DNA of 64,000 nucleotides from a plasmid. Where the stretch lies: sequence record NZ_CP027239.1. One strand, given 5' to 3'. The notes beneath the pieces are model-generated. The model did not search any database. It was not told where the DNA came from and saw only the letters and a list, made by a program, of their open reading frames with translations. Made by a program: the position numbers and the translations under genes. Positions 1 through 64,000 of this stretch are shown piece after piece. How positions within the stretch are numbered: position 1 is the stretch's first letter; every line of letters starts with the position of its first letter.

Positions 1-540
1 GACCTCGAGACGGGCGAGACCATCGACACGCCTGAGGCGTGGGACCGCCATCCCGATTTCAAGACCGCCAAGGCCAAGCCCGTCGACCTCGCCAACACCG
101 GCCAGGTCGTCAGCCGGATCCGTCGACTGTCCCAATCCAAGACACAGCTCATCCCCGTCACTGAGCCGGTCCCCGGCGGGGGGACCCGCACCGTCCTCAA
201 GAAGGAACGGGTGCAGTACTCGGTGCGGTCCGAGCCCGACGGCTCGATCGTGGTCAACGTGCCGCCTCAGGTGCTCAAGGACACCGGCAACACGGCGCAG
301 GCCCGCGCCATGGAGCAGCACCTGATCAAGGTCATGGGACTGCCGGAGGGTCGCAGGATCATGCCCCACGGACTGCGCATCTCCCCGGACAAGTCGGCCA
401 GGTACGCGGCGCTAGACGCCATCGCCGGCGACCCGCCCCGCATCTCCCCGGCCCGCATGTACGCCCCGCAGGACGGCTCGTTCGACGCCGCTCTGCACCG
501 CGGACGGTCTGGCAACGACGCCCAGTTCGCTCCGGCCTGA
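1..540 (+). CDS. Hypothetical protein, 5'-truncated by the window edge. The frame is open from nt 1 and continues into track ORF 211..540.
   Basis: Frame 1 has no stop from position 1 to 540. A GC-rich hairpin follows the stop. No family recognised. Confidence 0.5.
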   Translation, partial: DLETGETIDTPEAWDRHPDFKTAKAKPVDLANTGQVVSRIRRLSQSKTQLIPVTEPVPGGGTRTVLKKERVQYSVRSEPDGSIVVNVPPQVLKDTGNTAQARAMEQHLIKVMGLPEGRRIMPHGLRISPDKSARYAALDAIAGDPPRISPARMYAPQDGSFDAALHRGRSGNDAQFAPA

Positions 541-554
541 CCGGCCACGCCCAC

Positions 555-588
555 GCCCGCCCCGTCCCGGTTTTCGGGGCGGGGCGGC
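555..588 (+). terminator. GC-rich stem-loop (about 13-bp stem with one mismatch, loop gttttc) downstream of the 1..540 CDS. Candidate intrinsic terminator.
   Basis: gcccgccccgtcccgg tttt cggggcggggcggc lies directly after the stop. No U-tract, which is common in high-GC actinobacteria. Confidence 0.35.
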
Positions 589-643
589 GGCATGAGCAGC
601 ACCTACCATCAGCGACACCAATCGGACCCTCAGGGAGGCCCTC

Positions 644-1714
644 ATGCCCGCAGACAGCGCCGTCGACGACGCGATGAACGCCGTGCTCGGCACCTCGACA
701 GCGACCGCCGCTCGACGCCCGGCCGCTGAGGTTGCTGAACCCGGCCAGGGGCCCTGCAGCAAGCCAGAGGCCGAAGAACTGGTGGAGCGGGCCATAGCCG
801 CGGCGGAGACGTTCTACGACACTGTCGTCGAGATCATCCGCCGGCAGGCCTGGGTGCCGCTCGGCTACGCCAACCCGCGGGATCTGATGCTGCGCAGCTT
901 GGGTGGCACTGCCGTCAACCCGTCGACCGGCAAGCCGTACAGCCGTTCCCACGTCCACCGCATGGCCCGCGTGTCGTGGATGCTGTGGGCCATCTCCGAG
1001 CGCACCGGTGTCGATCCGGGCGACCTGGAGATCCCGGAGCGCACCCTGCGTGAGCTCGGCGGCGGCATGAGCGCGGACCTCGAGCTCGTCGACACCATCA
1101 GCGACCGGGTGGCGGCGTCGATCGCCGACAAGAACGCCAGCCCCGATGATGTGCAGGACGTACTCAACTCGACCCTGTCCGAGGCTGCCGCGGAACGTGG
1201 CGGGGGAGAGAGCCGCAACGGCAGCGCCGCCACCAGCGGCGACGACGACGAGGACTTCGGCAGCCCGTCCCCTGAATCCAGGCCGGCAGGCGGTGCCGGC
1301 CTCGGCGATGCCGACGACGACTTCGACGACTCAGATCCCGACGAGGCAGACTCGGGCACCGCGGGCCCGTCCTCGCCGGCGCTCGATGCGTTCGGTTCGT
1401 TCGACGACGGCGACGACTTCGGCGACGAGGGCAGTGCACCGGTGATCAATGCCTCGGATGCGTTGTCGCAGATGCGCGCCAACGCCAACTACGTGCAGCA
1501 CCTGCAGGACATTCGGGAGATCGGCGGTCATCTGCCGGACGTGATCGCGGTGCAGAAGGAACTGCCGCAGTTCCTGGACATCGTCGACGACGACGAGCTC
1601 GACGAGCTCAAGCAGCTCCTACAGCAGACCCGCAACATCGTCGACCGTGCACAGAAGGCTAAGGAGGCCATCGACGCGGTGATCGCCACCGCCGACGAGC
1701 GGCTCGACTTCTAG
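644..1714 (+). CDS. Hypothetical acidic protein with a D/E-rich central low-complexity region.
   Basis: 356-aa ORF. SD-like cagggagg sits upstream of the ATG. Long DDDEDF..DDDFDDSDPDE tract. No recognisable domain. Confidence 0.6.
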   Translation: MPADSAVDDAMNAVLGTSTATAARRPAAEVAEPGQGPCSKPEAEELVERAIAAAETFYDTVVEIIRRQAWVPLGYANPRDLMLRSLGGTAVNPSTGKPYSRSHVHRMARVSWMLWAISERTGVDPGDLEIPERTLRELGGGMSADLELVDTISDRVAASIADKNASPDDVQDVLNSTLSEAAAERGGGESRNGSAATSGDDDEDFGSPSPESRPAGGAGLGDADDDFDDSDPDEADSGTAGPSSPALDAFGSFDDGDDFGDEGSAPVINASDALSQMRANANYVQHLQDIREIGGHLPDVIAVQKELPQFLDIVDDDELDELKQLLQQTRNIVDRAQKAKEAIDAVIATADERLDF

Positions 1715-2517
1715 GGCAGAGCGACGGCCGCTGCCCCGAAGTCGCCGCCAAGCACTGACGGGTCGGCGAGCGCGTAGTAGCTGAGCAGGAGCACCGCCCC
1801 AGTGCAGGCCGACAGCAGGATCCGGTCGGCCATCCCGTTCGCCCGGATCCGTAGGGGCGCGGGCGGGCCGAAGTCCCACCACCGTTTGCCGCCGATCGAC
1901 ACCACGCCACCGAGCAGCGGGACGCCCCGCTTGGTGATCATGTCGCCCAGCAGGTGGGTTAGGCAGCCGACGGCGACGGCGGCGCCGAGGGCTGCGCTGC
2001 CAGCGGAGGCAGGCAAGATCGCCCAGACCGCCAGCGCCAGCGCCAGCGATAATCCGGTGACGTACAACCAGTCCTGTTTCTTGGTCCACGTGGGTGCCAG
2101 TCCGCGGATGGCCAGGCCGAGCATGAAGAACAGCACGCCCACAGCTGCGGTTTTCCCGAAGCTGCCGACCAGGGCGGAGACGGCGCCACCTGCCAGCATG
2201 GCGAACCAGATGGTGTGTGTCGCCGTGCGGTGCCCGTTGTTGATCGGGTCGTCTTTGCGGGTCTTGGTCACGTTGTAGATCGCCTGGGAGGTGTTCTCCA
2301 CGACGTGTGCCGCGGTGGTGGAGACCAGGCCGAAAGATCGAGCGAGGGTGCCCTGCGGGGTGTCGAGGTCAGGCAGTAGTGCCGCGCCGGCGGTGACGCC
2401 GGCGAAGACGAACAGTTCGGCCGCGGATTCTGCTCCGCCCCAGTGGGCGGGCAGGAACGCGCCTAAGGCCAGTCCGGCGGCAGCTCCGCTCATTGCATGT
2501 GTCGGGCCCATGACCAT
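1711..2517 (-). CDS. Membrane-bound metal-dependent hydrolase (DUF457/YdjM-like).
   Basis: 268 aa, polytopic and hydrophobic. HLLGDMITKRGVPLL-type motif as in the DUF457 family. Last gene of a minus-strand three-gene operon. Confidence 0.55.
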   Translation of the reverse strand: MVMGPTHAMSGAAAGLALGAFLPAHWGGAESAAELFVFAGVTAGAALLPDLDTPQGTLARSFGLVSTTAAHVVENTSQAIYNVTKTRKDDPINNGHRTATHTIWFAMLAGGAVSALVGSFGKTAAVGVLFFMLGLAIRGLAPTWTKKQDWLYVTGLSLALALAVWAILPASAGSAALGAAVAVGCLTHLLGDMITKRGVPLLGGVVSIGGKRWWDFGPPAPLRIRANGMADRILLSACTGAVLLLSYYALADPSVLGGDFGAAAVALP

Positions 2518-2528
2518 TGGGGGGCTCC

Positions 2529-2765
2529 TTACTCGCCGATGGTGGGCGGGTTGTAGCTGCCGTTGTCAGGAATCTTGTCGACCAGGCTGGTCAGAGCGTC
2601 GATGGCCTTGGGCAGCAGCAGGATCGTGGTGTCGGCGGCGCCGCCGATGATCTTCTTGGCGGCGTCCACGATGGTGTCTTGCCCTTGGCTGAGATCGACC
2701 TCTGTGGCGCCCTGCAGTACTCCCCACAGGACGAGCGCCCCGATGATGCCGAAGATCCACTTCAT
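2529..2765 (-). CDS. Small secreted/membrane protein.
   Basis: 78 aa with an N-terminal hydrophobic helix (MKWIFGIIGALVLWGVL). GAAAGG SD upstream of the ATG. Confidence 0.5.
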   Translation of the reverse strand: MKWIFGIIGALVLWGVLQGATEVDLSQGQDTIVDAAKKIIGGAADTTILLLPKAIDALTSLVDKIPDNGSYNPPTIGE

Positions 2766-2783
2766 GTCGCTGGCCTTTCTGGG

Positions 2784-3116
2784 TCAGGGCGCCGGGATCG
2801 CGGGCTGCCCGGCGCCGGCCCCGGAGTCGAGCGGGTTGGGACGGTCTGGGGCGCCGGGGATGGGAACGAAGTCCTGATCGGTGGAGTCCAGGTCCGGGAT
2901 GTCGCCACCCAGGTCCGGCATGGGCAGGTTTGCCGGGTCGGGCAGCTTGTCTTCGACGGTGTCGCCACCGAAATCGACGGCAGATTCGACGTTGGCGTAG
3001 AACGTCGGCCACCACCCTTCGGAGAAGGGCTGCTTGCCGTCGGCCGCCCAGGTCAGAAATCCCCATCCGACGCCGGTGAGGACCAGGGCGAGGATCACTG
3101 TCGAGACGAGTCGCAC
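2784..3116 (-). CDS. Small membrane protein (alternative GTG start).
   Basis: 110 aa with an N-terminal TM helix and a Pro/Asp-rich tail. GGGAAAGGGG SD-like sequence upstream. Confidence 0.4.
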   Translation of the reverse strand: MRLVSTVILALVLTGVGWGFLTWAADGKQPFSEGWWPTFYANVESAVDFGGDTVEDKLPDPANLPMPDLGGDIPDLDSTDQDFVPIPGAPDRPNPLDSGAGAGQPAIPAP

Positions 3117-3765
3117 CGGGGTGCCCCTTTCCCTACGCCCGTGGGCGTATCCGCTGTCTGTATCCGATGCCCTGATCCTCCCTCATGGTCATGCCGGTGG
3201 CGCCTCGGCGCGTGACTCGCCTCCGGCATAGGCGTGTTGGTCATGCCGGTGTATCGCTGGCCTGCGGATCGCGGTCAGGGGGCTGGTGAGAGAATGGCCG
3301 CCTAGTACGAAGTCACCTGGAGGCCAGCGATCGTGGGGAAGACCAGGCGTAACGAGGCCTGCAGTCGGCGCCTAGCTGATCGGCTTTGGACGCCGGTGGG
3401 CTTGATCTGCGCCTTGGTTCTCGTGAGCGGCTGCGGGGCGGCTACCGAAGAGGTAGTCGTAACGAGCACAGTGACGTCCACCCAAACCGGGCTCCGCCTT
3501 GCCGCAGCAGCAGACTGTTTCCGGGCGTCCTGGCCCACGGGTGAAGAAGATCGTGCACTTGCGGATCCGCAAGCGCCTCGGCCCGGTCCAGCTCGCGGGC
3601 TGGTTGGAAATGGCGCCGTCAACCGTTCATGCGGCGCTCAAGCGCTGCCGGCGCATCACGCCCAAGCGCACACCCACCCGACAGCCGGATCTCAAACACG
3701 CTGGCTGGGCAGTGCACCTTACCCGGTGACCGTGCTGCGTTACGCCCCGCAGGCGCCGGGCATGC

Positions 3766-4311
3766 TCAGCGCCGCCGCGATACCTCGGCGGCCAGGGCCT
3801 CGTTCATCCGGTCGAACATAGGGAGAGTCGTCTCGCGGATCGAGCCGATCATCGGTGGCACCGCGATTCCGGAGAACCGTTCCTCCTGGTGCAGGACCAC
3901 CCGGCCGTCGCCGGCGGGCTCGATGGTGAACCAGTGCTCGCCGTCGAAGATCCCCGGCAGCATCACCGAACCCTTCCACCGCAGCTCCCGGCCGGGCTCC
4001 ACGGTGAGGACCGTCGGCGTGAAGGTCATGCTCCCGCCGTTGGTGTCGATCAGTTCGTTGGTCAACGTCCCGCCCTCGACCAGGTCGCCGGCGGAGGAGA
4101 CGATGAAGGGATTCCACCGCGGGTACGATTCGCGGTCGGCCAGTACGGCCCACACCTCGTCAGCAGTGGCCTCGATCTCCAGGGCCGAGCTCATCTCGTA
4201 GTCGCGGGACACCGCCCAGATCGAGTACGCGACGGCCGGAAGCAGCACCGCCGTGGCGGCGATGGCGGTGTAGCGCAGGATCGGGCGTCGGCGTCTGGCG
4301 GCCTTGGCCAT
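3766..4311 (-). CDS. SRPBCC-superfamily protein (polyketide cyclase/dehydrase-like).
   Basis: Internal start at MAKAARRRR with GGGAGA SD. N-terminal TM anchor. YPRWNPF...LRWKG...GEHWFTIEP motifs typical of the SRPBCC fold. The longer track ORF (to 4452) has an unlikely N-extension. Confidence 0.6.
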   Translation of the reverse strand: MAKAARRRRPILRYTAIAATAVLLPAVAYSIWAVSRDYEMSSALEIEATADEVWAVLADRESYPRWNPFIVSSAGDLVEGGTLTNELIDTNGGSMTFTPTVLTVEPGRELRWKGSVMLPGIFDGEHWFTIEPAGDGRVVLHQEERFSGIAVPPMIGSIRETTLPMFDRMNEALAAEVSRRR

Positions 4312-4425
4312 GGTCGTATCTCCCTCGGGTGTCGGTGCCGCCGGGCGGCGACGCGCCCCACGGTAACCGTGCGGACTCACCGCCGTCTTGCCGCCCACTT
4401 TCGGAAGGGCCCCCAAACCACGACG

Positions 4426-4947
4426 GTGACACCGGCCAACTGGCCTGATCACGATTGCCTAGCGCCAATCGTCGAGCACTTTGAGATCGACTGGGAAAGG
4501 AAGTTCGGTCCCGGGATTCCGCCAGTGCCGGAACCTGGCGAGTCGGCCGGCCATGCCTATTTTGCCAGCTACGCACCTACGAAGGCGACGGTTCGACTGT
4601 TGAATGTTTCCCCGAACAATATCTACGTTCGAGGCGTGTTCTTTCAGGTCTTCTGGAAGGATCCTGACAATGTTGTTCGCTCAAATATCTACCAAAGCAG
4701 CGTCCCTTTCGAGTCTCTCCCTTACGTAGACTTTGGCTTCATTCCGAAGCAGGTCTATGGAATGGGAAAGAGGCGTTCCCCGGAAATGCTCTACGGCCGA
4801 GACTCGATCGAGTTCTCCGTCGAATACCCGGGCGCCGGCGACGTGCGTGTCGCAGGCGCCAGCGAACCGTCTAGCTGGATCGACCCCGATGGCATCGACT
4901 GGTGGTTTGCCGACCCGGACGTTCGCCAACGATGCGGTCAGAGCTAG
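4426..4947 (+). CDS. Hypothetical protein encoded in a roughly 500-bp low-GC islet (possible GTG start; start uncertain).
   Basis: This is the downstream third of track ORF 3889..4947. The upstream part is antisense to the SRPBCC gene and is rejected. GC is about 50-55% against about 68% in the flanks. No family recognised. Confidence 0.35.
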   Translation: MTPANWPDHDCLAPIVEHFEIDWERKFGPGIPPVPEPGESAGHAYFASYAPTKATVRLLNVSPNNIYVRGVFFQVFWKDPDNVVRSNIYQSSVPFESLPYVDFGFIPKQVYGMGKRRSPEMLYGRDSIEFSVEYPGAGDVRVAGASEPSSWIDPDGIDWWFADPDVRQRCGQS

Positions 4948-4979
4948 ACGCGCCCTGGGTCCAGCGGCGGACAGGGGAT

Positions 4980-7832
4980 TTAGCTCCAGATCGAAGGTTC
5001 TTCGTCGAACTCGTCGGCCGCATTCACCGGGCGCTCGGGTTCCACGTTCACAGGGTGAGAGCGTCCCGCCGGCGTAGACGCACGGCGTCCGCCGCGGGCC
5101 TTAGCTGTGGGCCCCGACGGTTCGTCCAGTGCGGGCGTGGTATCGGGACCAGGCAGAGTCGGTTGATCCTCGAGCTCGTCGTCCTGCGAGTCGAGCTCAG
5201 GAGCTTCGTCTGGGTGATCGGAGCCGGGGGCGTCGTCGCTGTCCGTGACCAGATACAGCTGGGCAGGTTCGGCGGAGGTAGCGGGCGCCGCAGCCTCGCT
5301 GCTGCCCTCGTCGAGGATCACCCATCGGGGTTCCTGGCCGCCGTCGGCGTTGGTGACGGTGATCTGCTGGTAGCCGAGGTTGCGTAGTCGTTCGCGGGTC
5401 ATGTCTTTGGTGCCTCGCAGCGTTTGCGCGGGGTCCCAGGGGCACGGCATCGGGTCGTCGGGCAGGAACATGACCTGCACCTGCCGGTACCCGTTCTTGG
5501 GGTCGTAGCCCCACGCTCGGCCCTTGGGGGTGCCGGCCTCCGGGAAGCGGGTGCCGTGGTTGGAGTTGAGGATCTGCTCGGACTCGTACTGGTCCAGGGG
5601 GCCGACGCCGAGTCGGAATCCGAGCTGGGAGCGCAGCTGGGTGGAGATGATCTTGGCGTCCGGCTTCTGGGCGGCGCACACGATGTTGGTTTCCAGGGCT
5701 CGGCCGAGCCGGGCGATTTTCTCGAGGCTGGCTCGGGCTTCGTCCTTGAGTTCCTCCGTCTCGCTGTCCGCGCCGCGGGCCAGGAAGTCGGCGATCTCGT
5801 CGAAGAACAGGATGACCCGCTTGGGCACCGGTCCGTATTGCGCTTCCAGTTCCGGTTGCTGGGCGTACTTGGCGCGCAGCAGGCCCAGGTTGCGGGCCTG
5901 GGTGCGGTTGAGCAGGGTTTGAGCGGCGTCCATGCTCGCTCGTGCCGCGCCGACAGCGGCGCAGATTTCTTCGTCGGTGGCGGCGAATCGGATCACCGAG
6001 GGGAACTCTGGGGTCCAGGTGAAGTCGGTGCGTTTGGGGTCGCACACGATCACCGACAGGACGTCGGGCAGGTACATCGCGTAGAACAGCACGATCGACA
6101 GGGCTACCGACTTCCCGGATCCCGTCTTGCCGCCGATCAGGCCGTGCGGAGTCTCTCCGAGATCCCAGTCCAGCCAGCCTCCGCCCTTCTGTGGGCCGAA
6201 CCGGAAAATCCCCTTGTGGGCGAGCGTGACCGCCTCGTCGAACTCGGGTGTGCCGGGCTCGGGGAAGGCCAATTCTGTCGGCAGTGGAGGCACCGCGGTG
6301 ATGGTGACCTTCCCCTTGGGGGCGTCCCACGAGTAGTGCCAGTCGTTGTCGGTGCTCAGGCTGTCCCAGTGGTCTTGGAACCCGTCGCGGGTGTCGCGGG
6401 CGTTGACGTCCATGGACCCGAACTTCACCTCGGCGACCTGCACCATCGCCGAGCCGTCGGCGCTGAGTTCGGGTTGCCACTCGAGGATGTCGCAGTCGAC
6501 GAAGTTCTTGCTGGAGCCGAACTTGGACTCGATCACGTTGCGCAGGTTGCGTTCGGTGACCTTGCGGCGGGCCTGCATGCTGCGGGACGGGTACGCGGTC
6601 GCCTCGAGCCGGGTGGTTCCGCCAGGCGTCCAGTCGTACAGCCAGGTCAGGCCCTGGTAGCTGGCCTCCATGGCGGTGTCGAAGTCGGACTCGAACTTGT
6701 TGCGGACGCGGCGATCGCCGAGGTTGAGGGTGTCGAAGTCGATGGACACCGCCACCGGGTAGTGCTCGGGGAACTTCTTGCCCTCGGGCATCCATCGGGT
6801 GACTTCGCAGTCGATGCTGGTGGTCTTGGTGGTGCGGATCATCGAGTAGACGTCGGCGATGATCTTGCGGGCGACGATTTTGCGGCGGGCCCGCAGGTCG
6901 TCGTCCGGGACGAGCTCGATCTGCAGCTCCCCGTCGGTGGACCAGTCGTAGACCCACACGCCGGGGCCGCGGACCTTGCGATCGAACTCGGCGGTGACAC
7001 GCTCACGAAACTGGGGGTCGGTGGCATCGAACCCGCCGTATGACCAGGTCACCTTCGTGGGGAACTGGTAGGTCGTGCCGTTGCGTTCGCTCTCGGTGCG
7101 CTCTTCCACGGTCAGGGCGAAGTCGTAGTCGCCGGCGTTGCGGGCAGCGTCGAACAGGGCCCGGTCGCCGAGCGATCGGGCCATCTTGCGGTCGTGGCTG
7201 CGCTGCCAGACGCGGGGGTCCTCAGCGGGCACGGCGGTGGCCGTCACGTGTGAGGCGTCAGCCCACTCGAAGATCCATTCCTGTCCGTCCGCGGGCGGAG
7301 GCGTGGCTTTCTGGATCGCCTGCTCGAGCGGCATCCGCAGATAGGGGGCGGTGGTGGCGGGGGAGTCGGGACCGACGGTGAGCGTGAAGGTGCTCGGCTT
7401 GGCCTTGGCGCCCCACTTGGCGACTGTGACGTAGGAGTCGGGGCTGACCGGAGTGGTGGCCGTGGACCTGGGTAGGGCCGCAGGGCGTTGCATCGCCGCG
7501 TAGATCGCGGCGGTGGCTTTGCGCCGTCTGGGCATCACCGCCCCGGCCCGGGACAGCGTGTAGAGCAGGAACACGGCCAGGGCGATGCCGGCCCACATGC
7601 GCGGCACGACGGCAAAGTACAGCGCCGCGATCAGTGCGGCCAGCATTGCCCAGTTCACCGCCACCAGCGGGACGGGGCCGAGCTTGGTGCCGTCCTTCAC
7701 CCAGGTCAGTGCAGCCCAGTCGCTGAGCAGCTGCTGCCCCTGCTTCTGCGCCTGCTGCTGGATCCTCGATGGGGGGCGTTTCCGGCCGCGAGCCATAGAT
7801 TCGCTGTCCTTCCGGTGGTGGGTCGGCCACAT
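4980..7832 (-). CDS. FtsK/SpoIIIE-family DNA translocase (TraB/TcpA-like conjugal DNA pump) with an N-terminal TM region and a tandem-repeat domain.
   Basis: 950 aa. Walker A GGKTGSGKS. Walker B ILFFDEIADF. FtsK-type arginine finger region QLGFRLGV. TM helices near the N-terminus. Four roughly 40-aa repeats with a W-x-[FY]-[DES]-W core. AGGTGGGA SD upstream of the ATG. Confidence 0.85.
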   Translation of the reverse strand: MWPTHHRKDSESMARGRKRPPSRIQQQAQKQGQQLLSDWAALTWVKDGTKLGPVPLVAVNWAMLAALIAALYFAVVPRMWAGIALAVFLLYTLSRAGAVMPRRRKATAAIYAAMQRPAALPRSTATTPVSPDSYVTVAKWGAKAKPSTFTLTVGPDSPATTAPYLRMPLEQAIQKATPPPADGQEWIFEWADASHVTATAVPAEDPRVWQRSHDRKMARSLGDRALFDAARNAGDYDFALTVEERTESERNGTTYQFPTKVTWSYGGFDATDPQFRERVTAEFDRKVRGPGVWVYDWSTDGELQIELVPDDDLRARRKIVARKIIADVYSMIRTTKTTSIDCEVTRWMPEGKKFPEHYPVAVSIDFDTLNLGDRRVRNKFESDFDTAMEASYQGLTWLYDWTPGGTTRLEATAYPSRSMQARRKVTERNLRNVIESKFGSSKNFVDCDILEWQPELSADGSAMVQVAEVKFGSMDVNARDTRDGFQDHWDSLSTDNDWHYSWDAPKGKVTITAVPPLPTELAFPEPGTPEFDEAVTLAHKGIFRFGPQKGGGWLDWDLGETPHGLIGGKTGSGKSVALSIVLFYAMYLPDVLSVIVCDPKRTDFTWTPEFPSVIRFAATDEEICAAVGAARASMDAAQTLLNRTQARNLGLLRAKYAQQPELEAQYGPVPKRVILFFDEIADFLARGADSETEELKDEARASLEKIARLGRALETNIVCAAQKPDAKIISTQLRSQLGFRLGVGPLDQYESEQILNSNHGTRFPEAGTPKGRAWGYDPKNGYRQVQVMFLPDDPMPCPWDPAQTLRGTKDMTRERLRNLGYQQITVTNADGGQEPRWVILDEGSSEAAAPATSAEPAQLYLVTDSDDAPGSDHPDEAPELDSQDDELEDQPTLPGPDTTPALDEPSGPTAKARGGRRASTPAGRSHPVNVEPERPVNAADEFDEEPSIWS

Positions 7833-7936
7833 CGTCCCACCTGCTCATGCCGGGGCCTGGCGCCGTTTTCGCGGGGTATGGGCAAGGGCCCGGCCCCGTG
7901 AGTCAGGGTCGGGCCCTTCGGCCGGCTCTGGCGGGT

Positions 7937-8896
7937 CTAGGCGGGCTGCAGAAGCTGGAACGCGCGCTGCCGGAAGGCAGCGTTGGTGTCGTTGAACTGC
8001 GACAGGGCGCGGGCGGATTCTCCGCCGCGGGTGTTCTTGTGCCAGTCCAGGAACTCGCCGACGCTGTTGAGCGCCGCCCATCGGGTGTGGCGGCCCTCCT
8101 CCTGGGTGAAGGCGGTGCCCCACAGGTCCATCAGGGTGTTGCGCCGGTTCTCCCAGCGAGTGACGGAGGTCTTGCGGCCCTCGTCGGGGCGGGGGTCGAG
8201 CTCGGCCAGGAACCGGTCGAACTCGTTGGTGGTCATGGGGCTGGCGATGAGCGCTTCGGCGTGGGCGGTGAATGCCTTGGCGTACTGCATAGCGCCCTGC
8301 ATGGCGGTGCGGGCCTCGATGAGCCGCTGATCGGCGGACGCGGAGTGCCGGATCGACCAGGTACGGGGCGTTGAGCCGTTGTTGACGCCGATTGTCAGGC
8401 CATTGGTGCAGACCAGCCGCCGGGCGGTCACGGACTGCACCGCAGCCCCCTCTCCAGCGTGGGAGGTCGACATCACGACCTTGAACTCCACGGGATCGTT
8501 ACCGCCGATCGCGGTGGTCGCCTCGGGAATCGACATCGACATATACGTGGTGCGGCCGTGGTCGACCTCGCCAGCGGCGTCGAACTGGGCGCCGAGCATG
8601 TGGGCGTGGTCGGCGACCTCGAAGGCTGCCGCGTTGTCGATGGTGGTGTAGCGGGAGCCGACGGCGGCCAGGATGGTGTTGTCGTCGTCGCGGACGATGA
8701 ACCGTCGGCCGGGCATGCTGCCGATGGTGATGCCGTCAGCGGCCATGAGGGTGACGGAGTCGCCGGGGATGTCGCGCAGGCCCCAGTTCAGGCCGGCGAT
8801 GGTCAGCGCTTCGTCGACGGTGCGGGCGGCGCTGATGTCGGTCCCGAGCTGGTGCTCGAACGGGACTCGGTTGGTGACCTTGAGCGGAGTGCTCAT
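7937..8896 (-). CDS. DUF932-family protein (TIGR03299-like phage/plasmid-associated protein).
   Basis: 319 aa. Strong GGAGGAGGAA SD. Size and sequence character fit DUF932 proteins common on ICEs and plasmids. The assignment is from memory of the family, not from a search. Confidence 0.45.
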   Translation of the reverse strand: MSTPLKVTNRVPFEHQLGTDISAARTVDEALTIAGLNWGLRDIPGDSVTLMAADGITIGSMPGRRFIVRDDDNTILAAVGSRYTTIDNAAAFEVADHAHMLGAQFDAAGEVDHGRTTYMSMSIPEATTAIGGNDPVEFKVVMSTSHAGEGAAVQSVTARRLVCTNGLTIGVNNGSTPRTWSIRHSASADQRLIEARTAMQGAMQYAKAFTAHAEALIASPMTTNEFDRFLAELDPRPDEGRKTSVTRWENRRNTLMDLWGTAFTQEEGRHTRWAALNSVGEFLDWHKNTRGGESARALSQFNDTNAAFRQRAFQLLQPA

Positions 8897-9074
8897 CGTT
8901 CCTCCTCCAGGGGTGGGGTTTGCGATGACTCAACTAAACCTCGACCGTTTTCAACTGCAGCAGGTCGCCATTCATCGACGTCAGCCCGCATTTTCTCGGC
9001 TCGCGGCGGGGGAGAGGCGGCCCGGAGAGGCTCCGCTGCTGGCGCCGACTACGGCTGCCTGCACACTGGAGCCC

Positions 9075-9776
9075 ATGACAATCGCGGTACTGCTCGTGCA
9101 TGGGTTTGGTGGCGACACCGACACCTGGGACACCATCGCCCCGCAGCTGGGCGACGCCGGCCTGATCGTGGAGCGACTGTCGCTGTCCGGGCACGGCTCC
9201 GACGCGGCAGCGCTGGCGACTACGCCGTGGACCGCGTGGGTCGAGGACATGCGTTCCGCGGTCGCGCAGCTCCGCGACCGCGCCGACCGGGTGGTGCTGG
9301 TCGGCTATTCGCTGGGCGCCACCACTGGCCTGTTCGCGCTCGCCGAGCACCTGGTCGACGCCGCGGTGTTGATCTCCCCGAGCGTGGACGTCTCACCGGT
9401 GCAGCGGGCTGCGGTCGGTGTCCTGTCGACTCTGCGGGTGCCGACGATCCCGCGAAGCCTCGTGGGCACCCGCGACGATGACACCGAGGACGAGGGCGAA
9501 CCGTTGCCGGTGGCGGCGTTGGCGCAGAATCTCGCGTTCAAGGCCGCAGCCCGCGACCTGGAGCTGACTGCGCCGGCTCCGACGCTGCTGGTCGCCGGCG
9601 GGGCCGACGAGGTGGTCGGCCCCGATGCTGCCGGGCGTGTACTGGCGAAGTTCCCGCAGGGCACCCGGCTCATCACGCTCGCTGGGGGAGAGCACGACCT
9701 GCCCGGCGGGCCGCTAGCTAGTCAGGTCGCCGATCTGGTTGGCGAGTTCGTGAGCTCGACTGGCCGGGCGGACTAG
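9075..9776 (+). CDS. Alpha/beta-fold hydrolase (esterase/lipase-like).
   Basis: Internal ATG preceded by GGAG. HGFGGD oxyanion-type motif. GYSLGA nucleophile elbow (G-x-S-x-G). Candidate D and H follow downstream. The N-terminal extension of the track ORF (8673..) is low-complexity and is rejected. Confidence 0.65.
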   Translation: MTIAVLLVHGFGGDTDTWDTIAPQLGDAGLIVERLSLSGHGSDAAALATTPWTAWVEDMRSAVAQLRDRADRVVLVGYSLGATTGLFALAEHLVDAAVLISPSVDVSPVQRAAVGVLSTLRVPTIPRSLVGTRDDDTEDEGEPLPVAALAQNLAFKAAARDLELTAPAPTLLVAGGADEVVGPDAAGRVLAKFPQGTRLITLAGGEHDLPGGPLASQVADLVGEFVSSTGRAD

Positions 9777-9993
9777 CTTCATCCGTCGGCTGCGGCGTGT
9801 ACTTGCGGGCCAGCCCCTCCGGGGTTCCCCAGAACTGCCGGCCGGTCCGGAGGTTTCGCAGGCGTAGTGAGCGATTGCCTGCCCCTGATTCGGCACTGGA
9901 GTCCTCTACGACCAGCACTTCGGCATTGTCCGATTTCCGTTCCCATACCTGGCCTTGAAGGCTCGGCCGAGCGGGCCCTGCGCTCTTGGTCAT
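9718..9993 (-). CDS. Small hypothetical protein, fourth member of a translationally coupled chain.
   Basis: 91 aa. Its start overlaps the stop of the upstream gene in an ATGA arrangement. Its 3' end overlaps the convergent hydrolase gene by about 59 nt, which lowers confidence. Confidence 0.3.
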   Translation of the reverse strand: MTKSAGPARPSLQGQVWERKSDNAEVLVVEDSSAESGAGNRSLRLRNLRTGRQFWGTPEGLARKYTPQPTDEASPPGQSSSRTRQPDRRPD

Positions 9994-10271
9994 GACTCAC
10001 CTTTTCTCGTCGATTGTGCGCCTGGTCGAGGTCCGGCGCCGGTGGAGTACTGCTGTCCGGCTCGACGGGCGCGGTAGCCGGCCGCGTAGCCGTCTGCCCA
10101 TGCCGCCGACACCTCGAGCGGGGCGACCGCGATCAGGCCTTTCTCTTGCAGGTCGCGGGCGGCTTTCTGGGCCATTCGCTCGAGCGGCACGGAGTACGGG
10201 TCTGTATCGCGGTGCAGGGCCCGGTAGATGGCGTCCGCAACCTGCTCGGTTGCGCGGTCCGGGCTCATCAT
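9990..10271 (-). CDS. Small hypothetical protein.
   Basis: Real start taken at MMSPDRATEQ (94 aa). This start makes a 4-nt ATGA overlap with the stop of 10268..10741. The Arg-rich N-extension in the track ORF is rejected. Confidence 0.45.
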   Translation of the reverse strand: MMSPDRATEQVADAIYRALHRDTDPYSVPLERMAQKAARDLQEKGLIAVAPLEVSAAWADGYAAGYRARRAGQQYSTGAGPRPGAQSTRKGES

Positions 10272-10741
10272 TGGTCGGCCTCTCGATACGGGTTGTCTGC
10301 CATCGCTTGACGCCGCGTCGCGCTGCCGATGGTCGGCTCGAGGTGGTAGACGGCCTCTACCCATCCTTCGGCTCGCCCCTCGCGCTTGGTCTCGGCGTGC
10401 AGCCGGTCGGCTGTCTCCAGCCGGGTCCACGAGCCGTCGCGGGTCAGGCGCCACTCGCTGCCGTCGGCTTCGTTGACGAGCCGGTAGTGCTCGGGGTGTC
10501 GGGTGGTGACTGCTGCTGACACCAGCTCGCCGGCCGGTTCGGCCCTGTTGGCGACGTCGGGGCCGTCTGTCCGATTCGTTCGCTGCTCGTGCGACTCGGG
10601 CTTCGGCTGGTGCTCGTCGAGCCATGTCGCGACCGCGTCGAGGACTGCGCCCATCGCGCCCACGCCGTCTGTGTCCATCGCCTCGAAGTACACGTCGAAC
10701 ATTAACCCCGCGTCGGGCAGGTCTTCTCTGGTCCAGCTCAT
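10268..10741 (-). CDS. Small acidic hypothetical protein, located in the gene cluster downstream of ssb (leading-region-like).
   Basis: Internal ATG at 10741 (MSWTREDLPDAG..., 157 aa) with GGGAGAA upstream. Strongly acidic. First gene of an overlapping four-gene chain. Confidence 0.5.
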   Translation of the reverse strand: MSWTREDLPDAGLMFDVYFEAMDTDGVGAMGAVLDAVATWLDEHQPKPESHEQRTNRTDGPDVANRAEPAGELVSAAVTTRHPEHYRLVNEADGSEWRLTRDGSWTRLETADRLHAETKREGRAEGWVEAVYHLEPTIGSATRRQAMADNPYREADQ

Positions 10742-10766
10742 GCGCTCATTCTCCCGTTCCAATTCG

Positions 10767-10799
10767 CTCTCCTCGGGCGGAATGACCGCCCGAGGAGAG
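10767..10799 (-). terminator. Perfect 14-bp stem / 5-nt loop hairpin downstream of ssb. A second 11-bp inverted repeat lies adjacent (10807..10817 pairs with 10849..10860).
   Basis: ctctcctcgggcgg aatga ccgcccgaggagag. Located between the ssb stop and the next gene's RBS. Confidence 0.4.
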
Positions 10800-10894
10800 C
10801 GCGGCCCCGGAGGGACCTCATCCGGTACGCGTCCGATCAGCCCAACGCGGTCCCCTCCGGCGTTACCCGGCTGCCCCGGCCACACTCGCTTACA

Positions 10895-11497
10895 TCAGAA
10901 CGGGGGTTCGTCGTCCTGGCCGCCGAAGCCTCCGCCCGCGTTGGCACTGGCGGCAGCGCCCCACGGGTCGTCGATCTGGTCAGATCCCTGACCACCTCCG
11001 AAGCCGCCACTCTGCTGGCCGCCGCCGAAGCCTCCCTCGGGCTGACCACCACCGAAGCCGCCCTGGCCACCTCCCTGGGGCTGGCCGCCGCCGAAGCCGC
11101 CACCCTGCTGGCCGCCGCCCTGGTTGCCGCGGCTGGTGCGGGTGACCTTGGCGGTGGCGTACTTGAGGGACGGGCCGACCTCGTCGACCTCGACCTCGTA
11201 GACGGTGCGCTTCTCGCCCTCGCGGGTCTCGTAGGAGCGCTGCCGCAGCCGGCCGTTGACGATGACGCGCATGCCCTTCTGCAGCGACTCGGCGACATTC
11301 TCCGCCGCCTGCCGCCAGACGTTGCAGGTGAGGAACAGGCCGTCGCCGTCTTCCCACTGGTTCGTCTGGGAGTTGAAGCGGCGCGGGGTGGAGGCGATGC
11401 GGAAGTTGGCGACCGCGGCGCCCGACGGGGTGAACCGCAGTTCCGGGTCGGCGACGATGTTGCCGATGACGGTGATGGGGGTGTCGCCCTGACTCAT
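10895..11497 (-). CDS. ssb: Single-stranded DNA-binding protein.
   Basis: 200 aa. N-terminal OB fold ([28 protein letters not shown]...[15 protein letters not shown]). Gly/Gln-rich tail. C-terminal acidic DDEPPF motif. Confidence 0.92.
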
Positions 11498-11651
11498 GGT
11501 GTCTCCTAGGTCGTGGGTTCAGGCGGTGAGCCGGTGTGCCGGTCTCGGGCAGGAGCATCGCACGACGATTTGCCGGTGTGGCGTCTCCGCGACCTGCACG
11601 TTGACGGGAATCGCCGGCAGAGTCTCGCTGGTCAAAGGCAAGGGAAGGGGA

Positions 11652-11863
11652 GGACCATCGCCGCTCGCGTGGGGAGCACGCGGCGCCGGCCTGGAGGATG
11701 CGCCGTTGCATGGGACCATCACCGCTCGCGTGGGGAGGACCCCCGTACAGTGCGTCGGGCTGGAGCTGGCCCCAGGACCATCCCCGCTCGCGTGGAGAGC
11801 ACTTGCCTCACCTGATGCAGACACCAGCTATCTCCGGACCGTCCACGCTCGCGTGGAGAGCAC
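11652..11863 (-). CRISPR. Orphan CRISPR mini-array: four 28-bp type I-E-like repeats and three 33-34-bp spacers. No cas genes in the window.
   Basis: Repeats at 11652-11679, 11713-11740, 11775-11802 and 11836-11863. Their reverse complements are GTGCTCCCCACGCGAGCGGCGATGGTCC, GTCCTCCCCACGCGAGCGGTGATGGTCC, GTGCTCTCCACGCGAGCGGGGATGGTCC and GTGCTCTCCACGCGAGCGTGGACGGTCC. Period is 61-62 bp. Each repeat carries 1-4 substitutions. Confidence 0.6.
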
Positions 11864-12020
11864 ACTCGCTACGCTGCGGGTTTTCTCCGTGTACGCGTGG
11901 TTGGGGATGGGTTCGGGATTGCTCCCGAACGGTGACCACCGCGGTGGCCTTCACGCTTCGCCGGTCCCGCGCCGTTCCCGCCTGATAGCGGTTCGGGCAC
12001 GGGGCCTCCACGTGCATTAA

Positions 12021-12043
12021 CGTCCCCACCCTCCGTGGGGACG
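12021..12043 (-). terminator. Perfect 9-bp stem hairpin (cgtccccac cctcc gtggggacg).
   Basis: Inverted repeat read directly from the sequence. Lies between the CRISPR array and the 12121..13761 gene. Confidence 0.3.
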
Positions 12044-12078
12044 GCCGCCCTCTCCGGCGGCTACGGCGCGGCCCGGGC

Positions 12079-12114
12079 CCCGACTATGCGGGCGGATGTG
12101 ACCACATAGTCGGG
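12079..12114 (-). terminator. 10-bp stem hairpin immediately downstream of the stop of the 12121..13761 gene.
   Basis: cccgactatg ... catagtcggg inverted repeat 7 nt after the stop codon. Confidence 0.4.
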
Positions 12115-12120
12115 TGCCTG

Positions 12121-13761
12121 TCAGGCGGGAATCTGCTCGGGGTACTCCTTGTAGGCGTCGTGCGCTGCCTTGGTGAACGCCTTGGGGTCGGCCAGACCCG
12201 CGCGCACCATGCGCTCGAACCGGTCGGCCGGGATCCTGCTCGACAGGTGGGTACCGAAGTTCTTCCGCAGGATCGGGTTCAGCTGATCAAGGTGCTGGGC
12301 CATGCCGATGGTCTCGATCAGCTCGTCCCACAGGCCCTGCAGGTCGTGGCGGTCGGCCAAGGTCTGCCCCTCCGGCACCGCCAGCGCAGAGTTCTCCACG
12401 GCGGGAGCAGGGGCCGGTGCCTGCTCCTGCGCGGGCTCCTGCGGTGCCGACTGCTCGGGCGGCGCCTGCTGTGCCGACTCCTGCTCGGGGACGTTGTGGC
12501 CGCCACCGTCGGGGCCGCCGCTGGAGGGCGCGCCGACGATGTCGGATGCCACTTCCAGGGCCAGCGCGTACAGGTCGCCGGCCGCCGCGGCGACCCGCTT
12601 GATCCATTCGGAGCTCTCGTGTCGATCCTCGACGTACTCGAGGACGAAGGGCTGCTCCGCCAGGGCGACCTGGGCCACCCACTTGGCGGCCTCGCGCCAC
12701 GACGGCTCGGTCTGGCGCTGGTAGCCCAGTGCGGTCTGCTGGACCCGGCTCGCGGCCCACATGAGCGGCTTGATCAGCTCGGTCGCCGCGCGGCTCAGGC
12801 GCTCATCGCCCAGCTGTGCCGCCTTCTCCGGGTCGGCGTAGGCGGCGCTCTGCACCAGGTCGAGGGCGTCCTTACGGGCCCAGCGGACGGACTGCACGAT
12901 GTACGAGGCCGGGTTGAGTCGACCGTCGAGGTTGACCAGCTCCCACGGCTTGCTTTCGACTGACCGCAGGCGCTGTACGGGCCGGTCAGTGTCGTCGCCC
13001 CGCATGATGCTGACGACCTGCTCGGCGATCTGGCGGGCATCGACTGCGCCGCCGGTCGGTGCGCCGGGCGCGGCTGCGGGGGAGGCGTTGTCGGAGCGGA
13101 CGATCGCGCCGCCGGTCTCGCCTGCCTCGGTGAAGATGCGGACCCAACCCTCGGGCGGTGTGGAGCCGTCGCGGTTGTGCCGGAACAGGTCCCACTCTTC
13201 GGGGTTGGTGGAGGCTTCCGCACTGATGACGTTGCGGGAAGGGTCGCCGGCGGGACCCACGACGGCGATCACGTTGGCGCAGTTCTCGCCCGTGATGTTC
13301 GAGTTGGCGCCGCTGCCGTCTGGCGCTGAGCCGCGCAGCACGCACATCGGCACGGTGTACGGGATGACCTCGCCGGACTTGTTCTTGTAGCGGCGGCGGG
13401 TCTCGATGGCCACGTAGACCGGTTCGCCATGCTCATGAGCCCAATGCAGCGCTCGGTGCACCTCCGAGCTCTCAACGGTGGAACCGGAGAAGTCGTGCCT
13501 GAGCTTCTTGTCGCTGCCGGTCTCCGAGGATGCGGCATCGAACGTCACCGACACCGAGCGCACCCCGCCGCGGCCCTCCCTGTCGGAGACCTTGATCTCC
13601 TTGACCAGAACGGACGTGAACTCGCGGACGTACACCTCGGGACGCACGGGCCGCTGCGTGACGTCGCCGTCAGCGGTGAGCTTGACCGCGACGGGCTTGG
13701 TCGGTGCGCTGGCGTAACCGATCCAGCTGGTCGGGTGGGTCTGGCGGGTGAAGGTCGTCAT
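12121..13761 (-). CDS. Hypothetical protein (546 aa). Context suggests a replication/recombination role.
   Basis: Good GAAGGAA SD. Codon usage matches the flanks. Gln/Pro/Ala-rich low-complexity linker near the C-terminus. No convincing match to Rep or relaxase motifs (an HWAHEH tract was considered and not accepted). Confidence 0.6.
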   Translation of the reverse strand: MTTFTRQTHPTSWIGYASAPTKPVAVKLTADGDVTQRPVRPEVYVREFTSVLVKEIKVSDREGRGGVRSVSVTFDAASSETGSDKKLRHDFSGSTVESSEVHRALHWAHEHGEPVYVAIETRRRYKNKSGEVIPYTVPMCVLRGSAPDGSGANSNITGENCANVIAVVGPAGDPSRNVISAEASTNPEEWDLFRHNRDGSTPPEGWVRIFTEAGETGGAIVRSDNASPAAAPGAPTGGAVDARQIAEQVVSIMRGDDTDRPVQRLRSVESKPWELVNLDGRLNPASYIVQSVRWARKDALDLVQSAAYADPEKAAQLGDERLSRAATELIKPLMWAASRVQQTALGYQRQTEPSWREAAKWVAQVALAEQPFVLEYVEDRHESSEWIKRVAAAAGDLYALALEVASDIVGAPSSGGPDGGGHNVPEQESAQQAPPEQSAPQEPAQEQAPAPAPAVENSALAVPEGQTLADRHDLQGLWDELIETIGMAQHLDQLNPILRKNFGTHLSSRIPADRFERMVRAGLADPKAFTKAAHDAYKEYPEQIPA

Positions 13762-13941
13762 TACTGTTCCTTCGGCGTTCGGGGTGGGTCCGTGTTGCCC
13801 ACATCAAATCACGCCGCACTGACACTGCAGCACGACGAAATCGTGGCTGATCAGCGCGGCGGGCGCCTCGCCATTTCTCCGCACCGCGCGGTCGGTGTTC
13901 GGGGCCGTGGCGGCGGCATGACCCGCCGATAGGGTCCGGCC

Positions 13942-14805
13942 ATGACCAGCATCGACCTGGGCCAACTGTTGGAGTCCGGCACCCACAAACAGTGCCCCGA
14001 CTGCCAGTTCCGCATCATCCCGATCTCGGCACGCTCCTGCTCGCAATGCGCTGCCGGCCTCGCGGCGCCCTTGAGCGCACCCCCGAGTCGTCGGCGCACT
14101 ATGGCGCGCGGCGGGGGCCGGAAAGTCGCCGCCACTGTCCGGCACCTGGGAGATGGGTCCCGCACCGGCGCCGGCACCGTTGCCCCCGATTTCCGAGGGG
14201 GACTGGACGCAGCGACCGGCGGAGTGTTCTGGCTGGTCGCACACGGTGTCCCCGTCACCCAGGGGTCCATGGTGGCCGTGGCCGCCGGGAAGATCCGCCG
14301 CGACAACGGCCCCGAGCTGGTGGCCTGGCGCGACGAGATCACCCGCCGGGCACGGCTGCAGGCCGGAAGTGGCTGGACGCCGATCAACGGGCCTGTGCAG
14401 GTCGCCGCATGCCTGACCGTGCCGTGGCCGGCCCGCATGCCGTTCAGCGGTTTCTGCGAGGCCATCGACGCGGTCGGCGACACCCCGGCCAGGCTCGCCC
14501 CCATGGGCACCCCAGATGGCGACAAACTGCTGAGGGCGGTCCAAGACGCACTGTCGCCGCGCGGGGCCAACAGGTTCCACCTCCTCGAAGACGATGCCCG
14601 GGTCATCGACTCGCAGGTCAGCAAGACTTTCCCCGCCCCGGAGCACACTCACCCGTGGGCGCTGGACACTCCGGGCCTGGTGCTGCGGGTGTCGATTCTG
14701 GGGGCGGATGTCGCGCCGATGCCCGGTTCATCTCTGTCCGACCCCGGCGGGCTGCCGGACCCTGCACTGCGGCTGCACCGGTCCTTGGCCCGGCAAATCC
14801 GCTAG
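13942..14805 (+). CDS. RusA-family Holliday-junction resolvase with an N-terminal Cys4 zinc-ribbon.
   Basis: CPDCQ...CSQC near the N-terminus. C-terminal region PDGDKLLRAVQDALSP...LLEDDARVIDSQV matches the RusA catalytic core (DLDNLxKAxxDAL...DDxQV). Confidence 0.55.
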   Translation: MTSIDLGQLLESGTHKQCPDCQFRIIPISARSCSQCAAGLAAPLSAPPSRRRTMARGGGRKVAATVRHLGDGSRTGAGTVAPDFRGGLDAATGGVFWLVAHGVPVTQGSMVAVAAGKIRRDNGPELVAWRDEITRRARLQAGSGWTPINGPVQVAACLTVPWPARMPFSGFCEAIDAVGDTPARLAPMGTPDGDKLLRAVQDALSPRGANRFHLLEDDARVIDSQVSKTFPAPEHTHPWALDTPGLVLRVSILGADVAPMPGSSLSDPGGLPDPALRLHRSLARQIR

Positions 14806-14844
14806 TCCGCACACCTTCTCTCCCCGTCGTTAGGCTGCGCCACC

Positions 14845-16272
14845 ATGACCGAAACCCACCCCGGGCACGTCCAGCCCGCCAACAGTGCGGGCGGGGACGC
14901 CTCCAGCCTGTCTGAGCGGGTTGTGCTCGGCACCCTGCTCGACGGCGACAGTGAGTTTCTGCGCTCGGCGATGCCGGCACTGTCTACCGAGTCGTTCACC
15001 AGACCCGACTTCAAGGCGATCTTTCACGCGGTGGCGACGCTGGACCGGGTCGGCGATGCCATCGACGTCCCCAGCGTCATGCAAGCCCTGGACGAGGTAG
15101 GGCAACTCGCCGGCGTCGGCGGCCCGGCGGCGGTGACCCGCCTGGTCACTGACTCACTGGCCGCGGCCGTCCCGAGGGTGCATCTGCAGCGGGTGATTGA
15201 GGCGACCCAGCTGCGGCAGGTTCACGAGACGATGTCGCGGCTGTTGGCCGCGCGGGCGACACCGGACAGGGTGTTCGACGAGCTCGATGCGATCCGGGAC
15301 GTGGGCGCCGATGTGTCGGTCACGCTGCCCGACCTCGCGGACCAGCTCGACGCCTACCAGCGGGAGCTGCAGCGTCGCCGGTCGATGGACACTCCGCTGG
15401 TGGGTGTGCCGACCGGGTGGCGAGAACTGGACGGCATCTACTCGCCGGATCCGGACAAACGACGAATCGGGCGCCTGCCTGGCGGGTTCGAGCGCAAGCA
15501 CCTGGTGATGGTGGCGGCCCGCCCCGGCGTCGGCAAGACGTCGGTGATCATCGACTTCCTGCGGTCGGCCTGCAAATCCGGCAAGGGGGTGGTGTTCTTC
15601 TCCAACGAGATGCCGGCGCAGGAAATCATCGAGCTCATCGTGTGCGCGGAGGTGGCGCTCTACAAGCGGGACCGCTACAAGTTCCCCGAGGACATCCCGC
15701 CCAGCGGGTGGGACCGGATCGCCGAGGTGCAGGCCGACATCACCCAGAACTGGCACCTGATCATCGACGACCAGGCATCCACGCTGGCCGACCAGCGGCG
15801 CGTCCTGGCCGCCGCGCGCATGAAGTTCCGGGCCGAGGGCGTGGACCTGGACATCGCGTTCCAGGACTTCATTCAGCGGATGAGCACCCCGGGAGGCCGG
15901 GGCAGTAAGGCGCAGCACGAGGAGTTGGGCGACTTCTCCAAGGGCTGGAAAGACATGGCCAAGGAACTCGACATCGCCGCGGTGGTGGCGGCTCAGCTCA
16001 ACCGGTCCAGCGTGGAGGTCGATCGGCTGCCGCGCGCCGACGATCTGCGCGGGTCAGGGTCCCTCGAGCAGGACTCTGACGTCATCATCGGGCTTCACCG
16101 GCCCTACGCCACGGGCGGTCAGGAGTCCGGCCACACCGCTGATGAACTGCAGGTCGTGATGATCAAGGTGCGCCACGGCGCTGCCGGGCACGTCTTCGAG
16201 CGGGCGTTCGTCGGCGAGCTGGCGCAGACGATGGAACCGGCCCGACGGGCCATGCCGGAGCCCCCGCCGTAG
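14845..16272 (+). CDS. DnaB-family replicative DNA helicase.
   Basis: 475 aa. DnaB N-terminal domain (SERVVLGTLLDGDSEFL). Walker A ARPGVGKTS. Walker B LIIDD. C-terminal LRGSGSLEQDSDVIIGLHR arginine-finger region. Confidence 0.8.
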   Translation: MTETHPGHVQPANSAGGDASSLSERVVLGTLLDGDSEFLRSAMPALSTESFTRPDFKAIFHAVATLDRVGDAIDVPSVMQALDEVGQLAGVGGPAAVTRLVTDSLAAAVPRVHLQRVIEATQLRQVHETMSRLLAARATPDRVFDELDAIRDVGADVSVTLPDLADQLDAYQRELQRRRSMDTPLVGVPTGWRELDGIYSPDPDKRRIGRLPGGFERKHLVMVAARPGVGKTSVIIDFLRSACKSGKGVVFFSNEMPAQEIIELIVCAEVALYKRDRYKFPEDIPPSGWDRIAEVQADITQNWHLIIDDQASTLADQRRVLAAARMKFRAEGVDLDIAFQDFIQRMSTPGGRGSKAQHEELGDFSKGWKDMAKELDIAAVVAAQLNRSSVEVDRLPRADDLRGSGSLEQDSDVIIGLHRPYATGGQESGHTADELQVVMIKVRHGAAGHVFERAFVGELAQTMEPARRAMPEPPP

Positions 16273-16289
16273 GGGCGCCCCACCGCCGG

Positions 16290-17069
16290 CTAGGCGTCGC
16301 GCATGTCTTTGGCCTTCATCATCTGCCGCTCCCACAGCAGGTTCAGAGTCGAGATCGCGTTGTCGGTGACCGACCCCCGGATCGTCAACGCGCCCTCCAT
16401 CGTCAGGTCCCGGTAGCGGGACACCGCGTACAGGGTGCTGGTGGTGCCCAGGTTCCGGCCGTCCTGCAGCCGGGTCAGCGTGACCACGTAGACGCGGTTG
16501 TCGTCCATGCCCCAGTAGTCCTTCTCCACGGGCAGGACCTGCACCTTCTGCACGTGGTGGACACCGTCCTTGTCGAAAGTGGTGCGGGGGCACACGGCTG
16601 TCCACTCGTCGATCGTCGACAACGGGCGGAGCTCGGGGTTGGCGATGTCGATGGTCATCTGCGCGTTGTAGGCCACCAACGTCAGCGTCTCCCCGGACCA
16701 GCTCGACGACCAGTCCCGCGAGACTTCCTGCGCCTTCTGGTGCAGCTCCCCACCGGGCACGCACTCGGCAGGGGAGGCCGCCGTGATCGTCTCGTCCGGC
16801 TCAGCGATGCCAGTCGGGGCCTCGCGCAGTTCACCCACCCAGCCGGTGAACGTCGGTGCGGGCAGATCCTGGCCGCCGGTATCGACCAGGTAGTCCTGGT
16901 AGGCGGTGGTGTCGGTTTTCGGCTCTCGCCCCCACATGAACATCGTCGTGGTGAGCAGCAGGCCGATGATGACCACCATCGCCCCGGCGCCCATCGCGGT
17001 CTTGGTGCTGCTGGACTGGCCCGCGAACCAGTCGCGGACACCGCCGGCCGACTTCCGCACTGCCGTCAT
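16290..17069 (-). CDS. Membrane-anchored hypothetical protein. Start uncertain: the track ORF extends to 17216 with a TTG, and an ATG alternative lies at 17150.
   Basis: Short basic N-terminus, then a TM helix (AMGAGAMVVIIGLLLTTTMFMW), then an extracytoplasmic domain. Divergent from the actin-like ATPase gene. Confidence 0.45.
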   Translation of the reverse strand: MTAVRKSAGGVRDWFAGQSSSTKTAMGAGAMVVIIGLLLTTTMFMWGREPKTDTTAYQDYLVDTGGQDLPAPTFTGWVGELREAPTGIAEPDETITAASPAECVPGGELHQKAQEVSRDWSSSWSGETLTLVAYNAQMTIDIANPELRPLSTIDEWTAVCPRTTFDKDGVHHVQKVQVLPVEKDYWGMDDNRVYVVTLTRLQDGRNLGTTSTLYAVSRYRDLTMEGALTIRGSVTDNAISTLNLLWERQMMKAKDMRDA

Positions 17070-17234
17070 CGCCTTGTTGCTCTTCACACCCACGGGGCCC
17101 TTCTCGCGCAGTCCATATCCGGAATCGGCGCCATCGTCCCACCGGCTCATGCCGCCGCGATCGGCTCGCACGGGCGGCGGCACGCCCATGGCCCATGCTG
17201 GTAGCCGCACCGCCAACGAAAGGTCAGTACACCG

Positions 17235-18359
17235 ATGCCCCCTGTGATGGCCGTCGACCTCGGGTCGGCCACGATCAGTGCTGCAGCAGCGCAGCCGTCA
17301 ACGGAACCGGACCCGGCAGTGCTGACCGTTGACGGCCGATCCACCTACTCGCCGGCGACTTGCGTCGACATCGAGGGGGTGCCGCACCCGTCGACGTGGT
17401 CGGGGTCAGCAGTCGACCACACACCGCGCCCCGACCTGCTCCTGGACCTGCCGCCGCAGATCATCGGCGACGTCCCCCTCTCGGGAGCGACCCTGGTCGG
17501 TGTCGCCATCGGACCAGCGCTGGCGGCTGCCGCAGACCACTTCGGGACCGAACCGACTGTGCTGATCGGGGTGCATCCGCACTGGTGGCCGGCGGGCAAG
17601 ATCGCCGACTACGAACGGGCACTAGCCCGCCTGACTCCCCACACCGCTCTCATCCCCTGGCCAGAGGCTATCGCCGCGCAGACCGTGCCACCCGCGACGG
17701 CCTCCCACGTGACCGTCATGGACTTCGGGGCATCAACTGCCACCATCACGGTGGTCTCCTTCTCCCGCCGAGGAGTGCCGCGGGTGCGGTTCACCCACAC
17801 CGACCGGGCTGGCGGGTCACGCGGTGTGGACCGGGTGATCGTCGCCGACGCAGCAGCCGAGGCCGGCATCGACCTGTCCGGGCAGGACCAGCACTGGTGG
17901 GAGGAGGCCGCTTCTCAGGTCGCGGCCAGTCGGCGCCGTCTGTGCACCGAGACCGGCTCCTGGCCGGCCGCCATCGACATCGAGTTCCCCGCACCGCTGG
18001 GCGCCCGTCAACTCCGCGGCCCCCGACTGCGGCAGCTCACCACCACGCACATGCAGAAGGTGGTGGCCGGGCTGATCGCCCATGAGGACGTTCAGTCCGC
18101 CTGGTCCGACGACCGCACCTCCACCACCACGCAGCCGCTGGTGGAGGTCACGGGCGGGTTCGGGCAGGACCCGTCGGTGCTGTCGGCGGTCAAAGCCGAG
18201 GCTGGCAGGGCCGACCTGGTGCCCGAGCCGGCCTCAGCTGCCGCATTTGGGGCGGTCCTGGCCCACGCCCCGGCGTGGGTTCCCGCCGATCAGAAGCCGT
18301 CCAGGTTCCGGTTCGGGCGCTCCCGCTCGGCCGTCCCCGCCCAGCGGGCACGGTCGTGA
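17235..18359 (+). CDS. Actin-like ATPase (ASKHA superfamily; ParM/StbA/Hsp70-like). Candidate plasmid-segregation NTPase.
   Basis: Phosphate-1 motif AVDLGSATIS. Phosphate-2 motif MDFGASTATITVV. Adenosine motif VTGGFGQDPSVL. GAAAGG SD upstream. Confidence 0.55.
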   Translation: MPPVMAVDLGSATISAAAAQPSTEPDPAVLTVDGRSTYSPATCVDIEGVPHPSTWSGSAVDHTPRPDLLLDLPPQIIGDVPLSGATLVGVAIGPALAAAADHFGTEPTVLIGVHPHWWPAGKIADYERALARLTPHTALIPWPEAIAAQTVPPATASHVTVMDFGASTATITVVSFSRRGVPRVRFTHTDRAGGSRGVDRVIVADAAAEAGIDLSGQDQHWWEEAASQVAASRRRLCTETGSWPAAIDIEFPAPLGARQLRGPRLRQLTTTHMQKVVAGLIAHEDVQSAWSDDRTSTTTQPLVEVTGGFGQDPSVLSAVKAEAGRADLVPEPASAAAFGAVLAHAPAWVPADQKPSRFRFGRSRSAVPAQRARS

Positions 18360-18796
18360 CCACCAAGGGGCGCCGATACCGGCGAGAGACGCTGATCGCG
18401 CTAGTCGAACAGATCGACATCACCGTTCCCGCGCTGTCGACCACCACGCTGATCCGGCGGTCGATCGCCCACTACAACCGACGGAACCCGACCTCGCGGC
18501 CCGCGAGCCTCGATTCCGAGACGGACTTCTTGTGCCGTCTGATGGTCAACTTCCTCAGGCACCAGTGTTCGGAGTACGACTCCCTGCGCACGTTCCTGCG
18601 CCAGCACGCCCACGGGGACGACCACGAGTTCGTCGGCGCCATCGTCAAGGGCAGAGTGCTGCGTTTGATCGCAGCGCAGTACCCGATGCTGCGTTCCGAA
18701 GCCCGGTCCCAGGCACTGCGGGAAGACCAGGTCGTCAACGGGGCGCCACGCGCCCGCGCCCGCGGCCACGCCACAACGGGACGACCGCGGCGATAA
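18356..18796 (+). CDS. Hypothetical protein translationally coupled to the actin-like ATPase (possible ParR-like adaptor).
   Basis: GTG start overlaps the TGA stop of the upstream gene (GTGA). 147 aa, basic. The part of the track ORF upstream of this GTG is antisense-like. Confidence 0.4.
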   Translation: MTTKGRRYRRETLIALVEQIDITVPALSTTTLIRRSIAHYNRRNPTSRPASLDSETDFLCRLMVNFLRHQCSEYDSLRTFLRQHAHGDDHEFVGAIVKGRVLRLIAAQYPMLRSEARSQALREDQVVNGAPRARARGHATTGRPRR

Positions 18797-18832
18797 TCTC
18801 GCCTTCGAGCAGCGCACGAGCCAAGGAGCCCC

Positions 18833-19690
18833 ATGGACAACGGGATCACCCTGACCACCAACGGTCGGTCGTGGGTGTCGGTGGCCAACCCACTGCGCCA
18901 CGACACGATCGCCGGGCTGGCCCAGGCGCAAGCCAAGTACGACACCTCCCAGGTGTCGGCTCGATCCGGCGCTGTGGGCGTCATCGTCGGCGTCGCGGTC
19001 GGGCTGCTCGCCGTCCTGGTTGGCCTGCCGGCATTGCTGGCGGTCGTGTGCGGACTGGTGGCATTGCCGGTGGCCTGGCTGCTGACGTTCCGGCGACTGC
19101 GCTCTCGGGCGGCAGCGTTCGAGTCCACGCTGGCTGCCAACGCCGAAGGCCTGGGGCCACGACGGATCGTGCGGGGCGAGTTCCTTCCCGGGGCGTGTGC
19201 CGACGCCGCCGACCAGCTCGTCATCGGGACGGTGCAGATCCTGCAGTCCACCGCTTACCGGTGCGGGGCGCTGGGAGAGACCAGCTTTGTCTACGACGAG
19301 ATTCTCGACGCCACCTGGTCGCTGCTGCACAAGCTGCGCACCTACGAGCGGGAAGTGCGCGACATGGCGCGCATGGAGGAGCGGGCGTGCGATGAGCGCA
19401 CGCGCCGCGATCTCGCCACACTGGCAGACCGCATGAATCATGTGTGGTCCGAACAGCTACTGCCCTTGGTGGATGCCCACCGGGATCTGGTCCGGTCGGT
19501 CGCAGACCTCGACCGGTTCCTCGACACCCCGCATGCCAGGGACCACGGCAAGCAGTTGGCTGCAGCTGACGACTCTCCCCGCACGGCCGCAGACGACCTG
19601 GATGCGCTGACCGGGCGGGTCGCCGCAGCTCGTGACCGCGCGTTGGCCTACCGGTCCGGCTATCCCGACGCCGACACGACCAGCCCTTAG
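18833..19690 (+). CDS. Hypothetical membrane protein.
   Basis: 285 aa. GGAG SD. Two TM helices (AVGVIVGVAVGLLAVLVGLPALLAVVCGLVALPVAWLL). Confidence 0.55.
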   Translation: MDNGITLTTNGRSWVSVANPLRHDTIAGLAQAQAKYDTSQVSARSGAVGVIVGVAVGLLAVLVGLPALLAVVCGLVALPVAWLLTFRRLRSRAAAFESTLAANAEGLGPRRIVRGEFLPGACADAADQLVIGTVQILQSTAYRCGALGETSFVYDEILDATWSLLHKLRTYEREVRDMARMEERACDERTRRDLATLADRMNHVWSEQLLPLVDAHRDLVRSVADLDRFLDTPHARDHGKQLAAADDSPRTAADDLDALTGRVAAARDRALAYRSGYPDADTTSP

Positions 19691-19732
19691 GCTCAGTGCA
19701 GCCTGTCGACGGCACTACGAAAGGGGGACCGG

Positions 19733-20377
19733 ATGGATCGCGAAAAGCTCATGACGAGGCGCGCTGAACTGATGGCCCAACTCGCTGCCAACACCGTCGA
19801 GCTGGAACGCGCCGAGGAGCACCTCGAGCAGAGCCAGGCCATCTACCGGTCGACCACCGACGGGTTGGCGATGTCCTGGAGGGCCATCGAGCGTGCCTCC
19901 ATCAATCCGAACACCCCGCCCAAGGAGCTCAAGCAGCTCCTGCGTCTGCACGCCCGCGCGGAGACCGCCGCGGCCAAGGAGTACTCCGAACGCACGAAAC
20001 GGTGGGGGCACCGCAGCGGGGACGGGCACCTGTTCGCCTGTCCGCTCGGGGACGTACCGCGGTTGAACCGACTGATGGTCTCCGCCGACGTACTGGGCAC
20101 ATACCGAGTTCCTCCCGAAGACCTCGAGAAGCCGTCGTTCTTCACAGTGGCGTTGTCACGGCCTGTACCTACGGGCGATGTCAACGCAGACGGCGAAATG
20201 CAGATGGTGAGGCTGCGGTCCCGGCTTCGTGTCCCGGTGGAACTGCGGCAAGGCAACGATCTGACGCTGCGCGATGTCCTGGCCTGCCGCCTGGACGACG
20301 CCAAGGGCACCGAGCAGCTCGCCCGCTTCTTCGGCGCCGACCTGCTGGCCTCGGTTCGCGCCTCCCTGGCCAAGTAG
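19733..20377 (+). CDS. Hypothetical protein.
   Basis: 214 aa. AAAGGGGGA SD. Coiled-coil-like N-terminus. Confidence 0.55.
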   Translation: MDREKLMTRRAELMAQLAANTVELERAEEHLEQSQAIYRSTTDGLAMSWRAIERASINPNTPPKELKQLLRLHARAETAAAKEYSERTKRWGHRSGDGHLFACPLGDVPRLNRLMVSADVLGTYRVPPEDLEKPSFFTVALSRPVPTGDVNADGEMQMVRLRSRLRVPVELRQGNDLTLRDVLACRLDDAKGTEQLARFFGADLLASVRASLAK

Positions 20378-20501
20378 CAACAGTCACCGGAAGCGGTCCA
20401 CGACGAGCGATTTCGAGCCCCATCCGAGGTTCCCCGGCACGTTCACCCCTTAGGGTTCTGCACATCGGAATCTGACTGCACGCGACCAATCGAGGCACCC
20501 C

Positions 20502-22520
20502 ATGTGTCGATCCCAGCACGAACCCGGCGGGCCACGCTCCTGCCCGAAAGAGCCCGGCGACACCGTCGTCATGGCAACCCAGCGCGTCCAACAGCTCATC
20601 GACCGCAAACTCGAGCTCGAAGCCGAACTCGCACTGATCAACAGTGGCCTCCTCGACGGCGACCACACCCAGGCCACCCAGAAGCTGGCCGCGACGATCG
20701 AAGACGTCACCGCCGCTGACATCGCCCTGCGCGAGGCACACGCTGCCGCTGACGCCGTCGCCGCCCACAACGCCGCCCCTGGCAGCGCACTGGCGCACCT
20801 GAGCGACGACGAGCTACGCCAACACATCGACGACCGCGTCAGCGCTGACGAGTACACCGAACTCCTCGCCGTCCGCGATGCCGCCCGTGAGCATCGGGAT
20901 GCCACCGCGAAGGCCTACGCGGACGCCATGTCCGCCGCCGGCGACGACGACCCCGACGCCCTGCACAAGCTGGCGCAGGCCCGAACCGACGCCTACGACG
21001 CGCACTGCGCCTACCTGGAAGCCAACGCCCCGGTCGAGGAGTACAAGGACGTCACCGCCCAGGCGGCAGCCGAGCTCGGTCGCCGCAACCCGGTCCCCGA
21101 ATGGGAAGGCGAGCAGCTGGGGAACTGCTACAAGCAAGGCCACTACGAACCCGGAACGCGGGAGTGGCTCGAGGCTCGTCAGTCAGGGATCGGCGGATCA
21201 GATGTCGGGCCGATCCTGGGCATCGACCACCACGGGCGCAGCACCACCGACATCAAGAACTCCAAGCTGACCGAGATCAGCGACGCCGAACTCGAGGCGC
21301 AGGCGATCTCGCTGCAGTCCGCCAGTGGCCCGCTGGGCCGCGGGCACGCCTGGGAACCGGTCATCGTTCGGCAATTCGCCGACGACCACCCGGACCTGAC
21401 GGTGATGAGCGCCAAGGCCACCTGGCGCAACGACGACGTGCCGTACTCCGTCGTCAACGTCGACGCGGTGCTGTCCAGCGACGGCGGTGACACCGTCGAC
21501 GGGATCTTCGAGAGCAAGACCGGCTCCGACGCCGCCCAGTGGGCAGACGGGCCGCCCCCCGGATACCGGGCCCAGCTGGCTCAGTACCTGCACACCACCG
21601 GCCTCAAGTACGGGGTGATCGCTGCGCGCATCGACGACCGCGAGACCCGCTACTACCGGATCAGCGTGGACGAACCGATCGTCGAGGGCGGCAAGCCAAT
21701 CGCCGAGCACCAGGAGAAGCTGGCCTCCACCTGGAAGCGGTGGGAAGCCGAACGCCAGGACCCGCCCGGGCCGCGCCCCAACAAGGGCACCTTCTCCTGG
21801 GTGAAGAACCCCGGCACCGCCTCGTCTATGGAAAAGAACGCGACCACCGCACGCGACCTGGCCGCCTACCGCGGCATCAGCCAGGAGAAGGCCGCATCCC
21901 TGATCCAGGACGCCGTCTACGCGGGCAAGAACCCCGATCATGCGGTGCGGGACCTGTACGCGAGCTACGACCCGGCCACCGATCCCGACCGCCGCTACGT
22001 CACCGTCGACTTCGAAACCAACTCGCGCTCCGCCAGCAAGGGGCAGATCATCCAGACTGGTGTGGTCGTCACCGACGGCCGCGGCAAAGTCGTCGAGCGG
22101 ATCGACTCCCTGCACGGCATCGACCCCCGCATCCGAGACAGCCAGGGCACCGGCGCCACCAGCGTCCACGGCATCACCCCGGCCATGGTCGATGGCCACA
22201 CCCCGTTCGACCAGTCCGTGCAGCGCAAGCGGCTCGCGACACTGCTGGCCGACCCCAAGACCACGCTGGTGGCGCACAACGCGAGCTTCGAGAAGTCGTG
22301 GATCCGCTCCCACGGCATCCCCACCCCTCGCATCATCGACACGATGCGCCTGCGGCAGCGGTTCGACCACGGCACCGTCGGCTCCACCAACGCTGACTTC
22401 TGCCAAGCCAACGGCGTCGACTACGTCAACGGCCACAACGCGGCTGCTGACGCCGACATGACCAGCCGGGCCCTGCACGGGTTCATGCGCCGGCTGTTCC
22501 ACACGCCCCCCGGCTTCTGA
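20502..22520 (+). CDS. Fusion protein: YqaJ-like (lambda-exonuclease-fold, PD-(D/E)XK) nuclease domain plus a C-terminal DnaQ-like DEDDh 3'-5' exonuclease domain. An alternative start lies at 20571.
   Basis: YqaJ motifs GIGGSDVGPILG, HAWEPV and GIFESKTG in the central region. Exo I DFETNS, Exo II HNASFE and Exo III GHNAAADADMTS in the C-terminal 180 aa. Confidence 0.65.
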   Translation: MCRSQHEPGGPRSCPKEPGDTVVMATQRVQQLIDRKLELEAELALINSGLLDGDHTQATQKLAATIEDVTAADIALREAHAAADAVAAHNAAPGSALAHLSDDELRQHIDDRVSADEYTELLAVRDAAREHRDATAKAYADAMSAAGDDDPDALHKLAQARTDAYDAHCAYLEANAPVEEYKDVTAQAAAELGRRNPVPEWEGEQLGNCYKQGHYEPGTREWLEARQSGIGGSDVGPILGIDHHGRSTTDIKNSKLTEISDAELEAQAISLQSASGPLGRGHAWEPVIVRQFADDHPDLTVMSAKATWRNDDVPYSVVNVDAVLSSDGGDTVDGIFESKTGSDAAQWADGPPPGYRAQLAQYLHTTGLKYGVIAARIDDRETRYYRISVDEPIVEGGKPIAEHQEKLASTWKRWEAERQDPPGPRPNKGTFSWVKNPGTASSMEKNATTARDLAAYRGISQEKAASLIQDAVYAGKNPDHAVRDLYASYDPATDPDRRYVTVDFETNSRSASKGQIIQTGVVVTDGRGKVVERIDSLHGIDPRIRDSQGTGATSVHGITPAMVDGHTPFDQSVQRKRLATLLADPKTTLVAHNASFEKSWIRSHGIPTPRIIDTMRLRQRFDHGTVGSTNADFCQANGVDYVNGHNAAADADMTSRALHGFMRRLFHTPPGF

Positions 22521-22559
22521 CCGAAGCCGCCCGGCATGACCCGCTGAGACGATAAGCGC

Positions 22560-23102
22560 ATGAGCGACGACGAGCAGCCCCCGCTCGAGCACGCGTACGC
22601 GGTACTGCAGTACGCGAGCTGGCGGGCGGCCAACCCCGGCCGCGGTGTGCCCGCGGGGTTCGTCACCGACAGCGGGTTCGCACTGGGGACCTGGGTCCGC
22701 AGGATGCGCGCCGCCCGCCGGGCCGGAACACTAACCGCCGGCAGGGTGCACGAGCTCGACGAGCTCGGCTTCACCTGGAGCGGCGACGAGGACCGCAGAC
22801 TCGGACGAAACCTACGCTCGGCGCACCGCTGGTCCGAGATGCTGGGAGAGCTGGACGCGTACCTCGCCGAACACGGCGATGTCATCGTCCCCGCCAAGTA
22901 CGTCACCCCGTCTGGAAACCGTCTCGGCGCGTGGCTGTCCACCCAGCAGCGCGCGTGGCGCCGCGGCGCCCTGGCTGAGGAACGACGCGCTGACCTACAC
23001 CGCAGGGGAGTGCGCCCTACCCGCGACGAGACCCTGCAGGCCGCCCTAGACCGCAGTCCGGTTCTGGCCGTGCATGATCCAGTCCGACGCCACCTGCCGT
23101 GA
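22560..23102 (+). CDS. Helicase-associated (HA) domain protein with two HA repeats.
   Basis: Two copies of the G[FW]xLGxW[VL]xxQRxxxRxGxLxxER...L..LGF.W pattern characteristic of PF03457. Confidence 0.5.
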   Translation: MSDDEQPPLEHAYAVLQYASWRAANPGRGVPAGFVTDSGFALGTWVRRMRAARRAGTLTAGRVHELDELGFTWSGDEDRRLGRNLRSAHRWSEMLGELDAYLAEHGDVIVPAKYVTPSGNRLGAWLSTQQRAWRRGALAEERRADLHRRGVRPTRDETLQAALDRSPVLAVHDPVRRHLP

Positions 23103-23123
23103 CCACCACGACCTGGGAGAGAA

Positions 23124-23783
23124 ATGCCTACTGCCTCCGCTGACCAGCCGTCGCTGCTGACCAGCCGCAAAGCCGCGGCCGAGTGGTGGCTCGACACCGC
23201 TGGCCGTGCCGCGCTGACCATCGCCGACGCCCGGCGCCCCGCCGCTGTGCTGATCGCACCCGACGGTGATGTCGTGGTCGACGGTTCACCGCGGACGGAA
23301 AAGCGCCGGCCCCGCAATCTCAAGGTCCCCCAGAAGTACGTCAAGAGCCTCGCCGGCACCGACGAAGGCACCTGGCGGGCCGCCCACGCTGTGGCCGCGT
23401 CCCGCTGGTCCACCCGCCGCGACTCCATCCCCACCTTCACCATCCTGCTGACCGTGATGGCCCTGAGCATCGCGACCACCACCAGCGCTGGAAGCATCCC
23501 CACGATCGCCGGGTGGATCGCCGCAGCAGCGTGCGCCGCGATCGCAGTGGCCATCGCTGTGCACTCCCGGCGCAGCGCCGTGACCATCGTCCAGACCAGC
23601 GACCAGCAGGCCACCCGCATTGCCGGCATCGACGCCGCCCGCGCGGTGTTGGGAGACAACGAGGACCAGGAGCTCTACAAGACTGCGTTGCACCAATGGC
23701 GAGCAGAGCGTGATCCGATGCGGCCACGCAATCGTCTCACCAGGCTCGAGGAGTCGCTCGCCGGCGCCAGCGCGGAGGAGTGA
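23124..23783 (+). CDS. Hypothetical membrane protein.
   Basis: GGGAGAGAA SD. Two central TM helices. Confidence 0.5.
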   Translation: MPTASADQPSLLTSRKAAAEWWLDTAGRAALTIADARRPAAVLIAPDGDVVVDGSPRTEKRRPRNLKVPQKYVKSLAGTDEGTWRAAHAVAASRWSTRRDSIPTFTILLTVMALSIATTTSAGSIPTIAGWIAAAACAAIAVAIAVHSRRSAVTIVQTSDQQATRIAGIDAARAVLGDNEDQELYKTALHQWRAERDPMRPRNRLTRLEESLAGASAEE

Positions 23784-24331
23784 TGAGCGCCGGCCGGAAT
23801 GCTGGGTCGTCCCTGCTGGACCGAGTGACCACGGTCAATGAGGACGGTCAGCGGCAGCTGGCACCGTTTGTGATGCCTCTGTTCGTGATCGTCGTGCTCA
23901 GTTTCATTCTGCTGTTCACCCTGGGCCGGTGCGCTGTCGACACCGTTCACTCCATCACTGAGGAGCCCGAGCAGCGCCCGATGGTGACCCCGTCGTTTGA
24001 GCTCCCCGCGCCCCGCGGCTGCGGCGAAGTCAGTGACACCGTGATGGCCGCTATCGAGCAGGAGCTGCGGGATCCACGCATGCGGGTGGCGCGCGCGTAC
24101 TCGCACGAGCGTGACGATGGGGTGCAGGCGATCGGGGTGACGATTCAGCGGGACGATCGCGCGATCCAGGCGGTCGCAGCGATCTTCGCAGCCGACCACA
24201 CCGGCAAGCTGTTCTCCCTGTCATCGGATGCGCGGCAGATGTCGCGGTTGCCAGACGGTCGAGAGACGCTGCGGATGACCCCGGTCGACGATGAGGCGCA
24301 GATAGTGAACTCGTGCCTGCGGGACCAGTGA
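23780..24331 (+). CDS. Hypothetical membrane-anchored protein.
   Basis: ATGA overlap with the upstream gene. N-terminal TM helix (FVMPLFVIVVLSFILLFTL). Confidence 0.5.
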   Translation: MMSAGRNAGSSLLDRVTTVNEDGQRQLAPFVMPLFVIVVLSFILLFTLGRCAVDTVHSITEEPEQRPMVTPSFELPAPRGCGEVSDTVMAAIEQELRDPRMRVARAYSHERDDGVQAIGVTIQRDDRAIQAVAAIFAADHTGKLFSLSSDARQMSRLPDGRETLRMTPVDDEAQIVNSCLRDQ

Positions 24332-24436
24332 CACACGCGGGCAGCACGCCCGTTCCGTCACCGTGACGTTAGGGCAGGTCAGCGTGGGGACTGGACGTGC
24401 TGCCGCTTCTGCTGGGGGCTCGTCGCCGCTCTCGCA

Positions 24437-25000
24437 CTACTCCAGTTCGGAGGCCGGCACGTCGCTCATCAGCGTGTCGACCGGTTCAACAACCCCGTCA
24501 GAGACAGGGTCGGAGTCGGCAGTGGGGGCTTCGATCTCGCCGCGTCGAGTCAGTACTCGCCAGGCCCGCTGGGCACGGGGCTTAGCTTCTTCTTCTGCCC
24601 AGCGGCGCACGCGCGGCCTGGTCGCAACGGCGGCTCCACCGACGAGGACTAGCGCCGTCACCCCGAGCGCGACCGGGGCCCAGGAGCGGGAGTGCGGCGG
24701 CATCTCCGCCTGACCCTCGAACTCACCCTCGACGTCGATCAGCTCGACAGGTTCGCCACTTGAACCGGCATCGGAGGCGGAAGCTGCGATGTCGGCGTTG
24801 AGGGCCTCGGCGATGCTCTCGTCCCACGTTCGGACGGTCCAGGCGCGGTTGTAAGACTGGTAGCCGCCGGTTCCACGCTCGTAGTAGGTCTCTGAACCGA
24901 ACTGCTTGCCCTTGTCGGTCAAGCCGTAGTCGCCGGGCCCTCCGTCCAGGTATCCGTGCTCGAAAAGAAGCGCATTCATCTCGCGCGCCGTCTTTCCCAT
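24437..25000 (-). CDS. Hypothetical protein with a C-terminal TM helix (start uncertain; the track ORF extends to 25033).
   Basis: Chosen start MGKTAREMNALLFEHGYL is preceded by a GGTAGAGG SD-like sequence. Borders the low-GC noncoding region. Confidence 0.4.
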   Translation of the reverse strand: MGKTAREMNALLFEHGYLDGGPGDYGLTDKGKQFGSETYYERGTGGYQSYNRAWTVRTWDESIAEALNADIAASASDAGSSGEPVELIDVEGEFEGQAEMPPHSRSWAPVALGVTALVLVGGAAVATRPRVRRWAEEEAKPRAQRAWRVLTRRGEIEAPTADSDPVSDGVVEPVDTLMSDVPASELE

Positions 25001-25246
25001 GCCTCTACCGATGTCCTGAGCGGATCTTCCCATAAAGAAATAGTACTCGTACGCGATGGGGAGCCCAGCGGTTCACCTCGCGCGAGCGCCCGGCGCGAGT
25101 CGGCGGCAGCCACCGACACCGCCAGCTACGCTGGAAGCCTGCCAGAATGACGGCACGGCACTGACACCGGACGGGCACGCTGACAATCTTGTCGGCAGCC
25201 AGGATGGCACACCGAAGCGACGTTGCCGCTGCTAGTCCTGCCCCTT

Positions 25247-25272
25247 TGATGGATAATGTTTATTATCCATCA
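25247..25272. promoter_or_regulatory. 26-bp perfect palindrome (11-bp arms, 4-bp spacer) in an AT-richer noncoding region. Candidate operator or origin hairpin.
   Basis: TGATGGATAAT GTTT ATTATCCATCA, read directly. Confidence 0.35.
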
Positions 25273-25318
25273 CGCTGCTGACCCTTCCCGAGATGCCGTC
25301 GGGCCGCCACCGTGTCGG

Positions 25319-25378
25319 TTGCCAAACAGTTTGTCAGTTTGCCAAACCGGTGTCAGCAGCGTGCCACGAGTTTGTCAG
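25319..25378. repeat. Iteron-like direct repeats: TTGCCAAAC x2 and GTTTGTCAG x2, plus an inverted TGGCAAGC copy just downstream (25385-25400).
   Basis: Repeats at 25319-25327, 25339-25347, 25329-25337 and 25370-25378. Confidence 0.3.
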
Positions 25379-25589
25379 TGGTGGCTGCAAGTCTGGCAAG
25401 CAATACGGCGCGGATGTAGCGTCCCCGATCGAGCTAGCGACCTGTTGAGTTCGACGCAAGAGTCGGATCTGTCTTCCCCTGACCGCGCGATGCCCTCAAT
25501 CTTCTTGACGAGCCGCCAATCCATTCCCTTTTCAGGATCGGTAGACGGATACGCGCCGCGCCTACGGAGAAAGGGCACGGCGGCCCTGG

Positions 25590-26346
25590 CTATTTCTTGA
25601 CGCCGCTGAGGTTCTTCTTGATGAGAATCTGGGCTACAAGGTGTCCAGACCCGCCGTTGAGTCCGGCGCCGGGGTGCGTGGAGGCACCGACGTGCCAGAC
25701 TCGGGGCACGTGCGTCTGGTGCGAGGCGTGCGGCAGTGGTCGCCATAGGAGGTTCTGGTCCAGCTCCGACGAACCGCTGTACGGGTCGCCCTTGACGGCA
25801 TTGGGGTTAGCTGCGGCCAGCTCCGGTGGAGTGATGGTGTCGATTTTGAGGATGGTAGAGGTCAAGCCTGGCGCGTGCTCCTCGAGCCTGTTCAGGACGC
25901 GGTCAACATAGGCTGCGGTCGTTTCTTGTGACCAGGTGCCGTCGACATCGATGGTTCCTCCGGCGTCGCCACGCGGTTGCCAGGGTGCTTCCTGCAGTTG
26001 AAGCCAGAGGGCACCTTTGCCTTCGGGCACACGGTCCGGATCCAGGATCTGCTGGCGGCCGACAACGATTGTCGGTTCGGTGGGAAGGAGGCCGGCGTCA
26101 GCTTGCGCGCATGCGATTCCGGTGCTCGCCGAGCCATCGCTGACGTGAACGAGTGGAACGTCGGAAAGTCGTTCGTCCGCGAACTTCAGGGGCCGGTCCA
26201 GGGCGACATGAATTTGGATGGCCGCCCGACCGTACCGGTACTGCTGTGCTTCTCGCTGGATTCTCGGTGGGACGTCACTGAGCAGCGTCCCGTACAGTGC
26301 TTGCGGTGTGACGCTGGCGAGTACAGCGTGACGTGCGCTCACTAGC
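25590..26346 (-). pseudogene. C-terminal fragment of a CrtI/phytoene-desaturase-family FAD oxidoreductase gene interrupted by an IS481-family element.
   Basis: C-terminal GASTHPGAGLNGGSGHLVAQ motif. Joins in frame with 27435..28282 once the IS and one TSD copy are removed. The first 32 codons of track ORF 25590..26441 are IS-derived. Confidence 0.6.
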
Positions 26347-27428
26347 TGTACTGACCACGGACGTTGTGTCACTGGTCGGCATGGCGGGCTGACATAAGGA
26401 AGACCTCCGTGTGAGGTGTGAAAGCGACAAAGCAACCACACTCACAACGGAGGTCTTCATGTCCCACGGTAACGCCCCGCTGACTCCGACGGGCAGGCTG
26501 CGTCTGGCCCGGTGTGTCGTCGAGGACGGCTGGACCCGTGTCCGTGCTGCCGAGCGGTTCAACGTCTCGGTGGGCACCGTGCGCAAGTGGGTCAACCGGT
26601 ATCGCGAGTACGGCAAGGACGGCATGGTCGATCGCTCCAGCCGGCCCCACCACAGCCCGGGCCGGACACCGCGGCGGCGGGAGCGGCGGGTGATCGGCCT
26701 GCGCGTGTCCCGCCGGTGGGGGCCGGCCCGGATTGCCTACCACCTGGGCATGCAGCCCTCGACCGTGCACAAGATCCTGTCCCGCTACGGCTGTCTGCGC
26801 CTGTCGTTCACCGACCCGGCCACCGGCGCCCCGGTGCGTGCCGGCAAGCGGCAGGTGCGCCGCTACGAGCACGAGGCACCGGGCGATCTGGTGCACGTGG
26901 ACATCAAGAAGCTCGGCCGCATCCCCGATGGCGGTGGTCACAAGGTCCTCGGCAGAGCCAAGGGAAAGCGCAACAGCAAGCGTCGAATGGGCTACTGGTA
27001 CATCCACAACGCTGTCGATGACCACTCGAGGCTGGCTTATAGCGAGCTGCTGGAAGATGAGCGCAAGGAGACCGCGGCCGAGTTCTGGAAGCGGGCCGAG
27101 GCCTTCTTCGCCGATGCCGGTATCACCGTGCGCCGGGTCCTGACCGACAACGGCAGCTGCTACCGCTCCCATGCCTTCGCCGACGCCCTCGGAACCGAGG
27201 TCACGCACAAGCGCACTCGCCCGTACCGGCCGCAGACCAACGGCAAAGTCGAGCGCTACAACCGCACGATGCTCGAGGAATGGGCCTACGCCGAACCCTA
27301 TTCCTGCGAAGCCGACCGCGCGGCACGTCTACCGGCCTTCCTGCACCACTACAATTTCCACCGCGGCCACACCGCGCTAAGAGGCGCCTCACCCGCAGAC
27401 CGCGTACACAACCTGCGTGGACAGTACA
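26347..27428 (+). mobile_element. IS481-family insertion sequence (1082 bp) flanked by the 6-bp target-site duplication ACTAGC (26341-26346 and 27429-27434).
   Basis: Terminal inverted repeats TGTACTGACCACG (left) and CGTGGACAGTACA (right) match 12/13. The NCTAGN-type target duplication is typical of IS481. The transposase stop codon TAG is supplied by the duplication. Confidence 0.75.
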
Positions 27429-27433
27429 ACTAG
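26459..27433 (+). CDS. IS481-family DDE transposase.
   Basis: 324 aa. GGAGG SD. N-terminal HTH (GWTRVRAAERFNVSVGTVRKWVNRYRE). DDE integrase core with HVDIKKLGRIP...VLTDNGSCYRS...RPQTNGKVERYNRTM. Confidence 0.85.
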   Translation: MSHGNAPLTPTGRLRLARCVVEDGWTRVRAAERFNVSVGTVRKWVNRYREYGKDGMVDRSSRPHHSPGRTPRRRERRVIGLRVSRRWGPARIAYHLGMQPSTVHKILSRYGCLRLSFTDPATGAPVRAGKRQVRRYEHEAPGDLVHVDIKKLGRIPDGGGHKVLGRAKGKRNSKRRMGYWYIHNAVDDHSRLAYSELLEDERKETAAEFWKRAEAFFADAGITVRRVLTDNGSCYRSHAFADALGTEVTHKRTRPYRPQTNGKVERYNRTMLEEWAYAEPYSCEADRAARLPAFLHHYNFHRGHTALRGASPADRVHNLRGQYN

Positions 27434-27434
27434 C

Positions 27435-28282
27435 CCTTTGTCGGTAACGACTCCGGTAGCCTGCTGGTCGGCCACGGTGATGGATTCAGCAGTTCTGCCG
27501 GTCATCACCGTTACTCCGAGCTCGGCGAACAGGCTCTCGAAGGCGGCCACGAAGTTTCCTGCGCCGCCAGCCACGATGGGCAGACCAAATCCGTGCATCG
27601 TGGCGGCGAGGACCGGGATCATCATCCCGCCGGAAGCGTTGTCGGGCGACATCCCGGCGTGCAGTAGCCATGGCGCCCAGATTTGGTCCGCTTCGGTACC
27701 GTTGAACCGTGCCCTTGTGAATGACCGCCCGCTGGTCAGTGCGTCGCGGGCGAGCATTTCAACACCGTCGAGTTTCTGCTTGCGCAGTGCATCGAAACCC
27801 AGCTTCGCAAGGGTCTTCTTCGATCGCAGGTCTGACCCGAGGGCCCCGAACACTGTGCCTGAGCGTGCCCCCATCTCATCCAGCATCGCCACGTACGCAT
27901 CTTGGTCGTGGGCTTCGGCGAACCCTTCGGCCGTGCGCTGGGGGTCTCGATAAGCGACCGAGGTAAGGTCGCGGGCGACGCTCCCAGTGAGGGCAGCGTC
28001 GGTGTTTCGATACTCGAGTCCGTGCGCATGGAGTTTGTCGCCGATTGCGGCGTAGGCGCCGCCGGAGACGAAAAGCGGATGCCAAGAAGAATAGATGTCA
28101 TGTTCATATCCGGGCAGCGTTCGTTCGCCTGAGGCAATGAATCCACCTAGATTCTCATTGCGTTCAATGATCGCTACACGCCAGCCAGCCAAACCGAGCT
28201 CGGCGGCCGCGACGAGGCCATTTACGCCAGATCCGATCACAACTGCGTCAAAAGGTTCCATGATCTGTGCTCTCGCTTCCAC
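27435..28282 (-). pseudogene. N-terminal fragment of the IS-disrupted CrtI-family FAD oxidoreductase gene.
   Basis: Rossmann dinucleotide motif DAVVIGSGVNGLVAAAELGLAGWRVAIIERNENLGG. The last 14 codons of track ORF 27389..28282 read into the IS. Confidence 0.6.
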
Positions 28283-28802
28283 TCGTTCCGCTGGCTCCAG
28301 GCTGCGTGTTGCAACCTCGGGCTGACTCTCCTTGGCGACGTCGGAGCGCCTGTTGAATCAGGCGGGCTGAGCACTCGACATGTGATGGGTACCGTTCAAC
28401 CGCTCGTGCCCGACGCGTGTTCGATTGCTGATCGTCAAGTGCAGGAGTTCTGTGTTCAATGATCGGGCACCGGCGGCGTTCCCGCGGTCGATTTCGTGCA
28501 TCGGGTCGGTCTTCGGCGGAAAGTGGCCGGAGCGCCGCGGAATTTGGCTGTGACGCGCATCTCCAGGGATCCTAACGTGAGATGCAGCGCACTGGCCTGC
28601 GGGTTTAAGAGGAGCCGAGTTCGGTCAGAAGAAGCTATTCCTGATTATGCAGACGGTGAAACACCGCATAGGAGGAATTGGCCATGGCAAAAGTGCCTAC
28701 CGCACGCAGTGATCATCGCTCTCTGGCACCGAGGAACGGCAGTCGCTCGCGGCGTCGCGGTCGCGGACCACTTGGTGGACCGTCCGCTGTGTGCCTGGGT
28801 GC

Positions 28803-29123
28803 TCAGTAAGCGGCGCCGAGCTCAATTAGGAGTACGCCGCCGACAATGAGGATGACGCCGAGCCCCATCAACCAGGTAAGGGGCTCCCTGAACAGGAAAC
28901 GGCTGATGATCGCCGTCAACGCCACCCCAGAGGCGGCCCAAATTCCGTAGGCGACACCGAGAGCCATGCCGGCGGCCAACGCCAACGACAGCATCGTGAA
29001 CGCCAGTAAGTACCCGACGGCCACGCCCGCGTACCAGAGCTTTTTGTCCACAGCGATGCGCAGTGAGATAGTGCCGAACACCTCAAATGCGATGGCGGCG
29101 ATGAGAAAGAGCCAGGTCATCGG
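28803..29123 (-). CDS. SMR-family small multidrug/guanidinium-type efflux subunit, second subunit of a pair.
   Basis: 106 aa from the internal ATG (MTWLF...). Four TM helices. Conserved membrane-embedded Glu in TM1 (AFEVFGT). Confidence 0.75.
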   Translation of the reverse strand, partial: PMTWLFLIAAIAFEVFGTISLRIAVDKKLWYAGVAVGYLLAFTMLSLALAAGMALGVAYGIWAASGVALTAIISRFLFREPLTWLMGLGVILIVGGVLLIELGAAY

Positions 29124-29482
29124 GCCACCTCGCCCTTCTTGTTCTTGTGTCCCATCTGGGCGCCGAGTTCCACACACAGCACTCCACCGATTACGACGAC
29201 GGTGCCGATACTCATCAGCGTGGTCAGCGGCTCATTGAAAAACACCATCGACAACAATGCCGTCAACGCGACCCCGGATGCGCCCCAAATACCGTAGGCG
29301 ACACCAAGGGCCATTCCTGTGCGCAGTACCAGAGCCAGGAACACGAACGCCCCCACATAGCCGATCACGACGACCGCATAGAGAGCAGGCGCATTAAGCG
29401 CGGCCTTCAGTGACAGCGATCCCGCGACCTCCAATAGGATCGCGCCGACCAGCAACAGCCACCCCTTCGCTTGTCGGCTCAC
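29117..29482 (-). CDS. SMR-family efflux subunit, first subunit of the pair.
   Basis: 121 aa with four TM helices. LLEVAGSLSLK with a conserved Glu. Overlaps its partner by 7 nt. Confidence 0.75.
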   Translation of the reverse strand: MSRQAKGWLLLVGAILLEVAGSLSLKAALNAPALYAVVVIGYVGAFVFLALVLRTGMALGVAYGIWGASGVALTALLSMVFFNEPLTTLMSIGTVVVIGGVLCVELGAQMGHKNKKGEVAR

Positions 29483-30006
29483 TTTGCCCCACCTTCGTCC
29501 AGCAATCTCATCGCAGCCGAATACACTGCGTCTTCCTCATCCCCGCGAACCGCCTGAATGCCAAGTCCTTTGTTGAACCACGCCCCGTCAGCCAGGAGCC
29601 TGGCGGCCCGCAGCGCACCACGCTGCCGGGGTGTCCCTGTGATCTCGGTCCCGAACCACGGGTCCATGCGTTGCGTCCACTGGGCTGCCAGCATTTCCCT
29701 CAGTCGGACGTCGACCAGCAGCGCAAGGTCGCTCTGGTCGAACTCTCCCGTCACCGCGTGCTCCACGTAGGCTCGCAATCTTTCGGCTGGGCTGCTGTCC
29801 TCTCCTGCCTGCTTGCGCAGCACTGTCAACCACCGATCTGCGATCCGGTCCACCACCGCCAGCACCAATGCCTCCTTAGTTTCAAAGTGGTGCACTACCC
29901 CTGGCTTCGTCAGGCCAGCCTCGCGCGCAACAGCATCGATCGCGAACGGCTCACCACGGCGCAGCACTTCGATCGCATCATCAAGAATCTCCGGTTTCGT
30001 GGCCAT
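29479..30006 (-). CDS. TetR/AcrR-family transcriptional regulator.
   Basis: N-terminal HTH (AIDAVAREAGLTKPGVVHHFETKEAL). ATGA coupling to the downstream SMR gene. Confidence 0.8.
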   Translation of the reverse strand: MATKPEILDDAIEVLRRGEPFAIDAVAREAGLTKPGVVHHFETKEALVLAVVDRIADRWLTVLRKQAGEDSSPAERLRAYVEHAVTGEFDQSDLALLVDVRLREMLAAQWTQRMDPWFGTEITGTPRQRGALRAARLLADGAWFNKGLGIQAVRGDEEDAVYSAAMRLLDEGGAK

Positions 30007-30021
30007 GCCACCACCCTACCG

Positions 30022-30031
30022 ACCATATGGT
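30022..30031. promoter_or_regulatory. Palindrome ACCATATGGT nested in a larger imperfect inverted repeat (CTACC...GGTAG), about 20 nt upstream of the tetR start. Candidate TetR operator.
   Basis: Read directly. Its position relative to tetR-smr is typical for autoregulated TetR operators. Confidence 0.3.
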
Positions 30032-30154
30032 AGGTCAGAGAGCTTCGACCGTCGTGGGCTCCAGATAGCCGGGTCGGAGTCGCTGTTGAGGATCGTCCAA
30101 CGCGACAGCGATCCTCTGCTCGTGGACAGAAACGCGATCCGACAATGAGCCGAC

Positions 30155-31171
30155 TCAGGTGCCGTTGTGAGTCTCCCCGGCGCGGAGGTTCTCGTGTGGG
30201 GTGGCGCCGAACTGGCGGCGGTAGTCCGCAGAGAATCTCCCGTAGTTGTAGAACCCCCAGCGAGCGGCGACGGCCGTAGCGGTTGTGTCATGTGGGGAGG
30301 ACTGGATGAGTTCGTGGCGGGCTCGCTCCAGGCGGACCCGGTGTCGGTATCGCATTGGCGTTGTGCCGACATGGCGGGTGAACCCGTCTTGGAGTGCACG
30401 GACGCTCAACGCCACTTCGCGGGCGAGATCGGAGACGGATGCGTACTCGAGCGGATTCTCCTCCAGTGCCTCGACGGCCGCGCGGATCGGTCGGGGGCCG
30501 GTGAAGCCAGATGGCGCAGCGAGCGCTTCTGTGTAGTTGCTCGGGATGGAATGGATCAGACTGCTGACGGCCATTCGACTGAGGTGGTGTGCAGTTCGCG
30601 CGCGCTCCAGGACGCTGGCCTGTCCAAGTTCCATGCGGAGCAGGGTCATTATCGATTCCAACGCGCGAAAGGTGCCGACTGGGGGGTGGGGGTCGAACCG
30701 AATCGGTTTGAGCACTGTCCGCCCGAGGGTTTGTGCGATCTCGTCATGGACCAGCTGTGGGGCAAACCGCAGGGACGTCGCACTAGTGTCACTGAAGTAG
30801 TCGACGGCCGCGTCTTCCCCCGCAGAGACGACCACGCACTGGTGGCCCTCGGTGGCGATCTCCCGGCCGCCGAGTCGCGAGACAACCTGGCCGGTCGTGG
30901 AGATTAAGACGCTGTAGAAGGGGTTCTCTGGCAGGAGCATGGACGCGGTCGAGATGGAGAAGTTAGCGAACCACAGTCCAGGAAGCTGATGCTCTTGGAA
31001 CCGGACATCAACGACCCTGTTCAGCGGCGGTGAGTCGACCCGCGCGTCTGGGTAGACCTGGCTGAGCCGGGTGGACAACTCCGCAGGATCGCTTGTGGTG
31101 ACTGTCACTTCGGTCGGTGTGGGGGTGTTGTCGGCCGTCGAGGTCAGATGGGCATTCATGGTGCGCGTCAC
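30155..31171 (-). CDS. AraC/XylS-family transcriptional regulator.
   Basis: C-terminal double HTH (DLAREVALSVRALQDGFTRHVGTTPMRYRHRVRLERARHEL...WGFYNYGRFSADYRRQFGATP). Confidence 0.7.
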   Translation of the reverse strand: MTRTMNAHLTSTADNTPTPTEVTVTTSDPAELSTRLSQVYPDARVDSPPLNRVVDVRFQEHQLPGLWFANFSISTASMLLPENPFYSVLISTTGQVVSRLGGREIATEGHQCVVVSAGEDAAVDYFSDTSATSLRFAPQLVHDEIAQTLGRTVLKPIRFDPHPPVGTFRALESIMTLLRMELGQASVLERARTAHHLSRMAVSSLIHSIPSNYTEALAAPSGFTGPRPIRAAVEALEENPLEYASVSDLAREVALSVRALQDGFTRHVGTTPMRYRHRVRLERARHELIQSSPHDTTATAVAARWGFYNYGRFSADYRRQFGATPHENLRAGETHNGT

Positions 31172-31281
31172 CCTTGATTGGAGTGATGAGTATCACGCAT
31201 CAGTGTAGTCGCGGGTGTCGCCGCCATCAGGTGACTGGCCTCCCTTTGTTAAACGGGCAGGCCGCGGGACTGCCCGGGGTG

Positions 31282-32910
31282 TCACCGCGGCAGCCGTTTC
31301 CGGCGGGGGAGGGTAGTGCCTCGGACTAGTTGTTCCGCCGAGCGCTGGCCAGATACCGCGTTGACCCCTGCACCTGGCCACGTCGATGCGCCGGCGAGGT
31401 AGAGCCCGTCTATTGGCGTGCGGTAGCGCGACAGTGACATCGAGGGCCGCATGCCGATGAACTGGTCGAGGTGATGGCTGCCCGAGACCGAGTCCCCGCC
31501 GTGGAGGTTGGCGTTGCCGGATTGCAGGTCGCTAGGGCTCTCCGCCGCATGTCCGATGACTGACTCAGTGACTCCGGGAGCGTAACGTTCGAGTTTCTCC
31601 AGGATTCGCTGGACGAACGGCTCGGTCGCTTCGTCCCACGACCGGCCGGTGAGGTCGCCACCGGCGCCGTGCGGATTCGCGTCACCGGTGATCTCAGCGG
31701 GGACCATCCGGACTTGAATCCACACCGCGTGAAGCCGATCGTCCTCGCTGGTGTTGCGGCTCGGGTCGACGGTACTTGTTTGTCCGACCACTAACAGCGG
31801 TTCGTCAGGAAGAACCCCGGCGAGGGCCTGTTGGTAGGTGCGGGCCATGTCGTCGACGTAGGGCCCAAGATGCACGTAGGCCGAGTCCGCGAGACGACTG
31901 TCTTGCCATGGAATCGGACCCGAGAGTGCAAGGTGAAGCATGAAGGTCCCGGGCCCAAAGCGGAAGTTGTCGGCGGCGAGAGCCATCGAGGAAGGCACCG
32001 GCTGGTTGCGGAGCAGGCGGTGGACCACGGCCGGCAGCGTGGCAGTGGACAGGATGCCGTGACGGGCGGTGATGTGTTCCCCGTCTGCGAGTCGAACACC
32101 CTGGACACGCCCGCTTGCCACTTGGATCGACTCCACGGCCTTGCCGGTGTGGATAGGCACACCGCGGGTGGAGAGCATTGCGGCCAGCGCACGGGGAAGG
32201 TTGGAAGCCCCTCCTTTGACTACATTCATTCCGTGTTCGGCATCGGCGTACATCTCCAGCAGTGGGAAGATCGCCCCGGCCGCGACATCGGGAGCGAAAT
32301 CGACGTGCATGCCCCATGCTGCGGCCATTGATCGGGCCTCTGGAGATGCGAAGTATCTCTCGCCCAGCGAGCGGGTAGTGGAGGTCATGACCTGCAGGAG
32401 TTCGGACACGCTGGTGTGCTGCCGTTTGAAGAGCACCGAACGGATCACTGACGCGGTGCTGCGCGACGGGAAGACGTTGCTGGATAGCGGGCCGTAACTG
32501 CTGGCAACGTCGGCGAATACCTCGCTCAGGCGACGCCAGCCCTTGGCATCCCCTGGATCGTGCTCCTCCCACATGCGCTGGTTCTCGTCGGCGTCGTCGG
32601 AGATCCGGATACTGGGTGCGTTGGGAAACGCCGAGGCATACGCGTGGCGACAGTGTGAGAACTCGAGACCGGCCGAGGACAGCTCATCACCGTAAGTGGC
32701 ATAAAACGGTGAACCGAGGAAGAGGTTCATGTTCATGGCGTAGCGGTCGTGCACGAGACCGGGGCGCACTAGTTCACTGCTGCGGACCGCGCCGCCGATC
32801 TCGTCAGCCGCCTCCACCACAACGACCTTCAAACCCGCATCGGCGAGCGTGATGGCAGCGACAAGGCCCTGGTGGCCTGCACCGATGACGACGACGTCGG
32901 TTGTGGGCAT
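31282..32910 (-). CDS. CrtI/phytoene-desaturase-family NAD(P)/FAD-dependent oxidoreductase (intact paralog).
   Basis: Start at MPTTDVVVIGAGHQGLVAAITLADAGLKVVVVEAADEIGG. C-terminal GLYLAGASTWPGAGVNAVSG motif. The track ORF N-extension is rejected. Confidence 0.7.
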   Translation of the reverse strand: MPTTDVVVIGAGHQGLVAAITLADAGLKVVVVEAADEIGGAVRSSELVRPGLVHDRYAMNMNLFLGSPFYATYGDELSSAGLEFSHCRHAYASAFPNAPSIRISDDADENQRMWEEHDPGDAKGWRRLSEVFADVASSYGPLSSNVFPSRSTASVIRSVLFKRQHTSVSELLQVMTSTTRSLGERYFASPEARSMAAAWGMHVDFAPDVAAGAIFPLLEMYADAEHGMNVVKGGASNLPRALAAMLSTRGVPIHTGKAVESIQVASGRVQGVRLADGEHITARHGILSTATLPAVVHRLLRNQPVPSSMALAADNFRFGPGTFMLHLALSGPIPWQDSRLADSAYVHLGPYVDDMARTYQQALAGVLPDEPLLVVGQTSTVDPSRNTSEDDRLHAVWIQVRMVPAEITGDANPHGAGGDLTGRSWDEATEPFVQRILEKLERYAPGVTESVIGHAAESPSDLQSGNANLHGGDSVSGSHHLDQFIGMRPSMSLSRYRTPIDGLYLAGASTWPGAGVNAVSGQRSAEQLVRGTTLPRRKRLPR

Positions 32911-33016
32911 CAAGATGTCTCTGTTCTGCGCTGGTGACCGCAGGGCGGTCGACGGTGGTGAATGTACTGGGTGCTCTGGCGTGGCTGCGCTGGGGCAGCC
33001 ACGCCAGAGGCTGGTA

Positions 33017-33877
33017 TCAACGCCAGTCGGCGAGATTGTCGGCGAGGTAGTCGGAGAAGGTTCGCGCCGGTCGTCCGGTGAAGCGTCGCACCGTATCAAT
33101 GCGAGGGTTCAACAGGCCGGTGTCGTACATGAAATGCAGTCCGACCAATGAGTCGGCGACCCATCCGGGAACGCCGTCAGCAACGAAATTGGCGCGCGCT
33201 TCATCAACTGAGACCTTGCGATACTCAATGCTTGTGTCGAGCGCCTCGGCCACCTGGGCGGCGCACCCCGAGTAGGTGACTTCCTCGGGACCGGTGATGA
33301 GGATGGTCTCGTTCTGGTGGTTGTTCTCGAGCAGGACCTGGGCGGCAACTGCGCCGACGTCGCGAACATCAATCATGGTGATTCCGGCGTCAGGCCGCAC
33401 GGCGGCCTCCATGATCCCGTTCGCTCGGATGCGACCGGCGAACTGCACGGCCATGCTCTGCATGAACGAATGTGGGTGCAGGATGGTGTAGTCCAGCCCG
33501 CTGGCGGCGATGTAGCGGTCGTTGACGACGTGCCAGCGGCTGAATCCGCAGGGCGAGTCGTCTGCGGCCGTGTAGACCGACAGCTTCACAATGCTGTCGA
33601 CACCGGACTCTACGGCTGCGTCGACGAGTTTGTTCTGAACTTCGACCTGATCTTCGGCCGGCGGGGTCAACATGAACAAGCTGGTGACTCCCTGCATGAA
33701 GTCACGGACGTCCTCGTCGTTACGAACGTCGCCAATTACGACCTGCACGTTGTCGCCGCTCAGTTTCTGTGCCGATTCGGGACTGTGCGCGAGGGCCTTC
33801 ACCGGGACATTAGCCGCGGTCAATACCTCCATCAATGGTGCGCCGACCTGACCTGTGGAACCGATAACCCCGATCAT
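33017..33877 (-). CDS. NmrA-like/atypical SDR NAD(P)-binding protein.
   Basis: Start MIGVIGSTGQVG (Rossmann GxxGxxG) preceded by an AAAGGA SD. Confidence 0.7.
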   Translation of the reverse strand: MIGVIGSTGQVGAPLMEVLTAANVPVKALAHSPESAQKLSGDNVQVVIGDVRNDEDVRDFMQGVTSLFMLTPPAEDQVEVQNKLVDAAVESGVDSIVKLSVYTAADDSPCGFSRWHVVNDRYIAASGLDYTILHPHSFMQSMAVQFAGRIRANGIMEAAVRPDAGITMIDVRDVGAVAAQVLLENNHQNETILITGPEEVTYSGCAAQVAEALDTSIEYRKVSVDEARANFVADGVPGWVADSLVGLHFMYDTGLLNPRIDTVRRFTGRPARTFSDYLADNLADWR

Positions 33878-33996
33878 GGGATTCCTTTCGTTGCCGTGGC
33901 GGCTTGCCACGGATTGGTCCGCAGAATGCGAACCGCGTGTAGTGGATGAGTGTGCTTAGTTCGGTTAGAGGGCCGGCCGCTTTTTCCGGCCCGTGG

Positions 33997-35490
33997 TCAC
34001 GTGACCGGTGCCGTTATCGCGTGCGCCGCCGACGGCCGCAGTGTATGAGAAAGCGCGTCGGCTGCTTCGGCGCCCGCACAGGTGGAGTCTTGGGTGTGAG
34101 TGGCCCAGGCGACGTAGCCGTCGGGGCGGACGAGCGCCGCGGTGACTGCCGTCCAGCCGGCTGTATCGATTGCGTCTGCATCAGCGGCTACCGTGTGCAC
34201 ATCCTCGAGACCTTCGAGTGTGAGGTCGTCGCGATGAAGCAGCACAAAGCGGGGACGATCGAGCTGATCGAAGAGGCTCTGTCCGGCAGGACTGGTGAGC
34301 TGCACGTCGGGAGCGCGGGTGCCAACGATGGGAAGAGAACCCTCGGGCGCCAGGTAGCGCACTGCCAGCCCCGACAAGCGTAGGGCGAGTTCGTAGTTCA
34401 TCTCTGTCACCGAGCCAATGAGGTCGTTAGTCAGTGTGCGTAGACCTTGATCGCCCGGGGCGAAGGCTTTGATTACTGCGGTCTGAGCCTGACTGGTGGT
34501 CATCAGTGCTTGCCCGACAGGGTGGCGATCTGCGTGATAGCCCTCGAGGAGGTCTTCGTCGGCCGTTCCGTTGATGACGTGACCGAGCCGCCAGCCAAGG
34601 TTCAGCGCGTCCTGCAGGCCGATGTTGAGTCCGACTCCGCCAGCGGGGTAGTGAATGTGCGCTGAGTCGCCGGCCACGAAAACCCGCCCGTTTCGGTACT
34701 GCGACGCGAGCCGCGACGCGTCCCCGAACCGGGTCAACCAGACGGGGTCACGCATGCCGAAATCGTCTCCGGCCGTCCGGATCACCGTCTCTCGGAACTC
34801 GTCGAATTCGAGCGGGCCCTGTGGATCTTGGCGGGCAAGGTCGATGCCTGACACTCGATAGAAGCCACCGGGAACCGGTGCGACGAAGATGGCGCCGTGT
34901 TCACCGTGGCGAACGAAGCCGCGCTCGGGCGGAGAGTCGAGGTAGACCTCGCCGAGGAAGGACCAAAAGGTGACCTCTGAGCCGGGAAAGTCGATGCCGG
35001 CCGATTCGCGGACCACACTTCGGCCGCCATCACAGCCGACCAGGTACTCGACCTGTTCGGTGTAGTGCCCGTCGGGGCCATCGACCTCCAGCGTCACCTC
35101 ATCGGCGGACTGACTGGCTGAGATGACTCGGTGCTCACGACGCAGTTCCGCGCCGGCCGAAAGGGCTGCGGATTCGAGCGTGTTCTCGGTGCCGACCTGC
35201 GGGTAGGCCAGCACGAATGCGTATGGGCTCGGCAGTTTGGAGTAGTCGATGCTGTTCGGCAGCATGGCGTAGTGGTGCCGGGGCAGCCTGATGCCGCCAG
35301 CGAGCATGTCGTCGGCCAATCCGCGCATGGTGAGGATCTCGATCGTCCGGGCGTGGATGCCGAGGGCCTTGGAATAGGGAGAGCGTTCAGCTGCTGCTTC
35401 CAGCACGACTGTGCGCACTCCCTGCATCTGCAGTTCCCGGGCGAGCATGAGCCCGACGGGGCCGGCTCCGGCGATGGCTACTGTGGTCAC
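33997..35490 (-). CDS. FAD-dependent aromatic-ring monooxygenase (PheA/TfdB-like hydroxylase).
   Basis: GTG start with AAAGGAAG SD. AIAGAGPVGLMLARELQMQGVRTVVLE dinucleotide-binding motif. DG motif GCDGGRSVVR. GD motif VFVAGDSAHIHYPAGGVGLNIGLQDALNLGW. Confidence 0.7.
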   Translation of the reverse strand: MTTVAIAGAGPVGLMLARELQMQGVRTVVLEAAAERSPYSKALGIHARTIEILTMRGLADDMLAGGIRLPRHHYAMLPNSIDYSKLPSPYAFVLAYPQVGTENTLESAALSAGAELRREHRVISASQSADEVTLEVDGPDGHYTEQVEYLVGCDGGRSVVRESAGIDFPGSEVTFWSFLGEVYLDSPPERGFVRHGEHGAIFVAPVPGGFYRVSGIDLARQDPQGPLEFDEFRETVIRTAGDDFGMRDPVWLTRFGDASRLASQYRNGRVFVAGDSAHIHYPAGGVGLNIGLQDALNLGWRLGHVINGTADEDLLEGYHADRHPVGQALMTTSQAQTAVIKAFAPGDQGLRTLTNDLIGSVTEMNYELALRLSGLAVRYLAPEGSLPIVGTRAPDVQLTSPAGQSLFDQLDRPRFVLLHRDDLTLEGLEDVHTVAADADAIDTAGWTAVTAALVRPDGYVAWATHTQDSTCAGAEAADALSHTLRPSAAHAITAPVT

Positions 35491-35572
35491 GGCGTTCTTC
35501 CTTTTCGCAGGACGCCTCACCCGACTGCGCCTCGTAGCGCGCAGTCGAGTAGAGGTGTGGCGGTGGGTCGCT

Positions 35573-37108
35573 TCAGGTAGTGGGAGAGACGGGGTCGCGG
35601 AGTTCTCGTTTGAGGAGTTTCCCGCTCTGGTTCCTGGGTAGGGCATTGACGAAGTGGATCGACTTGGGCACCTTGAACGGCGCCAGCAGGGTCTTCGCGT
35701 GCCCGGTGAGTTCGGTGTCGCTGACCTGCTGGTCGTCCCGGACCACGACGAAGGCGGTGACCGCTTCGATCCAGCGGTCATCGGGTATTCCAACGACCGC
35801 AACCTCGGCGACCGCGGGGTGCTCGTAGAGGGCCTCCTCGACCTCGCGGGGTGCAATCATCACGCCGCCGGAGTTGATGACGTCCGAGAGGCGATCGACG
35901 ACAGTGATGTACCCGTCGGCATCTTTGGTGACCAGGTCGCCGGAGTGGAACCATCCGTCGCGGAAAGCTCGCTCGGTGGCTTCAGGGTTGTTCCAGTAGC
36001 CCAAGCACAACTGCGGCGACTGGTAGAGCACCTCCCCGGGCTCCCCGGGTTGGACGTCGTTCCCGGAGTCGTCGACGACCCGAGTGGTGACGAACAGGAC
36101 CGATCGTCCGCACGATGCTGGCCGGGCGTCGTGTTCCTCAGGACGCAGCACGGAGGCCAGCGGGCCGATCTCGCTTTGGCCGAAGCAGTTGTAGAAGCCA
36201 GCGTTCGGCAGTGCCCGCCGCAGTTTCGCTAGCACTGGTGTGGGCATGATCGATGCGCCGTACTGCGCCTTTCGCAGTGCGCCGAGATCCCGGCGCGAAA
36301 GATCAGGGTGCTGGGAGAGCGGCACCCACACGGTCGGCGCCAGGAACAGGGAGGTGATCTGATCCTCTTCGATGCGACGGAGGATCAGCTCGATATCCGG
36401 CTTCCGGAGGAGTCGGATTGTCGTTCCGAGCATCAGGTACGGGACCGTGAAGATATGCATCCCGGCCGAGTGATACAACGGCATGCACACCAGCGGGCGA
36501 TCCTGCTCGGTGAAGTCCAGCGCAGTGATCGTGGAGATGTACTCGCTGATCAGCGCCTGGTGGGACATCATCGCCCCTTTTGGACGTGAGGTCGTTCCCG
36601 AGGTGTACAGCAGCTGGACCAGATCACCGGGGGAGGCGGGGCTCTGCCACTGCGGTGCTGAGCCGCGCTGAAGTTCCTCGGTGTCCAGTATCCCGTTTTC
36701 GCGATCTGAGAATTCCAACACCTGTAGGGCGCGATCGGCGATGACAGAGCGTACGAGCGGTGTGAGATCCGGATCGGCGACAATGGCTGCCGCACCGGAA
36801 TCGGTGATCAAGTACTCGAGTTCCCTGCCGGTCAGTGCGTTGTTGATAGGGACATGCACCACTCCCGCCCGCGAGCACGCCAGATACAGCATGACGTAGA
36901 ACGCGGAGTTGCCGCCGAACGCCGCGACTCGGTCGCCCCGGTTCAGACCGAGCCGATGCAGGCGTGAGGTGACAACATCAACGGCGCGGTCAAACTCCTG
37001 GTAGGTCCACACCTGACCCTCGAACTCGATCGCCTCGCCGTCCGGGCTTCGCGATGCAGTCCGGCGCAGCAACCCGTCGACCGTGTGCGAGCGTGGATCT
37101 GAATACAT
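35573..37108 (-). CDS. AMP-dependent synthetase/ligase (acyl-CoA synthetase-like).
   Basis: AMP-binding motif LLYTSGTTSRPKGAMMSH. GDLVTKDADGYITVVDRLSDVINSGG. C-terminal PRNQSGKLLKREL. Confidence 0.8.
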   Translation of the reverse strand: MYSDPRSHTVDGLLRRTASRSPDGEAIEFEGQVWTYQEFDRAVDVVTSRLHRLGLNRGDRVAAFGGNSAFYVMLYLACSRAGVVHVPINNALTGRELEYLITDSGAAAIVADPDLTPLVRSVIADRALQVLEFSDRENGILDTEELQRGSAPQWQSPASPGDLVQLLYTSGTTSRPKGAMMSHQALISEYISTITALDFTEQDRPLVCMPLYHSAGMHIFTVPYLMLGTTIRLLRKPDIELILRRIEEDQITSLFLAPTVWVPLSQHPDLSRRDLGALRKAQYGASIMPTPVLAKLRRALPNAGFYNCFGQSEIGPLASVLRPEEHDARPASCGRSVLFVTTRVVDDSGNDVQPGEPGEVLYQSPQLCLGYWNNPEATERAFRDGWFHSGDLVTKDADGYITVVDRLSDVINSGGVMIAPREVEEALYEHPAVAEVAVVGIPDDRWIEAVTAFVVVRDDQQVSDTELTGHAKTLLAPFKVPKSIHFVNALPRNQSGKLLKRELRDPVSPTT

Positions 37109-37267
37109 CTGGTTTCTCCTGCAAATTCGGCGAATCCGGCAGGGTACGGGTGGGCCGGAGCCGAGTCGCTCGCTCAGGGAACGACCAGCGTCAGCTCACC
37201 CGCACCCTGCAGGTCGGTCGAGTGGGGTGGAGCACAGCGGGCTGGTGGTAAGCCCGCAGGCTGGGAG

Positions 37268-38296
37268 TCAGTACGTACCGCGGTCCCGCGTCTCGAACAG
37301 TCGGCGGGGATTCGCGACCGTAATCTGGTGGATCTGGTCATCGGTCACCCCGGCCTCCTGCAGCTGGGGAATGATGCGGCGCAGCACGGTTGTGTACGTC
37401 GGGTGCTGCCGCTCCGGCATGGGGCCCAGATCATGGAACGTGGAGTCATCCTGCGAAATGAGGATCTGTTCGAGATAGCCACGATCGATCAGTCCAGTAA
37501 TGCGCTCGACGCGCGTCTTCTGGATCGCATTGCGGTAGTCCTCGGGCCATTGGTAATCGAGCGCGGAAGTGTCGAACGACAGGAACGAGCCCTTCTTCGC
37601 GACGGCCTCGAACTCCTCGAGTTCAACCGACGGATCCGTCCAGTCGACGTGACCGAATTTCACACGACTGACATCGACGTCGAGCTGTTCGAGGTAGTCC
37701 TGCTGGTCCTGGGCCACGCGGATTCCCAGCCCGATACCAGTGTGGGTCACGATGGGCACGCCAGTGCGACGGTGGGCTTCTGCAGCATGGCGCATCACCA
37801 ACTTCACACCGTCCATCAAGCCATGGTGATCACTGGTGATCTTGATGGTGCCTGCCCGCACACCAGTGTCGAGAATCCCTTCCTCGATGTCTTTCACGAA
37901 CAAGTCAGCCAGGGACGGCCATGTCGTTGCTGCTGTCTCGGGCAGCATGTCCATGAGCATGAATGGATGCGGGGCATCGGTCCACGTGTACCACCCGGTA
38001 GGCACGATGATATTGACGCTGGTCCTCTGCGCGATCTCCTTGAGCAATCGAACATCACGCCCGGCGCCGGGGATCACGCGGTCACTGATCGTGTCGATGC
38101 CAGCAGATTTGGCGTGCTCGAGCTGCTTCGCGGCTTCGGAGATGCGCTCCTCCCGTGCAATGGAAGCGAAGCCCATCTGCGGCCAATTGGCCTCGACCTC
38201 AGCCGTTCGAGGCCCAATCACACACTCAGTGACGAGCGTGAAACCTAGGTCACTGGAGTCGATCTCGTCACCGCGAGCAGTAGGGATCTTGGTCAT
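37268..38296 (-). CDS. Phosphotriesterase-like (amidohydrolase superfamily) protein lacking the canonical HxH metal ligands.
   Basis: AAGGAG SD. Aligns to the PTE/PLL fold (GFTLxxExx, carbamylated-Lys KIT, VTHTG, FGHVD, ISQDD). The first two His ligands are replaced (GFTLVTECV instead of GFTLxHEH). Confidence 0.7.
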   Translation of the reverse strand: MTKIPTARGDEIDSSDLGFTLVTECVIGPRTAEVEANWPQMGFASIAREERISEAAKQLEHAKSAGIDTISDRVIPGAGRDVRLLKEIAQRTSVNIIVPTGWYTWTDAPHPFMLMDMLPETAATTWPSLADLFVKDIEEGILDTGVRAGTIKITSDHHGLMDGVKLVMRHAAEAHRRTGVPIVTHTGIGLGIRVAQDQQDYLEQLDVDVSRVKFGHVDWTDPSVELEEFEAVAKKGSFLSFDTSALDYQWPEDYRNAIQKTRVERITGLIDRGYLEQILISQDDSTFHDLGPMPERQHPTYTTVLRRIIPQLQEAGVTDDQIHQITVANPRRLFETRDRGTY

Positions 38297-38699
38297 GAAA
38301 TACTCCTTGTCGTTCCCAGCGAACACCGCGGGATCTAGACGATTGGCCCGGCGACAAACGACGATCACGATCTGAATCGGACCTGCTCAGTAGCCGTACA
38401 AAGACCATAGGAGCCGGAGTGATAGGCATCACAGCCGATAAGCGCACGCAAACGGCCAGTTTCCGTAGCGCCGATCGGCGCCCGACCATTCGGGTTAGCC
38501 CTGCCGTGTTCTGCCGCATCCAGCCGAATGGTGTCTCGGCGCAGCGGAAGCCTTCGCGCACGACATGACCCAGCTCGCGGAAGATACGTGTGACGCGGTG
38601 TCCGGCCATGCCGGCGGCCGCGTGTGGATCGTCAAGCGTATCGATGATGATCGGCGAGCAGTTCAGGCCGCCGTGGGACCGGCGGCAATTGCCGGCCGC

Positions 38700-39000
38700 T
38701 CACGGTTGGTAACGGGCGAGGTGGTCGTGGCGGGCGAGCCAGCGCTCTAGCGGGATGGACACCAGCGGCGGGATCGCCGCGAGGACGGCCTGGAGAGCGA
38801 TCCAACACTTCCAGCGCAGAACGACCGCGGCGACGATCGTCACGGCGAGGAAGGCGACGCCATGAAGCGTCCCGAAGATCTTCACGCCGACCTCGGTCGT
38901 CCTAGTGACATATTTGAGGAAACATGCCGACGAGCAACCCGGTCCAGGTGGCGGCTTCGACAAGGGCGACCGTCGCAAAGACGCGGCCACTCTGCGTCAC
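38700..39000 (-). pseudogene. DUF3817-family small membrane protein gene carrying a frameshift near 38920.
   Basis: The N-terminus (VTQSGRVFATVALVEAATWTGLLVGMF) reads from a GTG in one frame. The rest (LKYVTRTTEVGVKIFGTLHGVAFLAVTIV...) reads in track ORF 38700..38990. The join is at a T-run (atgtttcctc). Confidence 0.4.
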
Positions 39001-39006
39001 CCCTCA

Positions 39007-39109
39007 TTGTCACCGGCTGTCAGTGGCTAGGATTCTGCCAATCTCGTGACAATTGACGCCTGACAGGCAGGTGACAAAGTACTGGTGGACTGGAAGCCCA
39101 CTGACAAGC
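39007..39109. repeat. Cluster of six (G/C)TGACA(A/G) motifs (4 direct, 2 inverted) about 200-300 bp upstream of the integrase gene. Candidate arm-type or operator sites.
   Basis: ttgtcacc, ctgtcagtgg, cgtgacaattgac, cctgacagg, ggtgacaaag and cactgacaag, read directly. Confidence 0.3.
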
Positions 39110-39303
39110 TGCTTGAGAACCGACACACCGTATACCCCCCGGGGGTATGCGGTTCGGGTCCGTGAGCACTACGCGCCGCCGCGGTTGCCGCTCCGCGTTG
39201 CCGGCTTCCACGCCGCCGTCGCCTGAGCCCCGACGCCCGGGCCACTCGGCGGGTCCACCGGTTACGGTTATCTGAGAATCCGTAGGTCGCCTCGAGGAGC
39301 CGC

Positions 39304-40362
39304 ATGTCACGCACGCCGGATACCGACGTGGACTCGACTCGCGTCGACGATGCACCGCTTCCGCTTGATTCGGCGTTCGACGAATACATGGCCTACAAGT
39401 CGGACGTCTCAGAGGCCACCGCGAAGGCCTACCGCAACGACTACGTGAATCTGCGCGGACTCATCGCCCGCAATCTCGGTATTGAACCTGGCGATCTGAC
39501 CGTCGAGCACCTCCGCGACAAGACGGTGCTGTGGGCGGCGTTCGGCTCCCAGTTCAAGGACCGGCCCGCGTCCTCACGCCAGCGAGCCTGGTCGACGTGG
39601 AATGGATTGTGCGAGTTCATGGTCAACCAGGATTACCTGCCGGCCAACCCGATGCGGGCCGTGCGTAAGCGCAGCTCTGGCGCCCCTCCCCCTCCTCCGA
39701 AGTCGATCGAGGGCCCGGATGTCTTCCGCTTGCTCACGCAGCTGGCGATGCCCAACGAGGACGACCCCCACACTTGGCGCGAACGCGACCTCGCGCTCGT
39801 CCTGTCCGGCCTGCTGATGGGCCTACGTACGGGCGACATGATCAGCCTGAACATCGGAGATTTCACTCCCCGCCACGACGAGCCCGGCGCCATGACGGTC
39901 CAACTGCTCGGTAAGGGGTCCAAGTACCGGCACGTCACGGCCGAACCGGAGCTGACTCGAATCCTGGAGAAGTACCTCATCAGCAGGGCCAAGAGGCTCC
40001 CCGACACGGTCCCGGACGGGAGGCGCAAGAAGCGCAACCCGTGGCGACGGTTCGACCCGGAACAGCCCCTGTTCGTCGGCTCAGACGGACAGCGCATCAC
40101 CCGCGGCACGATCCAATACCGCGTCAAGCGGGCCTACGCCCGCGCCGGCATCACGCCCACGCCTGGGGCCAACACCCACCGCCTGCGCCACACCTTCGCC
40201 ATCCAGCTCGCGGAAAGTGGTGTCCCGGTGCACGCGCTGATGGCGCTGCTCGGGCACAGCTCCATGGCCAGCACCCAGAAGTACCTGGAAGCGTCCGGGG
40301 TGGCCACCCGTGAGGCCGCCCGATCCAACCCGATTTACGCGGCAATCCCGCCCGACAGCTAG
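39304..40362 (+). CDS. Tyrosine-type site-specific recombinase/integrase.
   Basis: 352 aa. GAGGAG SD. Catalytic R...HxxR...Y signature (HRLRHTFAIQLAESGVPVHALMALLGHSSMASTQKYLE). N-terminal SAM-like core-binding domain. Confidence 0.85.
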   Translation: MSRTPDTDVDSTRVDDAPLPLDSAFDEYMAYKSDVSEATAKAYRNDYVNLRGLIARNLGIEPGDLTVEHLRDKTVLWAAFGSQFKDRPASSRQRAWSTWNGLCEFMVNQDYLPANPMRAVRKRSSGAPPPPPKSIEGPDVFRLLTQLAMPNEDDPHTWRERDLALVLSGLLMGLRTGDMISLNIGDFTPRHDEPGAMTVQLLGKGSKYRHVTAEPELTRILEKYLISRAKRLPDTVPDGRRKKRNPWRRFDPEQPLFVGSDGQRITRGTIQYRVKRAYARAGITPTPGANTHRLRHTFAIQLAESGVPVHALMALLGHSSMASTQKYLEASGVATREAARSNPIYAAIPPDS

Positions 40363-40494
40363 GCACTTTTCGCAGGTCAAACGGGTTCCCCCACTTGTCG
40401 TAGGTGCGCGTTAGGGTCGTCGCACACGGAACCCACCCCACCTATTCCGTCTTGCCCGACGTCCGCTTCGGCGGGCCCGTAAAGCGAGGCCATC

Positions 40495-40914
40495 ATGCGA
40501 ACCCACCCCACCTCTGTCGTCACCACCATCCCCACCGACCAGGCCACCGCAGCCGCCGTATCGCCCCTGTGGTTGATCCTGGCCGGCATCGGAATCGTCC
40601 TCACACTCATCCTCGGCGTCGCCCTGGCGGTGCTCAGCTCTCCAGCTCACCGCACCATTCCCACCCTGGAGCGAGCAGTGCGGCTCCGCGACGTATTCGT
40701 CGCTCCGGCCGCGGCCGTGTGCTGCGCCCTCCTCGGGGCCGCGGTGCTGGGCACGTCGCACGAACTGGCCGCCAAGCGCGACAACGCCCACACCGATGCC
40801 ATCGACAAGACCCAGTCCGCACTCGCTGAGCGGTTCGCCACCGCGTGGGCCTGCCAGGCGGTCGATGACTCCGCACCCTCGGCGACCACCGTGGCGTGCA
40901 CGCCCATCCCGTGA
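40495..40914 (+). CDS. Hypothetical membrane protein.
   Basis: 139 aa. AGCGAGG SD. Two TM helices. Confidence 0.45.
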   Translation: MRTHPTSVVTTIPTDQATAAAVSPLWLILAGIGIVLTLILGVALAVLSSPAHRTIPTLERAVRLRDVFVAPAAAVCCALLGAAVLGTSHELAAKRDNAHTDAIDKTQSALAERFATAWACQAVDDSAPSATTVACTPIP

Positions 40915-40978
40915 GCGGCGGCGGCACGGCCCGCACTTAGGGTGAGGCCCAACCAACGGACCTGACCAGGAGCACATC

Positions 40979-41359
40979 GTGGACACCGCCGCCGATTACA
41001 CCGACGAGAGCATCGCAGCGTTCCTCACCGCCGTCGCCGACATGCTCGACACCTGCGCAGACAGGGGAACCCAGGGCCGCTGGCAGGTCTCCCAGTCCCC
41101 GCGCACTTTCATCACCAACGAGTCTGGCGGCGTGATCTGCGGGGCGGTCCAGAAGTCCAATGCGCGACTGATCCTGGCCGCCAGCCCTGCCGGTCCGCGC
41201 GCTACCGCCGCACTCTTGCGGGCCGTGGCCGAGCAGCCGGTCACCGACCAGTCTCGACCCGCTCGTGATGCCGCACTCACCCTGGCCATGCACCTGAACA
41301 CGCAGATGATGCTCAAGGCCGACTCTCGCCTCCAAGCGGCGCAGGGCGCCGCCAGCTGA
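40979..41359 (+). CDS. Hypothetical protein (GTG start).
   Basis: 126 aa. GGAG SD. Its stop overlaps the start of the helicase gene (TGATG). Confidence 0.45.
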   Translation: MDTAADYTDESIAAFLTAVADMLDTCADRGTQGRWQVSQSPRTFITNESGGVICGAVQKSNARLILAASPAGPRATAALLRAVAEQPVTDQSRPARDAALTLAMHLNTQMMLKADSRLQAAQGAAS

Positions 41360-43098
41360 TGGCCACCCGGATACGCCGCTCGACTCGGCGCAGCGCCCCG
41401 GCGAAGAAGAAGTCGACCACGACGAAGCCTGCGCTGCCGACGATCCCGCCCGGTCAGCGCGTGTGGCTGCTGGAGCTGCCCTGGGGGGGACTGGACGGCG
41501 GGAAACCGGCTGGGGTCACCTACTACAAAGCGCTGACCGCGCATGCTTACGTGGGCGTGTCGCTGCCGGAGAGGCTGGCTCCCTACGCCAGCAAGCCGTA
41601 CTCGTATCTGCGGTGGATGGAGGACGAGCTCAACGGCGCGAAGGGCCCTGGGGCGACTTCGTCCCCGATGCAGTTGCGGCCCGAGCAGAGAGACGACGTT
41701 CGAGCGATCGCCGACGTCGCGGCGCGCGGGCTGCGTCAATGCCATCTTGGCAACCAGGTCGGCACGGGTAAGACGCTCGTCGCGGTGGCGGCCATGAAGG
41801 TGATCGCTCATATGCGGGGAGCCAAGACGGTGCTCGTGACTGTGGATCGGCCCGCGCGGATCACGATCCCGTCATGGCGGCGCACCATCGCGGCCCTGGG
41901 CGACGACGACCTGCGGTGGGTGATCATGTCCTCCGACAGTCTCGGCAAGCTCATCGGCCGCAATGGCAGACCAAAAGTGGCTTTTGACCTGGCCGTTATC
42001 GACGAGGCTCACCAGTTTCGTCACGACTCCAAGCGCACCGGCTACATGCGTCGCTTGACCCGGATGGATGCACCACCGGAGAAGGCGCCCTTCGTTCTGA
42101 CAATCACCGCCACGCCGGGACATCACCCTGGTGAGCTCGGATTTCTATCGTCGTTATATGCGCAGGTTCACGGGGATCCGCCGGCGGAATGGGCCGAGTT
42201 CGGCAAGAAGCTCGCCTCCCTCGGAGTGCCCCTGGAGCTCTCCTACGGCAGGTGGACTTGGGCACCGGAGGCGAAGCGATCCCTGCAGGTCCAGCAGGAC
42301 GCGATCAGCTCGGTGCGCGACACCCTGACGCGGCACGATCCGCCGCTCATGCTCACCAGGGCGGCCCCCTGGGGGCCGGCGCCGTTCGATGTGGACTTGA
42401 TCGACCTCACGCCTGACCAGTGGCGTGCCTACGAGCTCGAGTGGGGAGACTTCCAGCGAGAGATGAAGCTGGCCCGTTCAGGCAACAACGTGGCCCGCGG
42501 GCTGGCAGCGATCGTGAGATTGCGGCAGAAGGCGTCGATGATCCGGGTAGAGCACACGGTCGATGCCGTGCGTGCCGAACTGGAGCGTGGCTTCCAGGTG
42601 CTCGTGGCTACCGAAATGGTCTCCACCGCCGCGCACCCGGTCGCCGAGATGCTTGAGGAGCACGGCGTCTCCGTGGCCCGCATCTATGGCTCCAACCCGG
42701 AGGCCGAGGCGGAGCGGATGCGGTTTCAGCGGGGTGAGGCCAAGGTGGTTGTGTTCAACACTCCGACGGCGATCAATCTGCAGGCGAGCGAGCAGTTCGA
42801 GGACGGCACACGCGCGACGTCCACACCGCGGCGAGGGTTCATGCACCAGGCGTCGTACAGCGGACTGCGTGCAGAGCAAATAATGGGCCGCAGTCACCGC
42901 AATTTTCAGGTGTGCGAATGGTCACTCGTCGCGGGGGTCGGCACGATCGAAGAAAAGGCCGGATTGATCATGCTCTCGCGGCTAATTGCGTCCACTACCA
43001 GCACAGATGGAGACGTGTCAGCATTGTCTCAGGTTGCCGCCGTCTTCGGAGCAGACTGGATTCCCGCTGCTCAGCTCGCTCCCGAACTCGAGCAGTGA
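41359..43098 (+). CDS. Superfamily-2 (DEAH/SNF2-like) helicase.
   Basis: Walker A GNQVGTGKT. DEAH box VIDEAHQF. C-terminal helicase domain with a QxxGR-like MGRSHR motif. Basic Lys-rich N-terminus. Confidence 0.65.
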   Translation: MATRIRRSTRRSAPAKKKSTTTKPALPTIPPGQRVWLLELPWGGLDGGKPAGVTYYKALTAHAYVGVSLPERLAPYASKPYSYLRWMEDELNGAKGPGATSSPMQLRPEQRDDVRAIADVAARGLRQCHLGNQVGTGKTLVAVAAMKVIAHMRGAKTVLVTVDRPARITIPSWRRTIAALGDDDLRWVIMSSDSLGKLIGRNGRPKVAFDLAVIDEAHQFRHDSKRTGYMRRLTRMDAPPEKAPFVLTITATPGHHPGELGFLSSLYAQVHGDPPAEWAEFGKKLASLGVPLELSYGRWTWAPEAKRSLQVQQDAISSVRDTLTRHDPPLMLTRAAPWGPAPFDVDLIDLTPDQWRAYELEWGDFQREMKLARSGNNVARGLAAIVRLRQKASMIRVEHTVDAVRAELERGFQVLVATEMVSTAAHPVAEMLEEHGVSVARIYGSNPEAEAERMRFQRGEAKVVVFNTPTAINLQASEQFEDGTRATSTPRRGFMHQASYSGLRAEQIMGRSHRNFQVCEWSLVAGVGTIEEKAGLIMLSRLIASTTSTDGDVSALSQVAAVFGADWIPAAQLAPELEQ

Positions 43099-43277
43099 GC
43101 AAATCTCGCACTGCCAGTCCGTGCAAAATCAGTGTGGAGGGCATATAGTCATCTGTGTCGCCCATGGTGACGTTCGGCTCAGCCGAACCCTGCAATCGTG
43201 GCGGTTCGCACTCCTACCGTCACGTCTGCCTGACTGTTGCTGCGAGGCAACCCCGGCAGTTTGTTTCCGATAAGTGG

Positions 43278-43302
43278 AGAGGCCCGAGCAACGCTCGGGC
43301 CT
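43278..43302 (+). terminator. Perfect 11-bp stem hairpin in the helicase-downstream intergenic region.
   Basis: gaggcccgagc aacg ctcgggcctc. Confidence 0.35.
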
Positions 43303-43335
43303 CACGCATATTTGCGGCAAAATGCCGGCACGGGC

Positions 43336-44469
43336 ATGCCCGACAATGAGGCCGCCACCCTCCTTGTCGGCGAGAGGATCCCCACACGTATGTGCCGCGC
43401 CCAACCCGGCCCGCGCTGCCCCAAGCACACGCGCACAAAGCTCACCGCCCTGGTCGCCACGCGTCGCCGTATAGAAGCGAGGCTCGCCGCCGCCTCCCCC
43501 AACACCCGCGCCTACGAGCGCGCAGTGAAAGACCGGGAAGCCAACGACGACCAACTGCTCCTGGCCCACAACGAGCTCAACAGCTCCCCCACCCGGCAGA
43601 AGGAGCTCGAGGCCGAGATCGACGCCGTCGCCGCCGCGGACCCCAACGACCCCGCCCTGCGCCACCTATCCCGCGATCTGGCCACCGGCCGACTCCTTCA
43701 CGCCGAGCGACTGCGGCAGCAGAAGCTCATGCCAGAAGTTGACCTCACCTCCTGCTCGCCAGCCTCCCGAGAGGCGTGGCTTGAACTCGGCGAGGCCCGC
43801 GCGGACATGGCTCGCTACAAGGTGCGGATGGACGTCAACGGCTCACAGCCCGACGTGTGGGCCACCTGGCGTGACCGCCACGCCGACGCCGCCCGCCGCG
43901 CAGAACTCGCCGCGGCCCGCTTCCAAGCGGCCGAGAGCAACGGCCCGAACGCCTGGGCGGCCATGACCGACGCCGAGCGCAGCAAAGCACGTGCCGCCGT
44001 CAACGCGACAGCGGACTTCACGACCCCCACCGCCCCGCAACCCCTCGAGGACGTGTTCAACGACTACATCGACGCCCAGAACGGCGAACGCCCTCACCTC
44101 TCCCCCGAGCTGGCCAACCAGGACGATGCGAACGCCCCGGCTCCAGAAGTCGATTCCCCCTCCTGGGCCGAGGCGCGAGCCAGGCAAGCCGCGGCGGAAG
44201 AAGGCAATCCCGAGCCGAAGCCGTTCTCCAACAAGCAGCAGACCCCGCCGGGGTACGCCAGCCGACGAGCCAACCGACGGCGGCGCTCCGGCGCAGCCAG
44301 GCAGCGCTTGCGCGAGCTACGCCGCTCGGCAGAGAAGGCCGGGGACGACCAGCAGTTCCAGTCGTTGATCAGGCCGGCGCCCGGTCAGGACGGGGACCCA
44401 TCCAAGGCAGCGATCTCGGACCCGACCGGCATGATGATGCTGCTGTCGCTCTTTACCGAACGCCGGTAG
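43336..44469 (+). CDS. Hypothetical protein, basic and coiled-coil-rich, with a possible N-terminal Cys/His cluster (start uncertain; the track ORF begins at 43237).
   Basis: An ATG downstream of the hairpin gives MPDNEAATLLVGERIPTRMCRAQPGPRCPKH. Arg-rich C-terminus. Confidence 0.45.
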   Translation: MPDNEAATLLVGERIPTRMCRAQPGPRCPKHTRTKLTALVATRRRIEARLAAASPNTRAYERAVKDREANDDQLLLAHNELNSSPTRQKELEAEIDAVAAADPNDPALRHLSRDLATGRLLHAERLRQQKLMPEVDLTSCSPASREAWLELGEARADMARYKVRMDVNGSQPDVWATWRDRHADAARRAELAAARFQAAESNGPNAWAAMTDAERSKARAAVNATADFTTPTAPQPLEDVFNDYIDAQNGERPHLSPELANQDDANAPAPEVDSPSWAEARARQAAAEEGNPEPKPFSNKQQTPPGYASRRANRRRRSGAARQRLRELRRSAEKAGDDQQFQSLIRPAPGQDGDPSKAAISDPTGMMMLLSLFTERR

Positions 44470-44500
44470 TTCTGCAGCATCAACACTGGTAGAGGGGTTT

Positions 44501-44523
44501 CGGGTAAGGGTTATCCTTACCCG
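44501..44523 (+). terminator. 9-bp stem hairpin (cgggtaagg gttat ccttacccg) downstream of 43336..44469.
   Basis: Read directly. Followed by the RBS of the next gene. Confidence 0.3.
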
Positions 44524-44586
44524 GTTCACAGCGGCATACACAGGGCGCATACTGGTGCAGCAAGTGCAGATCAGAAAGGACGCGCC

Positions 44587-44946
44587 ATGTTCAGCTCACT
44601 CCTCACCATCGTCGCGATGGTGATCGCCGGTGTCATCACGATGGGGGCGCTCGGCCTCGTCGGACGGAAGAACACCGCGGTCTCCCTCCTCGGGGTGGCG
44701 ATCACGGCAGCGGCCTCGTACCTCCTAGTGCTGGCCCACCCCGCCGGCGCCGGCGAGCTCAGCACCCTGTGGCCGCTCCTAATTGGCCTCGGTGTCGCCG
44801 TGATCGCCAACGCCGCCGCTGCCTCCGACATACCCAAGCTGCCGACGCCGGTCGACTCCCGGCCCGGTGGCCGTGTGATCAACGCGGCGACGACCAGCCC
44901 GCAGGCAGTCGCCGCCCAGCCGGCGCCTCACTGGGCTCTCGGCTGA
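44587..44946 (+). CDS. Hypothetical small membrane protein.
   Basis: GAAAGGA SD. Three TM helices. Confidence 0.5.
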   Translation: MFSSLLTIVAMVIAGVITMGALGLVGRKNTAVSLLGVAITAAASYLLVLAHPAGAGELSTLWPLLIGLGVAVIANAAAASDIPKLPTPVDSRPGGRVINAATTSPQAVAAQPAPHWALG

Positions 44947-45017
44947 CACCGAACTGATCTGCGCACAACGAAGGCCCCGCACCAGACTGGTGCGGGGCCT
45001 TCGACCATTCTCTGCCC

Positions 45018-46430
45018 CTACGCCTGCGGGAACAGGTCGTCGACGACAACCGCCAGGTCGTCGATCTTCGTTTGATCGGCGATGATCCGAGGCAGCTGAC
45101 GGATCTCCTCCGCGATAGCACGAACATGGCACACGATCGCGTCACGCTCGTGCAGCCCGACCTTGTCGAACAGCGGGATCGTGGCCGACTCCCGATCCAT
45201 CCGCGCACCGTAGATCGACAGCAGCACCGGAATCGTCGTCCCCTCCGGCATCTTGAGTGCCTTCTCGATCTGGCTCGCCTCCCACGACGTCGACGATGCC
45301 AGGGCGGCACTGGCCGGGAAGCCGTTGAGATACCACTCTCCGACCCTCGTGGGCTTGCCCGCGAACTCGGAGACACGGAACACCTCGTAGGCCCTCTGAC
45401 GGGCCTCCAGGGCCGCAGGAGACAGTGCCTCATCCGGATGGTCCGGCGGCGCGGCATCGTCAGCCGCCTCCGCCGCCTTCACCGCCGCCTCCTGCAAAGG
45501 CACCTGAGTCGGATCCGTCGACGGCACCACGGAATCGTCGACGGTCTCGAAATCCAACTCCCGGTAGGTCATTTCCCCGGTCCTGTACTTGGAGTCCACC
45601 AGCGCCACCCCGTGTGGGCCGATCACGATGTGGTCCAGGTCGGCGTTCGAGGCGGGGATGCGACGGGAGTGCAGGACGATGTACTCCGCCCCCAGCTTGG
45701 ACAATTCCTCAGCCGTCGCCTGCTCCGCTTCGATACCGACCTCGATGTTGCGCACCGACATCGGCGGCGGGATGCGCACCCCCAGAGACATCGACTCGAC
45801 GGGCATGGCCGCCGTCTGGATCTGCGACCGGGACTTCGCTTGCATCACCCGCTGGTCCGCGGCACGGTCAGCGACGGCCCACGCCAGCACAGAGCACAGC
45901 ACCAGCGCCAGGACCGGGGGCGCGAACGTGATCCACTGCGTCAAGAACATCAGCGCGACCGTGGTCCACTGGCCGGCAGCCATGACCGGAACGACCGGCA
46001 AGCGGGTGCGGCGCCGGTTGATCGGCGTCAGAGTCACCCCAATCGCGGCGACCGCGATGAGGGCCTCCAGCCAGGTGACGTCGATCTGGAACGCCACCGC
46101 GGTAGTGGCGATCGCCGCGCCCGCCGCCGATCCGAGCAGGACCGACGCGCCCCGGGTCGCCGTGTAGAACCGAGCGACTACCGCGATCAGCAGAGCTCCG
46201 CCGCCGACCCAAGCAGCGGCCAGGGAGTGCCCCGTCGCGACCAGAACCACCATGGCGACAACCGCAGCGATCGCCACGAACAGCACCCCGTAGAGGATGG
46301 ACTGCAGGCGTTCGTAGCGATCGCGGTCGCTCAGGATCCCGCGCAGTGAGCCAGCGACGTCGGCGAGCTTGTCCCCGCGTGCGCTGTCCCCGCGGGTGCT
46401 GAGGATGTCCGGTGTAGTCATGGCGATCAC
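45018..46430 (-). CDS. NERD (nuclease-related) domain protein with an N-terminal polytopic membrane domain.
   Basis: AAGGTGA SD. About 6 TM helices. NERD motif LGAEYIVLHSRRIPASNADLDHIVIGPHGVALVDSKYRTGE. Confidence 0.55.
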   Translation of the reverse strand: MIAMTTPDILSTRGDSARGDKLADVAGSLRGILSDRDRYERLQSILYGVLFVAIAAVVAMVVLVATGHSLAAAWVGGGALLIAVVARFYTATRGASVLLGSAAGAAIATTAVAFQIDVTWLEALIAVAAIGVTLTPINRRRTRLPVVPVMAAGQWTTVALMFLTQWITFAPPVLALVLCSVLAWAVADRAADQRVMQAKSRSQIQTAAMPVESMSLGVRIPPPMSVRNIEVGIEAEQATAEELSKLGAEYIVLHSRRIPASNADLDHIVIGPHGVALVDSKYRTGEMTYRELDFETVDDSVVPSTDPTQVPLQEAAVKAAEAADDAAPPDHPDEALSPAALEARQRAYEVFRVSEFAGKPTRVGEWYLNGFPASAALASSTSWEASQIEKALKMPEGTTIPVLLSIYGARMDRESATIPLFDKVGLHERDAIVCHVRAIAEEIRQLPRIIADQTKIDDLAVVVDDLFPQA

Positions 46431-46482
46431 CTTAAGCGGCGCCTATGCCGGTGTGGTGTGGGCGTGACCTGGGGCCGAGGTG

Positions 46483-47103
46483 TCAGCGGCGGACGGGAAG
46501 TCGCTCACCGAACTGGATGTCGTCAACGCGCCACACACCGTCCACCTTGCGGACATCGAGATAGTGCACCACTCGGAACTGGCCGATCTTCGAGCCGTTC
46601 CCGGCGGTGACGTATTCGTCGACCTCGACGGCGCGACGCCACCTGTCGGGCTCATCCTCCGGGTGCTCCTCGACCATGATGTGCGCCTCTGCGGCGATCG
46701 TCGCGTCTCGCTCCAGCCATTCGGACCACTGCATGGACGGACGTGCCGAGCTGCTGTCGACGATCAGTGCGTCGCGCAGCTTGCCGGTCATCAGGTCCGC
46801 GGCCCGGGCGAACGAGTCCCCAGATCGGGGTTCGACGGTGGTGTCGCGGGTGTGAATGATGCGGATGGTCTCCAACGCGACTTGCTCCGGGTCGGTGTCG
46901 TCCACGTCGGAGCTCGCCGCGTCTGGCAGGTCGGCGCCAGGTTCGCGGCTCGGCCACTGTGGCTGGGGTGAGCTCGTCGGGCCACTGGAGGACAGGATCG
47001 GGGCCGATGGGGGCGCCTCGGGCTCGTCGGGGCTGCCGCACCCGGCAAGTGCCAGCGCCGCCGCCACCGCGCCGAGGAGGCTGATTCTGCTCTTCTGGTT
47101 CAT
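46483..47103 (-). CDS. Lipoprotein, hypothetical.
   Basis: GAGGGAGA SD. Signal peptide with lipobox LALAGC. Confidence 0.55.
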   Translation of the reverse strand: MNQKSRISLLGAVAAALALAGCGSPDEPEAPPSAPILSSSGPTSSPQPQWPSREPGADLPDAASSDVDDTDPEQVALETIRIIHTRDTTVEPRSGDSFARAADLMTGKLRDALIVDSSSARPSMQWSEWLERDATIAAEAHIMVEEHPEDEPDRWRRAVEVDEYVTAGNGSKIGQFRVVHYLDVRKVDGVWRVDDIQFGERLPVRR

Positions 47104-47142
47104 GCGGGCAATCGTCTCCCTCGTTGTTGCCGCCGTGGTGCG

Positions 47143-50100
47143 CTAGGCGGCCTCGGGGGCGGGCTCGAGGTCGTCAGCGGTGAAGCGCATCACGACGGAG
47201 TCGTCGGCCCACCGTTGGAACTCTCCGACGGGGACTCCGTCCATCTGCGCCTCGTAGTAGGACACCCCGGGCTCGGCGACGAACGCCACGTGTTCGGGGC
47301 CGTTGCCCTCGAAGCGGGAGAACACCACGTCACCGGGTCTGGCCTCGTCCACGGGAACTTCTTGACCGACTTCTAGCTGCGCCTTTGTGCCGTGGGGAAC
47401 GATGTAACCGATGTCGCGGAACGCGATCGAAATGAGGCCGCTGCAATCGAGCCCGGCCGGGGTCTTGCCTCCCCACACGTACGGCACCCCCTCGTACTTG
47501 CGGGCGGCTTCCAGTGCCATCGCCCCGATGTCGCCGCGGCTGGCGGCACGACTGCCGGAGGGCTTCTTGGACCTGCCCGAGCCTGCCTGGCCCGTGCCCG
47601 CGAACTTCTCCCGGCCGGCCATGATTTTCGCGACGTACGGCTGGGTCTGGGTCGTGTAGTCGCCGCCGGAGGGCATGCCTCCCGCGTTCTGCACTGCGCC
47701 GGGGCCGGCGTTGTAGGCAGCGATCGTCAGCTCCATCAGGTCGCCCTTGACGCTGCCGTCGTCGATCCACCCGCTGATCTGGTCACTGAGTGCGCACATG
47801 AAGTCCGCTTGGGCCATGACCGCGTCACTGATCTTGAACGGGTCGCCCGTACCCACCGGCCCTGTCGGCTTGCCGTTCTCGTCTCGGGGGCTGCCCCACT
47901 GCGGCCAGGTGTAGGGCATGAACTGGGCCGGGCCCTGCGCTCCGACCCAGCTCTCAGCCCTGGGATTAAAACCGGATTCGGCGTCCAGCTGCGCCGCCAG
48001 CAACGGCGCGTCGATGGCATCGCAGACCTGAGCACCGAGCTCGATCCACTTCACGAACTCGGGCGGCACCGCCCCGTCGTTCAGCGCCTGCCCGGCACCC
48101 ACTGCGCAGCCGGCCTGCTCCTTCGGCAGTCGCTCCAGGCGGCGCCCGGCCTGCGCGTTCTCGTCGTCCCACAGTTCATCGACGATGCCCGCGGCCAGCG
48201 GCTCCCACCGCTCGAGCTCCTGCTCCAGAGCGGCCCGCTCCGGGTACATCTCGATCAGGACGTCCTGGCCGGGCTCGTCCGCCCATCCCGGCCGATCTGC
48301 TGCGACCTCCTCGAGCCGGTCCATGAACGTCTTCGCGGCCCGCATCGGGTCCATCAGCTGCTGCTGCGAGGTTCCCGCGAACGGGGCCTGCGCGAAGATG
48401 CCGACCTTGTTGACGTTGTCGTCGGCGTCCATGTTGATGAAGTTGGCCTGGTGGCCGGACAGCATCACGGCCAGGACTGCGGCCTGCGCCTGGTTGTCCA
48501 GATCCGACTCCTTGGCCTTGACGATGATCGCCTTGATGGTGATCTGCTGCTCGGGGGTCAGATCCATCGACAGGAGCTCATCGTCGCTGCCGCTGAGCCG
48601 CGCCGAACTCCGGTCCTCGGATCGTTCTGGGCCGTCCCCCAACGACTCGTAGCTGGTGTCTGCGTTGGGGGCGCCGTTGCCTTGGAACGACACGTGGACG
48701 TGGTCCATGTGGTTCTGCGTCGGGTCACCCTCGTCTGCCATGTCAGACCACTGGCCGCCCTCCCAGTAGCGCTGCTGCCAGATCACCGACACGACGTTGA
48801 GGTCCTCGGCGTGCTCGATGAAGTAGTCAGCGATGCGGTCACCGAGCTCACGGCCTCCGCTGTCCATGGGAACCATGGCGTCAATGGCTCGGCCTGAAGG
48901 GTGGTCGGTGCTGCCGCCGCCGTTCGATCGCCAGCCGCCGATGGTCTTGACCTCTGGGAACTGCGCGACCACCGTGCGCATGCCGCGTACCGCGTCTACC
49001 TGGAGCTGGTCCTCTGACCCGACCTCGGCAGGGGTTGGGGGCAGTTCACGGCCACGGTTATCGTCGTCGCTGCCGCTCACGAAGGTGCCCGGCGGTGCTG
49101 GCTTGAGCTCCCGCAGTTCCGGGTAGGTTCCGCTGGTGCAGGCAGGCCACGCTGACCAGCCCTGCTCGGCGAGAACCTTGTTGGCGACCTCCATCTGCTG
49201 TTCGCGGGTCGCCTGACCGGCCGTGGGGGCGTACTCGGTGCCACCGAACGCCGTCCAGGTCTCGAGGGCGAACTGTAGCCCGCCTGAGTACCCGTTGCCG
49301 GTGTCGATTGACCAGTTGCCTCCCGACTCGCACTGCGCGAGTTTGTCCCAGTCCGCGGCCGTGACGGTGCCGGCGGGCTGGCCGTCGCCACGGTCTTGAC
49401 GGTTCGCCACCTGCCGCGACCTGGTCTCGGAGCCCTCGTCTTCATCGTCCCGGTCTTCCGGTTCGGGGGCCTGCTCGCGTAGCCGGTCGAGCCACGGTTT
49501 CGGGTCCACTCCCGCCCCCTGGGCCCACCCTCCCGGGTACACGCCGAAGTGCAGGTGGGCCCCGGTGGAGAAGCCTTCGTTGCCGATGTCGGCAATGTGC
49601 TGTCCGGCCTCAACCTGGTCGCCAGCCTGGACGTGCAGCCCATCCGACTGCATGTGCCCGTACAGACTGTCGACGATCTCCCCGTCGATCTCGTGCTCGA
49701 TGATGATCCAGTTGCCGTATCCCGAGGCCGGGCCGGATTCCTTCACCACGCCGTCAGCCACGGCGTAGATGGGGGTGCCGATGGGTCCGCCGAAGTCCAG
49801 CCCGTCGTGGACGGATCCCCAGCGGGGCCCGAACGGTGATGTCTCCGGGATGTCGGGATCCACCGGGTAACCCATCTGCCCGTTGCCGCGGGTGGGGCGC
49901 GGCGCGTCGGCCCCGCCTCCACGGGCGTTCGCCTCAACGCACTGACCTGCATTGAACGGGGCGGTGGAGCTGATGATTCCGCCGAGCACGGCCGAGGACA
50001 CGACGTTGACGATGGTGAACGCCACGAAGGTCAGGGCGACCAGGAAGGCCGCGATCGCCGCGTAGATGATGCGGCGCCGGCGCTTCTTCTTGGCCTTCTC

Positions 50101-50280
50101 GTCCGGGGAGTCCAGCGGGCTCGGCAGCAGCGCCAAGGCGGCCTTGCCGACACCTCCGGTCGATACCGCGACGGCACCCTCCGCTGCCCGCTTCGCCTGC
50201 TTCCTCCCGGCCGACGCCGCCGCACCCGACGCTCGACCGCGACGGTCGGGTCCGGGTGTGGGGCGTCCGGGGCGAGTCAC
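47143..50280 (-). CDS. Multi-domain peptidoglycan hydrolase of the conjugation apparatus: N-terminal TM anchor, M23 peptidase, Rpf-like lysozyme-fold domain, SLT lytic transglycosylase and C-terminal NlpC/P60 peptidase.
   Basis: GTG start with GAAAGGTAG SD. M23 region HDGLDFGG...GNWIIIEHE...[10 protein letters not shown]. Rpf-like [26 protein letters not shown] region AQFMPYTW...[10 protein letters not shown]. NlpC/P60 region GLDCSGLI...HVAFV. Confidence 0.85.
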
Positions 50281-50307
50281 CAGTTACTACCTTTCGCGGT
50301 CAGCCCC

Positions 50308-50943
50308 TCAGGGGGACAGTGAAGAAAGACGAGGAGGGAACGGCGCCTTGGCGTCGGCTTCCCGGGCTCCCAGCACGAGCGGGACTCGGCGCCCGTCGGT
50401 TTCGACAGCTACGTCGTAGGTCTTGCTCTCCACCCGGCCCTCGTCCGCTCGCGCGTCAGCGTGATACAGGTGCCGCTCGACCGTGATTCGGGCGATGGAC
50501 GTCGACTCGTTGACCTCCGCGACCTGCATGTCTCCGCGCCGCTGGCACCCGATCGCCTGGGTCTCGGTGTTCCACGCCCACGACCAGGAGTCGGTGAACG
50601 CGATCCGCTGCTGCTGCACGAACTCCTCGGTCGCCAAGCCAGACCACGAGTCGAACCACTCCCGCTGCGGCTGTTGCGCGAAGGTGCGGTAGCACGCCCA
50701 GTTGATCGTGAACTTCTCCACCGCCAGCTCGACGGCCTCGCGGTCGTCTCCCGGAACCGGTGTCGGCTCAGGCAAGGGAGTGCCGTCCATGCCCGGGGAC
50801 GGCTGCGCAGCCTGCGTCGACGTCTGCAGCTGCGCCGTGGTCGTCCCGACCTCGGCCTCATCGCCTGCGCCGCCACCGGAGCAGCCGGCGAGCGCGATCA
50901 CTGCGGCGCCCGTCGCGGCCACCAATGCTGCTTGCCGCCTCAT
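50308..50943 (-). CDS. Lipoprotein, hypothetical (start at MRRQAALVAATGAAVIALAGC).
   Basis: GGGAAGGG SD. Lipobox LAGC. The track ORF N-extension is rejected. Confidence 0.55.
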   Translation of the reverse strand: MRRQAALVAATGAAVIALAGCSGGGAGDEAEVGTTTAQLQTSTQAAQPSPGMDGTPLPEPTPVPGDDREAVELAVEKFTINWACYRTFAQQPQREWFDSWSGLATEEFVQQQRIAFTDSWSWAWNTETQAIGCQRRGDMQVAEVNESTSIARITVERHLYHADARADEGRVESKTYDVAVETDGRRVPLVLGAREADAKAPFPPRLSSLSP

Positions 50944-51221
50944 CGCCGCGCCCTTCCCGTTGTCGCCCCTGGTTGATGGGTCCGGTTCCGTCGATCTGCC
51001 AGGTTGTGCTTCGCGCGCCCACCGGCAGCGATCACCGTCGTCATGACCACGTCCAACAGCAGGGCCGCGATCATCACCAGGGACGCGGCCGTCAGCAGGT
51101 GCCGCACTTGCTCCGTGCCTGGTTCCCACCCGGCGAGCAGGACGATCAGGGCGCCCCAGATGAGCCACCGGACCGCGGGTAGGGCGAGCAGCGATCTGGT
51201 GCCGCCGCAGCGGGCACTCAC
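50940..51221 (-). CDS. Small membrane protein, translationally coupled to its neighbours.
   Basis: Two TM helices. ATGA-type overlaps at both ends. Confidence 0.4.
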   Translation of the reverse strand: MSARCGGTRSLLALPAVRWLIWGALIVLLAGWEPGTEQVRHLLTAASLVMIAALLLDVVMTTVIAAGGRAKHNLADRRNRTHQPGATTGRARR

Positions 51222-51763
51222 AGGATCACCCCGGCGATGGCCATGATCACGCCGACGACGACGGCCATCCCGACCAGCAGGAACTGGACCGGGATCCCGA
51301 ACAGGCGGTAGTCCTGGCCCATCCAGGTCTTCACCGCCAGCGGGTCCGTCAGGCGCCCCACCCTGTTGACGGGGACAGCGTTGCTCCCGTCGTCGTCTTC
51401 GTCGTCGTATCCGTCGTAGTCGCCTCGGCGCCCGTCCAGGGGGAAGTCCTCGATGTCGTTACCTTCGGCCTCCCACTCGGCGATCTGCTGCGCCAGCTGC
51501 ACGTCCTCGAGCTGGCGCAGCAGTGCCCGCACTTCCATCGGGCCCAACCCGACGTACACCGTGCCCAGCCGGCCCTCCAGGTCTCCGACGAGCAGCTCCA
51601 TGACCGACGCGTGGGGGTCGTCCTCATCGAGCAGGATGTCCACGCTCGCGGCGTCGTTGGCCCACACGGGCGCCTGCGGCGCCGAGGCCACACCGTTGCC
51701 GGGGCCAGCCTCACCACCAGCAGTCGGATTGCCCGGCTGGTCCACCATGTCGTCACTGGTCAT
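51218..51763 (-). CDS. Acidic tail-anchored membrane protein.
   Basis: D/E-rich body. Single C-terminal TM helix (FLLVGMAVVVGVIMAIAGVIL). Confidence 0.5.
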   Translation of the reverse strand: MTSDDMVDQPGNPTAGGEAGPGNGVASAPQAPVWANDAASVDILLDEDDPHASVMELLVGDLEGRLGTVYVGLGPMEVRALLRQLEDVQLAQQIAEWEAEGNDIEDFPLDGRRGDYDGYDDEDDDGSNAVPVNRVGRLTDPLAVKTWMGQDYRLFGIPVQFLLVGMAVVVGVIMAIAGVIL

Positions 51764-51812
51764 CGTTGGTCCTCACGTCGTTGCGTCAGCCAGGCCTTCG
51801 GGCCGGTGATGG

Positions 51813-54800
51813 TCACTGGTTGCCCCTGGGAGGCCTGTTGACTGGGCCGGTCAATCCGAACTGGCGAGCAGTTCTCTCCTGATGCTTGAACCCGTCCCGC
51901 TGGGCTTGCCGTGCGACCCGCTCGGCGCGGATCTGCTCCCGAGCGGCCGCCCGGGCCTGCCGCCGCTGCTTCTCCAGGTCCTTCTCTGCGTCGCGGTCGG
52001 CCCGGCCAGCCTGGAACGCGGCATCGTTGCCGCCCTTCATGCCCCGCATCTGGTCGCGGGCCGACATGCTCATCGCGTCACGAGCGGAGCCGGTGACCTT
52101 GGTGATGCCATGCCCGGCGCGCCGAGCCCCGTAGGCGGTTACTGCGCCGACTTCTCGAGCGCCGGAGACCGTTCCTGCCGCGGCCACCCGCGCCTTATCG
52201 CCCACGCTCGCCGTGCCGTCACTGATACGTGCGCGTGCCGCTTCGGTTTTCGCGGTCGCCTTGTCGACAGCGGGGCGGGCCGCCCACTCCGCGCCCTGCC
52301 GGCCCTGACTCGCCGCCCAGCTGCCCGCGCGGCCGGTCGCCTTCGCACCGCCGATGGTTGCTGCTCGTCCCGCGCGCGCTCCGCTTCGAGCCACCGAACT
52401 GGCAGCCGATCCGGCGGCACCCATCGCCGCCCCACCGGCCTTGGACCCGGCCTTGTAGCCGGCGTAGCCCACCACTGCCGCGGGCGCCGCGCCAGCGATC
52501 CGCCCGTAGCGGGCCACGTTGGGGGCCTTGTCTGCGGCCGAGTTCTGGATCTTCTGGATCAGCATCCACGTGGCGACCAGCACCAAGATGGTCCACAGGA
52601 TCTTGATGCCGGTGTTGATCTGCATCGCGAACACGATGGAGATGACCCAGATCATCAGCGTCATGGCGAAGCCGTACAGGACCCGTTGCGCGAACGTCGA
52701 CAGCACGTTCGCGAGCCACTCCTGCGCGACCTTCGCCTTGCCGGGGTATACCGCCCACAGCAGCTGGAACAGGCCCATGACGAACAGGGCCCACAGCCAG
52801 GCGTGCCACATCAGGGTGATCACGCCCATGCTGCCCAGCCCGATTCCGGTGACGACGACACCGATGATCGACGAGAAGGCCTGCGCCACGTGGGGGAAAG
52901 AGCCCTGGCCGCGGTAGGCGGCGACGATGTCGGTGGCCTCGCTCGGGTACATGCCGCCGCCGTTTTCGGCCTGGTAGTACAGGTCGGAGGCGACCGCGTG
53001 GTACGGCTCGCAGCGGGCGAGAACCTCGTAGTCAACCTCGTCGTCACCGGTGTCGACGCCGGCGTCGTCCAGGCATGCCTGCATCCTGGCCGCGATGCTG
53101 GGGCCTCCCGCCTGGGCGATCAGGTACGACCGCATGTCGCCACAGCCGATGCCGTTGAAGTCGGGGACGTTGTTGTAGCAGGGCAGTCCGGCTTCTTCGC
53201 TTCCGCCGCTGCCCTGGTCCATGGCGGGTTCTGCGTCGACTCGGGGGTCGGAGAACCTGGTCGCTTCGGTAGCGGTCGGGATCGGGTTTGCTCCGGCCAG
53301 CCCGAACTGTCCGATCGCCCATGGCTTGTACGCCAAGGACTCGGCGAGGATGCAGGAGGTGATCCGCTGCCCCGGCGCCACCGGGGAGACGTCGGAGCCT
53401 GCGGAGGTGGGCCGCTGGCACATGGACACCTCGTTGGTGTCGACCATCGAGAACACCGCCTCAGCGAAGGCGTTGTTGAGCCCTCCGGCCGTGGTGTCGA
53501 GGAACTCGGCCGTCATGTAGAAGCCGTTGCTGTTGGGGTTGTCCCAGCTGGCTGCCGCGACGCCCATGTAGGTGAACCCCGCCAGGACACACACCAGCAG
53601 TGATCCGGCGACGTCGCCGAGGCCTTGGCGCAGTCCCTCGTTGCCGCGGGTGGCCCTGATGCCGATGGCCAGGCCGGCGACCATGAACATGACGCCGGCC
53701 ATGGGCAGGAAGAACATCGAGAACACTTCGGCGACCAGGGGGTTGGCCCGGTCGTACAGCATCTCTAGAGGGTTCGCTACCTGCGACCATTCCTTGAACG
53801 CCAGGGTGGTTTGCAGCCCGTAGACGGTGACCTTGAACAGCATGTTGCCGGTCATCACCGACACCCATTGGGGGAAGCTGCACATGGAGTCGCCCATGTT
53901 GTCTTTCTGCCAGTTCACCCATTTGAGTCCGCGTAGACCGGCGATCTCGTACAGCGTGTAGTCCTCGAGAGAGAAGTTTGTCGCGCTGCTCGCTTTGGTG
54001 AAGTTGGTGGCCACGTCGGCGTACCGCGGGGGTTGCTCATTCGCGGGCAGGCCGGGCTTCTCGGCACCTCCGAAGTTGATGTTGGAGATCATGTTCTCCG
54101 GACCCGTCCCGATCGGCTCGTTGGACAGGTTCGGGGCCGACATTGAACAGGTGACGTCGTCCATCATTCCGCCGACGGCCCTGGTGAACGCGTTTCCGTT
54201 GGCGGTGCCGGGGTTGACCAGCGCCAGGGACAGTCCCATGAGTCCGACGACGAGGCTCACCGCCGCCGCTCGCAGCGCGCGGCGCCACCCGCGCGGCCGG
54301 GCCTCCGGTGCGACCTTGCGGATCCGCAGCCCCACCGCCGTCAGGGCCGCCACCATGCCGACCAGGACGACGACACCGCGCCAGCTCGTTCCGGTGGACC
54401 ACACCGCCGAGGGCAGGGTGGCCAGCATGACGCTGTGGCCGACTGTGGCTGTCCATCCTCGGTGCACGCCCGTGGACGGCATGAGCCAGGCGCACGCCGA
54501 CACCGCGAGGAACACCGCCGGGTAGACCAGGGCGAGCTCGTCGACGCCGATGAGCATCCACACCGGGTTCATCGCGGTGGCGGTGATCATCACCAAGCTG
54601 GTCGCCGCAACGGTGGAGGCGATCGTGCCGGTCAACTGGGGCGCGGTGCGGTAGCCGACGACGGTTCCGGCGATGGCGACTGCCACGACACCGAACACGA
54701 CCAGGCCCGCGGTGCCGGCGACAGCGTGGGCGTGCCACAGCAGCACCGCCGCAACCCCGACGGCCAGGATTGCCTGGTAGATCGCCCGGGCGTGCCGGTC

Positions 54801-54857
54801 CACCCACGCCAGGGCGCGGTCCGGTCCGGCGATCAGGGCCGCAGCAGTACGGGCCAC
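51813..54857 (-). CDS. Large polytopic membrane protein of the transfer apparatus (VirB6/TrbL/TcpH-like candidate) with a roughly 270-aa Ala/Gly/Arg/Lys-rich C-terminal tail.
   Basis: GTG start with GAGGAGG SD. More than 12 predicted TM helices across about 740 aa. Low-complexity tail (AGYKAGSKAGGAAMGAAGSAASS...). Positioned between the VirB4 gene and the hydrolase gene, as TcpH is in Gram-positive T4SS loci. Confidence 0.6.
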   Translation of the reverse strand: MARTAAALIAGPDRALAWVDRHARAIYQAILAVGVAAVLLWHAHAVAGTAGLVVFGVVAVAIAGTVVGYRTAPQLTGTIASTVAATSLVMITATAMNPVWMLIGVDELALVYPAVFLAVSACAWLMPSTGVHRGWTATVGHSVMLATLPSAVWSTGTSWRGVVVLVGMVAALTAVGLRIRKVAPEARPRGWRRALRAAAVSLVVGLMGLSLALVNPGTANGNAFTRAVGGMMDDVTCSMSAPNLSNEPIGTGPENMISNINFGGAEKPGLPANEQPPRYADVATNFTKASSATNFSLEDYTLYEIAGLRGLKWVNWQKDNMGDSMCSFPQWVSVMTGNMLFKVTVYGLQTTLAFKEWSQVANPLEMLYDRANPLVAEVFSMFFLPMAGVMFMVAGLAIGIRATRGNEGLRQGLGDVAGSLLVCVLAGFTYMGVAAASWDNPNSNGFYMTAEFLDTTAGGLNNAFAEAVFSMVDTNEVSMCQRPTSAGSDVSPVAPGQRITSCILAESLAYKPWAIGQFGLAGANPIPTATEATRFSDPRVDAEPAMDQGSGGSEEAGLPCYNNVPDFNGIGCGDMRSYLIAQAGGPSIAARMQACLDDAGVDTGDDEVDYEVLARCEPYHAVASDLYYQAENGGGMYPSEATDIVAAYRGQGSFPHVAQAFSSIIGVVVTGIGLGSMGVITLMWHAWLWALFVMGLFQLLWAVYPGKAKVAQEWLANVLSTFAQRVLYGFAMTLMIWVISIVFAMQINTGIKILWTILVLVATWMLIQKIQNSAADKAPNVARYGRIAGAAPAAVVGYAGYKAGSKAGGAAMGAAGSAASSVARSGARAGRAATIGGAKATGRAGSWAASQGRQGAEWAARPAVDKATAKTEAARARISDGTASVGDKARVAAAGTVSGAREVGAVTAYGARRAGHGITKVTGSARDAMSMSARDQMRGMKGGNDAAFQAGRADRDAEKDLEKQRRQARAAAREQIRAERVARQAQRDGFKHQERTARQFGLTGPVNRPPRGNQ

Positions 54858-54991
54858 GTGGTGCCTCCTCGTCGCCCGCAGGAGTCCACGCTCGACGCTC
54901 CCTGGGGCTCAGTTTGTTCCGATAGGGAAGATCGTCCCATGTGGGCATGCCGCGCAGCGCTCACCGGACTCTGCGGCGGGCGACTATGCGG

Positions 54992-57900
54992 TTAGGCGAG
55001 TTCTGCTTCCAGGTAGTCGTCCCAGTCGTCCATCTCGAACACGGCCGAGGTTGTGGCCCGGTGCTCTGCGAGGACGCCCCGGACGACGCCGGTGCGGAGC
55101 ATGTCGCGGGTGGAGGGGTCGGTGGTCCAGTCCTTGCCCTGCGGGCTGATGGGGCGGTTCTGCACGGTGGAGCGCACGTTCGGGTTGGTCTCCACCGCCG
55201 CCCACAGCTCGTTGAAGAGCATGTCGGTGTGGATCGGGCCGACCCGGCCGTCGACGTCCTTCATCACGCAGCGCCCGGTGCCGAGGATCCCCTCGGCCTT
55301 GGTCAGTCTCCGTGCCAGGTCTCGCACTACCGCGGGGTCTTCGTCGGCGACTGATCCGCGCAGCAGCCGCAGGGCGGCCATCGCTTCGGCGTCGGAGTCC
55401 TGCCAGAACGCGAAGATCGTCGGGAACTGGTTGGTGGACACCTCGTCTCCCTCACCGGTGTTGGACTGCAGCGCCGCGATGTCCGAGGCCTGCTGCGAGA
55501 TGAACACCACCACGAAGTTGAACGAGCGGCCCTGCCGCAGCGCAACCTGAATCAGGTCGCGGCCGGCGGGGATGCGGGTGATCATGTAGCCCTCGTCCAC
55601 GAACAGAGCGCGGGGGCGGCGTTGCGGCGGGGCGTCGGCCGGGCCGTTCGGCTTGACCACCTGCCGCACCGACTGCAGTACATCGGAGATCCGGTAGAGG
55701 GCGGTGAACAGTGCCGCGGAGGCGTTGCGTTCCCGCGGTGACCACTCGTTCGGGTCGTCCTTCTTGGGCGGCTCGACACCGCGCAGGGTGATCACGGTTC
55801 TCCGCTTATCCAGGGTGCGCAGACGGCCGTCACCGGCCTCGTCACCGGTGCTGAACAGCAGTTTCGAGTAGTCCTCTTCGGCGGCACGGTTGAGCCGGTC
55901 GGCGACCGCCTGCAGATCCTTGATGCGGTCCCCGATCGACAGTCGCTCGGTGGCGGCCATGCCCTTGACCTGATCAGGCCCGAGGAACTCGCTGTTGAGG
56001 TTCTCGATCTCATCGCCGATGTACTCGGCGATGCGGCGCATACCGATGGGGAAGTCCACCCCGTCGGCGGCAGCCCGGTCGTAGTCGGACTGCAGCTGCT
56101 GCAGTGCTCGCTCGACGATCTTGCGCTCCGCCGGGTCCACGATCAGCTGCTGCAGAACCTCTCGGGCCAGGGACGCTCCCCGCCGCACGTCGTCGCACAG
56201 GACGAACGGATCGAGCATTCCGGCGTTGCCTCGCCACAGGTCGATGAGGTCGGTGTTGTCCCAGAAGTCGCGGTTGACGACGGTGAACTTGGAGTTCGGG
56301 CCGCCGAGTGGGGAGTCGACGGCCTGGGTCTCTTCCTCAAATTGCGGGTCGGACACCTGGTCGCCGAAGGCGATGTAATGGCAGAACGCCTCGAAGTCGT
56401 TCTTCGGGTCTGCCACGACTGTCTGCACCCCGGACTCCGATAGCCAGAAGAACAGCATCAGGGCCAGCGACGACTTACCGGATCCGGAGGCGCCGATGAT
56501 GGCGACACCGCCGGCGTTGTTTCGGGCGATGGCCACGTGCGGGTCGAAGTGCACGATGGCGCCGTTCTCTGCGCTGTAGCCGATCATGTGTCCCAGCCAG
56601 CCCTTGGTCATGCCGCCGATGAACTCGGCGCGGTCGCCGACTGTCGGGGTGGAATCCAGGCGGGGCAGGGCGAGAGCTTGCAGGCTCGACCAGCGTTCAC
56701 CGATGTCGAGACCGCCGGCCCGCTTGGACAGGTACTTCTTGCCGATTCGTTCGACGTTGACCTGGCCGGGGAGCTGCTCCTCGAGCAGCGCCAGCTGAAC
56801 GCCGCGCTTGCGCTCCAGGGTCATGGTGCTGACTGCGTTCTTGACCTCGCGCACCGCATCGGACAGTGCGTTCAGGGTCGGTGCGGCCACGACCAGACGC
56901 AGCTGTCCGATCATCACCGGCTCGGGCTCGAGTTGCAGTTTGGCGTGCAGCTCTTCGGCGGCATCCCAGGTGCGGTCGAACTTAAGGTCACCGGTGGGGG
57001 CGTCGGCAGGGTTGTTGGCTGCCTGATTGCGGTTGGCGGCCTCGTCGCGCAGGTCCTCGATCTTCTTCTTCGCGAACTTCTGCCACGCCTTCTCGCTCAT
57101 CAGCGCGAACCGCCAGGACACCTCGACCGGGTAGGGCAGGTCTCGAAGCACCTTGCCCCAGGCGGAAGATTCGCCGAACTCCATGTGGGCGTCGGGAACG
57201 TTCGACACCGTCAGGGTGGTGATGTACGACCGCCGCGGGATCCCGTTGGCCGGGTCCGGCTCGAGCACCTCAACGGCGTCGGGCAGTACCCGGCCCGTCA
57301 GTACGGCCCACCGGTCGAACCATGAGGCACGCCACGGGCGGGTTGCCGAGTAGCCGATCTCGGCTTCGGGCTGGAAGTGCCCCGACACGGTCTTGCGTAC
57401 CAGCCACGACAGGTCGGCCCGGTCCATCGGCAGGGCCCCGTACTGGGACATGCGGTCGTAGAACTGCCGGGCGCGGTTACGGATGAACGCCAGTTCGTGG
57501 GCTTCGTAGTGCTCGTCGGCGATGCCGTCGTTCATCAGCGCAGACAGCGGATCGACCGTGGTCTGTCCCTTGATCACGCCGATGCGCACCATGATCATGC
57601 GTCGCCGCTCCGGGGTGGAATCGGCGATGTGTGGCGCCACTCCGCTGCTCACCAGGTCGCTGAACAGGGCTGACGGGTTCCACGCCTGCTCGCTGTACTG
57701 CTTCTCCCAGCGGGCGACATTCGCCGGCTGGAATCGGACGGTCTCGTGGCAGCGAACCTCGGTGAAGCCCTTCTCCCCCAGCTGCTGCATGAACCGCAAG
57801 ATGCCGGCGTAGAGGTCGTTGAGGTGGCCGACGATGGCGACCTGCTCACTGGCCGTGCGGAAGGAGTCCTGGGTCGACTCGGGGACGATCCCGACCCAGA

Positions 57901-58162
57901 CCTCGCCGCCGGAGATGAAGAAGAACGGGTCGTCCTCGGCGTAGGAGTAGTTGAGGCGTTTCTCCTGCTTGCGGGTCTTGCGCTGATCGACCAGGCGGTT
58001 GATCATCTCCTCGGTGCTCTCTCCGTCGTGCTCTACGGATGAGCCCTTGGGGGCGACGGTCTTGCCTCGCTTATGCCGCCACGGCGCGATCACCTTGACG
58101 ACCAGCACGACACCGATCACGAAGACGGCGACGAAGCCGAGAATGAGCAGGGGGAACGACAT
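54992..58162 (-). CDS. VirB4/TrbE/TcpF-family conjugal transfer ATPase.
   Basis: 1056 aa. GAGGAGAG SD. N-terminal TM helix. Walker A GASGSGKSS. Walker B LFVDEGYM, then RSFNFVVVFISQQ. Confidence 0.75.
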   Translation of the reverse strand: MSFPLLILGFVAVFVIGVVLVVKVIAPWRHKRGKTVAPKGSSVEHDGESTEEMINRLVDQRKTRKQEKRLNYSYAEDDPFFFISGGEVWVGIVPESTQDSFRTASEQVAIVGHLNDLYAGILRFMQQLGEKGFTEVRCHETVRFQPANVARWEKQYSEQAWNPSALFSDLVSSGVAPHIADSTPERRRMIMVRIGVIKGQTTVDPLSALMNDGIADEHYEAHELAFIRNRARQFYDRMSQYGALPMDRADLSWLVRKTVSGHFQPEAEIGYSATRPWRASWFDRWAVLTGRVLPDAVEVLEPDPANGIPRRSYITTLTVSNVPDAHMEFGESSAWGKVLRDLPYPVEVSWRFALMSEKAWQKFAKKKIEDLRDEAANRNQAANNPADAPTGDLKFDRTWDAAEELHAKLQLEPEPVMIGQLRLVVAAPTLNALSDAVREVKNAVSTMTLERKRGVQLALLEEQLPGQVNVERIGKKYLSKRAGGLDIGERWSSLQALALPRLDSTPTVGDRAEFIGGMTKGWLGHMIGYSAENGAIVHFDPHVAIARNNAGGVAIIGASGSGKSSLALMLFFWLSESGVQTVVADPKNDFEAFCHYIAFGDQVSDPQFEEETQAVDSPLGGPNSKFTVVNRDFWDNTDLIDLWRGNAGMLDPFVLCDDVRRGASLAREVLQQLIVDPAERKIVERALQQLQSDYDRAAADGVDFPIGMRRIAEYIGDEIENLNSEFLGPDQVKGMAATERLSIGDRIKDLQAVADRLNRAAEEDYSKLLFSTGDEAGDGRLRTLDKRRTVITLRGVEPPKKDDPNEWSPRERNASAALFTALYRISDVLQSVRQVVKPNGPADAPPQRRPRALFVDEGYMITRIPAGRDLIQVALRQGRSFNFVVVFISQQASDIAALQSNTGEGDEVSTNQFPTIFAFWQDSDAEAMAALRLLRGSVADEDPAVVRDLARRLTKAEGILGTGRCVMKDVDGRVGPIHTDMLFNELWAAVETNPNVRSTVQNRPISPQGKDWTTDPSTRDMLRTGVVRGVLAEHRATTSAVFEMDDWDDYLEAELA

Positions 58163-58164
58163 GA

Positions 58165-58758
58165 CTATCTCTCCTCAGGTCCGTACATCTCGTCCAGTAG
58201 CTCTCCGCCGGATTCCCACCACACCCGTCGCTGCCACTGCTCGATCGACTCGTAGGCGGCCGGCCACATCCGGCCCTGGACCGGTTCGATCGGGGCGTCC
58301 GCGGTGAAGCCGTAGTGCTCGTACTGCCGCACCGGCAGCGCTGGCCCTTTGGCTCCTGCGGGGCGGGCCACGATCGCCACCCAGGCGAAGTGGGTCGGCT
58401 CCCGGTCCTCCGCCATGCCGGCGATCTGCTTGGGCTGCTTCGCGATCCGCACGACCAGCAGCTGTATCCGCTGCATGAAGGTCTCTCGGCCTTCGGTGTC
58501 ACGCTGTGCGACCCAGTACACCGCCACCCATATGCACAGAAGGATCGGCGCCGAGAACCACGCCGAGACCGGCACCAGCGCCATCCACCCGAGCACGATG
58601 GGTGTCCCAACTACCGCGGTGGCCGCCACGCCCCATCCGGCCGCGGGCAAGTCCAGTCCCCCGCCGGGCAGGCCTGACATATCAATGTCGTTGGCGGTCG
58701 CCATCCGGCGCCGGTGATGCACGATCGCGGTGTAGTCCGTGGCGTACGGTGCGTTCAT
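58165..58758 (-). CDS. Small conjugal-transfer membrane protein (VirB3/TcpE-like candidate).
   Basis: GGAAAGG SD. Two adjacent TM helices. ATGA overlap with the VirB4 start. Confidence 0.5.
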   Translation of the reverse strand: MNAPYATDYTAIVHHRRRMATANDIDMSGLPGGGLDLPAAGWGVAATAVVGTPIVLGWMALVPVSAWFSAPILLCIWVAVYWVAQRDTEGRETFMQRIQLLVVRIAKQPKQIAGMAEDREPTHFAWVAIVARPAGAKGPALPVRQYEHYGFTADAPIEPVQGRMWPAAYESIEQWQRRVWWESGGELLDEMYGPEER

Positions 58759-58833
58759 CTCGCCTGGCCTTTCCGTCGTGCGTCCTGCGCTGATTGCTGC
58801 GGCAGATAGTGACGCTCTGCCGCGGCCAGGTCA

Positions 58834-59196
58834 CTAACCGAGCTCGCCACCGAACTGCATGGCGAAGCCGACGAGCGTGGCGCCGCCACCGATGATCAGG
58901 CCGGCGATCAGCAGCCCGGACAGCGACGACAGGGCCTCTCGGATGCCGCCGCCTTCCTTGCTGGTCACGGCCTTCCAGCCGACGACAATGCCGACGAGCA
59001 CGACGCAGATCGCCAGGATGAGCAGGCCGGCGTTGCGGACGAACTCGCCGATCTGGCGCAGCACACCGTAGAAGCCCTCCGCTCCCTGTCCGCCGCCACC
59101 GCCGCCGCCGCCGTCGGTGGGGGCCGGCGCCTGCTGGGCGAGGTAGGTGATGTTCTGAGCCATGTCGGGGTTCGCCAGGATGTCTACGAGGGACAT
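58834..59196 (-). CDS. Small two-TM membrane protein (VirB2/TrbC-like or PrgF-like candidate) with a poly-Gly tract.
   Basis: AAAGGAG SD. 120 aa with two hydrophobic helices. GGGGGGGG run. Confidence 0.4.
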   Translation of the reverse strand: MSLVDILANPDMAQNITYLAQQAPAPTDGGGGGGGGQGAEGFYGVLRQIGEFVRNAGLLILAICVVLVGIVVGWKAVTSKEGGGIREALSSLSGLLIAGLIIGGGATLVGFAMQFGGELG

Positions 59197-59258
59197 TGGG
59201 TGCTCCTTTGCAGTGGTGGACGGCTCCTGGGTGGAGCCGCGAGTGTTCAGTCAGCCGG

Positions 59259-61067
59259 TCAGGGAGTGCCCGGCGAGCTGGTTCCCGACGCCCCGGGTGA
59301 GGTGCCGTCGCCGGACTGCAGGTCGTCCACCGACCCGAGTCCGCCGCTGTCTCCGCCGGTCGTGCCGCCGGAAGTCGAGTTCCCGCCACTGCGGGTGGTG
59401 TTGCCGGAGCTGCCGCTGGCGCCGCTGGGTCTGCCCGAGCTGCTGGAGCGTCCGACGTTGCTGCCGGAGGTGTCGATGACCCCGTTTTGGATGTCGTACA
59501 CCAGCCACCGGTCAGCCTCGCGCACCAGCGACATCCGGTAGCCGGCCTGCTGAGTGGCTTCCGAGGCGGTGACGGTCCAGGAGGCCGTCACGTCGACGAA
59601 CACGTAGTCACCGTCGACGTAGACCACCGTCTCGCCGGTGTTGACCGACTTGTTGGGCTTGGCGACGACGGTGCGGATGTCCGGCTGGGTCAGGGCCCCG
59701 CCGAGGCCGTTGCGGACGTTCGTGGTGGCGTCTCGCGCCATGAGTAGGTTCATCTGGCGGGTGTCGCTGGAGGCCCACGCTGTCAGGAACGGCTCGATGA
59801 CGGTGCTGGACAGTTCGCTGCCCAGCTCTTGGTCAACGTTGCGGGGCTGCTCGGGTAGCGGGGCCTGCGCCACCGGGATGGTCGGCGACATGCCGATGGC
59901 TCCGACCACCTGCATGGCCATGCCGCCGCCCTCGGTGGGGCCGACCCAGACTGGGACGCTCACCGCGAACGGTTCCCCGTCGAGGACCACATCGAAGCCG
60001 AGGTGGGCGGCTTCTCCGGTCCCGTAGCCGGGTACCGGGTCGGCGTAGCCGTTGAACATCACCGAATCGACGACCTGTTCCGCTCCGTCGTTCTGCCATC
60101 CGCAGTCGCGTGGCGCGGTGCCGGCGGACATCGACTCCAGTCGTGCCTGCCGTTGCTGCAGCTGCACGCTGTCGCCGTGCGTCAAGCAGGTCTCCAGGTA
60201 GCGGGTCGCGAACGCGGACGCCGAGTCGACGGGGAACGTCGAGAGGTTGTAGGCAGCCGCCTCTTCGGGGCTGATCGCGCCTTCTGCGGGGATGCGTGAG
60301 GTGCCGACGACGATGCCCATCAGCAGACCGGTCACGGTGGTCAGAGCCATCACTGCCCCGGCGGCGTAGACCAGGCGCTTTCCTCGCTGCCTGGTGTTGG
60401 ACACCGGCGGCGCCCCGGGCGGGGTGACGTCGAAGTCACTGATGGGGACGCCGTGCTCGTCGTAGTAGGTGATGGCCGGCGTGTCGTCGGTGTCGGAGTG
60501 CCCGCGGGTTCCGGCCAGGTGGAACAGGCGAGACAGCCGGCCCTCGCCCTTGCTCTTGCCCTTGGGCTTCGTGGCGTTCGGCTCTTCGGGCGGGACTTCG
60601 TAGCCGTCGGCGTCGACCCAGATCAGTTCGTCGTTGCCGTCGACGTCCAGGATCGGTTTGCCCTGCTCGTCCGTGCGGGCCAGCAGCTGCCCGTCGGCGG
60701 TGGTCGCCACGGTCCCGCCCTCGACGTCGGTGGAGTACAGGTACCTGGTGGTCCCGGCGACGATCTCGAAGTACGGCTCGGGAGTGCGCTGCGGTGCCGG
60801 CTCGACGGGAGCGGTGACCGGCGCCGGGTCCGGATCGGCTGGCGGGGGCGGCTCGGTCGCGGCCGGGGCGGGGCTGGTGTCCGCGGCGGGCCACACTTGT
60901 ACACCGGCCAGGCAGCGCAGGGCCTCGATCACTTCGGTGGGATCGTCGCCGGCCCCGGTGGGGGCGGGCTGCAGGTCCGCGGGGATCCCGGACTTGGGGA
61001 ACACCGCGGTTTTCCCATCTCCGGTGGGGGCGGGAAACATGCCGGGGGGCAGGACGAGTCGACTCAC
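59259..61067 (-). CDS. Conjugal-transfer membrane-anchored protein (TcpC/VirB8-like candidate) with a Ser/Gly/Thr-rich C-terminal tail. Start uncertain: the track ORF extends to 61232, and alternatives are a GTG at 61067 and an ATG at 61040.
   Basis: Single TM helix (LVYAAGAVMALTTVTGLLMGIVVG) followed by a roughly 300-aa extracytoplasmic domain. Low-complexity SSSGRPSGASGSSGNTTRSGG tail. Confidence 0.5.
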   Translation of the reverse strand: MSRLVLPPGMFPAPTGDGKTAVFPKSGIPADLQPAPTGAGDDPTEVIEALRCLAGVQVWPAADTSPAPAATEPPPPADPDPAPVTAPVEPAPQRTPEPYFEIVAGTTRYLYSTDVEGGTVATTADGQLLARTDEQGKPILDVDGNDELIWVDADGYEVPPEEPNATKPKGKSKGEGRLSRLFHLAGTRGHSDTDDTPAITYYDEHGVPISDFDVTPPGAPPVSNTRQRGKRLVYAAGAVMALTTVTGLLMGIVVGTSRIPAEGAISPEEAAAYNLSTFPVDSASAFATRYLETCLTHGDSVQLQQRQARLESMSAGTAPRDCGWQNDGAEQVVDSVMFNGYADPVPGYGTGEAAHLGFDVVLDGEPFAVSVPVWVGPTEGGGMAMQVVGAIGMSPTIPVAQAPLPEQPRNVDQELGSELSSTVIEPFLTAWASSDTRQMNLLMARDATTNVRNGLGGALTQPDIRTVVAKPNKSVNTGETVVYVDGDYVFVDVTASWTVTASEATQQAGYRMSLVREADRWLVYDIQNGVIDTSGSNVGRSSSSGRPSGASGSSGNTTRSGGNSTSGGTTGGDSGGLGSVDDLQSGDGTSPGASGTSSPGTP

Positions 61068-61241
61068 TGGGCCACTCCCCGCCAGGCGGCGCAGTGCACA
61101 GTACTCATCCAGCCCCTCCTTGTTCCGCCAGGTCGGCCAGGTGTCCTGACCGCCTTCCGGCGAATGTTTGCTCCGATGGGGTGATCGTAAAGCCCACTCA
61201 TGCCGGGGCGGGCCGGTCGACGTGCCGCGCACTGCGGAAGC

Positions 61242-61446
61242 TGGGATTTTCGGGCGGACGGTTGGGATTGTGGGACTTTCGGGCGATTTCGCCGCCAGAG
61301 GTTGGGACCGCCTAAGGCTGCCCCGCGAAACGCCTGGTCAATGCCCGGCTGAAAGTAAGGAGGCGAGGGTTGCCTTGCTCCCGCAGTCCCATCTTGTCGA
61401 GCCCCGAAGTCCCAACTGGGCCGTTTGTGCTGGTCGAAATCCCAAC
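61242..61446. promoter_or_regulatory. Array of roughly 14-bp GTTGGGA(C/T)TTTCGGG-like motifs (3-4 direct, then 2-3 inverted) in the 340-bp intergenic region between the coupling-protein gene and the next transfer gene. Candidate operator array or oriT-associated repeats.
   Basis: Direct copies: tgggattttcgggcg (61242-61256), gttgggattgtggg (61261-61274), tgggactttcgggcg (61271-61285), ggttgggaccgcc (61300-61312). Inverted copies: cccgaagtcccaac (61403-61416), cgaaatcccaac (61435-61446). Confidence 0.35.
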
Positions 61447-61570
61447 GTGGGCGGGGCCCTCAACTCATCTGGACACGTCCGGGACGCGGAGCACGCCCCA
61501 GGCCCGCCAGGCACGCCCCGCGCGCCGCAGCGGTGTCAGTTGCGGTTCCACCGCCAGGCGGCGCGCTCGG

Positions 61571-63523
61571 TCAGCGGGCAGCGAAGGGATCCTCGAAGTC
61601 CTCAACGAAGTCGTCCTCGGACCACCCAGCGAAGTCGCCACCCTCAGAATCGTCCGGCGGCAGCCCGTGCGGGATGGAGGCCTCCTCCGGCAGATCCGGG
61701 CCATCCGGTAACGGCACCGACTCGTCGAGCCCCGCTGCCGGCTGGGAGGGGGAGCTCTGACGGCCTCGAGGGAACAAGGCGTCCGGCACGTCGATGGCTG
61801 CCCGGCTGTCGACGTCGAAGGCCTCATCACGCCCGGTGAGGATCTGCGCCAGGAGCCGGTTGTCGCGCAGCTCCGCCAACTGCTCGGACATCACCTTCTC
61901 GAGCTGGGCGCGGGATTCGTCGGCATCGACGTCGTCATCGGCGTAGGGGTCCCACCGGTACGGCTTCTCCAGCACCGGCACCATGCGGATCGTCTCATAC
62001 CAGTTGTTGGGCCCCTCCGGGCCGCAGGTGTGCACGGCAGTGTGCTCATCTGCACCGTTGATGAACAGCACCTCCCGCCGGTCATTGTCGGCGTCCACAC
62101 GCAGGCCCATCACCGCGTCAGCGGGGATGCGGGTGGAGTCCTCGCTGGTCTTGCGGATCTTGGAGGTTTCCCCAGCGCCCTGCCCGAATCGGAAACGGTT
62201 GCGTTCGACCTGCGCTTCTTCGACGGCGTACATCTTGCGCACCTCTGACGATTCCGCGGCGAACAGCTTCGCGTCCTCCGACGATGACAGTTTCAGGGTC
62301 AGCAGGTGATCCATCTGCGCTCGCAGTCGCTTCCACACCACTCCCTGTCCGTCGTCGATCGCCAGGACGTCGGCGATGGACTGCGAGGACAGGATGGGCC
62401 GGATTCCCATGTCGGCGGACTTGTTGAACAGCCCGATCATCGCGTTCGCCGCCTCCGGGGTGTTCGCCGATCCGACCTCTTCCATCTGCAGCACCAGCGG
62501 CGCCCACGGGGTTCCATCGACGGTGCCGACGTCGGCTCCGACGTAGCGGGCCACGGTGTCGTACTTTGACCGCAGGGTCGCCACGGTGCTCTGCAGGTCC
62601 AGTAGCACGGTGGTCCCCACCAGGGCCGCGGTGTCGGGGTAGTCCTGTGCCGGCAGCGAGAACACGACGATTTCCCGCCGCAGGATGGCCCGCACCAGGT
62701 CGATCCGCATCGCCGGCGCCGCACCTGGGGTGAGGCGGCCGTCCAGGGCGGAGTCGTTGAGGATGGTGCCGATGAGCGACGCGGTGTCGGAGATCGACCC
62801 GGACAGCGTCGAGCTGGCGCGGCGCAGCTGGTCGGAGAAGGTGGCCATACGCTGCTGGATTGCGCCTACCCTGTTCTGGGCGTCGCGTTCGCCGATGATT
62901 CCGCCACTGGCGCGGATGACGTCGTCGACGGTCAGGGAGTTGCCGATCTGAACGATCGAGTCGGCGGCCAGGACGTTGGACAGCACCTGCAGCCCGGACT
63001 GGGGTTGGCCGCCCCTCTTGGTCTGGTCCAGGCCTTTGAGGGCGGCCAAGTCCCACGCCAGGGACACCGCCTCGTTGGCCTGCCGCAGATACACCGCGGC
63101 ATCACCGTGGCGGGGCACCGAGTTCAGCAGCATCGACGCCTTGGACTTGCCGTTGCCTCGGGTGAACGGGTCGTAGTGCGCGGGCCGTGGAGGTGCATAG
63201 GGGTGAGCCGGCCGGTAGGTGGTGCGGGCCTTGGGTGCGAGCTCGAAGTGCAGGAAGGTGCGGCCGAGCTCGCGCGCCAGCTCGGCCTTGCGTCGCACCA
63301 GGTCGTGGTCACCCTTGAAGTCGAGCACGATCTGTCCGCAGCCGAGCTGGCGGGACTGCTGGTCAGCGATCGAGGTGGCCAGCCGTGTCTTACCGGAGCG
63401 GGAGGTGCCAAAGATCGCGACGGCCTTCTTCAGTTGCGAGCACGGAACCAGTACCGGGTCACCGTATCGGCCGGTGCCGATTGCCACCGCCGGCCCGTCG
63501 TCAGGTTTCTGCCAAGGCCACAT
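61571..63523 (-). CDS. Type IV secretion coupling-protein-like ATPase (TraG/TraD/VirD4-family candidate). The internal start MWPWQKP is used.
   Basis: AGGAGG SD upstream of the internal ATG. Walker A AIFGTSRSGKT. The 133-aa N-extension of the track ORF is Arg/His-rich and rejected. Family assignment versus an FtsK-like ATPase is not resolved. Confidence 0.55.
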   Translation of the reverse strand: MWPWQKPDDGPAVAIGTGRYGDPVLVPCSQLKKAVAIFGTSRSGKTRLATSIADQQSRQLGCGQIVLDFKGDHDLVRRKAELARELGRTFLHFELAPKARTTYRPAHPYAPPRPAHYDPFTRGNGKSKASMLLNSVPRHGDAAVYLRQANEAVSLAWDLAALKGLDQTKRGGQPQSGLQVLSNVLAADSIVQIGNSLTVDDVIRASGGIIGERDAQNRVGAIQQRMATFSDQLRRASSTLSGSISDTASLIGTILNDSALDGRLTPGAAPAMRIDLVRAILRREIVVFSLPAQDYPDTAALVGTTVLLDLQSTVATLRSKYDTVARYVGADVGTVDGTPWAPLVLQMEEVGSANTPEAANAMIGLFNKSADMGIRPILSSQSIADVLAIDDGQGVVWKRLRAQMDHLLTLKLSSSEDAKLFAAESSEVRKMYAVEEAQVERNRFRFGQGAGETSKIRKTSEDSTRIPADAVMGLRVDADNDRREVLFINGADEHTAVHTCGPEGPNNWYETIRMVPVLEKPYRWDPYADDDVDADESRAQLEKVMSEQLAELRDNRLLAQILTGRDEAFDVDSRAAIDVPDALFPRGRQSSPSQPAAGLDESVPLPDGPDLPEEASIPHGLPPDDSEGGDFAGWSEDDFVEDFEDPFAAR

Positions 63524-63981
63524 CAGGACCGTTCCTCCTGGAGGTAAGCGCCAGCGGCGATCTGCTCTCGCACCTTGCGTTCGTGTCTGCGGTCCAGCCA
63601 GCCCACGGGCCGCATGTTGGAGTAGGCCTCGCCCTCGACGGTGCCCTCGAGGCGCCGGGACCTGGAGCGGATGGCGCTGTAGATCGCTCCGATGGCCAAG
63701 CCTGTTGGGATGCCGAACGCCAGCTGCGTGAGGATCACCTGCGACATCGGCATCGTCGTGTGGGCTGCCGCCCAGCCCAGCACCCCGGTGTCGAAGCTCG
63801 ACAGCAGGCCGGATGCCCAGGTGGTGGCGGCGAAGCTGGTCGACCAGGCCAGCCACACGCTGGTGTTGACCCCAGCGGCGATGACGCCGATGACCAGGGC
63901 CACCGCGGCCCACATGAGCCACCGACTGGTGCGTACGCGGCGGTACTCGATGCCGATCACGGCGCCGGCTGCGGCGAGCAT
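63523..63981 (-). CDS. Hypothetical polytopic membrane protein. The start may lie beyond the listed ATG near the window end.
   Basis: Four hydrophobic helices. Its stop overlaps the coupling-protein start. Confidence 0.45.
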   Translation of the reverse strand: MLAAAGAVIGIEYRRVRTSRWLMWAAVALVIGVIAAGVNTSVWLAWSTSFAATTWASGLLSSFDTGVLGWAAAHTTMPMSQVILTQLAFGIPTGLAIGAIYSAIRSRSRRLEGTVEGEAYSNMRPVGWLDRRHERKVREQIAAGAYLQEERS

Positions 63982-64000
63982 GGTGCCGGGCAGTGCCGCG

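Follow-up and report, generated by a model that had tools for sequence, protein, structure and literature searches.

A short CRISPR array on a conjugative plasmid of Dietzia type is best explained as the remnant of a type V-N (Cas12n) locus

Organization of the locus

The window (the whole 64,000-nt stretch of DNA analysed here) has a G+C content of 67% and is an actinobacterial conjugative element of the T4SS type. It encodes a VirB4-like AAA_10 ATPase, TcpC, a multidomain cell-wall hydrolase and an FtsK-like protein, together with DUF932, DnaB, a tyrosine integrase and a cargo segment of lower G+C content. A CRISPR array is located between a 546-aa gene and ssb and has the same direction as both; its placement there, on a conjugative element, had been proposed in an earlier sequence-only reading and is confirmed. 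The location in a leading region, also suggested there, would be a putative one, no relaxase or oriT having been identified. The features of the locus, in the direction of transcription, are as follows.

12121-13761, minus strand: 546-aa gene, product function not assigned, upstream syntenic anchor (synteny)
12050-12120, minus strand: spacer region with a hairpin (inverted repeat I12), 3' of the 546-aa gene; upstream boundary of the cas12n deletion
11864-12049, minus strand: 3' remnant of cas12n, a conserved tracrRNA-like structured block (homology to loci L047, L073 and L074, described below)
11652-11863, minus strand (transcription sense): CRISPR array of four repeats and three spacers
11836-11863, minus strand: repeat 1, tracr-proximal, GTGCTCTCCACGCGAGCGTGGACGGTCC
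11803-11835, minus strand: spacer Sa, GGAGATAGCTGGTGTCTGCATCAGGTGAGGCAA
11775-11802, minus strand: repeat 2, GTGCTCTCCACGCGAGCGGGGATGGTCC
11741-11774, minus strand: spacer Sb, TGGGGCCAGCTCCAGCCCGACGCACTGTACGGGG
11713-11740, minus strand: repeat 3, GTCCTCCCCACGCGAGCGGTGATGGTCC; hairpin lost, one mismatch to the predicted anti-repeat
11680-11712, minus strand: spacer Sc, CATGCAACGGCGCATCCTCCAGGCCGGCGCCGC
11652-11679, minus strand: repeat 4, terminal, GTGCTCCCCACGCGAGCGGCGATGGTCC; hairpin lost, one mismatch to the predicted anti-repeat
10895-11497, minus strand: ssb, downstream syntenic anchor (Pfam SSB, 3e-30; synteny)

The four 28/29-nt repeats are spaced 61, 62 and 61 nt from start to start and all differ from one another; the three spacers (33, 34 and 33 nt) are each unique within the window. 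A search with the repeat consensus, allowing up to three mismatches, returned these four copies and nothing else in the 64 kb; 100 shuffles gave an expectation of 0.00. The coordinates, the consensus search and the spacer sequences agree with the original description (four 28-bp repeats at a 61-62-bp period, three unique spacers of 33-34 bp), and the array shows the generic properties of a CRISPR array, namely at least three direct repeats of 23-50 nt, a regular period and unique spacers of similar length. Across 11498-12120 there is no ORF whose GC3/GC2 statistics look like those of coding sequence; the array is therefore not a repetitive coding region, an origin of the periodicity that had been named at the outset as a reason to reject it. 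A sigma-70 promoter and terminator scan of the locus returned nothing, although such a scan is ill-suited to actinobacteria, whose promoters predict poorly, and no Rfam family matched (window at the gathering threshold, relatives at E<=1).

About 21 kb of the window (2121-23045, array included) is 100% identical to contig JALXPR010000043.1 of GCA_025147785.1; assemblies of ENA, JGI and Logan contain it as well, at 99.4-100% identity and each time with the identical array. The array and an identical 546-aa gene are found in seven further contigs, but since these are 99.4-100% identical to the window, their conservation is uninformative on constraint. The nearest annotated plasmids, from Rhodococcus and Corynebacterium, share only 30-45% amino-acid identity. 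The host is most likely Dietzia, judged by the best homologues, the spacer targets and co-occurrence.

Relation of the repeats to type I-E systems

On the minus strand the window repeats are two to four substitutions away from GTGCTCCCCGCGCGAGCGGGGATGGTCC, the repeat of type I-E arrays in Dietzia and Gordonia, and by sequence they belong to this family. Arrays of GTGCTCCCCGCGCGAGCGGGGATGGTCC contain up to 91 copies with a 61-nt period and lie beside complete type I-E cas operons in both genera (cas3-cse1-cse2-cas7-cas5-cas6e-cas1-cas2). The repeat family was searched for with a degenerate pattern spanning the four window copies and the G10 variant. The pattern was found at 34 genome loci in Gordonia, Tsukamurella, Saccharothrix, Amycolatopsis and others, all of them long arrays (up to 74 copies, period 61) in which GTGCTCCCCGCGCGAGCGGGGATGGTCC is extended by a 29th base that varies; that of Gordonia sihwensis comes immediately after cas7e-cas5e-cas6e-cas1-cas2. 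The window array and the A10 repeat variant were absent from the genome_contigs and viral_contigs sets.

Long canonical I-E arrays are also present in the JGI metagenomes Ga0194136, Ga0194137 and Ga0194138, which belong to the same series as those containing the window element. A 22-kb contig of Ga0194136 holds a complete I-E operon with its array, and this metagenome also contains the relative with 86% identity described below; in Ga0194137 and Ga0194138 the long canonical arrays occur together with the window element. The Cas6e of this contig has the same sequence (100% identity) as an NCBI 'MULTISPECIES [Dietzia]' protein, which in several Dietzia assemblies is accompanied by arrays of 47-91 repeats. 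The window repeat is I-E-like, and the element occurs alongside Dietzia that have a matching I-E system. The sequence-only reading had been prepared to give up its typing if the repeat matched no I-E family and the host had no cognate Cas system; the family match was found and a cognate-looking I-E system is present in Dietzia.

Type I-E repeats form a characteristic hairpin, with a 7-bp stem and a tetraloop, that is bound by Cas6e. The canonical repeat folds with -15.1 kcal/mol, and three of the four window repeats do not form this hairpin. Repeat 1, with four differences from the canonical repeat, folds in a register shifted by one, and in repeats 3 and 4 the hairpin is lost; only repeat 2 retains the canonical topology, at a weak -6.7 kcal/mol. 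The earlier attribution of an actinobacterial type I-E repeat architecture holds for the sequence, but for the fold in one repeat only. The comparison with the Dietzia-type host array that had been called for likewise gave a near match but not identity, with two to four differences in every window repeat and one substitution, G10A, fixed.

G10A breaks a stem pair of the repeat hairpin. It is present in ten of ten repeats of the window array and of a second mini-array (L047) and in four of four repeats of L074, whereas more than 500 Dietzia-type I-E repeats all lack it; because it is fixed in the former and absent from the latter, it is a lineage marker and not random damage. Beside the window array there is neither an I-E cas operon nor the conserved I-E leader: canonical I-E arrays have a different, longer conserved leader, and the position upstream of the window array is taken by the 3' end of cas12n. 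By visual comparison, the last ~11 nt before the window array resemble the I-E leader end GGTCAnnAAGT.

Syntenic relatives and identity of the nuclease

The homologues of the 546-aa gene can be ranked by identity, and all share the order DnaB, 546-aa homologue, variable segment and ssb. The relatives, with the identity of their 546-aa homologue, are as follows.

L069-71, 86%: 147 nt to ssb, with one partial repeat; same metagenome series
L072, 78%: N-terminus of an ORF only, the contig ending within the first codons
L073, 67%: intact 521-aa ORF and two repeats before ssb
L074 (Dietzia sp. 179-F 9C3 NHS), 64%: intact 500-aa ORF and four identical repeats GCGCTCCCCACGCGAGCGGGGATGGTCC, period 61

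In L072, L073 and L074 a TnpB-like ORF occupies the same position, in the same orientation, after the 546-aa homologue, and in L073 and L074 it is followed by I-E-like repeats (two and four, respectively) and then by ssb. L073 and L074 are 75% identical in this ORF, 75% in DnaB and 68% in the neighbour gene; the divergence of the ORF tracks that of the backbone, which indicates long vertical inheritance under constraint. The second mini-array, L047, has six repeats and spacers that all differ from those of the window. The ORF upstream of it is also TnpB-like (Pfam OrfB_IS605 and Cas12f1-like_TNB), its N-terminus truncated by an IS3-type element. Since the last repeat of L047 and the first of the window differ by one base, the two arrays may be parts of one longer ancestral array.

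The PADLOC Cas12u4 model matches, over its full length, the proteins of L074, L073 and two further loci (L082 and L078) with E values of about 1e-180 (4e-181 for the syntenic ORF). The best PDB match of the ORF is 9j09_A (E 3e-88, versus 3e-32 for ISDra2 TnpB), and entry 9J09 is the RdCas12n-sgRNA-DNA complex (PMC12216341). NCBIfam returned generic TnpB models only, and the RuvC D/E/D residues are present in the ORF of the relatives. On these sequence matches the TnpB-like ORF of the relatives is assigned to Cas12n, the type V-N nuclease formerly called V-U4 or C2c9, which has 400-700 aa and a disordered C-terminal tail (PMC12216341, PMC11641405).

Further homologues are found on plasmids of Mycobacterium, Streptomyces, Micrococcus and Cellulosimicrobium, and in six of six an array lies downstream, ~100-170 nt past the stop codon, with three to eight or more repeats. 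The period is ~61 nt in all of these arrays except that of Mycobacterium sp. JS623 (five of six). Related cas12n genes are also present in Dietzia genomes; in the closest full-length homologue, from Dietzia sp. CQ4, the 3' end is interrupted and the contig ends, which makes the array context uninformative. The samples that hold the window element contain no intact cas12n that could be found, and the L047 copy there is the IS3-truncated one.

A reading of the block upstream of the array as an IS605/IS607 tnpB at the leader-repeat junction, with the CRISPR repeat as the guide of its omega-RNA (homing or anti-CRISPR), was dropped because six of six plasmid homologues are associated with arrays and the protein matches the Cas12u4 and RdCas12n models. 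Comparison of copies for an IS left end or TAM gave no consistent boundary.

The cas12n remnant and a predicted tracrRNA

The in-frame translation of 12048-11869 is the C-terminal tail of Cas12n (the last 60 codons), and its TAG stop codon lies 8 nt before repeat 1. The block containing it (12049-11864, 185 nt) is 96% identical to L047 and 82-86% identical to L073 and L074, in all three of which it forms the 3' end of the Cas12n ORF; it is far more conserved than the Cas12n protein. Homology to the cas12n-bearing loci L073 and L074 begins only at 12049, so codons 1 to ~440 of cas12n are deleted in the window, and homology to the end of the neighbour gene of L072 stops at 12111. In a tblastn search of the window with Dietzia I-E Cas proteins and a Cas12n, no intact cas gene was found (best E 0.87). 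The earlier statement that the 64 kb contain no cas gene thus stands for intact genes, but a 60-codon remnant of cas12n abuts the array, where L073 and L074 have the whole effector gene. The locus has no adaptation genes (cas1/cas2), as is usual for type V-N.

The tracrRNA of Cas12n overlaps the ORF and accounts for 170 nt of the RdCas12n sgRNA (PMC12216341), a description that the 185-nt block fits. Folding of the block with RNAalifold, on an alignment of only four sequences, gave a conserved multi-stem structure of 55 pairs, four of them with compensatory changes. In the block, a conserved GNRA hairpin, GTTCGGGAGCAATCCCGAAC, precedes the segment CCATCCCC, the complement of repeat positions 18-25. 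In six of six repeat families an anti-repeat of 6-8 nt stands directly 3' of the conserved GNRA hairpin and is complementary to repeat positions 18/19/20-25. The anti-repeat co-varies with the repeat of its family (4 of 720 permutations were equally good, for a segment chosen by eye); a generic matrix of tracr:repeat duplex energies was no better than shuffles. By homology and structure, a tracrRNA and crRNAs are predicted at the window locus.

Only repeat 2, which is identical to repeat 5 of L047, pairs perfectly with the predicted anti-repeat CCATCCCC. Repeat 1, at 1 nt from the last repeat of the L047 array, has two mismatches to it, and two of the three repeats that precede a spacer are mismatched within the pairing segment. 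With pairing and canonical hairpin topology kept in one repeat of four, the array is decaying, which was one of the two options first put forward for it. The deletion has left almost exactly the tracr-coding block and the array; selection for activity in trans, and not chance, could be behind their retention.

Spacer targets and PAM

Spacer Sa matches the Dietzia kunjamensis plasmids pDK313-83 and pDK2035-69 at 29 of 29 nt (E 6e-5 versus 7.3 Gb), with AA directly before this match; counted from the PAM-proximal end, 28 nt are exact and follow AAG. The target covers the RBS and GTG start of an 'SCO6880 family' gene in a T4SS operon that also encodes an ATP/GTP-binding protein, a T4 coupling protein and a MobF relaxase. 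Spacer Sb matches plasmid pI of Dietzia sp. DQ12-45-1b and D. kunjamensis CP155440.1 in 27 of 33 nt, 21 nt being exact from the PAM-proximal end; this target is intergenic and also follows AAG. Given the 28 and 21 exact PAM-proximal nucleotides, each of these two spacers covers a 20-nt guide. Searches of phages, plasmids, viral contigs and the window gave no significant target for Sc, and Sa and Sb likewise had none among the phages and viral contigs. The spacer searches proposed by the sequence-only reading thus identified competing mobile elements as targets: Sa and Sb are directed against Dietzia conjugative plasmids, elements of the same kind as the one that carries them, as is seen with mini-arrays.

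The spacers of the intact relatives were compared with the whole of PLSDB, and every match was to a Dietzia plasmid. Spacer 3 of L074 matches Dietzia T4SS ATPase genes after AAC; spacer 1 of the same array, also after AAC, matches a rival's own cas12n-array junction; and the spacer of L073 matches the plasmid that is targeted by Sa. The Cas12n PAM is 5'-AAN (AAG for AcCas12n, AAC for RdCas12n; PMC12216341, PMC11641405), in keeping with AAG for Sa and Sb and AAC for the two L074 spacers. Canonical I-E spacers of the community have perfect protospacers that are likewise preceded by AA (four of four), so that the PAM, being shared with the local I-E system, does not discriminate between type V-N and type I-E. 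A match of L047 spacer 5 to a Mycobacterium plasmid (29 of 33 nt) was discounted on account of seed mismatches and the lack of an AA PAM.

Dietzia-type I-E arrays in the same metagenome series contain spacers that match the FtsK-like gene of the window element at 33 of 33 nt. Host I-E arrays in this series target both the window plasmid and its rival.

Origin of the array

The window array is read as a type V-N array because syntenic relatives place such arrays directly after cas12n. Its earlier typing as an orphan type I-E mini-array is set aside on the same grounds: the relatives in synteny bear cas12n, and in the window itself the cas12n 3' end adjoins the array. In our judgement the array is probably the decaying vestige of a plasmid-borne type V-N (Cas12n) locus from which the nuclease was deleted, with spacers against rival Dietzia conjugative plasmids.

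Intact relatives have a cas12n gene of ~500 aa between the 546-aa gene and ssb, its 3' end encoding the predicted tracrRNA, and then a short array. Cas12n with tracrRNA and crRNA would cleave dsDNA beside a 5'-AAN PAM with a guide of ~20 nt, as in published work on Cas12n; the nuclease cleaves dsDNA and does not process its own pre-crRNA (PMC12216341, PMC11641405), and in the RdCas12n sgRNA the crRNA part is 40 nt long, 20 nt of it guide (PMC12216341). The spacers of the plasmid family would serve in competition between plasmids, aimed as they are at transfer genes and intergenic sites of other Dietzia conjugative plasmids. New spacers may have been supplied in trans by the Cas1-Cas2 of a host I-E system, as suggested by the near-identical repeat, the PAM common to both and spacers of 32-33 nt with a 29th base that varies and derives from the PAM. 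In the window an internal deletion has removed cas12n codons 1 to ~440 and spared the tracr-coding 185 nt and four repeats, and the repeats would have accumulated their substitutions after that loss.

The window locus is now most likely vestigial. It could be active at present only with Cas12n supplied in trans; use by a host I-E Cascade appears less likely. The expectation that the three spacers would be functional if the host had a type I-E system is accordingly weakened: Dietzia does carry a cognate-looking one, but the hairpins are lost and guidance of Cascade is the less likely route.

A wider reading, which we regard as possible but rather doubtful, is that Cas12n loci on plasmids of Dietzia and other actinobacteria mimic the repeat, spacer length and AAN/AAG PAM of the host I-E system so that its Cas1-Cas2 loads spacers of the plasmid's choosing. 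The stem-breaking G10A would then shield the transcripts from Cas6e and Cascade, and effector-less cassettes of tracrRNA and array would persist as shareable guide libraries for Cas12n acting in trans. If true, this would amount to a sharing of adaptation across classes, type I-E with type V-N, in plasmid warfare, and would include spacers against a rival's cas12n-array junction such as L074 spacer 1. No mention of Cas12n spacer acquisition through host I-E Cas1-Cas2 was found in the literature searched, a search that did not extend to the original description of Cas12n.

Alternative explanations

It seems unlikely to us that this is an orphan type I-E mini-array, kept by the plasmid so that the Cascade and Cas3 of the host can be turned on its competitors among plasmids. 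The idea draws on repeats within two to four nucleotides of the Dietzia/Gordonia I-E repeat, on spacers of 32-33 nt with an AAG PAM like the perfect I-E protospacers of the community, on the Dietzia I-E cas operon in Ga0194136 and the long canonical arrays in Ga0194137 and Ga0194138, and on an existing proposal that plasmid orphan arrays use host Cas proteins in trans (PMC9071438). It is countered by the relatives, in which cas12n, and no I-E cas gene, immediately precedes the array, by the cas12n 3' end standing in place of the longer conserved I-E leader, and by the repeats themselves: the stem-breaking G10A, fixed in the window, L047 and L074, has no counterpart among more than 500 Dietzia-type I-E repeats, the canonical hairpin is lost in three of the four, and they are not identical to those of the host, unlike the repeats of characterized viral mini-arrays (PMC11656645).

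We give a similarly low probability to an effector-less but functional guide cassette, in which the tracrRNA and array would be loaded by Cas12n from a co-resident plasmid or the chromosome and provide targeting without the cost of a nuclease. Such a role would account for a deletion that spared precisely the tracr-like block and the array, and related cas12n genes do exist in Dietzia genomes; moreover Sa and Sb match extant Dietzia plasmids over the full 20-nt guide with the right PAM, and the repeat preceding Sb is intact for anti-repeat pairing. However, two of the three spacer-preceding repeats are mismatched in the pairing segment, the same samples yielded no intact cas12n (the L047 copy being truncated by an IS3-type element) and the promoter scan was negative, though actinobacterial promoters predict poorly.

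An RNA decoy of the Racr type, in which I-E-like repeat transcripts titrate Cas6e or Cascade and so shield the plasmid from host I-E, is very improbable: the concept is established for phages (PMC11656645), I-E spacers in the same metagenome series match the FtsK-like gene of the window element at 33 of 33 nt and the repeats are host-like yet imperfect, but the hairpin needed for Cas6e binding is lost in most of them, and spacer lengths, PAM-consistent targets and cas12n ancestry already account for the structure.

Significance and comparison with known systems

Under the preferred reading, as a type V-N remnant, the window offers one concrete route to orphan plasmid arrays, the loss of an adjacent miniature type V nuclease, with stages of the process kept in sister plasmids. 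It also places Cas12n, mainly studied as a genome-editing tool, in a natural setting on conjugative plasmids with spacers against the transfer genes of rivals. As repeat and PAM are common to the Cas12n array and the host I-E system, the hypothesis of cross-class acquisition in trans can be tested in Dietzia, and the window plasmid, its rival and the host I-E arrays make up a small conflict among three parties that lends itself to experimental reconstruction. The main interest lies in this cross-talk of Cas12n and I-E and in the three-way conflict in these metagenomes. The AcCas12n and RdCas12n type V-N systems reportedly go back to Chen et al. in 2023.

The locus resembles the type V-N/V-U4 systems of AcCas12n and RdCas12n (PMC11641405, PMC12216341) in the full-length Cas12u4-model protein of its relatives, the structured RNA at the 3' end of the ORF, the short array without cas1/cas2, the AAG and AAC PAMs and the actinobacterial hosts. 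It differs in the loss of all but the final 60 codons of the nuclease gene and in its decaying repeats; its position on a conjugative plasmid and its spacers against rival plasmids are points that neither of these two papers contains.

Plasmid orphan arrays are common and known, and whether they are remnants or use host Cas proteins in trans is debated (PMC9071438). Those described by Pinilla-Redondo et al. (PMC9071438) are likewise short, cas-less arrays on conjugative elements with spacers matching plasmids; the origin of the window array, by contrast, can be traced to a deleted V-N effector through intermediates in relatives. The viral mini-arrays of Medvedeva et al. (2019; PMC6858448) also carry a few spacers on a mobile element against related competitors, but they have host-identical repeats and no effector remnant, whereas the window repeats differ at two to four positions and descend from the element's own effector locus.

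Plasmid type IV-A3 systems are described, in the account of Benz et al. (2024) given in PMC11656645 (bioRxiv 10.1101/2023.06.23.546257), as acquiring spacers through the Cas1-Cas2 of a host type I-E system. They are comparable in being plasmid-borne, anti-plasmid, without an adaptation module and compatible with host I-E adaptation. They are class 1 with DinG, however, in place of the class 2 Cas12n seen here, for which adaptation in trans is suggested by repeat, spacer length and PAM. Type V-M Cas12m, another miniature effector derived from TnpB, is likewise enriched on plasmids and directed against them (PMC11656645); it has a TTN PAM, no tracrRNA and a degenerate RuvC (PMC11641405), in contrast to the AAN PAM, the putative tracrRNA embedded in the ORF, the intact D/E/D residues and the best PADLOC model, Cas12u4, of the family to which the window locus belongs.

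Type I-E arrays and the element

In the same metagenome series, canonical I-E arrays of the Dietzia type contain spacers with protospacers at three places in the window:

5533-5565, protospacer of a canonical I-E spacer
5359-5387, protospacer of a canonical I-E spacer
19378-19410, protospacer of a canonical I-E spacer

Spacer 4 of the array at locus L051 matched the FtsK-like gene of the window at 33/33 positions with the PAM AAC, spacer 14 of the array at L055 matched a sister contig of the element (L004) at 33/33 and the window at 27/29 positions, and a 29/33 match to the window was carried by the arrays at L046 and L052. The host CRISPR of this community therefore targets the element itself. 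Spacers with 33/33 matches to pDK313-83, the Dietzia kunjamensis plasmid targeted by spacer Sa of the window array, were present in those same canonical arrays.

Loss and inactivation of the cas12n-array module

The whole module was gone from the 86%-identical sister plasmid L069 and likewise from L070 and L071, and a single partial repeat with the lineage-specific A10 change was left joined to the ssb-proximal trailer. The element and the L069-type plasmid share both their metagenome series and an ENA sample (ERZ27247962). The module was also located in a second mini-array locus (L047, Ga0194138_10001008), which has a different conjugative backbone encoding an 886-aa VirB4-like protein, a 389-aa TcpC and a cutinase.

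L069 7651-7678 (also L070 and L071), remaining partial A10 repeat, TTGCTCCGCACGCGAGCGGTGA
L047 1-1285 (reverse complement), cas12n-array module; its six repeats enclose five spacers other than those of the window

The N-terminus of the L047 cas12n was cut off by an IS3-type integrase remnant; this truncation is a second, independent inactivation within the same community.

First spacer of the intact Dietzia array

The array beside the intact cas12n of Dietzia sp. 179-F 9C3 NHS (L074) begins with a spacer that copies the junction between the cas12n 3' end and repeat 1, in the form found in the window and L047:

L074 10140-10172, spacer 1, CACGCAGCGTAGGGAGTGCGCTCCCCACGCGAG

The corresponding sequence at the cas12n-array junction of L074 itself is preceded by AA. 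It looks as if the junction of a rival, or of L074 itself, had been taken up as a spacer.

Sequence upstream of repeat 1

In the Cas12n arrays of other actinobacterial plasmids (L078-L083 and L075), repeat 1 was directly preceded by the motif ..GGTCAnnnAGT, which looks like the conserved sequence at which canonical I-E leaders end, ..GGTCAAGAAGT; for the window counterpart, GCGTAGCGAGT, the resemblance was only weak. The motif could serve the I-E Cas1-Cas2 as a shared signal for integration. At L075, where the context is unrelated, a Cas12n-like homologue with 65% identity is followed by

L075 1440-1700, I-E-leader-like end, one full repeat GTCGGACCCGTACGCGCGGGGATGAGCCC, partial second repeat, then tRNA-like sequence

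The full repeat belongs to another I-E family, and L075 may be another eroding locus.

Other features of the window

A cargo segment of lower G+C content (60-65%) spans 24000-39000 and also encodes an AraC regulator, an NmrA-like reductase, an AMP-binding enzyme and a phosphotriesterase.

20502-22520, 672-aa protein in which a YqaJ-like recombinase/exonuclease domain is fused to an RNase_T (DEDD) exonuclease domain, conserved in the sister contigs
26411-27433, IS481-type transposase within the cargo segment
39304-40362, tyrosine integrase after the cargo segment

Tandem 27-30-nt repeats in the C-terminal part of ssb (10980-11130) code for the Gly-rich SSB tail (GGFGGGQ..); they are ordinary coding repetition and bear no relation to the CRISPR array.

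Follow-up and report, generated by a model that had tools for sequence, protein, structure and literature searches.

An origin-like noncoding gap in a Dietzia plasmid joins a candidate Xer-type recombination site to the end of a mobile island

A noncoding gap of 556 bp (25034-25589) in a Dietzia plasmid, which a preliminary description had put forward as a candidate origin (oriT/oriV) or master operator, is made up of two unrelated entities that abut one another: a dyad belonging to the plasmid backbone and, 40 bp away, the end of a mobile island. The dyad is most likely the cognate core site of the plasmid's own Xer-like tyrosine recombinase, by which it is predicted to be bound and cut, and the gap is probably not an origin of replication or transfer. 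A conserved cis-acting element is indeed present, as had been proposed, but it tracks the gene of an Xer-like recombinase. Since the dyad follows this gene whatever the conjugation or replication genes around it, we regard it as a recombination site, perhaps also an autoregulatory operator, and not as an oriV or a master operator. The analysis covered a 64,000-nucleotide stretch of the plasmid (sequence record NZ_CP027239.1), hereafter called the window, which represents a Dietzia conjugative element with genes for VirB4-like, TcpC, FtsK-like, DnaB and SSB proteins. All positions refer to the window, and related loci are given L numbers where they have to be told apart.

Results

The palindrome, the short repeats and the CTGACA motifs on which the original proposal was built are all present as given. 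The gap is also lower in G+C than its surroundings (61.3% vs 66.9% window-wide), but the AT-richness claimed for it is mild; the lowest G+C within it is 57%, at 25200-25399. It is only approximately the largest noncoding stretch of the window, with gaps of similar size at 3183-3765, 4459-4979 (58% G+C, more AT-rich) and 28283-28802. TGTCAG/CTGACA occurs five times in the 556 bp, compared with 0.23 occurrences expected from its window-wide density. No open reading frame in the gap has the GC3 pattern of coding sequence, neither Rfam matches nor tRNAs were found in it, and promoter and terminator scans of it were uninformative. When the gap and the sequence flanking it were searched against collections of plasmid and phage DNA, only cargo genes and SSB were returned, and no relative of the gap. 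On balance, we favour a composite of four layers, namely the promoter of a gene, an old solo transposon end, a dif-like site and the left terminus of the island.

Three features concern the dyad and the recombinase:

25247-25272, no strand assigned: dyad TGATGGATAAT-GTTT-ATTATCCATCA, proposed core site of an Xer-like tyrosine recombinase
39131-39147, no strand assigned: second palindrome, ATACCCCC-C-GGGGGTAT, also present in L010 and L002
39304-40362, plus strand: gene of an Xer-like tyrosine recombinase of 352 aa (Pfam Phage_integrase), proposed to act on the dyad

The dyad had been described as a perfect 26-bp palindrome. Its 11-bp arms do form a perfect inverted repeat, but the 4-nt centre, GTTT, is non-palindromic, and the whole is hence not a strict palindrome. 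Allowing up to three mismatches, the window contains no second copy of it. Inverted repeats with perfectly matching arms of 11 bp or more and a spacer of 0-8 nt arose in 32% of simulated windows (first-order Markov model), and several longer GC-rich hairpins lie elsewhere in it; what distinguishes the dyad is its A+T content (73% within sequence of 67% G+C) and its conservation in relatives, not the size of the inverted repeat.

This conservation extends to 15 distinct loci, at each of which the dyad lies upstream of a recombinase homologue. The arms are kept and the central bases differ among elements (GTTT, GGGT, CTAT, ATTC and others), as expected for a crossover region. Six of the 11 arm positions carry symmetric double substitutions, amounting to 19 cells as against 6.8 ± 1.7 in shuffles, none of 500 of which scored as high. 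Alignment A1 is symmetric in 89.7% of its cells; its covariation score is 0.309, whereas shuffles gave 0.113 (0 of 500) and sliding the partners gave no more than 0.068. Symmetric covariation of this kind is equally expected from the operator of a homodimeric repressor or from a DNA hairpin.

In form, the dyad is that of an Xer-type site, with two inverted arms of ~11 bp, a short centre and ATAA/TTAT inner bases. It can alternatively be read as 10-6-10, TGATGGATAA-TGTTTA-TTATCCATCA, and the dif sites of Escherichia coli (GGTGCGCATAA-TGTATA-TTATGTTAAAT) and Frankia (CACGCCGATAA-TGCACA-TTATGTCAAGT) have the same shape; its inner GATAA-N6-TTATC matches both. The strictly asymmetric centre spans only 4 nt, compared with a canonical crossover region of 6-8 bp, and dif can be read likewise. 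Window and L010 differ in that their identity changes sharply at the left edge of the dyad, the arms in L010 being hybrid (TCATGG...CCATCA). Fur/Zur-type boxes, LexA boxes and parS fit the dyad in neither spacing nor sequence. It also does not behave as the attP of an integrative conjugative element: every contig seen carries it undisrupted, flanked left and right by backbone genes.

The recombinase has the two-domain architecture of Xer-like proteins and the R-K-H-R-H-Y catalytic set, visible in its translation as LRTGD, GKGSK, HRLRH and LLGHSS...Y. Its best PDB sequence match is XerD (1a0p, E = 1.2e-12, residues 88-331), and the ~160 residues N-terminal of the catalytic domain align to the N-terminal region of XerD. 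Searches yielded 96 homologues, and some of the relatives also match Phage_int_SAM_1. The small proteins encoded after the recombinase and the large unknown proteins of the backbone had no match in Pfam, NCBIfam, PHROGs or PDB-sequence searches. Without the insertion, the second palindrome would be ~45 nt away from the dyad, and at its position three relatives (L012, L016 and L004) carry palindromes of different sequence; it probably serves the recombinase operon as an operator or promoter element.

Dyad and recombinase gene are genetically linked across relatives, and within the window this linkage has been broken by a 13.8-kb insertion. The dyad precedes the gene in Dietzia-like loci and also in the majority of the loci examined on Rhodococcus and Mycobacterium plasmids, including plasmids of both genera whose recombinase homologues are just 38-43% identical. 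It is kept whichever genes adjoin it on the left, be it the 198-aa gene described below, CBASS or GmrSD. One plasmid has two recombinase genes, each beside its own type of arm, and sites with CTAG arms all lie beside recombinases of a single Rhodococcus clade; one member of that clade, L025, has no detectable dyad, and L026 retains a half-site only. The window dyad now lies 14 kb from the recombinase gene.

Metagenomic contigs gave the same association. Among 72 high-G+C contigs with the motif, 18 had a recombinase-family ORF within 700 bp of it, with just two such ORFs in the 190 kb lying farther away, and recombinase ORFs were ~11-fold enriched near the dyad. No other gene family recurred as its neighbour. 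Conversely, the dyad lay upstream of 15 of the 19 ORFs in the metagenome recombinase cluster (17 contigs). The remaining 54 of the 72 occurrences, as well as the plasmid occurrences L032, L034 and L035, had no recombinase gene within reach, so a protein other than the recombinase could also use the dyad, or the dyad could act in trans. Of 62 plasmids with recombinase homologues, 41 were mobilizable, 2 conjugative and 19 non-mobilizable, and the examples fetched from the 43 that were typed with a relaxase were MOBF and/or MOBP. The presence of the dyad-recombinase module on plasmids of every mobility type fits a maintenance function. A literature search returned no description of such a recombinase-site pair in Rhodococcus or Mycobacterium plasmids.

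The right-hand part of the gap belongs to the inserted island, whose features are as follows:

25308-25312, no strand assigned: left copy of the target-site duplication CACCG, 5 bp, matching 39126-39130
25313-39125, no strand assigned: transposon-like cargo island of 13.8 kb, missing from L010
25313-25390, plus strand: island left end, with a 26-bp terminal inverted repeat (25313-25338) and subterminal repeats
25590-26441, minus strand: C-terminal fragment of an FAD-dependent oxidoreductase of the phytoene-desaturase/amine-oxidase type, whose 3' end closes the gap
26347-27429, plus strand: insertion sequence of the IS481 family, with its transposase at 26411-27433 (Pfam rve, rve_3, LZ_Tnp_IS481)
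39010-39125, minus strand: island right end, with a terminal inverted repeat (39100-39125) and a subterminal TGTCA(G/C)/TGACA array
39126-39130, no strand assigned: right copy of CACCG, directly after the island right end

The gap had been thought to separate a replication/recombination module from an accessory island; the boundary of the island in fact falls inside it, at 25312/25313. The island has the structure of a transposon, with inverted repeats, a target duplication and an empty site in a relative. Its terminal inverted repeats are identical at 21 of 26 positions, and their pattern occurs at two places only in the window, the two ends (0 expected). L010, whose recombinase gene is 96% identical to that of the window in nucleotides, lacks the island and has a single CACCG in an uninterrupted site, GGGCCGCCACCGCATACCCC; once the island and one CACCG are removed, the window aligns colinearly with it. 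The iteron-like repeats of the preliminary description are those of the left end: TTGCCAAAC occurs twice (at 25319 and 25339), AGTTTGTCAGT twice and TGTCAG three times, and (A)GTTTGTCAG(T) is found at 25328 and 25369. TGGCAAGC lies at 25394-25401.

Ends of this kind also occur elsewhere with other cargo. Matching ends are present with unrelated cargo in three Dietzia genomes (L019, L020 and L021), and also in L007-L009; the right end is homologous over ~115 nt to ends in L007 and L020, and a 75-nt end nearly identical to the left end adjoins dnaB in D. cinnamea, again with different cargo. Two of the three Dietzia genomic ends lie 5-15 nt past the dnaB stop codon. The island itself has a lower G+C content (61-65%) and carries catabolic, efflux and regulator genes. 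We found no cognate transposase among its ORFs, and the ORFs next to the chromosomal transposon ends had no Pfam, NCBIfam, PHROGs or PDB-sequence match. ORFs of 450 and 112 aa beside the L019 end are candidates for genes shared by the longest copies of the family. As the island has no transposase of its own, either it would be non-autonomous or an unrecognised protein would move it.

The island ends resemble those of Tn7, Mu and Tn5053 elements, and the IS21-type ends with their several terminal repeats, in their TGT...ACA termini, the 5-bp target duplication, short subterminal repeats over ~75-115 bp per end and an orientation-specific insertion just downstream of the essential gene dnaB; they differ from all four in that no TnsB-, TniA-, MuA- or IstA-type gene belongs to the island. 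We considered an IS21-type assignment, as an IstA-like ORF follows the end in L008, but this ORF appears to belong to a separate insertion sequence with distinct terminal repeats of its own, 460 nt inside the element. The IS481-family element is likewise unrelated to the island ends; it is bounded by inverted repeats of its own (TGTACTGACCACG / CGTGGACAGTACA) and has CTAG as its target. It splits the oxidoreductase gene, the N-terminal part of which lies at 27389-28282 and has Pfam matches.

To the left of the dyad lie the following features:

24437-25033, minus strand: gene of unknown function, 198 aa, with a coding GC3 pattern, whose 5' end opens the gap
25040-25045, minus strand: -10-like hexamer TACTAT (TANNNT type), 6 nt upstream of the ATG of the 198-aa gene
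25077-25099, no strand assigned: 7-bp stem CTCGCGC...GCGCGAG, 45-65 nt upstream of the start of the same gene
25152-25204, minus strand: putative decayed solo transposon end of L type, inverted, its presumed terminus facing the dyad from 42 nt away

In relatives, the 198-aa gene and the recombinase gene are divergent neighbours, ~440-485 bp apart. The 198-aa product has 11 homologues, including a 100% match from Dietzia sp. oral taxon 368. Its ~88 N-terminal residues form a conserved domain; it also has an acidic linker, and one transmembrane segment is predicted. It matched no Pfam, NCBIfam, PHROG or PDB-sequence family, and an exact-protein look-up found nothing. An AlphaFold2 model gave a pLDDT of ~90 for the N-terminal domain, and a Foldseek search of the PDB with this model returned nothing significant, the weak matches being winged-helix regulators. 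Upstream of the gene, GTACTNT is found at a constant distance from the ATG in the window and in L002, L004, L007 and L001, with no Shine-Dalgarno sequence, and a sigma-70 consensus scan detected nothing. The stretch 25034-25100 is likely the promoter-proximal region of this gene, with a transcript predicted to be leaderless, a reading that presumes what is generally known of actinobacterial promoters. The 7-bp stem is shared with L007 and L010, and L002 keeps the pairing through a two-sided change, CTCGCGA...TCGCGAG.

The CTGACA(A/C) motifs to the left of the dyad all lie within 25152-25204. Local alignment of this stretch to the reverse complement of the island left end and the L021 end gave z = 6 in the window and 9 in L002, and the corresponding position in L004 and L016 reached z = 20-31 against the island left end or the L021 end. 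As judged from these alignments, the motifs are a decayed solo copy of an island-type end. We searched 24332-24436 for the left end of the putative old transposon and found none.

Discussion

In the ancestral layout, the recombinase gene lies ~290 bp to the right of the dyad, with the divergent 198-aa gene and the promoter region of its probably leaderless transcript (25034-25100) on the other side and, at 25152-25204, the remnant end of an old transposon insertion. The island inserted 40 bp from the dyad, duplicating CACCG, and the iteron-like repeats are its subterminal binding-site repeats, lying outside the control region of the plasmid itself. Two recombinase subunits may recognise the dyad as a dif-like symmetric core site; in a plasmid dimer, two bound dyads would synapse and exchange strands within the variable central bases, yielding monomers. 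Multimer resolution is probably the role of this putative system, and recombinase bound at the dyad, which lies in the upstream region of its gene, perhaps also autoregulates the operon.

Such a pair has several counterparts. In its AT-rich site of ~26-28 bp, with two inverted arms, a short variable centre and dif-like GATAA...TTATC, and in the linkage of this site to one Xer-like recombinase gene, it resembles the single-recombinase modules XerS/difSL of streptococci and XerH/difH of epsilon-proteobacteria, along with the canonical XerCD/dif (PMC2731167). In contrast to these, the dyad is plasmid-borne and does not mark a chromosome terminus, and its two arms are identical, making it fully symmetric; its outer arms (TGATGG or TGCTAG) are unrelated to those of dif. 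On plasmids, dimers are resolved by Cre/loxP of P1 and ResD/rfsF of F, in which the gene of a tyrosine recombinase lies beside the site. The layout is similar here, in that a palindromic target precedes the recombinase gene by a few hundred bp on large low-copy plasmids, but the dyad is unrelated to those sites in sequence and consists of 11-bp arms and a centre of 4-6 bp, as against 13-8-13 in loxP, and its function is inferred. As with the pdif/xrs sites of Acinetobacter, several solo Xer-type sites per plasmid are possible, beside small cargo such as toxin-antitoxin pairs.

The dyad, or a protein bound to it, might in addition act as a homing signal for the transposon family, in the manner of Tn5053-family elements, which are known as res hunters, or of the ISAba32-type subgroup of IS1202. 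This would complement, and not replace, the explanation of the dyad as a recombination site. The dyad lies 42 nt from the terminus of the solo end on its left and 40 nt from the start of the island on its right, an L-type end facing it both times; a spacing of ~43 nt recurs in L004, and the ends beside dnaB are in fixed orientation too. As in the IS1202 subgroup that targets Xer sites, a mobile element with a 5-bp duplication lies close to an Xer-type site with a fixed end facing it (bioRxiv 10.1101/2022.12.17.520857), but the spacing here is ~40 bp and not 5 bp, the island is 13.8 kb long with no transposase, and the ends are unrelated. Targeting is nevertheless doubtful, given that just two insertion events lie beside the dyad, that a third in the same intergenic region (L007-L009) is 10 nt from the solo end and not at the mirror position, that the chromosomal copies have no dyad nearby and that the family has no recognisable transposase.

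It is unlikely that the dyad is purely an operator at which a homodimeric transcription factor, or the recombinase in the role of a repressor only, controls the recombinase operon or the 198-aa gene with no strand exchange. Covariation maintains the symmetry that such an operator would need, and on mycobacterial plasmids the dyad lies ~20 nt before the annotated recombinase start, overlapping the promoter region; a second palindrome follows ~45 nt downstream, constant in position and variable in sequence, and solo dyads stand before other genes, e.g., a Phd/RelE pair. Against this, no regulator gene co-occurs with the dyad, the recombinase being its only recurrent neighbour; L011, L012 and L016 keep it although the 198-aa gene is absent; its distance from the recombinase start ranges from ~20 to ~600 nt across loci, unlike a fixed operator-promoter geometry; and the resemblance to dif and the variable centre would be left unexplained.

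The gap could also hold the oriT of an actinobacterial Tcp-like plasmid. By analogy with TcpM of pCW3, MpsA of SGI1 and MobK of pIGRK, the recombinase would then be an atypical, full-length relaxase nicking at or near the dyad, and the left-hand repeats would be accessory sites of the relaxosome. The element does have a Tcp-like apparatus (an FtsK-like coupling protein, TcpC, a VirB4-like ATPase and a large cell-wall hydrolase), and none of the window ORFs that were scanned had a detectable canonical relaxase domain. The tyrosine-recombinase-like relaxases of TcpM/pCW3, MpsA-MpsB/SGI1 and MobK/pIGRK have an inverted-repeat-rich oriT adjoining their gene (PMC6414798, PMC8152469), as the dyad adjoins the recombinase gene in the ancestral layout, and both the Dietzia family and a Prescottella plasmid have a conserved ResIII/DEAD helicase downstream of the recombinase. 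We nonetheless consider an oriT quite unlikely. MobK, TcpM and MpsA have neither core-binding nor arm-binding domains (PMC8152469), whereas the window recombinase is not a catalytic-domain-only protein: it keeps the core-binding domain and aligns to XerD from residue 88, including part of the N-terminal domain. A relaxase may, moreover, be encoded beyond the window, which does not span the whole element; of the 62 plasmids with homologues, 43 are typed with one, the module being common on MOBF or MOBP plasmids. Solo dyads and the two recombinase-dyad pairs on a single plasmid suit recombination sites better.

That the AT-rich dyad and direct repeats form an iteron-type replication origin is very improbable: the stretch is locally AT-richer with short direct repeats and an inverted repeat, and DnaB and SSB genes are present in the element, but the direct repeats belong to an island absent from the closest relative, L010, and recur as chromosomal transposon ends, while the palindrome belongs to the backbone; instead of at least three regular repeats of ~17-22 bp with an initiator and an AT-rich unwinding element, there are repeats of 9 and 11 nt in two copies each, irregularly spaced by 20 and 41 nt, with no adjacent initiator gene; GC skew gave no origin signal and merely tracks gene orientation; and the dyad follows the recombinase, not a rep gene. 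Absence of the region from homologous elements, named at the outset as evidence against an origin, holds for 25313-25589 and not for the dyad. For sequence scans in general, a palindrome next to direct repeats in an AT-rich gap calls for caution, as it may be a backbone site abutting a transposon end.

If the dyad is a recombination site as we propose, it and its recombinase would form a simple pair for site-specific recombination that is portable and comes from high-G+C actinobacteria, of possible use as a tool in Dietzia, Rhodococcus and Mycobacterium, where plasmid biology and genetic tools are thin, and would account for multimer resolution by these large catabolic and conjugative plasmids. 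A broader picture, which we offer very tentatively and hold to be about as probable as an oriT served by a full-length relaxase, is that the large plasmids of Mycobacteriales share an undescribed pdif-like system, comprising the symmetric dyad (T)GATGGATAAY-N4-RTTATCCATC(A) and a single recombinase, in which solo dyads would mark exchangeable cargo and a transposon family with no recognisable transposase would home in mirror image ~40 bp to either side, its chromosomal target being the 3' end of dnaB. The surroundings of the dyad are a hot spot of cargo entry, holding defence genes (CBASS, GmrSD) or catabolic islands, depending on the relative, which a transposon family with no recognised transposase has brought in. 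Copies of the island's transposon family may be recognised by the sequence TGTYGGTTNNCAANCAGNKTGTCAG, and a ~680-bp version of the element with one gene (SdpI) also exists.

Composition of the noncoding region

The noncoding region at 25034-25589 is a junction of four elements: an apparently leaderless promoter, a transposon end standing alone, what is probably an Xer-type recombination site, and one terminus of a transposon-like island of 13.8 kb. Its limits are as follows.

25034-25589: noncoding region, bounded by the start of the 198-aa gene and the stop of the FAD-oxidoreductase fragment
24437-25033, minus strand: 198-aa gene, its start bordering the region
25590-26441, minus strand: FAD-oxidoreductase fragment, its stop bordering the region

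Searches of the region for coding-type codon bias, Rfam families and tRNAs returned none. The raw features of the preliminary description were all recovered: a lower G+C content (61.3% versus 66.9% window-wide, with a minimum of 57% near 25200-25400), an inverted repeat lying exactly at 25247-25272 (TGATGGATAAT-GTTT-ATTATCCATCA, hereafter the dyad) and short repeats (TTGCCAAAC and AGTTTGTCAGT twice each, TGGCAAGC, and several TGTCAG/CTGACA motifs, 5 observed versus 0.23 expected). Its reading of them as an origin or master operator is largely unsupported, as the region is a junction and the 'iterons' belong to an inserted element.

The dyad has 11+11-bp arms around a non-palindromic 4-nt centre and occurs once in the window. 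Its length by itself is not significant, because 32% of Markov-simulated windows contain a perfect inverted repeat equally long and the window itself has longer GC-rich hairpins; it is set apart by being 73% A+T within a high-G+C replicon. The perfect GC-rich hairpins exceeding it in length (15-17-bp stems, intergenic, at 10765-10801, 32974-33009 and 44969-45003) have the appearance of intrinsic terminators or REP-like elements.

At the left edge, the lack of a Shine-Dalgarno sequence directly upstream of the 198-aa gene ATG, together with a TACTNT hexamer 6 nt from the ATG that is conserved in all relatives, suggests a leaderless mRNA, in keeping with what is generally known of actinobacterial promoters. 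A 7-bp stem follows at 25077-25099, and relative L002 retains it through a change on both sides. The N-terminal domain of the 198-aa protein, which has one transmembrane segment, was modelled confidently, and its structural matches were winged-helix only, weak and non-significant.

The end of a 13.8-kb insertion forms the right half of the region

The window derives from a Dietzia conjugative element, and its 198-aa protein is 100% identical to one of Dietzia sp. oral taxon 368. Backbone gene products are an FtsK/SpoIIIE-type protein, DUF932, SSB, DnaB, a YqaJ-RNase T exonuclease and an HA-domain protein and, further right, a tyrosine recombinase, a ResIII helicase, a NERD protein, a VirB4-like ATPase, TcpC and a large M23/transglycosylase/NlpC-P60 hydrolase. 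From ~25.3 to 39.1 kb the G+C content falls to 61-65%, and the genes there serve catabolism, efflux and regulation: FAD oxidoreductases, two SMR pumps, TetR and AraC regulators, NmrA, an aromatic hydroxylase, an AMP-ligase, a phosphotriesterase and DUF3817. One oxidoreductase is split into pieces at 25590-26441 and 27389-28282 by an insertion sequence.

26347-27429: IS481-family element; transposase 26411-27433; inverted repeats TGTACTGACCACG / CGTGGACAGTACA; CTAG-type target

Contigs encoding homologues of the 198-aa protein or the recombinase gave the ancestral layout, in which the two genes are divergent neighbours 440-485 bp apart. The closest relative, L010, whose recombinase gene is 96% nucleotide-identical to that of the window, carries a continuous ...ATTATCCATCACGCTGCTGACCCTTCCCGAGATGCCCTCGGGCCGCCACCGCATACCCCCCGGGGGTATG..., and its window counterpart breaks after GCCACCG at 25312 and continues from 39126 as CACCGTATACCCCCC. 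Deletion in silico of 25313-39125 plus one CACCG renders the window colinear with L010. The island starts with TGTCGGTTGCCAAACAGTTTGTCAGT and finishes with the reverse complement of TGTCGGTTCTCAAGCAGCTTGTCAGT, ends that match at 21/26 positions; the degenerate end pattern occurs in the window at these two places only (0 expected). Given this colinearity and end match, the island at 25313-39125 is an insertion: inverted repeats mark its termini, 5 bp of the target are duplicated, and a relative retains the empty site. With the right half of the region thus an insertion end, and one that recurs elsewhere, the 'iterons' at 25319-25379 are subterminal repeats of the left end of a mobile element. 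Such ends span 75-115 bp and each contain 6-8 TGTCA(G/C) or TGACA motifs. No transposase of its own was found among the island genes; in end architecture and behaviour the family resembles Tn7-, Tn5053- or Mu-type elements.

The dyad is conserved and linked to the recombinase gene

All Dietzia-like relatives retain the dyad in front of the recombinase gene, regardless of the dyad's left neighbour, which is the 198-aa gene (L002, L004, L010), CBASS and other genes (L011) or GmrSD (L012, L016). As the 198-aa gene is not always beside it, the dyad is not that gene's private operator; its surroundings are a cargo hot spot, and the 198-aa gene is itself mobile cargo. In the variable slot adjoining the dyad on its left, L011 (1792-6508) has a CBASS-like set (SMODS, ThiF, JAB, TIR-SAVED), and L012 (8285-9127) and L016 (1996-2817) have GmrSD_C nucleases. 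Of the genome-borne homologues of the 198-aa gene, the most distant (L001 9319-10552, Rhodococcus rhodochrous) lies in a defence-island setting (PIN/HTH_17, SNF2 helicase, DUF1156, GmrSD), with no recombinase adjacent.

Recombinase homologues (38-43% identity) were found on 62 plasmids of Rhodococcus, Mycobacterium, Mycolicibacterium, Prescottella and Corynebacterium. Dyads precede them in R. rhodochrous and R. pyridinivorans (TGCTAGATAAT-CTAT-ATTATCTAGCA), R. aetherivorans (TGCTAGATAAC-TGAT-ATTATCTAGCA), M. gallinarum (TGATGGATAAC-ATTC-GTTATCCATCA) and M. crocinum (TCATGGATAAC-ATTC-GTTATCCACGA), and further dyads lie upstream of other plasmid homologues. In an alignment of 15 dyads, 89.7% of arm cells were symmetric and two-sided changes occurred at 6/11 positions; double-change cells numbered 19 versus 6.8 +/- 1.7 after shuffling (0/500 shuffles reached the observed count), and the covariation score was 0.309, compared with at most 0.068 when partner columns were slid. 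The four central bases are free to vary. On one R. pyridinivorans plasmid there are two recombinase genes, each behind its own dyad (CTAG arms and ATGG arms). Every CTAG-arm site adjoins a recombinase of one clade, of which one member, L025, has no detectable dyad.

Scanning metagenomes with ATGGATAAY-N4-RTTATCCAT retrieved 120 loci, 72 of them high-G+C. The sole gene family recurring beside the dyad in the high-G+C loci was that of the recombinase, with an ORF within 700 bp in 18 of the 72 and only two such ORFs more than 1.5 kb away in 190 kb. The dyad lay upstream of 15 of the 19 ORFs (17 contigs) of the recombinase cluster. The remaining metagenome occurrences are solo dyads, as are three sites in complete plasmids (L032 3501-3526, L034 3501-3527 and L035 3501-3526). 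The M. crocinum site, L032, is 17 kb from the recombinase-linked copy, differs from it in its centre (GTAG versus ATTC) and adjoins a Phd/YefM-RelE pair, reminiscent of pdif modules.

A further palindrome lies between the dyad and the recombinase gene.

39131-39147: second palindrome, ATACCCCC-C-GGGGGTAT, also in L010 and L002

In the uninterrupted site ~45 nt separate it from the dyad, and the recombinase start lies ~155 nt downstream of it; the insertion point of the island is exactly 5 bp away. Other palindromes occupy the equivalent position in L012, L016 and L004 (CTACA-TC-TGTAG, CTCTACA-GA-TGTAGAG and TATAGC-C-GCTATA), and the window version resembles CsoR/RcnR-type operators. In the recombinase operon, the recombinase gene is followed (40483-43098) by genes for two small proteins (~140 and 126-137 aa) to which no family was assigned, and for a ResIII/DEAD helicase of ~580-610 aa. 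This order is common to the window, L010, L011, L012, L016 and L025, and the recombinase-helicase association was seen again on a Prescottella equi plasmid.

Probable function of the dyad

Among PDB sequences the recombinase matched E. coli XerD best (E = 1e-12 over residues 88-331), with XerC-like proteins, XerA and XerH next, and it has the complete set of R, K, HxxR, H and Y motifs; it is a full-length Xer-like enzyme. Judged from sequence, the dyad is most likely the Xer-type recombination site that this linked recombinase would bind and cleave. The plasmid dimer-resolution pairs Cre/loxP and ResD/rfsF have the same architecture. Read alternatively as TGATGGATAA-TGTTTA-TTATCCATCA, the dyad is built like dif, which is GGTGCGCATAA-TGTATA-TTATGTTAAAT in E. 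coli (PMC2731167) and, as proposed, CACGCCGATAA-TGCACA-TTATGTCAAGT in Frankia (PMC3025954); the inner GATAA/TTATC is common to dyad and dif, and the centre is variable. Unlike in dif, the two outer arms of the dyad are identical, a pattern predicted for a single homomeric recombinase. XerS/difSL and XerH/difH share this architecture, with the site genetically linked to the gene (PMC2731167). Our literature search found no description of the present recombinase-site pair for plasmids of Rhodococcus or Mycobacterium.

The module occurs on plasmids of all mobility types (41 mobilizable, 19 non-mobilizable, 2 conjugative), which fits a maintenance role. Given that in mycobacterial plasmids the dyad lies ~20 nt from the annotated recombinase start codon, the bound recombinase may also repress its own promoter. 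Identity between the window and L010 is ~97% from the dyad rightward and ~88% left of 25200, and the L010 dyad has unlike arms (TCATGG...CCATCA); exchange at the dyad between different plasmids would yield such a step and such arms, a hint of past recombination there.

A reading that retains some plausibility is that the dyad is an oriT and the recombinase a tyrosine-recombinase-like relaxase: the transfer genes are of Tcp-like type, the window yielded no canonical relaxase, and TcpM, MpsA and MobK, relaxases of that type, have an oriT adjoining their gene. However, those enzymes are without the core-binding domain, whereas this recombinase retains an N-terminal region aligning to XerD, and a relaxase was typed in 43 of the 62 module-carrying plasmids (MOBF and/or MOBP in those examined). 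A pure operator would account for the symmetry but leaves unexplained the resemblance to dif, the variable dyad-gene distance and the absence of a co-occurring regulator. An oriV has no support, the 'iterons' being foreign, in two copies each and irregularly spaced, with no rep gene found adjacent and a GC skew that tracks transcription. Elsewhere, a 521-bp gap at 4459-4979, downstream of the FtsK/SpoIIIE-type gene, contains nothing convincing as an ORF and, at 58%, is lower in G+C than any other backbone gap; it is an alternative candidate for an origin-type cis-element.

Related transposon ends around the dyad and at dnaB

Left of the dyad, backbone segment 25152-25204, with its CTGACA motifs, aligns with the reverse complement of the island's left end (z = 6); the equivalent segments align with island-type ends at z = 9 in L002 and z = 20-31 over 64 columns in L004 and L016. 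The backbone segment is a solo, decaying copy of an island-type end, ancestral to the plasmid family. Its terminus is directed at the dyad from 42-43 nt and the island's left end from the opposite side at 40 nt, so that the same end faces the dyad at mirror positions. This placement, seen in two events only, suggests that the dyad, or a protein on it, attracts these elements. In L007-L009 a third insertion departs from this pattern, being placed 10 nt from the solo end and not at a mirror position.

In a scan of one genome per species, the same end was found in three Dietzia genomes. That of D. cinnamea is near-identical to the window's left end over its first 75 nt, bears different cargo and begins 15 nt past the dnaB stop codon; in Dietzia sp. 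SLG310A2-38A2 the equivalent end is 5 nt past dnaB. The position 3' of dnaB in these two chromosomes looks like a site-specific attachment site. A transposon family without a recognisable transposase, possibly homing to the dyad and to dnaB, is worth following up. The two dnaB-adjacent copies, at L019 7440-7500 and L021 6822-6900, have the same end proximal to the stop of this replicative helicase gene. No ORF beside the chromosomal ends matched a family.

L019 holds two abutting elements, a right end being separated by 15 nt from a left end. A mini-element of ~680 bp with full ends has an SdpI-family membrane protein as its sole gene (D. alimentaria L020; metagenome L007-L009), and a second element lies 4 nt beyond it. 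On the reverse strand of L008 the mini-element follows GGAATGGCA; the second element there encodes an IS21-type IstA-like ORF with its own terminal repeats, and an IS21-type nature of the island's ends, considered on this account, was rejected, since the ORF appears to belong to a separate IS.
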